A DNA stretch of 58,415 bases, filler included, from Sphacelaria rigidula (Eukaryota), in the NCBI GenBank assembly GCA_964200075.2. It is 5 parts of 5 records of this genome, joined end to end, with 100 filler letters (N's around TTAATTAATTAA, not from the genome) between each part and the next. Parts side by side here need not be neighbours in the genome. Positions count along the whole stretch, not along the records: positions 23,409 to 35,011 come from CAXNAA020004722.1; 4 more parts are not named here. One strand, 5' to 3'. The translations under genes were made by a program, and so were the position numbers. This document shows, one piece after another, positions 1 to 58,415 of the stretch. The notes beneath the pieces were generated by a model that was not told the origin of the DNA, did not search any database, and worked only from the letters and a program-made list of their open reading frames with translations. How positions within the stretch are numbered: the first letter of the stretch is position 1; the number at the start of each line of letters is the position of its first letter.

Positions 1-315
1 CTCACTTAAAGCGAATGATCAAAGCCACTCTCAATCGTATCATCTACTCTCAATCTCACGAAAACACTGTTATATTCCGAAGACTTGGTGTGGGTACGAA
101 GATAATAATTTCCCAGATTCTCATCCTCAATGAAAGCTCCATCCTCAATTTCGATGACCGGCTGTTTCATTGTCACCTGCGTACTACGTCGTTGGCTCTC
201 TCCCATCCAGAAATATTATGAGTTTGCGGTATGCTCCAATAATAAGATTATGTACCATACGTTTGACCTTTACTCGCCACAATCGTTACAAAGCCCGTAT
301 CTTCCGATATTTTGA

Positions 316-400
316 TGGATTGATCGATTGTCGCACGTTAACTGACCCACCCAGGGGGTCCAGCCGTGGTCACATGATGGACGTACCCAAGAAAAAGCAA
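316..400 (+). repeat. Dispersed repeat, copy 1
   Basis: GATTGATCGATTGTCGCACGTTAACTGACC..GGGGTCCAGCCGTGGTCACATGATGGACGTACCCAAGAAAAAG recurs at about 55843-55918; a weaker reverse-strand match lies near 15810-15840. Confidence 0.7.
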
Positions 401-1184
401 GGCTGAAACGCGCGCTGAAGGAAAAGAAGGAACAGAAAAAGTGGAACAACGGCATAGTAGACGCAGACGTTGAAGAAAAAGTCAACAAGAGCAAAACACA
501 GGAAGAAATGGCCGATCTAGAACAAAAAAGGGAAGGAACCCCCCCCCCCCGGAAAGCCCAAGGGATCCAGGGCAGCAGAGTAGTAGATACAGACACACAC
601 CAGTGGGCATCGCAGAGCCACCAACCACGGACATGATCAAGAACCGATATGAGCAGACAGGATATAGGACAAAAAAAAAAAAAAGCCTGCGGCGACGCCA
701 CACTCACCACCAAGAAATCGCATTCGAATGTGATTTTTGGTCCCGGGAATGTGGATTATAAATTTTGTCGGATTCTTTCTGTTATTAGTGCACGTATAGC
801 ATTTACTTGCGCTCTTTGAAAGTACTGTAATACTTTTTTCGTGCTGAGAAAATACAAGCGTGCGGGTGCACCTTCTAATAACTTCATTGCAGGTTTTGCG
901 TACTACTGACACCCGAGACACGTGCCGCATCGTGTCATTTGAGAGAGAAGGATATACTATAGCCTGTGAATGTTATCGAGTTTCGACTCTGCAGCAAACA
1001 ACGTCGCGTGTCTGACCAACCACTATCATTTTTCACAATCATGAGACGGCAGTTTCGACACAACGCCCCCTCGGGAAGAATGGTGCGACTCGAATAGGAA
1101 ACTGTCACCATACGGTCGACAACGCGCATGAAGCATGAAACCGTCAATCTCCCTACTTGTAGTTGCCCCGCGTTTCTCAAGTAG

Positions 1185-4100
1185 GCGTTTCTCAGAAGCG
1201 CACGATATCATGAAACAAGCGTAGATTTCATCAAGAGGGGGACAGCACGGGACTCTGTTATGGGCGACGGCCAGGAGGGAAGCAGTGAGCCTATATTAGA
1301 GGAAGAGGAAAAAGAAACCAAGCGGAAGTCTTTTAATAAGAATAAGGGTAAGCGATCGCGGGCGGACGGCGGCAGCTCGGCGAAGGATGATCCCTCGAAA
1401 AAGGATATCGACGGTGGTGCGGAGAAACACAAGGGCGGCAGCCGAACTGATGGAAGCAAAGACAATATCGATGAGGGGGGTAAGGGGAAGAACAGCGGTA
1501 AGAGGAAGAAGTCAAAGGTAGATGTCAAAGGGAGCGGTAGTAGCAGTGGTGATGGTACTAGTAATAGGAGTAGTAGTAGGTTGGAAGGAACAGAAGTGAA
1601 GGACAGTGACAAGAAATCCTCCCGTAGTAGAACCCACGAAGGTGAAGCGAAAACATCGAACGATGAGCAGAATTTGGGCAGCCCCATCGTCAGAGTGACA
1701 CCAGCCAACGTTCTGAAGGAGCCCTCAGAATCCACCAGCGACAAAGCCGGAAGCTCAGATGCACCCAACGCTCCACCCTCTCGGGAAGTTGATGATGGGA
1801 TCGGTACAGTTTCGTCCCCACGAATGGACGAGCCGGAGAGCAGCTCAGCGCTGCTTTCTACAGCACCGGGAGAAGACGGCGACAAGAACAACCGACGACC
1901 TGAGAATATCAGCACCCCCGCTGCTGGCGAATCTGCAACTAGCAAGCGGCGTGCGAGCAAGGCAGATGGCGTTGGTGCAAATGAACCGACGCCATCAGTT
2001 ACTTCTTCGATCGGTCTTGTAAGTGCTGAAGAAATGGCGGAGGAGATAAATACTCTTCCCCGACAGCAGTCCAATTCTCGTGTGCCGAAATCGAAACGAT
2101 CGTCCAAGGACCAGAAAAGCAAGGAAAAGAGAGGTACGTTCACTGCTGCTACCATTGTTCCGTCTTCTAAGGCTGCTGAAGGTGATAGGAAGAGGACCCA
2201 GGAGATTTCAGCCGAACAAATAATCCCACCACCTGCTTCGTCCACTCCTGCGATAGCAACGAACGCTACGTCACACCATGCGCCTATTGGCGCAGGAAAA
2301 CGTGCTTCTGATCGAGTTTCGAATGGTGGTAGCCGTCCTGAAAGTGCCAATGACGGAACGAGAGGAGAGGTCAGTGACACGATTATGTCCGCAGATGTGA
2401 CCACTCCATCAGAGTCGACGAATGATACGGAACATGTGAGAATAAGAGCCTGCCGACTCCCGATTGCCAGTGAAGCCCACTCTCCTGCGCTTGAGAGTCA
2501 AGTTTTCTCGCCCTACGTTATCTTCGATGGTGTCCATGCGCTCTTGCTTCTCGTCAGTTCCAGACTCGCGTATTAACCTGTAAACGCCGATCTATGGTAC
2601 ATACCAGTTCTATAGTCAGGGTAAGACATACCCATCGTTGAGTAAGCGCACACCGACGAGACGTTTATTTTTTTCGACGCCTAAATTTGCTCCCGGTAGG
2701 ATGGTTCGGTCCCCGGTGAATGCCAATACTCCGCTTCTCTGACAATATATATTTCCATCGGACTTGCAAAATCGTCCTTGGGCGTTTACCAACAGGTCGA
2801 GGCAACCCCATCAAGCCATGAATCAGTAGCCGGCGTTAGTCAGTTGGAGGCTAGCGATTTTCAGGACATGCAAGACGAAATTACAGGTTTAACCGCTTCA
2901 CCTGCAGGGGGTGAAGAAGGGAGAGTGGATAGTGAGAATCCGATGGCCATTGACAAACGACAGCCCCCTGCTATGAGGCGGCGGTCAGGAAGCGCTGACA
3001 AAAGTGTGCGGCTGAAATTAAACGAAGCTGGGGGTCGGACAGCTACGATACAGGGTCCCGAGCTCGGTGTGCAAGTGATCGATGAAGGGACGACGAAGCA
3101 GCTCGTCCTCACGACGACAATCGGCCACCGACCGGCAGAAGTCTTGAACGATGATGCACCTCAGGAGCCCGCGATAGTACTCGTTAACAGTCCTGCTCCC
3201 CGGTTTATCTACGGGCGGCGCAGGAGTAGTGGCGTCATCGATCCCGACGACGAAATAGCGCGAAGTATTGCTTTTCGGCAGCGATTTTCCGCCGTGTTAT
3301 TGGGGGAACAAGACATCGATTCACCGTTTACTGGCGGCGGTGGCGACGGTAGTGGTGGAATATCGCCGGAAGCAACGAAATCAGAAACGTCTTGCGATGT
3401 ATCGCGACCAAAATCTGTTGGGCATAATGAACTTGCTCCCGTGTTCCAAGAACGTGAAGGTCATTCGACTAGTCTGTCGCCAAGAGCTGTACCCTCACTA
3501 CAGGGTGAACACTTTGCGCCAGGCGATCAAAGACCGCCTCACCCAACGCCTCTGGCGCCCAGGAGTGCGGACGGAAATCTCTCGGATCTCTTGCGACCAT
3601 CTGAAATTATGTCTCCCAGTCTACCCGAGTGCGTGCAAGAGCAAGCATCATTTCACGATGCACTGCCGAGCGGCTACGGCCAGCATTCCCCGACGACAGT
3701 GAGCTTCACAAGGGAAGACTGTAGTAGAATCATACCCACCTCCCGAACGATGGCAGTAGCTTCGCATGAAAGCACAACGCGGAGCTCGTCGGAGCACAAG
3801 GACAGCTTGAGAACCATGCAAACAGGCAATCGGGGACAGTCATACGAGGGGCAGGAGCCGAGGCAACAAGGTGTGCAAATTTGTGTCGACTTCCCCGAAG
3901 GTACTGGAGATGACGCAAAGCAGTCAGCATTGGGGAGCCGCAATCAAGGAAAGCCTGGTCTCGAGAAAGATTTCGCGAAGGGAGAAAGCACTTTCGGCGA
4001 TAGTGAGGCCGACAGTGAAGGACCTCTCCTGCACTTTCGGAGCGATTTCACGAGGCAACTTGTGGATGGAAATCGCCCGGCGATGTTCTTTCTCCGATCG

Positions 4101-6946
4101 AATGAAGGCCTGGCGGTAACGCGAGTAGAGGGGTCTGGGCGGTTATTGGTTACTTTGAGGGTGGAGGCGGGTGACGGAGTTCTGGTGGATGACGCGATCG
4201 TGTACGACAGTGCGGCGGACTTCGCTCATTCTGCGACCCTGGTAAGATATTCGGTGGTGCCTGCTGTGTGTGCTTTTCACATGGTAAACATCCTTCCCAG
4301 CTTCCCTTTACAAAATACACGCGAAGCTCATGATCACAAAAAAAATACAAGAGAAGCCCGCTTAGCACCCTGCTCAGTGTCAAGGCAAAAACATAACCAG
4401 TGTAACGATATTAAAAACGAAGAGACCATCAGTCATCGTCAATCACTTTTCTGAGTCGCGTGTTCAGTCCGTACACGATATAAGCGACAGTAACGTTCAG
4501 GGTGCCAACTGAGTAAGCGCCTGTTGCTGCCAGTTTGCTGTGTGACGAGGTGTCCCCGTAACATCACGATATTTTTTCTCGGATGAAAAACCGTCGATGT
4601 AACGGTAACGGTACAAGAGAATGACGCTTATCCTGCAACAACTCTCGCACAAGGTAGGAGGTTGTAATCTTCGAGTGCCCTAGCTTCGCGTGGGAGTAGG
4701 CCCGCTGGTGCGAAGCTGCGACGAAGGTATGAGTGTTTTCGATATATTTACATGATTTCTCTCATAGTTCCCAGCAAGAACACGCTCCCGATAGTCTCCT
4801 TCCCCTTTCTTCCTTCGATGATGATACTCTCTCCGTGAACATGCAGACAGACCACAGGTTTCCATACGTTGAAGGTCACCGTTACGAATTTCGCGTGGTA
4901 CCAACCCAGGGCATCGCGCTCACAGCCCGTCGCCGCGAAAACATTGAGCGGCGAGAGGGAGAGGTCCATGAATGCGACAATAGTAGCCAACGGGAGACCG
5001 TGCGTCATGGAAGGATTGAGGCAGCCCACACAGGGTTACAAGTCTCGTTTTCCATTGTTGCTGCGTTCAATGCCAACGATCGATTACGGAGCGCAGACGC
5101 GATGCGATTATGCGCACCACCCATCGAAAAAGGGTCTATACTCTCGCGGTCCGATTCGCCGGCGCTGCAGGCAACGAAGGAAGCGACGTCTCCCCGGCCA
5201 GTCGGCTCTGCCGCGCGTTTCCCTTCTCCTCGCATCCAGCAACCGTCACGTTGCGATTCGGGGAAAAGAAGAAGAAGTCCACCAGCTTCTTCTTCTACTC
5301 TTGCCTCGCCTCGAAGGACATCCCCCGTCGTTGCGGTCAAAACTGACGCCTATACCAACACAACTGCCCACTGCGTGTCGAAGCCCACGCAGACGCTTGC
5401 CCTAAAAGCCTCTCCGAGAGCTGAGGAAAGGCGTTCGCTGGGTGATCTGGACGGACTAATGAGCAACGCCGGTGGGACAGCCGAAGGAAGGACGCCCACT
5501 GGCAGCGTTGGGCCTAAGGTAAACGATGCAGGAAATACTGGACCCGCACCCTCCCTCATTTCCAGGTATGAGAAGCGCACAGATGACGGAGACAATTTTT
5601 CCCCCGTGGCTCAACCTGCTCTTTCTGCGCGGGCACCGGTGGCTTCCACGTGCGAGGGACAGTTTCCTCCTGTCCAGAGGGTTGAAGGAACAAACCGTGG
5701 TGCGATGTGGGCCGGTGGTAGTGATGGGCCACCAGTGAACCGTAATCACAAAGGGGGGCAGCTTTTTTCAGGACAACCTCCTCCGTTTGTCGACAGTAAT
5801 AGTCCCTCTTCCCTGCGCAACAATAACAGCAACGATGCTCACCCGGGTCGCACTGACCTTCCGGCTGGGGGGAAGGAGGAGGGTTGGGCGAGAGAGCGAC
5901 AAACAATGCAACTGCGTTGGAACCCTGCTTGGGAGGGGGGAAAAGTGTTGCCGTCGTACCAGGTTCCCTTTGCCCCTTTCACCCACCAGCCGCTGCCGCT
6001 CGTCCCACGGCACACGGATGCCTCCCCAAGGTCAAAGTGTTGTGAACAGGAAGAGCGGCAGTATTTTCCGAGCCAACATCGTGTTTGTGGAGCACACCTC
6101 GCCTACCCCCATTGGCCGACAACGACGCCTGTCGACCAAAGAGGGTCCGACGGTCAGCATCGGGTGGATCGTCCTGCAGGGCAAGGCCAGCGGCAGCAAC
6201 AATATGTGATGCCCGGAGGAGTTCACCCTCCACTTCAATACTCTGCTGCTGCACCGCATGACAGAGGGCTTAGACGAAGGGGAATCGCCGACAAAATAGG
6301 TCCTCCGCCACGTGGGTTCGTCGCGGCGGGCGGACAGCGCCGAGTGATGGACAGACATACCCGTCCCTGGGAAACATCGTCTGGGGGAAATGACCCTCTA
6401 TCCAGCAGGCCGCTGGGGCAGCTTGGCTGGACGAACAGGACCAATGCCCTTCCAACGGCAGAGGGCTTCGACCCTCAACGGGCGCGCAAAGGTGAGGGAG
6501 GTAACTGGAAAATAGACGAATCCATGGGGGTAGGGGTAGGATTCCCAGGCGACTTCAGCGCTGCCGACGATGAGCGACAACAACGGGGGTGGGAAGGTGA
6601 TGAAAATAATAGAAATAGTTGTCATCCTTCCAGCGGAGCGCGGTATCCCGGACATCACAACGTCCGGTTAGATTCATTCGGCCCGATGGCTGGCCAGGTA
6701 CCGTTGGCGTCGTACCGGGAGGCTCCTGCTCCTCCTCGTCCTGCTCTAGTGGATACCAACGAAATACACCGCGGCGTCACGGATGAACATTTCGCACCGG
6801 CCGAGCACGGATATCGACATAGCGGTGGTGACAACCTAGTTGTACCCGGCGATGGGATGGGCACTACGCGAGCAGAGGAGAAGAGCCCTCGAAATCTACG
6901 AGGAGGGGACCAACTGGGCTATAACCTCAACACCATGATTGAATTG
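1185..6946 (+). CDS. Partial multi-exon gene for a large, mostly low-complexity/disordered protein of unknown function (exons 1185-2435, 2796-4241, 4775-6946; both ends missing)
   Basis: Three long ORFs (1260-2576, 2778-4454, 4733-6994) join in frame through canonical phase-0 splice sites: tag|GCG 1185, CAT|gtgaga 2435, aacag|GTC 2796, CTG|gtaaga 4241, cccag|CAA 4775, TTG|gtaagt 6946. The protein is rich in S/G/P/R/D/K. Confidence 0.75.
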
Positions 6947-8667
6947 GTAAGTGGGGTGCAGAGGCGCAAGAATGGACACCCGAGAGCTGCTTGATGACTT
7001 CTAAGTGAGCGTTTTTTCTCGGATTTCGTCATACGTAGCGGACGAATTAAAATTTGCCCGTAGTGTCATATATCTCGGTAGAATCCCACCACAGCGCCCT
7101 GGGTATCGCCCAACGTCGTGGAGTTGACATGAAAATAATCGGACGCAATATCACGATTTCCGCACCAAGTGAGAATTTACGCGTTGTGTGAACGTGTAGT
7201 GAGGTTTGTACTCGTCCCCAAAATCGATAGCCCCATATGCCGACTTCTTGAGCAAGTGGTGGTTGATTGCCTTGTCGATCGGTAACTGCTCAAGAATCTT
7301 TGTTGCAGAGATATCCGTACATGGTTGTGTGTACGGACTCAACCGACATAATAAGTAACTTCCATCTGCTCATGACACTTCGCTGCTGGACACACTCGCC
7401 TTTTTGTGAACTCCTGCGCTTGCCGCGGGCGTGTAGGGAGTCGTGAAACGATAAAGGGAGGGTGAAATATCACGTAACTGTCAGACCCGCGGTGAGCGTA
7501 TACACGTGACCCCTGCCCCTACCCCTCGTCCCTCGCTGAAGTGCTGTTGAGGTCCCCCCTGCTCAACATGGTGGTGCTCCCAAGCAGCAGGGTTTTCCGA
7601 AAATAGCTTTCGTCATACGCTATGCAGCGCTCGTGAAAACACGTTTCATCGAAGGGCGTTCCACCGAACAAAATGAGACGTTTCCCCCTGTTTATTCCCT
7701 CCTCTGTCTTTACACGGCTCTAGGGGAAAAAGCGGCCACCACATCGTGCACGTGCCGCCGCTCGTGGACAACCAACCTACGCCCGACCACGAAGGAATCG
7801 ACAGCTGAACGGAAAGGGCATGGGCCAGATTAGCGTTGGCAATAGCAGTGGCGTTAGGCAGGCAACTCCTCCGCGATGGCTTAAGTGTTAGTAGTCTGGG
7901 CGTCGCGTGTCGAAGTCAGGGCCGGAGCTTTTACCTCCACGTGTCGTGCACGAGGCCAGTCTGTATAGAGGTAGAGTTGCGCCAGCTTGGCGCGTGAGTG
8001 TGAGAATTGTATTCCTTTTGAACATTGAGAACTGTATGTACAGTGAGCCAGGTGCATGATGGATTATTAGGTGGGAGACGGGGGGCGGGGTTATGCGACT
8101 AGAGGGTCTCGGTCCTGACACCTAATGGTTGGAGACCACGAGCCGTCAGGTTAAGACAGTGCTACACTCTAAGGCGGGTATTGAAGTATACGATGTAAAA
8201 TGACATCACTAAGGCCCGCCACGTCAATTATCTTGAATTTTTGACATGGGGAGCTCTACGCATTATTATGACACGGTACGAATTCCAACGTAAAAATATT
8301 ACCGTGATGTGAAAAGTACGCTGACGCACGTGGCCAATCGGCTCCCCCCCTCAAAGTGGTCAATGGTCACACGACTAAGCAACAAATGAGTACGCCCCCC
8401 TCAAAAATTCCTCTAGAATATTATATACACTCTAGTACATATTTATACTCTAGAGTCTCCAGATTCTCAAAGAGCATACAGCATGTGAAAGCTCTAGAGT
8501 GCAAATATTTCTCTGGAGTTACTTGCTACAAAGCTTGAACCTCGAGGGGAATTTAAGAAAAAAAAACTCCATAGGGTCAAGATTGCTCTAGAGTATACGG
8601 TACTTGACACCTCTAGAGCGCGCATATTCCCCTCGAGGGAATCAAGCCCTCCAGAAGATTGCAGAGA

Positions 8668-9021
8668 TCACACGCGGCCATCTCACGACCCCCAAAATTC
8701 CTCCAGAGCGGCTAATTTTCGAGCCTCCCGAGGGTTTGAACGCCTCCGTAGGAATGAAACGCCTTCAGAGGGTTAGTTTTTGGTTTTCTCCAGAGAGATT
8801 AAACGCCTGCGAAGGCTTGGTTCTGCCTCCGGAGGGTCGCGCATCCCTCCGGAGGCATTTTACTACCCCCAAATGTTTCCGGAGGGGTGCGCGGCCCTCC
8901 AGAGCGGTAGTTTTGGGTTTCCTCCAGAGGGATTAAAGGCCTCCGGAGGCTTGTTTTGCCTCTGGAGGGCGGCGCATCCCTCCGAAGTCATTTTGGGGAG
9001 TAGCCAAATGGCCGCGTGTGA
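8668..9021. mobile_element. MITE/foldback element with CACACGCGGCCAT terminal inverted repeats
   Basis: Left end TCACACGCGGCCATCTCACGACCCCCAAAA; right end TTTTGGGGAGTAGCCAAATGGCCGCGTGTGA; many internal CTCCAGAG/CTCCGGAG motifs; related copy at 55113-55454. Confidence 0.75.
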
Positions 9022-9962
9022 ACCACCATACTCCCGCGTAAGCAAGAGCAACCAAAGGAGAGTATCACGAAACACTCTGAAGGATTGAAAATACCGCCCT
9101 GGATGGTAGCCGATTGGTCACGTATGGAGGGTGGAAAATATATCACCACGGATTGTCAAGTTGGGTATCGTCCGGGTGAGATCCACCGTAAACATCGTTG
9201 AAATCATCAGGACGATATAACGTGGATCATGACGTCAAAATGTAGACAAGGAACGGAACCGATCACACTCGCAACTAAGCAGCGAGGGCGCCACGAAAAG
9301 GATTTTTCGGGGACCTTTGGGTAATAGTGGGTCGTATCGTACGGTAGGCATGTCCTTCAACCGGCGTGTCGTGACGATCCTTCCACTGTCCACTATGAGT
9401 CGTGGTGACCCGCACAGTACACCGCGAGAGTATATGGTCCATGGCGATCGTGCAATGGCCGTGATAACGTGGGCATTCCAATTTTTTCCGTGGTGAAATA
9501 TAAAATACGAAGCTCCGTGAGATAAGGACGGCGGGTTGTCAAAACAGGGTCATCACTACCCCATCCCCTTCCTTCCCAGCCCCTACCCCATCCGTCCTCT
9601 TGTTGGGGCGGGTACTATTGTTGCCCGTCATGCAGAAGTCGAAGCACCGTCGACTCCTGAGCAACCACATTGTTTTTTAATGGAAAATTGGTTCGAACGT
9701 CCATCTTTAGACTACTGGTCTCTGCAATTATACATATGGTGCAACCTACAAAGCGCATTAAAGTAGTGCAAGGGCAGGTGGGGTAGGATATACCCGATAT
9801 ATTTGTGTTTTGAAAAGTAAATATTCGACCCATGCTATGGCGCAGCAGCCAGCCCAGTGCTGTTGTTCCCCCCTCTACACAGCCCATACAGATCATTGTG
9901 AGGGACTTGGGCAGGTGATCTGCGAATTTTCAAGATACTAAAATATTGGGTATACCTTACCC

Positions 9963-10283
9963 TACACCTTTCGGTAAATGTAGGCGCACCACCAGCCGGG
10001 GGTCACACAGGAGGAAGGCCAACACAGGAGTGTTTTCTTTTTCATTTGTTTTAGTTCTTCACCTTCCTCCTACGGTGCTTGCCTTTGTTTTTTATCTCGA
10101 GAGGGCTTCAGCAGTCCCTTTCCCTCGTCGGCTATTGAGTCGAATTTTGTGTACCCACGACATGGTTGCTCTCCACTATTGAGCATTGTACGAGAAAATA
10201 TTCCAGATCGCTCCGAGATTCGAACCCACGACCCTACCGTCAGGAGGTTTCGAGGTTACCAACTGAGCCACCGGGGTGACCGG
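9963..10283 (-). mobile_element. tRNA-derived SINE, family A, copy 1
   Basis: Reverse strand starts CCGGTCACCCCGGTGGCTCAGTTGG (A box) ... GGTTCGAATC (B box); the body matches four other copies. Confidence 0.85.
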
Positions 10284-11324
10284 CGTTTCGCGTATACTAC
10301 TCTGAATGATCCACTAGAAGACCACGTGCATTCACCTGCGGATGTGGGACAACTCAGGTCATCAGTATGGTGAACCAGCCTTTTATAGGGTTGTGCACAC
10401 TTCCACCCAGGGCACGGTCAGATCAAGCGAAGTCCAGGCCGTCACAGTAATGGCATTTGGCAATGTTTTTTCGTGATATTGAGAGTCTAGGATACGATTG
10501 AGAAAGAGAAGCGATCAATTAATGAATTGAATAATGCCAGTTTCATTATGACTCTCCGGTCCTTACACGAGGCCCGATACGCCATACTGTGTGGTAGCCT
10601 GCCACTGAGGCCTTTGATATCCCTGAGTGGGATACATCGACGTGTAGCTGTAAGCATGCGACCGTGTTACAGGCAAAAAGATGCACACACAGGATGAAAA
10701 GCTGGTCAAGTTAGGGCGAATAACAAATTTCTCTCTCTCAAACAGCGTTAGACGCTCAATCTCACGAAAACATTGTTTTGCAGCTCACCAAGCGTACCCA
10801 CATAGGCTGCACCGGGTGTCCTAGTCTAAACCGGTATCAGGGTCTATTGATGTCTTTTGTAGTCGTGTGTTCGGGTGCATGTATCCCTCCTGCGCTTGTC
10901 AAGGTTGAAGTACACCGACAACTCTTCCTCACCCTGCCATGTCACACTCCCTTGTGTTGTGAAATGTTATTCCCCATCCCAGCCCTCCCTTTTGAGGGTT
11001 GGCGTTGGTTGGCGACAAGGTTGTAAAACACGCCACTCAATACGTAAGCTTGGCAACCAGGTTGCCGTTTTTTATCACTGGCGTTTTTTGCGGTAACCAT
11101 GATGTTGGTCGAGCTAGATCAACTTGTACGGGGTGGAGAACCTGACCTCTGCGCAAAGGGGATGGTCATACTGCGTATTCTTCAAATGGTGAGACACCAA
11201 TAAGGTAGTGGTGTAACCTGTGGCTGTCTGGAAGTATGGTGATACCGGAAAATGAAGCAACTCATTCGAGGCTGCCATCCATATATATATATATATACAC
11301 ACACATATTCAAGATAATCACTAT

Positions 11325-11490
11325 ACACTTCGGGCCGAACAATTTTAGCAGGATGCAGCTCGATCACTTTTTATGCGACTCGCCGAACACATCAGGGTGC
11401 GTCGTGCTTGGTTACTGACTATTGCGAGCCTGGTCCGGCGAAAACTCGGCGTGCTCCGTCCCGGCTTTCAGGGATGCGAGGTCAATGGTC
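11325..11490 (+). repeat. Dispersed repeat (partner at about 53373-53510)
   Basis: Shares CCGAACAAT(T/C)TTAGCA..ATG(C/T)AGCTC, GACTCGC.GAACAC and TCCCGGCTTT...ATGC.AGGTCAATGGTC with the copy in contig 5. Confidence 0.6.
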
Positions 11491-11605
11491 TCATGACTAG
11501 GGCATGCATGGTCATAAGTATACCCCTCGTCTCCGTCCCGTCGCATGGTCCGGCGATCAGTTCGCAGAGGAAAAGCCCCGTCGGTGTCTGGACGTTGTTA
11601 TACCC

Positions 11606-11705
11606 NNNNNNNNNNNNNNNNNNNNNNNNNNNNNNNNNNNNNNNNNNNNTTAATTAATTAANNNNNNNNNNNNNNNNNNNNNNNNNNNNNNNNNNNNNNN
11701 NNNNN
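11606..11705. other. Artificial contig linker (N44-TTAATTAATTAA-N44)
   Basis: Six-frame stop linker flanked by N runs; identical at four positions. Confidence 0.98.
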
Positions 11706-11789
11706 GGGGGAGAGATGGGTTGATTCCTTGAGACCACGGACTCATCCCGAGGAAGGGGAGGGGTTTAAAGTGTGAGGAAGAAAAAAAAA
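11706..11789 (+). repeat. Retroposon-like 3' end with A-rich tail
   Basis: GGGGGAGAGATGGGTT.AT.CCTTGAGACCAC.GACTC.TCCCG.GGAAGG also occurs at 50825-50917, where it ends in (AT)n. Confidence 0.65.
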
Positions 11790-12681
11790 TGACCATGGGG
11801 ACGCTGTTACAGAGGCGAGTGCATGCCCGCACGGCGCACATACCTAGACGCAGACACGAATATCGCAGGCAATATAAATATTCAATCACACAAAAAAAAA
11901 TCAACTTGGGCACGAACAGTTGTTGATCGAGCGGATCTAAAATGTGAAGCAAGATTGCGTTTCGTCGCGTTGTTGTGTGTGCTTTGCTTTATTCTGTCGG
12001 CGTCAAGCGTAGAGCGTTCAGTGGTGGCTGAGCAATGTGAGACGGAAGCATGAGGAAGAGTCGAGATTTCTGTTGAATTTTCCTGGCTGATGAAGTCACA
12101 CTCAATAACATCAACAAGTTGTCGTGCTACTAGTAGTTCCTGGCGCTTATGTGGTACACGCGGACCGCCATGTATGCTGCACTACTGTTTTACCGCTTCG
12201 TTTTTTAATTCACGTCGCAAAGTTCATTGATATTTCCTTTTCGCCCACTCATTCACATGTATATATTGTGCACCGGTTACGTGCTCGAATTACTGGCGCT
12301 AACCGGCTAGAATTTACCGTGATTTTGAAGAGATGTGAAGCCTAATGACATATAACCTTCTTGCCTCCAGCGGCGCCTACGGCGGGGGCCCCTTACCAGT
12401 CAGGGGGGAGCGTTTCCGCGACTCCGTCGCATTGCCTTGCCAGGCAACGCTGGCGGAGTCGTGGGGCGGCTTCGCCGCCAGATATCCAGAATTGACTGAT
12501 AACGGTAACCGGTTATAATTTTTTGCATCCAGTTAATTGGTTGGCCAAATCTGTTCACAACTCTAGTATTTTGCTTGCCCATCGCACCTTCTCGATCGAA
12601 AAATAATTAGCCAAGACAGGGCCTGAGAGTTACGGCTGGAGCTGCAACAATCCACAAAATGTTGACCGTAGTGACAGATAG

Positions 12682-12830
12682 CCGTCGCCCCCGTGGCTCG
12701 GTTGGAAACCTCAAAACCTCCGGACGGTTGGGTCTTGGGTTCGAATCACGGTGAAGCCACACGATGTGGATTCTTTTCTCGCACCATGCCCAACAGTGGA
12801 GAACGACCATGTCGTGGGTACGCAAAATTC
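12682..12830 (+). mobile_element. tRNA-derived SINE, family A, copy 2 (3'-truncated)
   Basis: GTCGCCCCCGTGGCTCGGTTGG...GGGTTCGAATC followed by the family body CCCAACAGTGGAGA..GACCATGTCGTGGGTACGCAAAATT. Confidence 0.8.
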
Positions 12831-13204
12831 TGCTACTCTGTGCATAAGTGTACAATGTGAAGAAGATTTGAACGAAGTACAGTTTTGTACTGTCTGTACT
12901 ATCCATGAGCGCCAACACAATTTGGTTGCCCACCATGCCATGTAATTCCGTCGCCGACCCATCCCAAAAAAATATGCTCAAGTTCTCGCCAACAAAAAAT
13001 AGAAACAGTATGTCAAGAGAGTGACAGTGCCAGGTCCCAAATTCTACTGCGCTGCATGTATCTCTGTGCTCAACTCGTGCTTTATGCGGCAGGGCTTCCG
13101 TGGCAGCTGAAAGCCAATCGTGTGGGATTTACGTGATCCTGTGAACGGGTGATATCTGGCGTGGTGGCCTATGGGCTGGTTCACGGGAAAAAAAAAAGAA
13201 GCAT

Positions 13205-14215
13205 CGGCAAAACTTCACGCCGTTTTTAGGAGTTAGGCCAGATGTTATGGCAAACAGATTTTTGGCCGACGGATTGTTCACTTATGGGATGTTTGACCCA
13301 TCTTTTAACCCCCAGACCAAGAAAACCGCCAACACACGTCTCGGACACTTTGAATATCGAAACCTCGAAGCCAAGCGAATCTGAAAAGCAGACTAGGCTC
13401 CTTCCTCTCTGTGGGGTAAAGCAAAGTGCCCGAGACGTGTGTTGGCGGTTTCCTTGGTTTGGGGGTCAAAAGGTGGGTTAAACGTCGCATAAGTGAACAA
13501 TCCGTGGGCCGAAAATCTGTTTGCCATAAGATCCGGCCTTAGGCTCGGAATTTTTGCACAGGTGTTCTACGGGTCATTACGAAAATTTTCAAGGTCGAGT
13601 TTTTTTTATTTTCGAAAAAAATCACGGTTTTTTCGGGGTCCCATTATTTTCGGGGAAACTTCGATCCAGTCGGACGCCCGTAAAACTGTAAAAAAATGAA
13701 AAATAAAATACCTCGTCCATCCAAAGTTGCGCAATGACCCATAGCACAGTTGTGCAAAATTTCAGGGTCTAACTCCCTAAAACGGCGTGAAGTTTGAAGT
13801 TTTTCGCGTTTGTGCGATGAACCTTGCCGTGCCACGGTGAAACGGCAAACTACTAGATTTTAGTATGAAAATGGCGTTCTTGGGCCTTCTTTGACGTGGA
13901 CATGAAAACCCAAAGCACCAGTTAATCGACTTTGGCCACGACACTTTGTGGGGTTTTTCCTTGGGTTTTGCGGCGACAGAGCGTTCGCAGAAAATATGAA
14001 AAAAATACCGTAGTGCCTGTTTTCCGGGGTTCCAGAATGGACGACTTCGATCCCGTCGGACCCCCGAAAAACGGTGAAAAAATCAAGAATTAGAAAAATA
14101 TCGTTGATCTAAACTCGCGCGATGATTCATAGCACATTTGTGCAAAGTTTCAGGGTCTAACTCCTGATAAATGCGTGAAGAATTGCGCGTTTGTGCGAGG
14201 ATGCGAGCTGAACCC
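13205..14215. repeat. Older repeat element with inverted and direct internal copies, interrupted by the Harbinger MITE
   Basis: The unit ACTTCGATCC.GTCGGAC.CCCG...TGTGCAAA.TTTCAGGGTCTAACTCC occurs at about 13658-13820 and 14044-14200. An inverted copy is split across 13208-13235 and 13542-13560. Confidence 0.65.
13236..13538. mobile_element. PIF/Harbinger (Tourist-like) MITE
   Basis: Imperfect TIRs of about 115 bp starting GGCC(A/G)GAT(G/C)TTATGGCAAACAGATTTT, flanked by a TTA direct repeat (13233-13235 and 13539-13541). Confidence 0.88.
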
Positions 14216-17200
14216 TTTTGGAACCGTTGGTGGAAAAATGACGATTTACACTTGACGTTTTTTCGGGCAAAAAATGGTTGTTTTTCCACAGCTTTTGAGC
14301 AAATGATTTGCCCAAAGGGTGTTTTTCAGACCCGTGCGAATGGAGCGTGGAAGAAAAGAAGGTTCGAGGGTTCTCTATTTTACGGGTATGACAAATTGTT
14401 CGACCCGTCGGTGTTTTGTAACCCCGGCCAGAGTGCACGGCTGACTGTCCGTGAAGCAATCTTCACGCCGCACCTGCAATAAATGCTTTGCACCGCAGCA
14501 TAGCGAGCTTGTGCCTAGGTTGAAATAACAAAGGCGAAATCGACGGCACATTTACCTCACTTATACCCCTGTCTACTGTCTGTATTCGCAGACAGTCACC
14601 GTCAGGCCCTGTGGGGATGTGTTCACCTACTCCTCTGTACTGCGTGTGATCATGATATTTTCAGCTGATGTCAAGGGTAAACTCATGCCGTGCACGCTAC
14701 TGTACCCTGTCGTACGCGTTTATACGGCACCAAACTGCGGTTTAATCATTCCATAACGGCGACGAGGATGTCATGTACCCCGCCGTTATACATACTTCTG
14801 GTGCAGCGTAGGCGGGGGCCGTTACTTTGGCATATCCGATACAGGCTGTCACTTTGAAGGCTGTGATCTTACGGCATATCTCATCCTGCGCTTTGTGCTG
14901 TACGCCCCCACGACACCACCTCTATCCTGGGGGTTGGACATGTCTGAACGTTGCACAACCGTCCTTTGTGCTGCGTGAGGTGTATTACTCCGGCTGGCGC
15001 TATCGCCTTTGGACCGTCTGTCCTCGTGGGCGGCGTTGGGGTTCCATGCAATGATATTGGATACCTTCTGTCTTCCGACATGGAAGACCGTTACATTGTT
15101 TTTCAGTTATACTGGACTGTAGTGAAGTGTAGTTCCTGACTGTAGTTTTAGTTAGGTTAGGCTGGTTGCGAAAGGCTGTCCCAGTCGTTTGTCGACCGTT
15201 TGCTAGTATATCGCCCAAGCTTGCTATCACGTCCGCTTGGTGTCTCCTGCATAATCCTGTGTGCCTCGCTGCGTTTTATTTTGCTGCGGTTATTGTGCTG
15301 ACACTCGGTAAGCGAGCGGGGGGGCCGGTGTGAGCCGGGGGGCAATGGGCTGCCCCAACCGTTGTTGCAGCTTTTTCAGCGAAACGCCTGGCAGCGTCCT
15401 GACCATGCTTCTCAGCCACCTCTTCCAGCTGAACGTGACTTGCATATGGGTCGCTCTTCAGCGCTCCACATGTGGCGACGGAATTTCCACGTGCTCCGCC
15501 ATATCATTGTCACCGGCCGTGTAGTGTGGCTTCCTACGCTCGCCAAGTGTTGATGATGCAGCCCACCAAAACGGTGCACCATTCTAATTTCAAGTATACT
15601 AGTGCGCTACTCTAAGTTCAAGTATACTAATGTGACGGGTTCGTGCACCGAACTCGAATTGACGTATTTCACATATTCTACTGACAAAAATCACATGTAT
15701 AAGAGTTTGTACTATTTTGCGAGTGTTTCGTCGATGCACACAATCGGACACACTTCGCCCGTCGCGTGATATCCTTGGACAAACCCAACCCGACCGATCC
15801 GGGGTTTCATCTTCGGTACATCCATGACGTGTGCGTCTTGAGTCTTCTTTGGTCTTCGACAGTGAGAATGGTTGCCGTCGGTTTTTTCTGTATCCATATT
15901 TTCTTCTTTGTCAGGGCTTCTCATATTGAGGCGTCTGGCCCGGGGACGGGAGGGGAGGGTTCCAACAGGGTTGAAACGTGCAAACTCGTAACTACTTGGT
16001 TTGAGAATATACAAAATTTTTAGGGTGAATTTTACGTCAAGGCAGGAAAAATGGTATGAGATTTTCGAGTTCATCCACCAAACTTCGTACATGTGTTCCT
16101 TGCACCATCCCGGGACGCGTCATATTTTTTCTCTGTTAGAGTCATTCTGTACCGCCTCTCGGGGGTATTTGTACTGGGACCCCCGGAAGCCGGTAGAGAA
16201 TGGAGAAACTGTGAACCCTTGCCAAAAACATAATTTTTCCACATGGAGCATCAATACCTACGGAACTGCCGAGCTTGAGGATGATCTGAGCATTTCTACA
16301 ACAGATAAAAGGGAAATCGTCACGAGGCTCTCTGAGTCTTTCCTGCGTACCATCAGTGGAAGTTAGACGACGCCAGATTCCACATCACCGAAACATTACG
16401 GTTCAAGGAATAATTCGACCCCGTTGGAACCGTTTTCAAATCCGTTTCTCCTGTTAGATTCTTGAGGTGATGACGGTCACCATGATTCGAAGCATGTGGA
16501 GATTCAGTGGAAATCGGGCTTGGAATTTGTATTTTCAATTTCGGAATAGTTTGAAAGGCGCTGATTGGTCAAGACACATTTTTGTCAAAAGCGCCACCGC
16601 TTTAGCCTTCAACAAAAATCCGGCTATGTAACCCTCTTCATCTGTTCATTGCAGTCAGTATGATACCGTGTATGTGACTATTGGGTGCGTATTGCAGAAG
16701 GCATTTTGCTGATGACAAAAATTGGGAGGGTTTCCGTGGAACAGCCTGTATAAGATGAGCGTTAAGTTCCCCCTCGTGCCTTGCCTCCGCATGTTCTCGA
16801 TCGAAAAAGCTGAACCTCTCCATGTTTTGTCTTAGAGTCGCGCGCGACGACTTGTAAATAAGGGTCGAAGCCATTTAAGAACACAAACAATGTGCACGTA
16901 TCAGATCGGAATTTGCCGCCGCACATTATCGATTGAAAAAAATATGAAAACGCCCCGGGTTATTTTCTGGGAAGAGCGGTGATTCTCTCCGCACTGGATG
17001 TTATTTGAAAATATGTGTCCAAAACATCCTGAAGAATAGATCTTTGATAGTTGCTGGACAGAGGAAAGACTGCGGTCGCTGTATATCAGCTGATCACCGT
17101 ACGTCCACGAGCAAGGTCCGACGTTCGCTCCAAGAACAAACTGCTTCGTTTCCAGAAACAAAAAATCATCGTCATCTATACTGGATTGTCCTGTCTGTCC

Positions 17201-17363
17201 CTAAACTTTAGTGCAATGTGCACGCACACTATCGATAACACAATACAATAGCATGCACTCTTTAGATGACATGGACATCAACCACCGTATACTCCCGACT
17301 CTCTTCATTTGGGATCAGTGCTACCGATAGGCAACCCCGTCACTGAAGCATTCCTTTTCTCAC

Positions 17364-17866
17364 TAGACACCACTTCCTCGCACCGCAGAGCAGCGCCTGC
17401 GCGTCTGGGTAATGATTACACTTGCTGTCCCAGTAGATAGGGCACACATACCCATAGCTTCGCGCTTGGCAAAGGCACGCACTCAGGTACCGTCCGCACA
17501 ACACAACCGTTATCAACAACCCCGTGCACAAACCTTCATAATGCAAGTGCTCATGTCAATACCAAGACATGCTTGCATATCCTCGTACGTGCCCTGACCC
17601 TTCTCCCATCCTTTCAAGTCGTATGCCCCCCCCGCGCCGCCGCCGCCGCCTCCGCCGCCGCCGCCAGCTGAGGTGCTGGCTCCCGAGGGCGGAGGCTCGA
17701 ACGAAAATGTGTTGGCCGTTTGAGGTGCTGCAAGTGCATTGCCTCCGAAAGTCGTGCCTGGGTTAATCGCCATACCTCCACCCCCGGCTCCAACACCCAT
17801 CCCCGAACCTGCCGCGCTTAGGGCCATCTTTCTCACCTTGCGCGTTCTGTGCGCTCTGTGTGGGAG
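17364..17866 (-). CDS. Putative internal exons of an unknown gene (about 17855/17866-17534 and 17396-17364)
   Basis: Gly-rich ORF ...ALSAAGSGMG...GGAYDLKGWEKGQGTYEDMQACLGIDMSTCIMK|gtttgt, then cgcag|ALLCGARKWCL|gtgaga in phase 0. Confidence 0.5.
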
Positions 17867-19155
17867 CTGCGATGTGGCGCAAGAGGGTCACGCAAGCTAA
17901 AGGTTGCTGATTGAACGTTGGTTGCAGATTTATTCACAAATGTTCGATATGGTCTGTAGGGGGGTATGTAAGAAAGAGAGTTGGGGGGGTCGAAAATAGG
18001 GGTAGGTGCGTATACAAGAGTACATGTGGTGAATTGGACGCAACATACAATACATTGTCTTTCCCTCGTCCAAAACATAAAATACAACCACCCATCCCCA
18101 AACAATATTTCATTGTATTTCATATATTATATTTTATATAGTATTTTTCATTGAGTATATTTTTCATACCTCGTAAAGATGCTGGTATAGGTGGGGTATA
18201 CGGATGCATCCTGTCATACACATCATTGTATATACCGCACTGTGCACTGTACCGTGCGGTATTGTTACTGATGTGGAATTGTTCTTACCGTTGTGGGCCC
18301 GGTACCCAAACAGTTGTGTATTGCCGGAAAGGCGGCTGGCCATTTGTCACGAAGATTCAAGGTTGTGTTCGGAGGGACTTATCCGAAAGTGGGGCAAGAG
18401 TGAGGGATTTTTGGTTGGCTCACTAACCGAAATGGGTACCGAACACCACGTAGTATACGGTCCGGCAGAGTATCGAGCTTTGTTCCGAACAATCCGGTGT
18501 GGCTCGGAAGGATGTCCACCTGTAAATAGAATACTTATTTCATGTTTCTCTTTAAATACCCTGATTTCAGCCTGTGTACCCTGCAGAACACAAAAACTTC
18601 GCAAGGATCCCAGAAAATGTCTCCAAATTGGTTTTACAAAACCATAACCGTTTACCTCAGAAAATTCGCAGACGGCACTAACTGATAAACCCAGTACAGT
18701 ATATTATCCAGAATCAATCGCTTTCATGAAACGAATCCCCAAACATGTCACTGACAATATCCACACTAGAAGTACTGTATTCCATTATCAAGACACTACG
18801 TTACTTACGACGGAAACGAGCGCACCTGCAGTTGTTATCTGTTGACGGGCATTTGGCCACTGTACAGGTAATATACTACCTAGCAATGCCTGTTGTACAC
18901 TCATGGGGTGGATCATCCGGGTGTTGTTACATCCATTTTCCAAGTGAAAATGGTACCGACTGAAGAGATTCTGTACAGTACATTATTTATCTGCCGGGCG
19001 GTTTGCCGCCCAAGACCCGAAACGCACAAACGCCGGATTACCTCAAGTATCCTAGTCAGACGTTACTCGATCGCTTGGAGAGCGAAAGTGCGGGGAAGCT
19101 CCCGGTCCAAACTGGACTTAAATATTCTTGTTCTGCAACAACGAGGGTATACTGT

Positions 19156-19529
19156 GTGTTGTCATCCCATCTATTCTGGGCGACGGTCTACACCTTTCGC
19201 TATTAGATATAATATAATATGTGGGCACATCAGCCGGGGTCACACAGGAGGAGGAAGGTCAACACAGGAGCTTTTCTTTTTTATTTCTTTTTGGTACCCC
19301 ACCTTCCTTCTGCGGTGCTTGCCTTTACATTTTTTATCGCGAGAGGGGTTCAGCAGTCCCTTTCCCTCGTCGACCATTAAGTCGAATTTTGTGTACCCAC
19401 GACGTAGTCGCTCTCCACTTTTGGGCATGTTGTTGTTAGAGAAAATCCCAGATCGCTCCGGGAATCGAACCCCACTATTCAACCGTCAGAAGGTTACGAG
19501 GATACCAACGGAGCCACCGGGGCGACCGG
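19156..19529 (-). mobile_element. tRNA-derived SINE, family A, copy 3 (full length, with TSD)
   Basis: A/B boxes on the minus strand; ends ...GATGACAACAC; flanked by the direct repeat ATACTGT (19149-19155 and 19532-19538). Confidence 0.88.
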
Positions 19530-20049
19530 GCATACTGTATACATGAAACGTTGAACAATATGCTCTGCTTCGTCACGAAGAGGGACACCTTGTCCAAGCA
19601 GCTGAAAATCGAGATGGTTAATTGCGCCATCTCCTCGCGCTCAAGAAAAGGTGGGGGGAATCGATAGCGTCTCTGGAACGATATGGAGAGTGAGGGACAT
19701 CAGTTTATTCCGTCTGCAGTGCACACTGCTTGTTCCCTCTTATTCTCTCGCCTCACCCTTTTCTCGCGAGTTTCCCTCGCGCAAGCGTTGCCTCTTGACT
19801 TCTTGAGTACAGTATGTATCGAAGACAATCGAGTTCAATTCCTCCGTGCCGTTACATTACTCCAGTATAAGTAGTACGGCATGAAAGTATTTCGCAGGGG
19901 CGGGTGTGGGTAGATGAAAGTCGAAGTATTTCTTCACTCGTGTCATCAGATTGTTAGTTCTTCGGTTGGCCTTATTTGGGGCCTTGGGTCTCGCCCGTAG
20001 TCGGACTCTATGTTTATTTCTACTTGGCGTCGCGCGTCGAGTTGGAAAG

Positions 20050-23044
20050 TCGGGTGCCACCCCCTGAAGTACGAATGGCCACCTGCGGCACCGGATCTTC
20101 TGAGGTTAGCCATATATATGCACCATCTTTCCTCTTCATTATTTATCCCTGTTTAGCGTGTATCGCGTTTTGTGAGTTTTAACCCTCAGACTGCGAGGCT
20201 AGTCTTCTGTTGAATCGGCATCAATTTCGAGTAAAAAAAGTATGCATGGTCCAGAAAGACTAATCTCGCGGTCTGAGGGTTAATCTGGGTCTACTCGTAT
20301 TTTGTTTTTCCTTGTTTTTGCTAGCCTGTGACCACGAAAGGCGTCCGCATCAGGTGCCCAGTACGAATGTACCGCGCAGATATCGGAACGGTTTTTAATG
20401 TGAAGACAACAACAACAACAACAATTAGAGAAGCCTCTGACTGACTCGTGCAAGTGATTATTGCAACGTTCTCGCTTGAAAGAAATTTTGTCTCAAACTT
20501 GTAATACATTTGTTCCAGTCAATATTCTTGCCAAAACTTTGAACATGGATCGCCAACAACCATAAATGCTACCAGAGCAACGCGAATAACTTCGGAAAAT
20601 GTTTCCGATATACTCCGTGTATATTGTTACTCTTGAATGGGGTAACGACTGCCCGGCTCTCCCTCCCTCTATAGGTCACGAATCATGCAGGCGATCAGGC
20701 AAAGGCTGTGGCAGTTTTGCACGTTACGGGAGGTAATCTGTGACATGTCGTAGAAGTACTATTCTGTAATAGCATGGTTCCAGATACTGTGACACAGGAT
20801 CATAGATACGTGCGAGGTGGAGCCTTCGCCCTCCCCTTCCCCGCCTCATACATATTGAGTTGTTGGCCTCGTGGAGGTGGTGCATAGCCTGCATTTCGCA
20901 GGGTTCCTTGGAGCGGCTTCCAACGTCCTCCAATATGCAAGAGTCAGATCCCGTAAGGATGCCCTTCGAACGATATATTTCCGTGTAGGTGGGCATTTTT
21001 TGTTGTGTCAGACGGAGAAGAATAACATAAACATTTCGAAAGTTTGGAATTTAACCCTCACCCCAACGCCGCCCCCACCGCACACAGCAATAGCGGTGGG
21101 AGGACCACCAATGCACACAGCCGAAGCTCATGAGAGTACAGCGGTGCGTGCGCTGCGCCAAGTTGACAGGGATTTTGAGCGGGTTCGCCCCCCACACTGC
21201 CTTGAGCAAAGCTTTCCGAACGTTCGAGGTGCGTACCCCACATCATTGCCGCGAGGCTGCCTACGCGAGCCCCCGGGTAATCGATACACGAACCCGTTCC
21301 CGGGGTAATTGATGGGTGAGGCTTCCTCCTTCCAAGAAAAAAAAGAAAAAGCAGCCCTTACGACACGGTGAAAACCACCGACGCCGAAGCAGATAAAAAA
21401 AAAATCCCGAGACAGATCATGGTGAAAAAAAAAAAAAATGCTCACGTTCAAACTAGCGGGTACACCTTCTCGTGTTGGCTACGTGAACTATTTTCAACTA
21501 CTGTACCCAAGAGCACGATAAACTACCACGCACGATTGATGAGTTACTGGAACCCGGAAGGTCATCCGTCCGGGATGATATTTAGGGTAAAGAAGTCGTG
21601 TACAACATACCCCGGCACAGAACTGTGAAAACAGGTATGATGACAAAAACTACCCAATTTTCATATCCTGGGGGTATTAATTCAGGGGGGGAGATACGCG
21701 ATATGCGGGTAATAACAAGCCTGTTTTGGGGCACTACTGGCAAACGCTTCGCAATACCTGTCAATACCATCATACCGTGAAATCGACCATTTACAACAGT
21801 GAGTGCGCGACTCCAAGCCCAACGCCATCACAAAAACAATAAAAAGCAGCAGTCGGCGCACGCTACCGCAAAGTATCACCACCTCAAATTCGTTCTATCA
21901 AATCAACGCGCACAGGACATAAACAAAGGTGAGAAGAAAAAAAAAGAGAGAACAAAAACGCGGGTTGCCCTCATGCACAATCGGTATCCGATCAACTGCA
22001 CCGCACCGCACCGCACCGCACCGCACAACCATGAACAGAAACCAACTTTGCTGTTTTTTCCTTCGCCTACGAAGCTCGGCACCTCTTCAGCCGAGACATC
22101 CCAATGTTCCATAGGTCTTGCGAGGTAGGCTGGTGGTACGGATGCAGCCAAGTATTCAGACACAAGTACCTCAACATTTTCTCAGTATTTTGGCGGCCTA
22201 CAAAGTATACTCCGGGTACCACGGGGTAACCCTCTGAAAATCCGGGGTACCTCATCCAGGGTGCCGTGGGCTGCGGCACCCTCCCTTGACTCCCTTTCTA
22301 AAATCGAGCGCGGTGAGCCGACTTCTGCTCATGTTGAGACCGACAATCTACGCCCTCGAAGGGTCACTCCAATCTCACATTATCGAAGTCAGAGGGTGCG
22401 GCCGAGCCTCGTGAATCACCATGCCAGAGATACGACATAAACAGCGAGCTCACGAATCAAGTCATCACGATGCTCCCTCTTTATTTTGCTATCTCCCTCT
22501 CTCTTTTTTTACCACCTGAAACAAAACGGTCATGTGACCAACCGGTCGGACCGTACTTTGAGTGATGACCCTGCAAAAACACGCGAGAAAGGGGAAATAA
22601 GATTACCGTCACCGTCACCACCATCTTTGCCAATGTCATGCGACCGGATCGGGCAACGGCTCATTCCTCTCTTCGCGTGCCTCTTCCTTCGCCAACTTCT
22701 CCCCTCCGCCACCGGCGCCAGCCCCGTTCACCGCTCGACCACTGTTATCCTCCCGCTCTCCATCTTCACCGATCAACACCTCGCCAGCCTCCGTGTCCGC
22801 GATATCCAGTACTGCTGCTGTCATCGGCACCGTCGGCTCCCCCGCTCCCACGGGAGCTCCTGGTAACTCGGAGATACCGTACAGCGTTTCAAGAACAGGC
22901 GCGCCGACATCCTGTTCGTCGGGGTTTTGGGGGCATCGAGAATCCCGTAACAAGTTGGGAGGGTGTAAAACAGGCTGGTGCGTAACGCCAGTACAGGGGG
23001 GATTTGCCGGTTCCGACACACGAGACATGTGTGTACAATATCAG
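20050..23044 (+). CDS. Putative multi-exon gene of unknown function (candidate exons about 20050-20104, 20675-20732, 20902-20952, 21121-21228, 22075-22124, about 22602-23044)
   Basis: Chain of canonical ag|exon|gt units with pyrimidine-rich acceptors and compatible frames, e.g. ...DLLRSRIMQAIRQRLWQFCTLREGSLERLP...FRTFE. The reading frame is ambiguous and linkage to the last S/P-rich exon is not resolved. Confidence 0.4.
20183..20279. mobile_element. Miniature piggyBac-type MITE (97 bp)
   Basis: TTAA|CCCTCAGACTGCGAGGCTAGTCTT ... AAGACTAATCTCGCGGTCTGAGGG|TTAA: TTAA TSD with CCC/GGG termini. Confidence 0.85.
20322..20423 (+). mobile_element. Retroposon 3' end with (CAA)n tail, copy 1
   Basis: CGTCCGCATCAG.TGC.CAGTAC.AATGTACCGCGCA.ATATCGGAACGGTTTTTAATGTGAAGACAACAACAAC is shared with about 37030-37128. 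Confidence 0.75.
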
Positions 23045-23308
23045 GTTGCCAGTACCGTAAACTGCGAGTGCGTGTGAGATACGATAATGCACGTTTTTTT
23101 TGCTCATGGATTGATTGACAGGTTGATTGATGGGATAACGAATGCTTGAATAATAAAAAAAACAATATACTAAAACGAATAAACACATATAACAACAAAG
23201 TGATGAAAAAAGGAAGTAATATGTATTTTCAACTTTTTCATAATATGGAGGCGGTATTTTTGAAGATGAGGCGCCCCAACACAGTACACCAGGCGTCTGA
23301 TGATACTG

Positions 23309-23408
23309 NNNNNNNNNNNNNNNNNNNNNNNNNNNNNNNNNNNNNNNNNNNNTTAATTAATTAANNNNNNNNNNNNNNNNNNNNNNNNNNNNNNNNNNNN
23401 NNNNNNNN
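23309..23408. other. Artificial contig linker
   Basis: N44-TTAATTAATTAA-N44. Confidence 0.98.
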
Positions 23409-23482
23409 TCGATGAAATATTGTTTTTAGAGCTTATATCCGTTTTTAGGCTGGCCCAGCTCGTAGTAATGCTCATATCCGGG
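23409..23482 (-). repeat. Repeat at a contig end, shared with the end of contig 4
   Basis: Reverse complement of 46620-46695 (GAGCTGGGCCA.CCTAAAAACGGAT.TAAGCTCT.AAA.CAATAT.TCATCGA). Confidence 0.75.
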
Positions 23483-24586
23483 TCATCAAACGAGGGGACC
23501 TGTAGCTCCGGGCGTAGATCTATGGAAGCTTTTTTGGACAACTCAACAATAACGCTAACACTAACCCTAACGCCGACCTAAGGCGCACGAGACCCTCGAG
23601 CAATGGGGGTGCATAGGTACCCCTAGGCGAGGAGTGCGTTGGCAGACCTCAAATCGACGCCGCAGGCACCGATTTCGACAAAACTACGCTCTGGATGAGC
23701 TGAGTCCACTCCTCACTTGCCCTGAATCATAAATTTTTTCAGAACTTTCCCAAGTCTAGGATCAAGTAGTCATGCTGGCAACCATGGATATACGCCTGAG
23801 CTATAGGTCTACTGCATCAAACTCGTTGTGAGCTTACCTGTACATGTATGCCGCTCGTCGAATTCGGTGGCCATGGGTCCCCTTGAATTTTACAATCACG
23901 GCAAAGTGTGTAAAGTCAACCTTGACCATGACTCACAAACTAGCAGCCTTCGAACGGGCGCGGTGTTCGTGGATAATCTCCAGGCTTGAAACGGTTTATT
24001 CTTGTGCTGAACCTGTCGAGACCTACGAGAATGTCCCTGCTCTGCCCTCAGATTTTGTTTCCTAGAGTGGGCCACCGACCGTAGCTTACGGACCCTTTGC
24101 TTCGCCTGCAGATGGGCAGCTATGGCTAACATTCATGTAACAAGTCAGATGACGCCCGTTGGAGGGATGCACACCTTGGGCGCTCGAATGGTCAATGCTG
24201 TCTGAACGGCATGAGATGGAGAACTGTCTCAGATGTTTTCATTAGTAGCTTTCGATCGCTACTCGGGCAGGCGGTGAACTGGCTGACACCACGCCTTCTC
24301 AACGGCGCTGCAGGTTTACGAAGGGCTGAGAACACAACAAGATCGTTTGGAGAATTTTCCTGACGTTTCCACCACGAAACCGTTACCTTATAATATCGTT
24401 GAAACGCGTTGTCTCATATTAGTTTCCCCTCTCGTCTCTCGTTCTCGTCCTGGCGATCGACTCTATTAGAAGGGGCCATATCATGTACGATTCTAGGAAC
24501 AAAGTTGTCTAAACCTTCGTGCATCTTGACTTGTTTGTTCAAAATATGCGCCTTAGATCGACCCTCGGCGTGTGATAATTGATTAG

Positions 24587-24754
24587 GGTGGAACAGGCGA
24601 AGACGACGGTGGCGGCGGTATTGGTTCGATGAGCGACGGGTCGATCGTCTTGGTGGGCAGTACGATGGGCGACTGGGGTACCGAAAACGAGGGTGACGAA
24701 GACTTTGTGGGGGTTAAGCTGGACGCCGATGGAACGCTTCTGTGGATTTGGCAG
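24587..24754 (+). CDS. Beta-propeller-like (SBBP-type) repeat protein, repeat exon 1 (56 aa)
   Basis: tag|GGTGEDDGGGGIGSMSDGSIVLVGSTMGDWGTENEGDEDFVGVKLDADGTLLWIWQ|gtttgc; phase 0-0; homologous to three other exons. Confidence 0.85.
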
Positions 24755-26905
24755 GTTTGCCTTGAGCGAGATGCCAAAAAAATCAATGAACTTGTGTGAG
24801 AGAGTAGTAGTTGGAGCATTTATCCCATCAATTTTGATCACTTCAGGTATATGAAATCGTAGCGTTTTGTCCAAAGAGACTACTTGCGGTGAACTTGGGC
24901 CTACGGGCGCCGGGGGCCCTCTAGGCATGTGTTTTTACCTGTCAACGCAGTGCTATCAACAAGCTCAACGCAAGTAGTCTGGCCACGGACAACGGACAAG
25001 AGCATTGAGGTTCTCTTCATCGCAGCTTCCAGTGCAGTCCTTAGCCGGGATCACAGTGGCCGCAGTCCTTGGAGGCGTACACATTTGCGAAATTTATGTC
25101 GAGTATTCCGGGGTTTCATTTATTAAGTCAGTTGGGAGCATAGACGACGAAAACTTTGAGCAGTCTCGGTGGGTTTCGTAAGAGAGCTCTCACACAGCTA
25201 CTCGCTGGATCTCGGAGATGACAGTTACCAACGACATGGAAGGGGTCCACTAACGTGAAATAGTTCCCCTTGGCATTCGTCGTCCGAGCCTGTTGTTTGG
25301 CCGCTTGTGATTTGATTCACCACGTAGCCATCAAGCATCGGGTCATTTTCGACCGGTGTGGAAAAACTCGTGAAACATGTCGACAACCTACGGGACGCCT
25401 AATCGTATGGAGATGGTATTTTATCTTGTACATGCTCGTGTTTGGTACATGTGACGACCTCGTTGGTTCCATAATGCGGAAAATCGATCTCATATTTCTT
25501 GTTCGAATCCTTGCATGCCCCCTGCTACAAGGAATTTGGACCACTTCTACGATTCGCTTAGCTGGATAGTTTCCTTAAAACGATACCGCAAAGGCTTCAG
25601 CTATCGCGCGTTGGACGTGGGGCGATATCCTTTGGTTGATTTTCGCCCGAAATTGGCTACTTCAAGAATGGTGTTTGTTGAGACAGTGAAGGGTATCTAG
25701 CATACTCTTCATGTCGATCTACGGCAACATATCGGAACATAGCCTCATGCTTTTCCCTTCGACAATGAACGTACAGACGTTTTTCTGTAGTAAAGATCCG
25801 CACTCCCCCTACAGTAGGAGGATTCGTCTGTCTGTGAAAAATGCAGTCTGGAGTGAGTCGTAGTTACCGAAACTTGACTACGATAAATAGATCGTTAGAA
25901 CGACGGCATCTCTGTGCGTTCCTAGTAGGGTTTACTAAGCTGAAGGGCGTTTGTATTGAAAAACGCAGCAGTGTAACATCAATTATGTGAGGGCGACATC
26001 ACCCCTATTAGCAATAAGCGCACGGATGGTCCTGCAAAAAGGGGCATGAAGGCTTTGCTGTCTAGTAAGCTGCCGCGCCCCGGCGATCTACTGATTCAAC
26101 AAGTTCACACCCTGGGCAACATATGATCGATAGATGCAATAGACAAAAAAAAATGTACTAGGAAAAGTATAGGCCTTTTGCGTCTACGGTCGGTCGACAA
26201 TGGAAGTAATAGGCCTATACTTTACCCAGTACATGTTTTGTCTATTGCATCTGTCGACTACATACTGTCGAGGGTGTGAACAATTTAAATCATTTGGTCG
26301 CGAAGTTCGGATTCGCTCCCCGGCGCGAAGATCCGTTTGTTTCTGTCAAATACCCGATCCCCGTGGCTAGACACACGGGAACACAAGTGCGAAAAAAACG
26401 GTTTCAATTAGATTCAATGCGCGGTACGGCAGTGCCAATGCAAGCCGCGAAGCCAAATCGCGAGGCGTGTACCGGGGGAGAGGTGAGTTGATCCGTTGAG
26501 CTCGCGGACTCGTCCCGAGAAAGGAGAGAGGTTGAGACTCGGGACCAACGGCGAAACAACATCGAATCATGAATTTTCGGAGCAGCATGTGACGCACGTG
26601 CCGAGCACTTATTCTCAATCGGCATAAACGAAAATGCATTCCCTCGATGAACAAGTAGGGGAAGAGGAGCACCTTTAAAATCGTACCCGTTCACTGCGTA
26701 GTGATGTATTTCAATACTGGAAAAAACTCTCATTCTAGCTTCCTGGGGGCGTAACATGTGGTATCTTGCCCTCCCGTAATGTGTTCGTTTGAGTACACCA
26801 GACACGACATGCACCTCCGGTCTTGCCGATGACACTATTTCACAGGGGTGCTCTCTTTCATCCCCCATGTGCCGGGGAATACCTGCCTGCTTTCGGAACA
26901 AATAG

Positions 26906-27070
26906 GACGGGACATTGGCAGCTGATCGCATGATCAGCATCGAAGAAAGCGGCGATGGAGTGATACTAGCGGGTCGGACGAAGGGAGACTGGAGAGGGAC
27001 AACCGCCGGTAACATTGATTTCTGTGCGGTCAAGTTAGCGGCCGACCGTACTGAAATATGGAGGTGGCAG
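26906..27070 (+). CDS. Beta-propeller-like repeat exon 2 (55 aa)
   Basis: atag|DGTLAADRMISIEESGDGVILAGRTKGDWRGTTAGNIDFCAVKLAADRTEIWRWQ|gtgaat; phase 0-0. Confidence 0.85.
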
Positions 27071-27623
27071 GTGAATTAAGCTAGTGGAGCGGGCGGTGAT
27101 AGGGTCCCGAAATGTACCTTGAGCATGAGCCGCTAGAATCAGCAGAGTGATGGGGGGTCATCTCGATGTCTGCAATATAGTCAATACCACCCGTCTGTCG
27201 CATGCAGGTGTTGCAAAATTCCTCGCAGCATACACAACTTGTGGTCAGTGTCACTGGACAGTACTTCACAAAAGAGTCGGAAATGAAGGATGACGCCCAA
27301 CCGGCGTTCTCAATGCTCGAAGGACTGGGGTACAAAACACCTGGGTTCTTTTTCCAGAATCAAGACGCTGACTTTCCGCTCAGGAGATTCCGTTCTCTAT
27401 TCCAAAAGGTGCTCGATTCGGGCAAGCAAAGACCTCGTGTTCCCGACAGATGTTTTGAGCGTGCTCTTTGTGGAGATCCCGTGATGTCATTGCTTGTAGT
27501 GGCGGACATGCAGCACGTTTGTCTGACCTCCTGTCCTGCCTGACTCACCACCCGAGCACCATATTTGTTTCTTCGTCCAACCGCTGTGACCTTTTGTTGT
27601 TCCTTGTTGCTATCGCTGCTCAG

Positions 27624-27797
27624 GGCGGCACCGACGGGATCGACTACACCAAAAGTCTTTCGGTGGTGGACCTTGACGACTCCGTGGTGATAGCAGGATA
27701 CACGAACGACACTTGGAGTGTGACCAACGCCGGCGGTGAGGACCTTGCCGCGATGAAGCTTGACGCAGCAGACGGTAGCCTGCTGTGGCGTTGGCAG
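27624..27797 (+). CDS. Beta-propeller-like repeat exon 3 (58 aa)
   Basis: ctcag|GGTDGIDYTKSLSVVDLDDSVVIAGYTNDTWSVTNAGGEDLAAMKLDAADGSLLWRWQ|gtgagc; phase 0-0. Confidence 0.88.
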
Positions 27798-28426
27798 GTG
27801 AGCAGTTACTCCCGAGGCCCGCGATAGGCCCATTGGCATTACTCTCTATACTCGTTACGATTATTTTCGGCTTTTTTTCGGGCAAGTGGCGGACTAAGTA
27901 AGAGCCAGAACATACGGGAATGCTAGAGTGAGTACCGTTCGCGGTAAAGACCGTTGACATCAGTCTTCTTTACCTGAAGGGAAAATGCCTCCTGGGGAAT
28001 CGCTGCAATGGTGTGTGTGGGGTGGGGGGTAGGTAGGAGATATACTCTGTTCAAACAGATGGATTGCTTGTGACACGTGAAGTGATCCCCGAAGAACCCA
28101 GCTACGGTCCCAAGATGAACTAAATCAGAGTACAAGTATTGATAGGCAAAACGAGGATACTCTCTGAAAGAAACTCGAGAGGAGGAAACATGAGGGACAG
28201 AGGTAGTTGAATGAACAGGGCGCGAGACGAACGAAACTGAAGAAACAAGTGAGGCGCAGGAGAAGGAAATGGGGAAGCAAAATACGAACATGAATAGCGG
28301 GTCTCTATGAAAGAAGGAAATTCTGGCAAAAATGAAACTAAATGAAACAAAAAAGTAGAATCGCCGCCCTCTGCAGCATGGCTTTAGATAGACAGACCGT
28401 GCAAAAAGGCGAAACAGCAATATAAA

Positions 28427-28762
28427 CCGGTCGCCCCGGTGGCTCAGTTGGTAACTTCGAAACCCTCTGACGGTTGGGTCGTGGGTTCGAAATCTCGGAG
28501 CGATCTGGGATTTTTCCTCACACAATGCCCAACAGTGGAGAGCGACTATGTCGTGAGTACGCAAAATTGGACTTAATGGTCGACGAGAGGGAAAAGGACT
28601 GCTGAACCCCTTCGCGATAAAAAAAGAAGGCGAACACCGCAGAAGGAAGGTGGAGAGCTAAAAATAATAAAAAAAGAAAACCTTCTGTGTGACCCCGGCT
28701 GGTGCGCCCACATATACCGAACGCTGGAGACCGGCGTCCAGGAGAGATGAGACGACAACACA
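28427..28762 (+). mobile_element. tRNA-derived SINE, family A, copy 4 (full length)
   Basis: CCGGTCGCCCCGGTGGCTCAGTTGG (A box), GGTTCGAAATC (B box), family body, ends GACGACAACAC. Confidence 0.88.
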
Positions 28763-29594
28763 TGCGAACCACACCATACTATTCAAGCATGGCTCTTACT
28801 CACGAGCTCTATGGGGGCAAGACGCAAACACGACTATTAAAACTTGAATGTGGAGCCGAAGGTGTACAAAAAAACTGTATTTTCCCAACTTATGTATCAA
28901 AGAGTAATCGAAAATTAAAATTGAAACGCACGTTTCTTTCAACCTTTATTTGCCGAAAATTGTAGAGTCACTGGGTTTTTACCCATCTCGACCACCCTAG
29001 GGCATAGGTGTATTTTTCTACTTTTGATGTGTACCCTTGAAGGAGTGAAATGGAAAGGAAGCAAAAGATCACGCAAGACATGGGCGTAAATACAGCTTAG
29101 AACATCGGAAAGGTTGCGAACCATGAAAGAAACCAATAGCCGATGACAGGGAGACCGAGGAATATCGATTCCGTGTTCCCTTTGCCTATCCGACTCATAC
29201 CTAGTCGAGTACAAGGCGAGTCAATCTCTCGACTCCTCCTAACCTGTATTTCTCGTGAGCTGCCGCTGTTGTAGTTGTTACTGCTGTTGTGCCGGCTATG
29301 GCGGCTCTCGTTTAGATACTTCTAAAAGCAATTGAATTGCCGTGGTGGTGTAGGTCCTCCTGGTGTCGTTGAACTCCTCCGCGCCTTTCTCGAACCCTAC
29401 GTGCCGTATGTGCACGCTCTTCTGGACAGTGATTCAGTCTGGCGAGTATTTGACCTCAACATCGTGTACGAATCATTCCCTTTGATTCCCCTTTCGAGGT
29501 TAGAAAATATTCTTCCACTTGGGCCGAATCGTATCAGGGCGAAAACTTCGGTTGGAATGAGTCGTCTCTGCGATAACCCCCCCGTGCCGATATA

Positions 29595-30126
29595 CTTCCT
29601 CTGTCCCATAAGTAAGGGTACCTAACTTTGTACGGACCCTTAACGATGTCCGATCGCTTTTTTTAAAAATGAACTCTACGGTGTTTTTTTAGGTTGAGAA
29701 AGTGTGTTCAAATTTTGCAGCTCGTGCCTGAACCATGCCGCCGAACGGCTGTAAAAATAGTAGTCGGCCCAAAAATGGCCGTTTTTTGCCCCTTTCCGAC
29801 AGGAAAAAAAGTGGCGATTTTTTAAAAATTTGGTTTCTAATTGCCCCCGTCTTCACTGGGGCGTGCTGCCAGGAAGTCCCACACGATTAAAAAGAAAAGG
29901 ATCGTCACTTTTTTTCCTCTCGGGAAGGGGCAAAACACGGCCATTTATTGGCCGACTACTGTTTTTGCAGCCGTTCGGCGACATGGTTCAAGCACGAGCT
30001 GCAAATTTCAAACACATTTTCGTAACCCAAAAAACACCGTACAGTTCATATAAAAAAGAAGAAGCGATCGGGCATCGTCAAGGGCCCGCAAACATTTAGG
30101 TACCTTTACTTATGGGACAGAGGAAG
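29595..30126. mobile_element. Stowaway-like (Tc1/mariner) MITE, almost wholly palindromic
   Basis: TA|CTTCCTCTGTCCCATAAGTAA ... TTACTTATGGGACAGAGGAAG|TA; inverted arms extend more than 200 bp. Confidence 0.88.
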
Positions 30127-30128
30127 TA

Positions 30129-32502
30129 CTGGTGGAGAATGGAAATAGTAAGGAAATGGAAGTACATGCATGCGCGGAGGACGTGGGAACCACAGATCAC
30201 TGCTTAACATGGACAGAAAGCCCACAGACGAAAGCTAAACGAAATAGGCGAGGTAGGAAGTTGTACAACTGGAGAATCGATAAACTAGATATGGAAGGAA
30301 AACGGCAAGAGTTCCAAGAAGAGATGGCCAAAAACGCAGTGAAATGTTTCATGATGTTGAAACGCGTAGAAACAATTGATACCGAAATGGAACGAAATCG
30401 GGTAGGAGCGAAGATCATAGAAGGATGGGAGAGAGGTTCAAGAACACAGCGAGTGAAGTCAAAAGGAAGAAACTGATCGTATGCGACAGAGCAGTAAAAT
30501 GATGGGATGAAGAAGTAAAAGAGGCCATAAGAGTAAGGAGAGCGGCCCACGCAACATGGATATCGAGTAAAACTACGAGAGGATGGGAGGGGTATTCTAA
30601 AGCTCGAAAGGAAGTGAAGAAGACGATACAGCAAAAAAGGAAGGAAATATGGGCACATGTAGTGAATAAAACAAATGAATATTTCGACGGCGGGATGAAA
30701 CAAACGTGGGTAGGAATGAAAGGGATAACGAGAAACCAGGCAGGAAAGATGGACAAGAGGATGGCTACACTCCGGGCACAGAACGGGAAAATGGTCAGTA
30801 GTTCGAAGGGGAAGAGCGAAGTGCTGGTCAAGCATTACCGCAAACTAGGAACACCAGAAAAAACCACGGATTTTGACATAAAATTCGAAAAAAGAAATCA
30901 ACGCGTGGGCAGAGGCGAAGGTAGAGACGTCGAAGCGGGAGGATAGAGGCTCGACAGAATCGCAGAGAGAGCGTTCACCAGAGATGAAGTAAAGGAGTGC
31001 GTAGCTAAACTCAAAAACAGAAAGGCAACAGGGGCAGACGAAATAGTGACTGAATTTCAAAAGTACGGGGGAGAGGGAATGATTACCATGATGGTTATGC
31101 TGTATAACTTGATCTGGGGAAACGAGTACATGCCCAAGAGGTGGAGAGAAGGAGTAGTCAACCTTTTTAAAAAAGGAGACAAGACTGATCCACGAAACTG
31201 TAGAGGGATAACGCTGCTCAGCACGGTAGGGAAAACATTGTGCAAGAGTCTGAACGATATAGTAGGAACGATGCTAGAAAAGGAAAAACAAACCAACGAG
31301 GGACAAGCAGGATTTAGACCAAACCGTGGTTGCGTAGACCATGTGTACACACTAGGGGAGATTATTCAGGGTGGGGAAGACACCGGGCTGATAATGTACT
31401 GTTTATTTCTGAACGTGCAAAAGACTTGTGACACAGTATGGAGAAATGGGCTGTGGAAAACGTTATGGGGAGCTGATATCAGTGGAAAGGTGTGGAGAAT
31501 GGGGAAGATAACGGAATGCGCCAAAAGTGTGATGGTGCTAGCCGGGGAAATATCGAAATATTCCGAAATCTTACAAGAGGTTGCACAAGGATGTACGTTA
31601 TCACCCACTTTGTTCAAGGTATTTATCAATGACCTGATGAAAGATATGGTATCAGGATTGATTTTCGCGGATGATTTTGTGGGGATTTCAGGAACACCAG
31701 AAGGACTACAGNNNNNNNNNNCAAGTCCGGTAGAGTTCAAATGAAAGTGGGGAGACGAGGAATTGCCGATCGTAGACCAGTATACATACCTTGGCGTAGA
31801 GGTGTAGAAAAACTGTTCTTGGAATGCACACATGAACAAAGTAATGAAAAAGGGTAAGGCACAGATGGACAGGTGAGACGTGATCCTTAGAGGTGCGCAC
31901 CTGGACACTAGGATCAAGACATGTATCCAGATGAACGTGATCGTACCAAAGCTGGAATATGCACGAGAAGTATGGGAGGGGAACGTGAAGTTGGTGAAGA
32001 GTTTGGAAACAGTACAGATGGCAGCAGCTAAGGAGATACTTGGATGCTCAAAAACGATGAGTACTACAGCATTGAGAGCAAAGTTGGGGATGTATTCACT
32101 GAAAAGAAACGGAAACATAAGAGAATTGCTATGGCAATATAGCGTGAAGAACATGCAGAGAAAGAGATTGCCAGCTGAAGTTGGTGAGGCTGTATGGAAG
32201 AAAAATACGAGAGGAAAGACTGGAGTAAGGTGGGGTGAAGAACTCGAGAAAGTGTGGAAGGAGATGGGAGGAAATCAAGACGAAATACCGTCCATAGATG
32301 AAGGCCTGGGGTAAAAAACAAAAGTAAGATATGTGATCGAAATAAGGGAAAAGAAGCGCTCAGACGCGAAGTAGACGAGGAAGAACACCTCGAGCTATAC
32401 GGGGGGTTGAGGGAGGGGATAGGGATGGAAGCATATTTGCATGACCCAATGGGCCCTGCGAAAAATATGACATAGATATTTAGGGTGGGGGACCTGGACC
32501 TA
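30129..32502 (+). mobile_element. Decayed, 5'-truncated non-LTR retrotransposon (LINE) ORF2: end of endonuclease plus reverse transcriptase
   Basis: Motifs TTDHCL (APE C-terminus), KATGADEI, FKKGDKTDPRNCRGITLLS, QAGFRPNRGCVDH, QGCTLSPTLF, FADD and YTYLG; in-frame stops, frameshifts and a 9-N gap at 31712-31720. Confidence 0.92.
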
Positions 32503-33609
32503 TCTGTTGCTTGCTTTAGTCGTTTGACTATTGACCAAGTCTCCGCATGTGTAACCCTGTGGTCGCTAGGACGTCCCTCCTCTCACTCATTTTGTTTTCA
32601 AATAGCACACAAACACATGTTTTGAGAACGCCCTCGAACACTTTGAAGAAACCAGGGATACGCGAGAACAATCAGGATCGATCCTGACTGTTCTGTTCCG
32701 ATAGGAGACAGCGAGGGGGTACTCAGCCATCGCACAGCGGTGCATCAATTTCTAAGGCCGCGTAATATCGAGTCCCAAAGCAGAAGCGAGAAACGAAACA
32801 AGCGTCCGAATGCAGCATGTTGACTAGTCATCGCAACCGTAGACCCGCCCGGTGATCAACCAAAACGCTGTTTTTGGATGCTTGCCTCGTTTCTCGCTTC
32901 TTTTGTTTTGCCGCGATGAGAAGGGGCCGTAGGCGTACTGTCCCTGATTCACAGACGATTTCTGTACCCCTTGCTGTTGATTCTCGCTTAGTACGATGTC
33001 CTCGGTGTGCGACGAATCTGTCCTCACTTGAGAGATCAGATGGTTCGCGTCGGACCTTCCAAACAAAACCACCGACAAAGGGTGAAGAACTGCACGTTTT
33101 GGCGATTGTCCTACCATGCACAAGGTAGCCTATCCACCAATACTGAGTGTGAGTTGCCGTGGAACGAAGACTGCGGGTGTAGATGAACAAGAGCCAGCAC
33201 CAAATGAGATGCGCCTACTTGGCCGGTGTCTGTGCGTCGTTGTTCAGCCTCCTCGTGCCGATGTGATGTGTTTCGTTTACTGTCTGCTGACGCGAGGTTC
33301 AGGCGTTCAGAGTTGAGAGCACCCTATTCCGGTGTTTTAAGGCTATCAGAACCTAACTTCAGTGCAAGAAGAAACGATGTGGGAAGGGACGTGTTCCCGA
33401 TTAGACTAAACATCGGTCCTTACGGAGAACATATCACGTGCTAAAATGATCAATGATGATTTTTTCGTCGACGTAAGATTTGCATCGCACTTATAGTATC
33501 ATGCTGATGCTTGACGACTTGAACTTTTTATCCCTGATACCTGGTAGTCTTGTGGTGTTCATTACTCCGATTTTCGCTCTCGATTGCAACCGATCCGACC
33601 GGTCCCCAG

Positions 33610-33780
33610 TCTGGCACCGAAGAGGATGACTTTGCGAGAATTTCGGTGGCTACCCCAGACGGTGGCATCGTACTAGCAGGGCACTCGCTCGGCGATTGGG
33701 ATGGGGACAACGCGGGGGGTGACGGGGATTTCATCGCGGTCAAGATTAATACGGACGGGAAAGAGTTATGGAGATGGCAG
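33610..33780 (+). CDS. Beta-propeller-like repeat exon 4 (57 aa)
   Basis: cccag|SGTEEDDFARISVATPDGGIVLAGHSLGDWDGDNAGGDGDFIAVKINTDGKELWRWQ|gtgtgt; phase 0-0. Confidence 0.88.
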
Positions 33781-35011
33781 GTGTGTGCGAGAGCTGAGGA
33801 AATGATGAAGTCTGTTTTGGTGTGTGTGCTCACTTCGCCACAACGTTGAGAGGCGAGTGTTTCTCAACAACGCAGATAGAGAGACCGATAGGGCAAATAT
33901 GATGACTCTGTTACTCTAGAAATGATATATTCATGACTCCCGAACAGGTCCACATGTTCGTATTTTTTGTCAAAACAAAATGGAAGGTGATTATCGATGG
34001 TCGTAGCTGTACCTACACCATCGAAAGTGCGACGAAACAAAGGTGCGGAGATGTCAGGTAAGTCAAGAAACTAGCTGCACTCGGGGAAAGCTTCCAGGTC
34101 GCCCATCTCCAGACCGTCGATCCTTGTATGGCCACGTGAATCGCGGGGCAGTAGGTCTCGAGCACGTGAGCTGCGTGTTCACCCGCCACAGCCCCCTCCC
34201 CCCCCGACTTGCAGGGGTTAATGTTGTGAAGATTTAAGGGAGGCATCGCGAGACATCTGCGCATTGATACTTTAGAGAGATCGATGGGTGAGAAATACCG
34301 GGACATACAATATGAGCTTCATCGATGTTGACCCCGCGTATTCATTACAAATGTTATTGAAAGGGAGAAGACACATGGAGATGAGAACGACGTGAACCAA
34401 GTGACCAGTATTTGTTTGCCTCCTCGATTTCCCCCGAAATCCATAGGAATTGGGCCGTGCTACTGGGCTCGTCGGGTCGGCTCGTAGGCGTTGTTATGAT
34501 CCAACTACAGACGAAATATCTTGTCCAATGTCCTCGAGGAGATATGTGTCGGGGTTCTTGTCACCACCACTTGGGGACTGTTGTAGCGAGGTTTCGTCTC
34601 ACGGCGCAAATGCACATCCTGAAAGTCGCAATGGGTACCGCGTTGGAAATATGAAGGCGGCAGGCGCGCCAGCGGACTGCGCTGTATCTAATCTACTGAG
34701 GAGGACACAACAGATGCCGAAATATCGACACATGGCCGAATTAATCGAGGTGCATGTCGAGGGCTATCAGTTTTACATGTCGAGATACAGTGCTGAGAAT
34801 ATCAAGGACAGCACTCTAGTTCCAATTTTCGTTTCCCGCAGAACCGCTCGCGATCATCAGGAGTTCATGTATTGGTACGAACGCCAGTCTCGGGGGTTTG
34901 TGAGAAAACGACCACCGCATCCCGTATGGCGGTGGTTGGGGTGAACTGGTGAGCAATACTAAGGTAGGGGTGCACTTTTTTCGCGAAATTTTGTCTGGTT
35001 CAGGGGCTCCT

Positions 35012-35111
35012 NNNNNNNNNNNNNNNNNNNNNNNNNNNNNNNNNNNNNNNNNNNNTTAATTAATTAANNNNNNNNNNNNNNNNNNNNNNNNNNNNNNNNN
35101 NNNNNNNNNNN
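35012..35111. other. Artificial contig linker
   Basis: N44-TTAATTAATTAA-N44. Confidence 0.98.
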
Positions 35112-36682
35112 GGGTCTGTCTGTTCAGTACTGCCTGAGCGTCGTACTAGCTCCACACCTCCATCTGGTATCAAACGTCATGGCGCAACACGCGAGCGGCG
35201 GCCACGAGTACCCGACGCACGTAAATGTAGACAAGTGCTGTACTTCGACGGTGAGGCGACCGCCATCGCCGAGCACTTTGAGCTCTCAAAGCAATTTAAG
35301 ATGGCGTCTATACTAAAATCTCGATGAAACCCCCGATCGATGCATTCAGTGGATGACGACGAATTTTGGTGTGGACATTCTCTGGAGCAAGGGGGAGACG
35401 ATAGATACCCTCACCTTCACTTCATTCGTTTTCTATCCCGAGATATGGCGCACATACGTTTCCATACTAGAACCGATATATTACGAGCAGAGGCACTAGA
35501 TGCTCTAAATCTGGATATTGCGTCTCAGTTTTTGAGAGTTGTTGCATCAAATTTCGTGTGGTGGACCGCTAGTGCATTATAATGGAAAAAAACTGCTTGC
35601 TACCTTTCTTCATTTTTTTCGGGTTTTTTGTGGAGTTTTTTGAGGAGAAATGAACGTTGCTCTTAGGCCTTATCTCAATGTTTTAGCTCAATTTTTATAA
35701 TTGTAATATGAAAGTTAGTATGGAGAACCACAAAAGTGTGCCGAAGAAAAAGAAGAAACGGGTCTGCATTTTTTTTTTTTTTCATAGAGGTCAGGGCGTT
35801 CTCATGAAGAAATGGTCTTTACCATACTAAAACGCCCTAACCAGTGAAAAAGTGAATTGAAAAAACTGACCCACTGAGTTTTGTTAATTATGCGCTGGCA
35901 AGGGCCCATACAAAATTTCAATACCCAAAAACCAAACGTGGGCCGGTGAGTGGCCTGCAAAATATTGTTCCGAATTTCTACCGATCCGATTCTTGAAAGG
36001 CGAATGCGCCGGCCAATATTCAGAGTTGGACCCTGAAATTTGGTATGGACAATGCGTAGAGCACAATAAAAAATCCGGGAGAAGCACCAGAAGCTTTTTT
36101 TTTTCGTGAGTTAGGGGCAATGATCAGTTTTCAGGTTTCAGCAAAACGCCCGGCTGTGCTGTCGATGACTTGCCCTTCGCTTACTTCAGATCAGACCCGT
36201 AGGTTGTGTTGCATTCGCCGTCGTGTCACTCAAGACCTAGATATTTGCTTTGTGCAATACACTTGGACAACCACGCTGATGAACGATCATTTGCCTGACT
36301 AGCCCGAGCAGTATGTTGTACTGGAGTAGGGAGAGATGCATAAAAATTGAGGGCTAATTATGTAGTGGGGTGTGTTGGGTGTGCCCGTTGCAAAAGGGGA
36401 TGCGTTGAGGACACAACCGAGACGGTACATGTTACACGGTAGAACGGGTATATGCGTGGTTTTTTGTGGTTTTCACACTGAATGATGGACTCAACCATTG
36501 TCCATTCCTTCACTAAAAGACGTGAAGGGAGACCTGTCGATATATACTGCCGAGCACAGTAAATGGGGAAACGCGTCTTTTGATATGTATTGCAAGCGAC
36601 AGTAAATGCTGGAGCAATGATCAATAAATAATCTCTTGATAACAATAGATGAAGGTCATTGGCCATCGATTGATATTGTACG

Positions 36683-36983
36683 TGTGTGTTGTCGTCCCAT
36701 CTATTCTGGACGCCGGTTTACACCTTTTGGTATATGTGGGCGCACCAGCCGGGGTCACACAGGAGGGAGGTGCAACACAAGAGCTTTATATTTTATTTTA
36801 TTTTTTAACACCACCCCACCTTCTGCGGTGCTTGCCTTTATTTTAATCGCGAGAGAGGTTCAGCACTCCCTTTCCCTCGTCGACCGTCAAGTCGAATTTT
36901 GTGTACCCACGACATGGTTGCTCTCCACTTTTAGGCATGGTGTGAGAAAAAATCCCAGATCGCTCCGAGATCTGAACCCACGA
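36683..36983 (-). mobile_element. tRNA-derived SINE, family A, copy 5 (A box lost)
   Basis: Body and 3' end match the other copies; the head is truncated just upstream of the B box. Confidence 0.82.
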
Positions 36984-37009
36984 TCCCGTCCGTCATCCCT
37001 ATACCGTAA

Positions 37010-37096
37010 TAGACTCGATAGTCATCGGAAGACGTCCGCATCAGATGCTCAGTACAAATGTACCGCGCATATATCGGAACGGTTTTTAATGTGAAG

Positions 37097-37128
<32 letters not shown>
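37010..37128 (+). mobile_element. Retroposon 3' end with (CAA)n tail, copy 2
   Basis: Matches 20322-20423; tail of about 10 CAA units. Confidence 0.75.
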
Positions 37129-37129
<1 letters not shown>

Positions 37130-37517
37130 TAGTCATTGCCGATGTCGATGAGTTGGTAATTCATCGTACCATAGCCATCGCTGTCATCCATGGATTGATT
37201 AAATATCCAGTCTTCTACTTACTGTGCTAGCACGTTATTTTTTTTAATCGTTTATTTTGAAAATAATCGTGCACAAAACCCGTTCTAGCATAATAAGTAA
37301 AAGTCTAGAAATGCTCATGTATAATCTAAAGTCGTTGCTCTCGACAATTGACTCATGTAGGCAGCATCTATCGATAGCCACTGTCGTTAACAACGGATTT
37401 GTGGGGAGCACATACCGAAAGCCACTGCCAACAATGGGTTTTGAGATTATGTATTTATATGAACGTTGCTCACTGCAGTGGTCTTACGGTATCAAGAGCA
37501 ATACTGTAATCCCAACA

Positions 37518-37825
37518 CCCTTCGACCGCGAGAGGAGGCGATCTGTTGAAACGGCATCATTCGCCTTATGTTTCAGTTGCAAAAAATGATGCCGATTTGA
37601 CAGATCTTCTACCCTCTCGGTGAAAAGGTGAACCCTTTGACGAAGATTTTGCTGAATCGACATCAATTTCGCTTGAAGGAAGTGTGCATGGACCAGATGG
37701 ACTACCCCCGCGGTCTAGGGGTTAACCTTTGGGCCGCGATGCTGGTTGTCTATCTGGATCACAATACTTGTTTCAAGTGAAACTGATGCCGATTCAGCTG
37801 GTGACCTACGGTCGCGGTCAAAGGG
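37518..37825. mobile_element. Tandem trimer of about 100-bp piggyBac-type MITEs
   Basis: Units 37518-37628, 37633-37721 and 37726-37825 have CC(C/T)...(A/G)GG ends, joined by TGAA and TTAA and followed by TCAA. The internal motif TGAATCG(G/A)CATCAATTTCG..GTGCATGG.CCAGA is shared with 20183-20279. Confidence 0.7.
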
Positions 37826-39611
37826 TCAACACGCAACTCCCTGAGGCCACATCTGGTAATACCTGTAGTAGAAGGTGGAAATATCCACGGAAAAGTGTGT
37901 ATCAAAAGCTATTGATCGACGCCAATCAGCTCCTGCTGTGGCCAGCAATGCACATCTTGGTAGCTGCGATTTAGATAGTATTTTGACGAGCGATAGACAT
38001 TGGTGGTCGCGATTCAGATCCCATCATGCCCAGCAATAAACATTGGTAGCGCAATTCGCATCCTATCGTGACCAGAGATTTGTGCTAGTGGCGGCAATTC
38101 GAGCCTGTTGCAACAAATTGCATATCGAAGGACGACTTGGACGCTCCATTGTTCCGGTACAGTCCTGCGCCGAAATAAAAAACGACGAAAAGCACCAAAA
38201 TGCCCGCCCCATACTTGTCACTGCCCGCACTTGACCCACTCCAAAAATCCTTGTGGTTTTGAACGGGAATTTTGCGTGTGCGTGTGCATTTCTCGACCGT
38301 GGGTAAAGCCACGGACATGTACTGTACCCACATCAAACTTGATGCACTATTCGGGCACAACACAGGCAGTACGTGCACCGGAGAACAGCTCATTTTGGCA
38401 AATGAGCGACTTGTACTGAGCGAACATCGATATACCGAGGGTTCTCGGTATGTCTTCGTTGGGGTTGGGGTTAGGGTTAGGGTTAGGGTCATTCGAAATG
38501 CATCAGCACCTGCACAAACCATAAATCTCCGAGAAATATCTGTCAACTACCGAGTGGTGAAGTGACCTCTTCTCGAAGCCGTGGTCACAGACGTTGGGTC
38601 GTCCTTCCACTACCGGCCCGGCTATTCCTTACAAGACATGGAGCTATCATCATATTTCTGAGACCCTTGGACTAAAAACGGAACATGACAGATTCAAGTA
38701 GACGCCGTCTATTGTCAAGGGTTCGGGGGTTTGTAGCTTCCCCTCGTCGAAGGCTCTCTTAGAGTTTTGCTCTACGTGCATCCTATTTGCAGAGTGCCAA
38801 GCCGATGACTCTGTCTATGCCGGTTTTGACGAGCGTCTAGTGCTTGTACGGCTGTTGCTAATCCACATGGAACACTCCTGTACGTACATGGTACAAATTG
38901 AAATTTCAGTGTACCGCCTTCGGGTATACGTCTCAAGCTATGGTTTGCGGAGCCTAGCGCTAGCGTGACGACCTTGTTATCCCATGCTGCCAATATGGAT
39001 TGAATGCGGTGATTCACTTTTCGAGGAACTCTCTTGACGTCCGACGGACGCGCACAGAGATAGATCTGTTGACATAGCCGCGATTGTAACGGCAGACTTC
39101 TCCGAGTTCAATATGCGATTTGGGATTTTTCAATGACATCTCAACCCATAGATGAGGACCAACTCGAGGATAAGGACGGTGGGATGTACTCATGTTTTTA
39201 TCGATGATACCTGTGTTACACAAAGCATTGCCCTTCTCCCAGGGATGTGTCGAGGACAAACGTGCTTGGGTGACGAGTTGAAAGTAGTGCAATGCAGTAC
39301 AGTACAGGGGCTGAAAGACTGCTTTCAGCTGTTCGATAGCGGAAGAGGCGTCCGCTGCGGAAAATCTGGCAGCGTTTTCCGGTTTTAGCACCCCCTGTGT
39401 TGACACGTTCTGAATTTTTCACCCTATTGCAAGGCTGAGCTGGCGACGATCAAGCTGTTGGGATATTGGTAAGAAAAGTCTTGTAATGTGTATCGCGCGG
39501 AGTCCCATGTCATGCCATGGGGCTATTTTTTGCGCCAGTCGGCTCGTATTCGATATTTGCTGACATTTGCTGATGAGCTTGAACGCCCTTCCTTCGCTTT
39601 TTGGTCCTCAG

Positions 39612-42600
39612 GAATACCTCGTGGTGAAAGTGTTCAACCGAGAACTGGGACTGTTCCTGACGTTGCTGCAGTTTTTCGGGTACGCTACCTACGCATGCCT
39701 GCGGCGGTGTCTCCATAAGGAGAAGGAAAGGAAGATTCCGCTCTCGTACTACTTCTTCCTGGGCTTGCTGCAGGTACAGTACACCATGCTAGTAGTTTGA
39801 CAATCGGCATCACATGTCGACCATGGACTTTTCATCTATCATGAATTCCCTTTTAAAAGAATTGACCAATAGGAAAACTGCGGGCATCTTTGTGAGCTCG
39901 GCTGTCATTCATTGGCTGTATTCGTAATTTGTGGGGTTGTGTCTTCTGTTGGGTACGATTTTTCTCGTATATCTGGGGTATTTTACCCGAGCATTACCCG
40001 TATCCGACAGTTATGTGAGCCTCCCATACCCATACAGGGAGCGCAGATGTGCCCTTATGAAGAAGCACTGTGGGGGTACCAGTTTCTGTACATAATCCAT
40101 ACCCTACCTGACAGGTCCTGTGGGTTCCTTGAGGACTTTCATGCCGGTGCCCGATAGTTCTGTAAGTTCTGTAGAGAATCTCATGCCGCCGAGTGTACTT
40201 GTACCCTACGGAATACAACCTCAATCATTTATGTGGCTTGCTGCTGCTTGTTAATGTACCACGCCTCCACGCCTCCGGGCTTACTTGTCTACCGTCCGTT
40301 TACCGTCCGTTTGGGGTCCCCTTCTTGAGCTCACACACGCGAAACAATACGATCGGGCTTTGACAGCATCTCTCGGAAATACTTGGAACTATGACCTCGG
40401 GGTACTTCTCTTTTGCTGTTGCGTTTTTGTTTTGTCAAGATGATCACGCCGTTATGCCAGCGGTTCAAAATGCCGCGTGTTTCTCGTCCCTCGCAGTGTA
40501 TCTCACTTGTTGGTGTACACTAGTGTCGTTTTTCTTCGCATGCGTTCGTGTGACCTGTTGCTCATCGTTGTGATTGTCGTTGACTTTTTGCAGGCGTGCA
40601 TGCAGGGTTTGACGAACGTGTCGATGATGTTCCTGCACTATCCAGCGAAGGTGCTGTTCAAGTCGTCCAGAATGGTGCCAATTATGTGCTTTGGCGTGCT
40701 GTGGCAGGTGTGGATGGATGTCTTGTGCTCGACTTTTGTGTTGGAGAATGGCGATAGATTAATCGATTTTCTCACATGTATATTGATCATCCAGGGGTGT
40801 ATGTTAAATGTAGCCTTGGATGCAGGAAACAAGACCAACAACACCCGCTACGGGAAACTAGAGAAAGGGAGAAGACGAAGAAGAGAACATTTATAAGCAA
40901 ACGGAGTGAGCTAGAACAAAAGAGAGTCTAACAAAACTGGAAGACAAAATCATATCATAAAACGGGAAAGGAAAGGAAAGGAAAGGAAAGGAAAGTGGGG
41001 TAAGATCACGAATAACCGGTGCCGATAGAAAAAAAGTCGCAACGACGACGGAATAAAACATGACGTCACACACTAGGAAACGAAACAGTGATGCTTACGC
41101 ACATGCGAAACGAGGGGAAAGCGAAGTCGCCCCGCTGTGCTGACCTGCGCCGTGGTGTCCACCAACCGCTCGGTCGTGCAGGGGCGCAAGTACGCGTGGA
41201 CGGACTACGTGGTGGTGTTTTTGATCGTGACAGGCTTGATTACCTTCATGAACGCCGACACCAGAGCACAGGATTCCTACGCGGGAGACTCGACGAGCTT
41301 GATCGGGGTGGCGCTCATCTCGATGGCCTTGGTTATTGATGCTGCGCTCATTAATATTCAGGTGAGGAAGGACTATGCCTCATCCCCTTGTGTGTTGAGC
41401 GTCGACTGAGGTGGGGAACATATTGATGATTTACGGCGTGTTTATGTGTCCCACCCGCAGATCGAAACCCATATTAGAACGAAGAACTCCGCATGGTGGA
41501 GTGTTGTTCCAATGTGTCGTCTTCGTAGCATACGTGGCCTGTGTCGCCTTGAAGGCCTCGCCCGTGCACCAGAATCATGCACGTGCTGTTGATTCAACCA
41601 CGTATCTTTTGGAGTTGGCGGCGGCTGCTGTGAAAATAGGAGCGCAGGTAGTGTGCAGCTCCGGTTAACGAAGATCGTGTGCTGCATGTGCGGTCGGTAT
41701 ATCTTGCTTTCAGTTGAACGATAACATCATTAGTAACATTCACAGCATGTAACACTGCCGTGAGTGTGTGTGTGTCGATTGGTGTGTGTATTGTGTTGTT
41801 CCGGTGGATGTGATGTGGTGCTTCGTACTCAGCTGGCAAGTGCACCCCGACTCATGTAGTGGAAATTTCCATGTGGGCTCAATCGCGGCGCTGTCCCCCC
41901 TCACCTTCGCTCCCATGTGTGCGTGCGTACCTGCAGCATTCTGTATTTGGCGCTTGCTTTCTTTTTCATGTATTTTTTCTACTTGTTGACGGAGGCAGTA
42001 CCACACACACGCACCCATGTGTTTCGCTCTGTCGTCTTTCAGGAGGAGATAATGAACAAGTACGACAGTTGCCAGGACGAGCTGATCATGTTTTCCTACC
42101 TCAGCGGCACGGTGTTTATTGCCTTGGCATGCCTCTACACCGGAGACCTTACCGAAGGTGCTCGCTTCGTTTACGATCAGGTGAGTGTCTCAGCTCTCAC
42201 GGCAGGTGCTTGTTGGTTGCTATTTTGCTACTCGCCGTGGTTTGGCGATGCCGCTACCAAAGGACGCAGTGTTGAGGACACTCGCATTGCCCTTTACCTA
42301 CACTCATGTTTGTCCATGTCTCTGTCTGATTTTTCAATTGACTCGCGTACTCGTATGCAAGTGGCCGTCCAGGCTGGGTCTGACTGGTACTCGGTAGCAC
42401 AAGGCACGTCCTGGCTTTATGCGTGCATACTCGACCTGGTACTTACTTCCTCACGTCAGTATGGGTCAAGAAACAAAACAGCCCACTCACACCACTCGGA
42501 ACGAACGGACCCGCTCAATTGTTGAATGTTACGAATCACCCCTACAGAAGATCGACCGCCGGAACGACGTGAAGAACAATCGCTTTGGCGTCAGCCATGA

Positions 42601-44672
42601 CTCCATATCCACATCACTTGGAGCGAGAGGGACCACATAGTAGCACTCGCTACAGTACGTCGTTATTTGGAGATATGTCGCCAACAGAGAGGAGGTACAT
42701 ACACTACCCCGCTGTAGCGTCGGGGTTATCAGCATTGAAAGACACCCGGACAAATTGTTCCGAACGGCGGCCACGCACCCGAAGAGTTGGAAACAACCAA
42801 CGCACCATGTATCTCATCAAGTCTTTCTTGTATCTCTGTATTGGCCTCTTTATCATGAGCATCAAGCCTCTCCCTACGCTCCCCTCGAACATACGTACCC
42901 TTGTCGCCGATAGGGTATCGGGTGCATTTTGGCGGTGATGCTCTTTGCGGGAGCCGGGTTTATGGGAGTGAGCTGCGTAGCGGCCCTGACCAAGCGCTTT
43001 GGCGCTCTGGCGTCGGCCATCACCACAACGGCGAGGAAAGCGGGAACGCTGCTTCTCAGCTTCGTACTGTTCCCCAAGCCCGTCTCTCCCCAGCACTACT
43101 TCGGCGCGGGCCTGTTCATCGTGGGGCTTGTGGTGCGTTCCTGGATGTTTTTTCATGACAGATTAAAGTGATGGGGATGGTTATCTGCGTTGTGTCAAGT
43201 CTCGCGACTTTTTGGGCCGCATTTGGCTAACTCCTTGGCCAAGGTTCCCCCGTTGGTTTGCCCTCCGTGTTCCGTTGCAATCTGACCCCCCTCCCCTCCG
43301 TATCTCCACTTCGCTGCGTGTAGTGTACGTACTTCACTTGTTGACCTATCGATTGTCGCTCATCGACTGATTCGGCTAGTTGTATACTATATCCTACACT
43401 AGCTACAACACCTCCAATATCAATCCGGACGTGGTCGCAAGATGAGCGTGGAGTTTTTTATGCAGACTGACTTGACTGCACGTCCACGACCTGCTAGCAG
43501 TTGTTGTCTTGAGTTTGTTTCAACGTGCTTGTTTTTATTTTCAGGGCCTTGAGCGTGCACGCGGTACTTTGCCCTATCATGAGATAACACACCGTAGCTA
43601 TTAACTTTTGACTCATCTGTACTGTCTCGTTCCGGTTGATCACCCTCTTGTGTTGCGTTGGATAGATCAAGTCCACGGGTAAGAGGAGCAAATCGGGCGA
43701 CAAACAGCTGTCTAGCGGTGGCGGGAGCGGTCGCACGGGCAAAGCCGCCCAAGAAAACTCTCCTGCGGCGACACCGATAGCGTATTACGACACGGGACGG
43801 AAACGACTCCTAGCCGTAAAAGAACCGGACCAGTTTGAAGTCAGGTAAGTGAGGGGGGGGCTCGCTTGAGTGAAGAGTGAAGACTTGGCTTGCACGAACA
43901 GATGAAGAGTTGGTTGCCTCATGCGGTTTTTCTCATCACTGTTCTGTGCTGGACTGTACCCTCCCAGCATCTGCGCACGCCGAGTTATTTTCGTCTGTCT
44001 TTTTATTTCATTTTTTGGGAATGTCGTTCAGCAAATTGAGTGTGTGCCATCACCCCGTGTGAACACTTGATCCTTTGTGTCGAGCAAGCGAGACGGTAAG
44101 AAATATCTCGCTGCCCTCCGGGGAGGACAGCGCTCACGCAAAACAATTCCCGCACACGGTCGTGCTCTATCTGCCTGCAGATGTTTGTCTCGATAGACAC
44201 CAGGGTAGACCATTGATTGCTAAACCTCGTTATTCCCTGCGTCTGCTGTCTTTTGTGAATACACACAAACATCACTCCACCTCTTGCTGACGTCAGCAGC
44301 GTCGAGGCACCGCTACTTTCTGATTCTGGCAACGGCGGAGCTAGCAGTAACGCCGACAACAGCGGTACCGGAGGCGCCCCCGATCCTGTTCCAAATAGGA
44401 CCGAAGGCCAGGTCGCGGTACCAGGGAACTCAGGCGGCCACCCAGCTCGGCATCGCGGGAGTACACAGAACGGTCGTAGCCCAAGGATGAACGGCGCGAA
44501 CTTTCCGGGGAACGGTGGAGTAGGTGTGAATGGATATCGGAGGGCCCGACATTCTCCTTCCCTTGACAATACTAGTTTTGCATTGGCGGACGGGTTGGGG
44601 TCCCCCACGAGGCGAAGGTACCATCGCCCAATCGGCTCCCCGCCTGTGACTGGATTGGGTTTTAGATCGTAG
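39612..44672 (+). CDS. SLC35B3: SLC35B3/PAPST2-like nucleotide-sugar/PAPS transporter (UAA family), 5'-incomplete; exons 39612-39773, 40594-40707, 41182-41361, 42043-42180, 42914-43132, 43666-43844, 44297-44672
   Basis: All junctions are canonical and in frame. Family motifs include FLTLLQF, LTNVSMMFLHYPAKVLFKSSRMVPIM, GRKY, DAALINIQEE and FGALASAITTTARKAGTLLLSFVLFPKP. Stop TAG at 44670-44672. Confidence 0.9.
39933..40220. mobile_element. MITE family with GGTTGTGT..CTGT(A/T)GGGTACG TIRs, copy in transporter intron
   Basis: Termini GGTTGTGTCTTCTGTTGGGTACG and GTACCCTACGGAATACAACC; internal motifs are the reverse complement of those at 56083-56662. Confidence 0.7.
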
Positions 44673-44712
44673 TGACGTGACTTGTGATGTCGTGTGTCTG
44701 TATGCGAGTGCG

Positions 44713-44715
<3 letters not shown>

Positions 44716-44761
<46 letters not shown>

Positions 44762-44767
44762 CGCGCG
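44716..44767. repeat. (GT)n(GC)n microsatellite in the putative 3' UTR
   Basis: About 18 GT units followed directly by about 7 GC units. Confidence 0.9.
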
Positions 44768-46713
44768 TTAGTTTCGAGTGCGTTTTCTGGTCTGCACTGT
44801 GTTGATTTTCGATAGCCCTGTGGGTAACAGGTGGTGATGGTGATACGATCCGACTACGCCGCGGTGTACACCTGCAAGAGACAGTCCGGTGTTATTTTGA
44901 CTGCAATCTCCTCCTATTTCCTACTCTTGCTAGCATCTTCGTGTATGTTTTTTCTTTCTTAGTCGCCAATCTGTTTGTGCTCACATGAGGTCGGGCGGCA
45001 GGCACTTCAGCGAAAAAATTCCGTTCTGTGCAGCTGGGAATTTCGGAAACTCGGTGCCCTGTCATCGCACCGCTTGTCGGCATGGTGACTCAGCCCAGCG
45101 TAGGATAGGTGGTCAGTGACCTTGCGCTGCCAACGAGCACACACATTCGGAATTGTGCATAGTTGGGCGTGGATAAGTCAGGCTCAGTGTGGCGTATGAA
45201 TGCATGAGTGGCCCTTTGCAGGCCGCAGAAAATTTGTCCTCAAAATGTAAAGGAAAACACAAAAAGAAGGAAACGAAACGTCAACGAGGAACATGGAGGC
45301 GTGCGAGTGTAGTGGTATGACGAGGCGGGGGTGGGGGGTGGTGACAGAGGAAAGACAACGTCGAAAGCGGTAGAGCGTATTTTTTTACTTGAGATATTAT
45401 TTGCTAGCACTAGCCGGTCGACTTTTTGTTTTGTCCATTATTTTTGTTGAGGTAGGATAGTGGGGGACTGCGAGGTAGGAAATGCGCAAAACTGGACCGT
45501 TCGAAGCGAGGATCGTTCCACGTGCGTTTTCTACCACGGCCAGTTCCGCGGTTTTCTCTTTTTGGTCTCTTCCTGCAACGCCCTTCACTGGGGGTTCTTG
45601 AACTTATTACCGTAGCAGAGTGGGGTCCGTGTGCCGTGTGTTGTGTTTTGTAAAGTGTTTCGTTTCCTGTTGACGAAAATTGCCCGTAAGTACTATAGAG
45701 AAGAGCGTTTGCCTGCATTGTGTGCCGACCCGTACTTGTACGACTGCAGACTAGGTGTATTTTAACGTGGTCTGATTCCGCATTGCGTGTTGCGTGTTGT
45801 GTAATGTGACCACATTGTTGTTTCTCGTCCCTTTCGGGCTTGCACGCGATTTCTGTGCTTGTCAGCTTCAAAGGGGCCGCGTCTACTGCACGAGGAACAA
45901 CTGTATCAACAGCGAAGTGACGGGGGGGGGGGAGGTGAACATGAGCTCATTCACGCGAAAAAAATGTGGTGGAAGGCTCCGTGTAGTATCTCTTCCTAGC
46001 GTGCGGTGCTGCGAGCGCCACTCGGCCATAGAAGATACCATCGAAAACATGACGCGATCGGCTTCCGTAGATCTTCACTGCACTGGTTGGAAACTGGGCG
46101 CGGCAAAAGCGAAAAACCCTTCAACGACGAGGGTAGGCGATCTGCCGAATTGGTATCACTTGCAGCTGAAAAATAAGATGAACGATGCCGATCCAAAAGA
46201 TCGTCCACCCCTGTGGTCAAAGGGTTACCGACTCAAACCCCAAAAGGTCGAAGGCCCACTCAATATCGACAGTGTGATATTTTAGAGATACATCAGGTAA
46301 ACTGATGAAAAAGGCCGGGTTACTCCATGCCGAATGGCGCGTCCTGATACCTAGAACGGCCTGCAATCGATTAGGGCCACTTCGGCCTTATTATTATGTC
46401 GAATGAAGCCTCGCATTTTGTCGCCAGGCTCCTCCTACAAGGCCGAACCGACGTTATGTCGGGTCAACAAGCGGCAAGCGTTGTCCCAGTTGACGTAAAA
46501 TAGAAGGACCACAGCGTCGTATATTGCTTCATTTACGGTGTGGTGTGGTATCTGGGGCTGTCGCAACGCTTGATCGCCGATTTTCAAATTTGAGGATGGA
46601 ACTGTTCATGGAGGACCATAACCCGGAAACGAATCTTCGCACGAGCTGGGCCAACCTAAAAACGGATTTAAGCTCTGAAAGCAATATCTCATCGACACAG
46701 ACGAGTTGGGCCG

Positions 46714-46813
46714 NNNNNNNNNNNNNNNNNNNNNNNNNNNNNNNNNNNNNNNNNNNNTTAATTAATTAANNNNNNNNNNNNNNNNNNNNNNNNNNNNNNN
46801 NNNNNNNNNNNNN
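46714..46813. other. Artificial contig linker
   Basis: N44-TTAATTAATTAA-N44. Confidence 0.98.
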
Positions 46814-46850
<37 letters not shown>

Positions 46851-47304
46851 TAGCATGATATGACTATAGGGTGAATGTTTAGCTTCCATAAATGGCGCAA
46901 TAGGTCCGAGCTGAAGTGACACGTGGGCTAAGTTCATGGCTATGTTGGAGCTTGCCCATGGCCGTTATCCAGCATTGGATGCTCGGTGATTTAACAGGTG
47001 CACGTCATCCAATGCGGCACAATTTTGAGCATACAGATTTTGTACGTTTATGGCGGACGTCTGTTACACCGAAATGTGAAAATATTCAGAATCTGATGCG
47101 AAGTGCTGCAAACTCGCGTTTCTCCAGCACTTGTTCTTTTGTTGTTGCAATGTAAGACATGAAATGACGTGAACAAATGCTGGTACTCAATGCCTGGTGT
47201 GAAACTCTCTGCGCGTATAGAGTTAGAAGCCCAGATCTCGGCAACAATCCCTCGCTCAAACCTTATTCCCAAGCACTGACCGTGCCATGCGTCTGCCCGC
47301 CCAG

Positions 47305-50300
47305 GTATTCGCATTCATTCCCGTGCTGTACTTGGACGAGAAGCGGCGTGATTTCGGTCGTTTCGACTTGGCTTGTTGCTTTGAGGTGGGTACGGGAATT
47401 ATATGTTATCGGCCGTTTTTGAGCACCTCAGCACGTTGGGAATTGTTGTGAACCCGTGCGGGAGAGATCCCGCTGTACTGGTCGTAATGCGCGCAATATA
47501 TTAGCTAGCAGTCGACGAGTGCCCATAGATCCGCGTTAGTTTGAAACTTCGCTGAGGGTAGGTACCTCATACATCTACCGATGAGTTGCGATTCAAATCA
47601 TTCCAGTGCTGCGATCGTTTTACATGGTTTTGTTAGGAGGTAGTAAAGGTATGTTGCTGACGAATGGCAAACCCATGCCCCCCTTCACTACCCGAAAACA
47701 GTCATCTCTACCGCCTGAAGATACTATCGTCGCGGATCGTCCACGGATATGTGCCAGACGCGACTCGTTCGTAGTGGAAAATCTGAATCCTCCGGGGTGT
47801 GGGCAAAAGTCTAGCCCCGGCTGTCTCAGCGGACCTGAAACAAAGCACAATGCGGCGCTCTGGGATGACTGCGGAGATGTGCAGTGGTCGCCAGAACGAA
47901 TCCCAGCGAGATCGGTTCTCCCAAAAGACAGGGCGCGGGAAGATCATACCTCGTCAGCAGCTCCACGGGAAGGAGTGACACCTCCAATGTCTTCGATGGG
48001 GTACGACACACCTTCAGCAGGAGCAAGCCCGCCCGGCATTCGAACCTCCGAATCGCAGACATCAGGCGAATCTCGGACCTGCATGAGTGGTGATGGTGAT
48101 GTTGGCAGGCTTAGGGGATCGTATTGGAGAATATGGAAGGGATGGGTAGCGGGGATAAGGGCAAGCGGAGCTCAGTCTCAATCCCTTATGACGAGAATTT
48201 TTCACGGGAAAACGTCCAGTGATCCTGGTGTTAATGTAACGGTAATGCGGAGTGAGAGATCTGGCGAACCAAGGCAAGGGGCATGGGGAGGCAGGACCGC
48301 TGTGATCAAGCTGCGGCAACACATTGCTCGGCGGACCGGGAGGGGTGGTATAGGCGGTGGGCTTGGAGAGCACTGCTGTGGCACGGGTGCGCTCGTGCAG
48401 CGGTACTGCAACCGGTTGCTGGATGATGGAGAGAGTGCGAAGGTGTCTCATGCTTATACTACAGCATCCTCTGCTAAAATTGAGAGCACCGTGCGACCTT
48501 CGCTGTCGAAACATGCAAACCTGCGCGGCACAATTTTCTGTCTATCTCGAACGCTTCGGACATCAAACTGTTTAGTTTTCCAATACTACAGAGTGATGCT
48601 ACGGTAGCGGTGCACAAATATTTTCAGAGGTTCAAATTGTTAGAAGCCCTTTATCTCGCTCAAATCCAACATGAGAGAACGCCAGTATTTCTATTCCAGT
48701 GGGCTTGGAACATGCCGAATGAATTCACAAACGGGGATGCCCTGACCCATATTCTTGTGCATCTACAATCGGTAGGAGCCCGTGAACCAGACACGTTTTG
48801 ACCGAAAAAGTACACCCCTAGTGGCATTACTCTGCACACTCCATGTGTATATGCACCTTCCAATTGCATCATGTCTCAAGTTCAAACAGCCTCGGTTGCG
48901 TGGTTTTCCTTCTACCATGTACTCTGGCTGTACCGAACGAAGTGGTGGGTGCTGGCGAGCTTTGCGGCTCTGTTGGCGGCAAGCAGCGCGGTGTGCTTCA
49001 CAAGCGTGAGATCTTGGGTCATGCCTGGCCGCCATTTTCGCAGACGACGTTGCCGTTGGATTGCAAAGAGCAGGGGGCAGGGTGGGAAAATACCTTACGA
49101 TTTAATTCCAGTACCGATTCCGGTTACGATGAGCTATTATCGCTGATTGTGCGCGTTTTTTGGTCTGACTGACGTATCGACCAACGCGACGCGTCTTGGC
49201 TGAGCACTTATTCCTTCAAGCGTTATTTTCATAACTCTCCGTGTTGGTTTTCGTCGGTAGTAAAATACCCGTTTCCTCCCACATCTAGAGTAACACGTTT
49301 TTGTCATAATAGTGTTGCGAGTGTCTATGCCATGCCATTGCACTTTGAGCTGCAAGCCAGTGACCGCGCCCTCTGAATATCACCGACACGGCCGTGAGAT
49401 CCTTCAAAGGATTGGTTGAAGTTTCTAATCGTATACGGAATACGACGCATGCACTCGCCTAAACTGCGGATAAAATTTGCCAGCAATTGGTTTTACGTCC
49501 CTTTTGGACCATCGTCGTGATCCAGACATCGCCGGGATACGACGTAAATGCATTTTATGAAGGATCGAGTTACCTTCGTGACTACGTCTCAGCAGCGAGG
49601 GAGCTGGGAGTACTCTTCGGCGAGAGCTCTTTGCCCTCGGCGGTGTACGTGTCAGGGGTGAATTTTTCCGTGTCGGCTACCCAGCAGGTGAAAGGAAACA
49701 CTATTCAATGTCTGTCACAACTGCTGTTGAGATAAACAGTTATCGCTAGACGTGACTCTTACATGAAAAAAGCGTCCAGGTAATGCCGAATCAACGCTAA
49801 GGATTACCTGCCACTTCGCAAGCAGCGTTCTCCGCTCAGGTGCTGTCCAGAGCACCTTCATGCGTACAGTCATCATGGACGAATATAGCTAGTGCGTTAA
49901 TATAGTACATCGTATTCAACAACCATATTTCTTGATGACATCCTTCGTATTTCGTTACTCCGCTCAGACGCTCAAAACAGCCAGTAGACACTCGAGAGTC
50001 AAATTTCTTCACCCTTGAGTTTTTTATTTCAATGCTCGAACACCTAATACAGCGAAGATACTCTGGACGTGCATGTTGCTCCCATGCCGTGTTGCTCCTT
50101 TCACGACTATTTCTTCAACGAAACCGCAGGCTATTTTGGACCTCGAGACGGCGACCATATCCTCCTCCTTACATACAGTCGGCATCACTGCTACCACCAC
50201 TGCCAGCAGTGGAGATGTTGTGACGGCAACAGAAGACGGAACGATGCTATCGTCGACCATCTCGTCAACCACTAGTACAGCGCCGTCTTCCTGGCTGAGA

Positions 50301-53300
50301 GGATTCTTGAAGTGGGTTCCGTCATCCGTGTACTCCTCGTATATTTTCCAATCTGATGACGGCGACGATAATGACCACGGCTATTTATACACTCGCAGCG
50401 GTGACAGAGGAGCCTTATCCTTATGGAACAGCACCGAGGACTCGTTTCACACAGCCCTAGCTGAGTTCTTGGCGGAGCCAGGTAACGGAAGGCGAGCAAA
50501 ACACGGAGCAGACGTTGGTTATTCGTTGTATGGAAACGCACTCACCGAACAGCGCTTGAAAAATATATACCGCATGTACTGCCGCCGCGCCCTAGTGCTT
50601 TGAATTGAAGTTGTACAATTGAAAGCTGTTTGAGCGGAAGAATGCAGGTAGTTCGATTCCCCGTAGACGCGTTTGTTTTTGGGTCTTTTTTTCTGAGAAA
50701 GGATATAATGTCCGTCGTTCGAAATCATGAGGACGTGAGTACCGAAGACAGTGTATCTGGCAAGAGTGGACGGGATGCCGCAGTGCTGATTCAGCCCGCG
50801 ATACCGATATGTAAGACGTGTATCGGGGGAGAGATGGGTTAATCCCTTGAGACCACAGACTCCTCCCGCGGAAGGAGGGACATTGGAAGTGCGATGAAAT
50901 ATATATATATATATATGTCATTGCCATATTAGCATTCGTGCGACCTCGTGTCTGGAGCCCAGAACGAGGCCTGTCGGGGATTTCTCCGAGACGTTAATTG
51001 TTTCATACTGGCGTCTATGTCGTCCTACTCCGCTGTATACTCCTTCTTCTGTGCTTTTTCTACTTGAATTTCCTGTCTCGATCCGTCGTTATCTCGTCAC
51101 ACCTTTAGTCCCCTCTCTTCCCCTGGACGAGAGTCCGTTTTCTTAAGGGATGGACCCATCTATCCCTATTCCCTGATGAGTGTTTTCTTTGTCTCGGGTG
51201 CGTCTGATCTGCGACTGCGGCTGGATTGTAGCAGATTTGTTAATATGAAGCGGTTAAAAAGAAAGTACAAATGTCAACCAAGTTGAAAAGTCATCCTCCA
51301 GTGGCGATACGCGGAATTAATATGGACTTCAGCCCCCTTGACTGTAGTTGGACCAGTTTCGACTCGCGAAAGTTGATGATTTCGCCAGCGTCGACTCTTG
51401 TATTGGAATCATGAGGAGGATATAACACGATTTGCGCCGTACAAAAAAGAAACGGACCAGCGCACCCTGTCCGGCGGAAATACAGAACGGCACTAGCTTG
51501 TCCCTTCCGGCGGGGTTACCGAATACAAAACGGCGGGCAGTCGACATCGCTGCCTGACGTCGCCACCCATAAGACGACGTTTATGATGCGACCGCTTGCG
51601 TATTTTCCTGGTAGCTCTGACAACACTGTTGACAGAATGGTATTTCTTGCCCACTTCGTCGAAAAATCTCGTGTATCGTCGGAAGCCCCCCATCACGTTT
51701 CTTGATGCTGCGTCACGTGGATATGTTGGTCAGGTTCAGCGAAGACCTTTCATTTCACGATGGCCGAACAGTGGCAAGTCGGGTGCGGGTTAGACACCTT
51801 GATTTTACCGGTGCTAACGCGGTGAGTGCTATTCAGCAGTTCCGACTTGGTTTCATCGCATGTGAACCGAATGGTTTCACACTGTTGATAAGCCGTGAAA
51901 CGAGTACGTTCTGCGCTGCTACTTTCGACGTGCAATGTCCCGTCATCAGCGATTGGCAGCATCTCATCGGTCTCGGTAAACGCATTCCGTTTCGCGCCGT
52001 CAAGGATCGTTTGTGTTATGCATGGCGTGCGGAAAAAAGGTCGCGACCAGGGATGCAGCAACGAGCGCCGTAACGAGAGTTGGCATGGGTGCTGACGCGT
52101 TCATTTTCGCCAAGTAAGCACAGCTCTAAGGAACTCAGTTAGCAAGGCTGTCATGTTGAATTAGCAATCCCCATACACTTTTAGCAGCTGCCAGAGTGGT
52201 AGTACCGGTATTTCAAGTACTTTACCGATGGGCACAAATAAAGTGCCCTATTTAGTTCGGCAAACTGCAAGTAGTGCTATGGGTGTCAGCAGCCACGTAT
52301 TCAGCGGCACGGCGCCAACAGCTCCTTTGTTACGACGGCATTTGAATGCCAGTAATTCTTGTGCTGACCACGTGTTGACAACGCCTGTAGCATCTGCGCG
52401 GAGCTGCCTTCAATACCATTTTTTTCGATCGTAAACCACATGGCTATTTTGCCTTCCCCCTTCCCCTTCCCTGCAACGAATGTTCAGAGAGTATGCTTAT
52501 GCTGAGCACTACACGTTCGCTGCATGGGATGCGACGTCAATAGTCGTAACAACGGTCATCACCGCGGTCGTGGTGGGGTATTTATTTCTGGGCAAGCATG
52601 CACTGGTTGGTGCCTTCGTCGCCACGGTAAGTACACGCGCGGGTTCACTTGCTGGCACTCTCAAGATTCGGCAGCCGAACGTTAAAAAGTGACAAAAGTG
52701 CCGGGCGTAGTCGTAGACGAACCCAGCCTTTTGTGGTGAGCGTGCTTACTTTCAACGGAAAAAAAAATAGATAATCGACAGGGAAAGCTGGATACAGTAC
52801 CTCAACAATATCCACCTGACCAAGGCTTACAACCCACAAGCGAGTGGTGCTGCGGAAGGGGTGCAGCAGTATTTTCTAGGGGTTTGAAACGTCGGGAGCC
52901 CTCTATTTCATCCCAAAAACTACTTACGGAGTATGTGAGAGGACACTACGGTTAGCATTCCAATGGGCTGGGGATATCCCCAGTGAATTTGCAAACGCGA
53001 ATGTCTTAAACCATTTTCTTGTGATGTCGATAACTTCAGGAGCCCTTGAGCAAGAAATGTCTGAGCTAATGCGTGCAACCCCTACGGTAGCATGACCCAC
53101 GCGTTTTTTCCAAACCTGATCAGTTCGCCTGCAGTGGCTATGGGCGAAAATGTATCAAGCACAAGTCAAGAGTCAATGAATAGTCATTCATGTAACATAA
53201 TGCCTACTACTATCATTTGTTTTTAGACAATGCCCCCCCCCCCTCCCTCCCCCTATTACGGTGAGACGCCCATGAGGCAGTGTGTAAACCGTGGTTGTCT

Positions 53301-54172
53301 CTGGAAGTGGCGATACAGAAAATTAAGCGACTCGTTCTTTGGAGGTTGCGATCCAAACGCAAGATAACCAGTACGCTCCGGACCGAACAATCTTAGCACC
53401 ATGTAGCTCACCGTTCACGTGACTCGCAGAACACACCACGGCGCTTCGCGCTTTTGATTGCTTGGTTTGTTCCATCCCGGCTTTGTAGAAATGCAAGGTC
53501 AATGGTCAGACGACAATGACACGCAACATCATGACTACGCCCGCCCCCCCCCCCCCCCCCGCTTCTCGCGCTTTGCGGTGCGCGGCATTTTCAAACGAAC
53601 TCAGGCTTTGGCCGTACAAGTGGACGTTCTTGCGGCTATTTTGCTGGTCGGTGACGGTAAACTCAACGTTTACTCCGTCACACCATCGCTGTTAGTCGTC
53701 TCTGCACTTGGGACGACCTGGACCGGCACCTTGCTGCGATCTTTCGTAAGGCAGGCAAGCAAGGCTTAGTCACGACGCCGTAGCCGTGAGCGCGAGCATA
53801 CGTACACCATTAAGCAGCGGCAAGATGCCGAATCGGGTATTGTTGGGTGAATAGCGCGAACAGGTGCACGTCTCATCATTGAGTAACTGAGGACACCGGG
53901 GATGAATACCCGTTATGACTGCCTATTTACCAAAGATATAGAGCGCACAGGGCGTGAAAAGGAACTTGGGTCTTGCATGGCGTCGACGAAGAACGCATTG
54001 TCATACAACTCGATCGTGATCTGCGATAGAGCCAGTAGGAGCAAATAAAGATGCAGCGAGAATACCTGCGGCCGAAGAACACACTTCGTAACAAGAGCTC
54101 GGTGGAGCTGCAGGGGTAGACACTAGCATTTACACTCCTCAGGGCGGAAATCAATAGCTATATAATATATAT

Positions 54173-54203
<31 letters not shown>

Positions 54204-54913
54204 GTGGGCGAGAAAACGGGTCGGTGCCTTGCCAGGGTGTGATGTAAAACTGTTTTTCGTTATAATGACCATGATACACCGCAGGAGTCGGAGCGATCGT
54301 TCGAGATCAACCTACGCATATCTATCGCTGAGACGGCGAGGCCACTATGTGCCACGGCTGTTGTCGTAGCTCTGGGGACTCTACCACTGCTCTGCGCCGG
54401 AGGTACTGTACTTGATCGAAAGCGGTCGTGGATGCTGCTTAGAATATCCCCGAGAAGCAAGGGCTTTGGTTCACGTAGGTGTCATGCATGGTTCAAAGCC
54501 TTTCAACTCAAACGCTCAAGAGCGACGCACTTCTCAGTATCTTGCCAGACAGGAACGGTAGTCGTCGTCATCCGACTCTGATCACCAATCGTGCTTGAAT
54601 ACTTTACGCTGGGTTTCGGTGGCAGGCGCAGGTCTATGCTTGAGTCGTGTCACGCTGAGTCTGTTGCCGTCTAGAGCGGAACCGCGTCTAGCAAACCGCA
54701 ACATGCTTCCGTCGCGCCCGTCCTTGAGTGTGGCAGGGGACTGGGGTGGAGAAAGTATCGGCTACGGCACCAACTTTGTTCGCGACTCAGCGAGAGTGGT
54801 GCTATGGGCAGTGCCACTGGCTGTTGCGCATGCCCTCTTGCTTGCGCCAGCCCTGCTACTAGTATTCGGGGAGGAAGCGTCAATGGGCATAAGGAATATG
54901 CCGAAAATGCATG
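47305..54913 (+). CDS. Patched/NPC1-family (RND, sterol-sensing-domain) membrane protein, C-terminal part; exons about 47305-47389, 47637-48434, 48890-49005, 49526-49687, 50130-50491, 51734-51821, 52040-52113, 52488-52626, 53605-53745, 54285-54402, 54737-54913
   Basis: Family-like motifs in the expected order: VLYLDEKRRDFGRFDLACC (after TM6), TM7, SSYLRDY, SWLRGFLKW, FHTALAEFL, DLSF..VASR..H, AFIFAKEYAYAEHY, TM8-9 with KLNVYSV, and TM12 AVAHALLLAPALLLVFG. Splice phases are consistent if one GC donor and one weak AAG acceptor (52039) are accepted. Confidence 0.82.
50755..50917 (+). repeat. Retroposon-like 3' end with (AT)n tail, in an intron
   Basis: Its 3' half matches 11706-11789. Confidence 0.65.
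53373..53510 (+). repeat. Dispersed repeat (partner at 11325-11490)
   Basis: Shares the blocks listed for 11325-11490. Confidence 0.6.
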
Positions 54914-55112
54914 GTGAGCGACAGTCCGTGCGCTCATTGGCGACATCACGTGAACCGTGGTTTTGCATCATTTGCCCTATAGATTCGGTGTCTCACACCA
55001 GGGCACCTCAGGTAGAAACGCGAAATGCTATCGAAAGTCTTTTGGCATGGAGCATCTTTTTGCTGCGCAATTGGTGCCCTCGCTGTTTGAGATCTCCGTC
55101 GCGGCGTGGCCA

Positions 55113-55454
55113 CATCACGCGCGGCCATTTGGCTACCCCCAAAAGTCCCTCCACCCAAAAGTTGATCCCTCTAGAGGGAGAAGAGGCTCTAGAGGCGTAT
55201 AATCCCCCTGGACTCTGAATGGTAAACCCTTCCACGGGGATTAAACACCGCTAGAAGAATAGTCGACACAAAGTCACCCTAGAGGGAGGGAGATGGAACC
55301 TCTCCTGGAGGGGTAATGTGCACTTTGGAGGGTCCAACACAATATGAATTTCCTCTAGAGGTTACTAATTCCTCCAGCGGTGATTACTACCTCTGGAGGG
55401 GATAATTCTCGTATGGAGGGATTTGGGGGGGGAGCCAAAAGGCCGCTTGAGATG
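55113..55454. mobile_element. MITE/foldback element related to 8668-9021
   Basis: TIRs of about 40 bp: CATCACGCGCGGCCATTTGGCTACCCCCAAAAGTCCCTCC and GGAGGGATTTGGGGGGGAGCCAAAAGGCCGCTTGAGATG; internal CTCTAGAG/CTCTGGAG motifs. Confidence 0.75.
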
Positions 55455-55842
55455 GCAACGTATCGAGTGAAGATATCCACCACAACCCTCCAGACGGCGA
55501 CAATGACACTCACCGATAGTGACGTCAGGCGCAGAGAGATGTGGCGCGACAAAAGTAATCAGTGATTGGTGCTGCACAAATGTGCAGCCTTCCGACGAGC
55601 CACCTCACATGAAACTCGGCGAACTATCGGGGGAGCCGGTCTTCAGACAGGTGCGCAGTGTTTCTCCGAGCGCTGGGGGAAACCAGTGCCCTACACCTGC
55701 ACAGTGTCGCGGTGATGACTTCTCTCTGCTCTCTCTTTCACCGTGGAAGCCCCGCGCATGGCATCCATAATCTATTATATCCCCCATGGCGGGAAGTGCA
55801 CCTCGTTCCCGTATGGCTACACCTGTACCTGTTGATTTTTTT

Positions 55843-55918
55843 TTGATTGATTGTCGCACTTTAACTGACCTCTCAGGGGTCCAGGCGTGGTCTCATGATA
55901 GACGTACCCAAAAAAAGA
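55843..55918 (+). repeat. Dispersed repeat, copy 2 (see 316-400)
   Basis: Direct match to 316-400. Confidence 0.7.
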
Positions 55919-56082
55919 ACTGTACCTGCGATGTGGATATCCTAGATGGACGTCTCTCTGGGGCATTACGTCAAAGATGAGTATCCATCTGGGACATGGA
56001 CGTCCATTCCGAACATCGATCGCTGGGATATCCTACACATCTCCCTCTGGAGTGGTTCTGCGGCAGGGGTGCACGCTTTAAA

Positions 56083-56662
56083 GGTTGTGTTCTGTAGGGT
56101 ACGGGTATATACTGTACGGTATGAGATTCCTCACAGAACTTACAGAAATATCGGGTACCGGGATGAAAGTCTTGCAGAAATTACAAAACTGTCGGGTACC
56201 GGTTTGAAAATCCTACAGGAATTACAGAACTTGTCGGGTAGGGTATGGGAGGCTTGCAGAAAAACCGTACCGGCAATCGGTTACTTCTTCAAGATCATAC
56301 CCGCGCTCCGGGTACGAGTAGACATTCCGTACAGCACTCACAAAATTGTCCGGTACAGGTATGTGAGGATTTCAGAAACTCACAGAAACTGTCGGGTAGG
56401 GTATGGAGGTTACACAGGAACCCGTACCCACAACCAGGTATCTTGTCAAGAGCATACCCGTGCCCCCCGGTAACGGTACGGGAGGCTTGCAAAACTCACA
56501 GATCTACCCGGTAAGAGTATGAAAAAAGTCGTATAGATATTACAGAACTGTCGGGTGCCGGTATGGCAGTCTTACAGAAGTCAAAGGGGTATTCTGTAGG
56601 TACGGTAAATACCCGGGAAAATACCCCTGGTTTACATAAAACCGTGCCCTACAGAACACGAC
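56083..56662. mobile_element. MITE with GTTGTGTTCTGTAGGG(T/C)ACGG TIRs and internal ~35-bp ACAGAACT..GTCGGGTA subrepeats
   Basis: Termini GGTTGTGTTCTGTAGGGTACGG and CCGTGCCCTACAGAACACGAC; tandem subrepeats inside. Confidence 0.8.
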
Positions 56663-57334
56663 GTTGGTATAATCATCACCCCTGTGGTGGGACTTACGTC
56701 GCTAGAGTGGTGAACTACAGATGATAGTTCACGAAAAATCTGAACGGCTTCACGGGGTTGATGGAGAAAGACTACACGAACACTCGCAGTAGTACATGTG
56801 CACGGGATCGTCGACATCAATCGGCTTCATATACACCCCCAGAGAGTACATAGAGGAGCGTTCACGGCTGCCTGCTCTCTGGAAGCCCTTCTGCACGACA
56901 CAATCGTCGACGGCCTTGACTTCCGGTGGCAGCTCATACTCTTTGCTGCGCATGTCGATAACGACCTGGGGCTTGATGACCACGACAGACCCATCAATGT
57001 CGATGACGTGGGTCTTGCTACTTGATCCCCCGGTGGTGCAGATGAACCGCCCCCGCTCGAGTCACCACTCGAGTCTGGGGTGATCTATCCTGACGGTCTG
57101 CAGCAGTGCTGCTCAAGTTTCGTGTTTACACTCGGCGGCACCTAGTACCCCGTCAGATTCCAAGTTGAAGGACTTCCCAACATTGAATTTTTGCTGGTAC
57201 GCAGTGTTGAATAAAGCAGTAGTGTGGAATGGTCGATGGGAGGTACATGTTCAGGTCATCATGAGGTTGTGCTTCGATTGAATCTATATACATACCTCCG
57301 GAAGGTTTATACCTGTGCTCGTATCTATAACGGT

Positions 57335-57802
57335 ATACCCTGCCCTCGGGTAGGGGTATAGGAGGCTTACAGACCTTACAGAACTTGTCCGGTACGGTAC
57401 GGGAGGCTTGCAGAAAACGCGTGGCGGTAATCGGGCACTTCTTCAACAGCATACCCGCGCTCCGGTTACGGGTAAACGTTCTGTACAGAGCTAACAGAAC
57501 TGTCGGGTTAGGGTATGGGAAGCGTACAGAACTCACAGAAACTGTCGGGTAGGGAGGTTGCACCGAAAACCTTACGAGCAACCGGGTATCTTGTCAAGGT
57601 CGTACCCGTGCCCCCTGGTAACGGTATGGGAGGTTCACAGAACTCACAGAGCTATCGGGTGAGGGTATGAAAGTCTTACAGGGATTACAGAACTGTCAGG
57701 TACCGGCATGAAAGTCTTACAGAAGCCACAGAACTGTCGGGTACGGTAAACACCCGGGAAAATACCCCGGGTATACAGAAAACCGTACCCTACATAACAC
57801 AT
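57335..57802. mobile_element. Second, left-truncated copy of the 56083-56662 MITE
   Basis: Colinear internal blocks (CTTCTTCAA.A.CATACCCGCGCTCCGG, GGTATCTTGTCAAG..C.TACCCGTGCCCCC) and right TIR CCGTACCCTACATAACAC. Confidence 0.78.
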
Positions 57803-58288
57803 CCTTGCACATGTTGTTTCTGAGGCCCTGCACTTTAGGGGCCTCTCGACGACATTCATCTGGGCCTTAGTGTGCAGCCTCAGAAAACATTTGGAGTAAA
57901 GAGCACACCTCCATCGTAGAATCATTCTCTGTGATGTGGATATCCCTCAGAGATGTGGGCATCTAGCTGGGATATGGACGTCCCACACGGATGTCCACAT
58001 CTCAGATGGATTTCGTTTCCCAGATTGATTTCCCAGATTGGCTCCCCAGATGGGTGGGCATTGAGGGGTCATCCTACGATAGGGGAGGGGTATTTTGGGC
58101 CACTTCTTGCACGAAATGCCAGGTCAAATCATCCTTGAAAGGGGCAACGGTTGCTCGAACGAGCTTGTTATAGATATGTAACGCTCGTTCATACCGATTG
58201 ACAGCGTTTTGAAATAAAGACAAGCGCACTGTGAGTGTGGCAGGTCGTCTGACACACTTTTAGCATATATTTTTTCATGCAATCAAAT

Positions 58289-58338
<50 letters not shown>

Positions 58339-58415
58339 TTTCTTCGGCGGGGGGCGGGGGCGGGGGCCGAAGCCACCCCACACCACAAAAAAACAACAAA
58401 AACAAACAAAAACAA

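Follow-up and report, generated by a model that had tools for sequence, protein, structure and literature searches.

Does a brown-algal gene in which each blade of a beta-propeller is encoded by its own frame-neutral exon generate diversity by exon shuffling or alternative splicing, or is this layout simply old and fixed? The question is raised by the window studied here (the whole stretch of DNA analysed, 58,415 nt, from Sphacelaria rigidula), in which artificial spacers (N..TTAATTAATTAA..N) link five pieces of 11,603 nt each. A preliminary description, made from the DNA alone, had recognised four phase-0 exons of 165–174 nt, each encoding one repeat of about 56 aa and ending in TGGCAG, and had suggested that they form a diversification system. 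All four blade exons (e1–e4) are located within the third piece (23409–35011; Table 1). The answer is mostly negative. We consider it probable that e1–e4 directly follow one another as internal exons of an expressed gene encoding the SBBP/DUF5122-type propeller head of a membrane protein, and that their layout is fixed and old rather than a diversification device. The gene is genuine and expressed, and adds a new member to a receptor-like family that has been described in part.

Table 1. Blade exons, introns and intronic elements of the third piece of the window.
Feature	Position	Strand	Length and basis
3' part of intron before e1	23409..24586	+	RNA depth about 0 outside a repeat
Blade exon e1	24587..24754	+	168 nt, 56 aa, phase 0-0; AG/GT borders, translation, RNA joint
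Intron 1	24755..26905	+	2151 nt; skipped in RNA contigs, unbroken in DNA contigs
Blade exon e2	26906..27070	+	165 nt, 55 aa, phase 0-0; two RNA joints
Intron 2	27071..27623	+	553 nt; GT..AG, skipped in X6, X7 and X8 RNA contigs
Blade exon e3	27624..27797	+	174 nt, 58 aa, phase 0-0; two RNA joints
Intron 3	27798..33609	+	5812 nt; RNA joint 27794/33607; packed with high-copy repeats
SINE-like unit in intron 3	28427-28780		repeat-family analysis
Foldback element in intron 3	29593-30128		inverted repeats
Degenerate LINE-like reverse-transcriptase element in intron 3	about 30054-32500		RVT_1 E 3e-13; N gap 31712-31721
Blade exon e4	33610..33780	+	171 nt, 57 aa, phase 0-0; RNA joint with e3
5' part of intron after e4	33781..35011	+	no match to the 2561-nt RNA contig from 33781 on

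AG stands directly before each of the four exons and GT directly after it; the last six letters are TGGCAG in every case, and all four lengths are multiples of three. Their translations share 12 invariant columns, with 41–48% identity to e4 in the alignment. A profile of the four repeats, searched against 1949 six-frame fragments of the window, recovered each repeat with an E value of 1e-28 to 1e-30, the next best match having an E value of 2.2. A family profile, for which the four window blades were pooled with 203 blades from relatives, gave values of 5e-21 to 5e-24 for e1–e4 against 2592 window fragments (next best 3.1), and nhmmer gave 1e-36 to 1e-38 (next best 0.1). The pattern of blade exons is far above chance. 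No fifth blade-like stretch was found by the profile and nhmmer searches on either strand of the window, introns included. The coordinates and properties first attributed to the exons were thus correct, and the N-terminal part of the repeat was, as also claimed, the most variable, both in the four copies and across 29 relatives (203 blades): in the latter, positions 4–6, 8–10 and 14–16 had entropies of 3.0–4.0 bits, versus 0–1 bit for G2, T3, D7, G24, D39, G49, W53 and Q56. Scans of the window with Rfam and for tRNAs yielded no match.

Transcription was assessed in three RNA-like sequencing runs (X6, X7 and X8, out of four, X6–X9, whose RNA label is a guess; all three from one study), which were compared with a DNA run (X1). 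In each of the three runs, one contig (depth 295–436) spanned the joints 24752/26904 and 27067/27621 (GT..AG), and another spanned the e3–e4 joint at 27794/33607, also GT..AG (cut +2 for the e1–e2 joint, cut +3 for the other two). The DNA run yielded no contig with these joints, and its contigs ran through the introns uninterrupted. RNA depth was 125–290 in exon bins versus 0–6 in unique intron bins, whereas that of X1 was about 30 in both. Among the 15 joints listed for the three RNA-like runs, out of a set with 364 more, only e1–e2, e2–e3 and e3–e4 were canonical (GT..AG). The four exons are therefore transcribed and joined at exactly the borders predicted from the raw DNA, and they are probably spliced constitutively in genomic order, the single order seen in the contigs; minor alternative splicing could escape such contigs, as they drop rare isoforms. 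The spliced RNA contigs also rule out a chance or spurious-ORF origin of the exons and, separately, an antisense ORF at 26404–27075.

Each of the three RNA-like runs contained one extra contig, in which 27768–27798 was linked to 33727 onward with non-canonical ends, connecting the end of e3 with the last 55 nt of e4. This contig could correspond to a variant of e4. All contigs break at position 27771, in e3, which is therefore probably polymorphic.

The transcript continues 296 nt upstream of e1 and 2359 nt downstream of e4, in both cases beyond the piece. Upstream, letter 297 of an RNA contig is the first to map, at 24585, and letters 1–296 of this contig are found nowhere on 23409–24584; downstream, the 2561-nt contig of X6 consists of the end of e3, e4 and the 2359 nt absent from the piece. 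Between 33752 and 34969, only RNA contigs of low depth (2–6) were present, as expected of unspliced precursor. The transcript is at least 3.3 kb long, with room for about 1040 codons. As it extends beyond the exons in both directions, the window would show about four of a presumed seven blades.

The repeat is a beta-propeller blade of the SBBP/DUF5122 type (PF06739, PF17164), an identity suspected from the outset and now borne out by profile homology and by a Foldseek match between a relative's model and CylK. Single exons scored 16.9 bits (e1) and 15.8 bits (e4) against Pfam DUF5122 (cut-off 27), with no match for e2 and e3; homologues above the Pfam threshold included P0048 (SBBP, 53 bits), P0027 (41.3 bits) and P0018 (DUF5122, 33.2 bits). 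The family profile matched P0059, a protein named "SBBP repeat-containing protein", with an E value of 8e-134, together with many other PF06739 carriers. The search of proteins with the four-blade profile returned 13,226 matches at E ≤ 1e-3, and about 69 of the 150 proteins among the matches listed had seven matched stretches. Exactly seven blades were found in 29 of the 35 relatives examined (30 with P0011, which a filter for the N-terminal closing strand had excluded in error).

An AlphaFold2 model of one relative, P0010, was a seven-bladed propeller of 28 strands (mean pLDDT 81.2, pTM 0.79), and its best Foldseek match was CylK (E 3e-29, TM 0.76, rmsd 2.0 Å, 28% identity), which the family profile matched with an E value of 1.5e-70. 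Among solved natural structures, CylK (PDB 7fh6, 7ron) is alone in sharing the SBBP-type seven-bladed propeller. Unlike the algal proteins, it has an extra N-terminal calcium-binding domain and is a soluble cyanobacterial Friedel-Crafts alkylating enzyme encoded by an intronless gene; no sign of enzyme function was seen in the algal proteins. On the fold modelled for P0010, each exon would encode one four-stranded structural blade (strands A–D), and the phase-0 introns would fall in the D-to-A link, directly after the invariant W-x-W-Q strand. What the locus adds to the picture of this family is a gene with one exon for each blade and with introns placed precisely where one structural blade gives way to the next, transcribed and spliced as predicted from raw DNA. 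Our literature search found no published description of a blade-per-exon layout for the brown-algal SBBP-type propeller family. Such a layout may have arisen by exon duplication building the propeller, or by intron gain at CAG/G sites made by the conserved WQ-G motif.

Thirteen of the 20 top matches looked up carried brown-algal names, and one more was named Chrysoparadoxa. The product spliced in silico (226 aa) was most similar to P0171 from Ectocarpus fasciculatus (50% identity over 230 columns), aligning with its residues 68–294, which correspond to blades 2–5; identity to P0170 from Ectocarpus sp. 12 was 48% over 230 columns. Both are unnamed products, membrane proteins in which an XK-related domain lies C-terminal to the propeller, and they share with the window gene the W-x-W-Q / [DG]-G-T blade borders; however, identity was 50% at best, and these homologues were compared on four blades only. 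Other close matches were P0167 and P0009 (48–49%). Offset 1 was the best register against all four of these proteins. The per-blade positional signal was weak (offsets 1, 2, 0 and 3 for 13, 8, 6 and 2 of 29) and clear for the closest relatives only. By the register of the best relatives, e1 is probably blade 2 of 7, and e1–e4 most likely encode blades 2–5 of a presumed seven, a placement consistent with a transcript that extends 296 nt beyond e1 on its upstream side.

In a tree of propeller domains, the window sequence was found inside the brown-algal group on a long branch, its finer placement not being resolved; the underlying MAFFT alignment had scattered the four window blades over six, and the topology was otherwise not used. 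No close orthologue of the window gene was found, the best match being that at 50% identity. A word-based search of longer proteins with e4 alone yielded one weak bacterial match (P0004, E 1.8e-3), and the window's own product is therefore absent from the protein collection searched. A metagenome scan recovered three copies of one intron-free relative (L001–L003) and no brown-algal genomic locus. Among 21 partial brown-algal gene models, five start and three end at a blade border, which is too weak a signal for the layout to be called general. Several of these models begin with the Q just before G-T/S, and others stop inside blades.

By family likeness, the propeller would be an N-terminal head that binds ligands, probably outside the cell, in a protein crossing the membrane once or several times. 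Behind it would come, as in relatives, a Ser/Thr/Pro-rich stalk ahead of a membrane helix and short tail, a receptor kinase, or an XK-related domain. A stalk and membrane helix stand behind the blades in P0017, P0048, P0069 and P0157; in P0069, for instance, a leader and seven blades are followed by a long Thr/Pro stalk, a membrane helix and an Asp-rich tail. Kinase Pfam domains were present in eight of the 120 relatives listed and XK-related domains in two of the 120 (P0156 also being cited). The propeller head of brown algae is joined to kinase, XK-related, CBM6 or plain stalk-and-anchor tails, and there are several family members per species. Judged from these sequences, the varied tails on one propeller head would point to shuffling at the level of domains, not of blades, and the relatives do look like surface receptors or adhesins, as had been proposed for this gene. 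Many of them begin with M-A-T-E-x-W-x-W-Q and have no evident signal peptide, so the outside-facing topology is not secure.

The nature of the C-terminal part bears on the strongest of the alternatives, namely that the gene encodes a beta-propeller receptor kinase, with the rest of the propeller, a membrane helix and a protein kinase specified by the downstream 2359 nt. We regard this as possible, if unlikely. The at least 3.3 kb of transcript would leave space for such a protein, and the eight relatives listed with both blades and a kinase domain (P0172, P0174, P0175, P0176, P0180, P0185, P0187 and P0190, the last named "Transmembrane receptor kinase [Ectocarpus siliculosus]") have a homologous seven-blade head, come from the same lineage and match the spliced product at 38–45% identity; P0176, P0174 and P0172 were among its nearest neighbours by tree path. 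The accessible part of a preprint (bioRxiv 10.1101/2024.02.19.579948) describes such a class of receptor kinases in brown algae as new and ties propeller ectodomains to it, with no mention there of a blade-per-exon structure. However, the best matches, P0171 and P0170 (48–50%) and P0167 and P0009, have no kinase domain, and the tree does not settle the placement. Moreover, when 270 family proteins served as tblastn queries, the window yielded no additional exon for a kinase, an XK-related domain or a stalk, although its pieces need not be neighbours in the genome.

As regards diversification, the window gene shares with the ROCO-LRR and NB-ARC-TPR genes one structural repeat per exon, frame-preserving introns, a putative role in recognition and a brown-algal host. 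Exon borders and RNA joints agree on one blade per symmetric phase-0 exon, the ROCO-LRR-like arrangement put forward in the preliminary description. For the Ectocarpus genes, the accessible text of two papers (PMC3341825; PMC11378527) reports exons of identical length (72 nt), near-identical exon copies, relic copies in introns on both strands, recombination between paralogues and many splice variants. By contrast, the blade exons of the window gene are of unequal length (168, 165, 174 and 171 nt), and no near-identical or relic copies were seen. It might nevertheless be argued that SBBP-type propeller receptors, including propeller receptor kinases and PKN-like proteins, constitute a third brown-algal recognition family with repeat-sized, frame-neutral exons, in which the binding face is varied by exchange of blade exons or by a choice among alternative ones. 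The part exchanged might then be the first two thirds of e4, which are variable, and the extra e3-to-e4 contig a hint of it. Such a family would have been missed by an earlier genome-wide screen because, according to the accessible text (PMC3341825), only successive phase-0 exons of identical length were kept, so that e1–e4 would not have been detected. We consider the existence of this third family very unlikely.

The diversification system as initially proposed, with symmetric blade exons shuffled between or within loci or spliced in combinatorial or mutually exclusive ways, is very unlikely. It would accord with the phase 0-0 of all four exons and their length of one repeat, with the variability of the N-terminal third of the blade in the gene and across the family, with the multigene character of that family and the several C-terminal domains joined to its propeller, with the extra contig found in all three RNA-like runs and with the restriction of the earlier screen. 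Against it, in addition to the unequal lengths, the exons are only 53–61% identical to each other at the DNA level, versus 48% for shuffled sequence, and their intron flanks are at background (45–53%). DNA depth over the exon bins (31–36, with a likeness cut-off of 90%) equals that of the unique flanks, the bin including part of intron 3 reaching 56; there are therefore no near-identical copies of the exons elsewhere. Neither in the introns, whichever the strand, nor in the rest of the window did the profile and nhmmer searches find spare, inactivated or inverted blade exons, and the canonical joints listed correspond to one splice order. An open solenoid tolerates any number of repeats, whereas a propeller can close only with a set number of blades; with 29 or 30 of 35 relatives seven-bladed, most losses of an exon would be expected to disrupt the fold. 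That exons are neatly and symmetrically laid out is by itself no evidence of a diversity generator.

The accessible part of a second preprint (bioRxiv 10.64898/2026.02.20.706836) ties brown-algal propeller ectodomains to species-specific gamete recognition. It describes PKN (gene Mr5f_014485), a female-gamete fertilisation factor of Scytosiphon, as a protein in which a signal peptide and a 7-bladed propeller precede a mucin-like region, a membrane helix and an acidic tail, with fast-evolving surface loops around a conserved core and long distal loop insertions on one face. By these descriptions, PKN has the same type I layout (propeller, mucin-like stalk, helix and short tail) as P0069 and P0017, and it resembles the family too in combining fast-evolving surface loops with a conserved core. 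Orthology of the window gene to PKN is the least probable of the explanations considered, since, although PKN has the architecture of family members such as P0069 and is, in the accessible text, reported from brown algae only, like most of the subfamily, its long loop insertions contrast with the compact window blades (55–58 aa), and several family members per species make the prior low for any one gene.

The fixed propeller gene that we favour has repeat-laden introns. Intron 1 contains, at about 26083–26301, a multi-copy palindromic element (inverted repeats I11 and I13), and within intron 3 the DNA word depth reaches 7e5, as compared with about 30 in unique DNA.

The blade-exon finding lies entirely in the third piece (23409–35011) of the window, which consists of five pieces of 11,603 nt with 100-nt spacers between them rather than one genomic stretch, and whose pieces need not adjoin in the genome. 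Each of the four blade exons (e1–e4) is preceded by AG, ends in TGGCAG, is followed by GT and has a length divisible by three; when these borders, lengths and ends were re-checked, the exon coordinates of the preliminary description proved exact. Twelve columns are invariant across the four translations (G2, T3, D7, G24, W30, G37, D40, K45, D49, W54, W56 and Q57). Searched against the six-frame translation of the whole window (1949 fragments), a four-repeat profile recovered each exon with E values of 1e-28 to 1e-30 and no fifth copy below E 2.2, and two further searches, with a blade profile of the family and with a DNA profile, likewise gave four matches only (next best E 3.1 and 0.1). The window therefore carries exactly four blade copies, all on the plus strand, and they are not due to chance.

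Coordinates of the blade exons, intron elements, spacers and other features (window positions unless a contig is named; introns 1 and 3 are the e1–e2 and e3–e4 gaps)
Feature	Position	Strand	Details
Exon e1	24587-24754	+	168 nt
Exon e2	26906-27070	+	165 nt
Exon e3	27624-27797	+	174 nt
Exon e4	33610-33780	+	171 nt
Palindromic element, foldback or MITE-like	26083-26301		intron 1; multi-copy; arms 66 nt, 77% complementary
Palindromic element, foldback or MITE-like	29593-30128		intron 3; multi-copy; arms 139 nt, 86% complementary
SINE-like dispersed repeat	28427-28780 (intron 3), 19153-19530, 36671-36995		intron 3 copy inverted relative to other two
Decayed LINE-like retroelement	30054-32500	+	intron 3; RVT_1 E 3e-13
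Identical 100-nt spacers (four)	11606-11705, 23309-23408, 35012-35111, 46714-46813		44 N, TTAATTAATTAA, 44 N
UAA nucleotide-sugar transporter family gene	40444-43168	+	fourth piece; multi-exon
Intron-free 598-aa relative	L001 4517-6313		metagenome contig; also on L002 and L003

The third piece was compared with one DNA-like sequencing run (X1) and with three others (X6, X7 and X8), which come from one study and whose RNA label is a guess. Each of the latter yielded one contig (depth 295–436) joining 24752 to 26904 and 27067 to 27621, and a second contig joining 27794 to 33607; all three joints are GT..AG and, after shifts of 2–3 letters, match the predicted exon borders exactly. None of the X1 contigs had any of these joints, and they read through the introns (e.g. 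23654–26239 and 26217–27770). Depth in X6–X8 was 125–290 in exon bins against 0–6 in unique intron bins, and that of X1 was near 30 in either kind of bin. Spliced RNA gives this pattern, and the exons appear in the order e1-e2-e3-e4, so that both the one-repeat-per-exon observation and the transcription and splicing of these exons, as first proposed, are borne out by RNA-like contigs. The e1–e3 contig continues for 296 letters 5' of e1 and the X6 e3/e4 contig for 2359 letters 3' of e4, all absent from the third piece. Hence, the transcript is at least about 3.3 kb long and e1–e4 are internal exons; the nearest further exons are more than 1.2 kb off on both sides, and no additional exon turned up anywhere in the window when all family proteins served as tblastn queries.

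One further contig in each of X6, X7 and X8 places 31 letters on 27768–27798 and then matches 33727–33781, with non-canonical ends, and so connects the 3' end of e3 with the final 55 nt of e4, possibly with other letters between the two parts. Its depth is similar to that of the main contigs, and the X6 bin arithmetic agrees exactly with its cover. It may have arisen in assembly, or it may reflect another allele or variant of e4 that differs in the variable part of this exon. Position 27771 is probably polymorphic, because every DNA and RNA contig breaks there.

Single window exons matched DUF5122 only below the Pfam threshold. The four-blade profile matched 13,226 proteins at E<=1e-3, 3,860 at <=1e-10 and 157 at <=1e-30, with seven matched stretches in about 69 of the 150 listed matches (counted from the table). 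These matches comprised many bacterial proteins with the SBBP motif and a tighter set sharing a W-x-W-Q / [DG]-G-T blade border (slashes mark borders). Thirteen of the 20 tighter-set proteins looked up bore brown-algal names (Ectocarpus spp., Ascophyllum, Scytosiphon, Sphacelaria, Discosporangium, Choristocarpus, Hapterophycus and Nemacystus), one was from Chrysoparadoxa and six had no species name, including P0008, labelled only 'IPT/TIG domain'. A family-alignment search retrieved 341 proteins at E<=1e-20, with brown-algal names on about 40 of the 120 listed, and several relatives passed the Pfam thresholds for SBBP or DUF5122. The AlphaFold2 model of the relative P0010 (18-row alignment; mean pLDDT 81.2, pTM 0.79) has 28 strands, corresponding to seven four-stranded blades. 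Its best structural match was CylK (E 3e-29, TM 0.76, rmsd 2.0 A, 28% identity), also the only natural protein found in a sequence search of solved structures (E 1.5e-70). At its N-terminus the model has a single strand (E-L-W-S-W-Q) that copies the one with which a repeat ends, and the final repeat lacks this strand. In our reading, from the strand list rather than from coordinates, the chain opens with the D strand of blade 7, and a complete blade A–D is formed by each G-T...W-x-W-Q unit; each window exon hence encodes one structural blade, with introns between blades.

Exactly seven blades were found in 29 of the 35 relatives examined (30 counting P0011, which the filter for an N-terminal closing strand had excluded in error), six in four and four in one. 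Behind the propeller, P0017, P0069, P0157 and P0048 have a stalk rich in Ser/Thr/Pro, then a membrane helix and a short tail; eight of the 120 listed proteins combine a membrane helix with a protein kinase (one bears the name 'Transmembrane receptor kinase [Ectocarpus siliculosus]'), and P0177 has a CBM6 domain. The Ectocarpus spp. proteins P0170, P0171 and P0156 carry the seven-bladed propeller and mucin-like stalk, followed by a helix, joined to a multi-pass membrane domain of the XK-related type, a combination mentioned in no paper that we found. A hydrophobic leader is present in P0048, P0069 and P0085; many relatives start with M-A-T-E-x-W-x-W-Q and lack one, so that an outward-facing propeller is a tentative assignment. 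The available part of one preprint describes brown-algal receptor kinases of a newly found class, whose ectodomain is a beta-propeller (bioRxiv 10.1101/2024.02.19.579948); our kinase relatives most likely belong to this class. According to the available part of another (bioRxiv 10.64898/2026.02.20.706836), the female-gamete fertilisation factor PKN combines a signal peptide and a 7-bladed propeller with a mucin-like region, a membrane helix and an acidic tail; as described there, its layout matches that of P0069.

The four-blade product of the window gene, spliced in silico, was closest to P0171 and P0170 (50% and 48% identity over 230 columns, residues 68–294), followed by P0167 and P0009 (48–49%), and was 38–45% identical to kinase relatives. 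Exons e1–e4 align with blades 2–5 of the closest relatives, in agreement with the 296 nt of upstream transcript (room for a short leader and about 66 codons). In the tree, the gene fell inside the brown-algal group, its position there not being resolved. The window gene is expressed and adds a new member to a family that has been described in part, and the initial guess of an SBBP-like propeller of a receptor-like brown-algal family was right.

The proposal that these exons form a diversification system based on shuffling or alternative splicing found no support at this locus. In the available parts of reports on Ectocarpus ROCO-LRR and NB-ARC-TPR genes (PMC3341825; PMC11378527), such systems are marked by identical exon lengths, exon copies that are nearly identical, spare repeat exons (intact or decayed, on both strands) in introns, recombined paralogues and many splice variants. 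By contrast, the blade exons are unequal in length (168, 165, 174 and 171 nt) and share only 53–61% DNA identity, where shuffled sequence reaches 48%; their 150-nt intron flanks are 45–53% identical. Profile searches found no spare or relic blades in the 9 kb of introns or elsewhere in the window, and exon DNA depth equals that of unique sequence. Among canonical joints, those listed for X6–X8 are constitutive only, contigs being unable to reveal rare isoforms. A closed seven-bladed ring limits blade number, whereas a solenoid does not.

We found no description of a one-blade-per-exon layout in the literature on this propeller family. The intron-free relative has a Cys-rich N-terminal part followed by seven WRWQ/DGT blades, with the same blade borders, five of the seven reading TGG CAG/G; its contigs are gene-dense (GC 38%), and it adjoins RING-finger, Thg1 and hybrid histidine kinase genes. 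The conserved W-Q-G motif creates a CAG/G site at every border, so that parallel gain of the introns is conceivable. On these sequence comparisons, the layout could reflect such parallel gain or, equally, an old building of the propeller by exon duplication. Partial gene models from other brown algae often, though not always, begin or end at a blade border or one codon from it, a weak hint that the layout may be common but not uniform in this group.

The introns of the propeller gene hold transposon debris: one SINE-like unit, one foldback element and the decayed reverse transcriptase of a LINE. Copies of the SINE-like repeat are 75–93% identical, with a DNA word depth of up to 7e5 against about 30 in unique DNA, and neither ARAGORN nor Rfam called a tRNA in it. 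The LINE-like element has frame breaks, a 10-N gap (31712–31721), a very high copy number and a strong purine skew. Outside the propeller gene, three ORF fragments of the UAA transporter gene cover successive PF08449 positions (73–116, 114–181 and 240–307).
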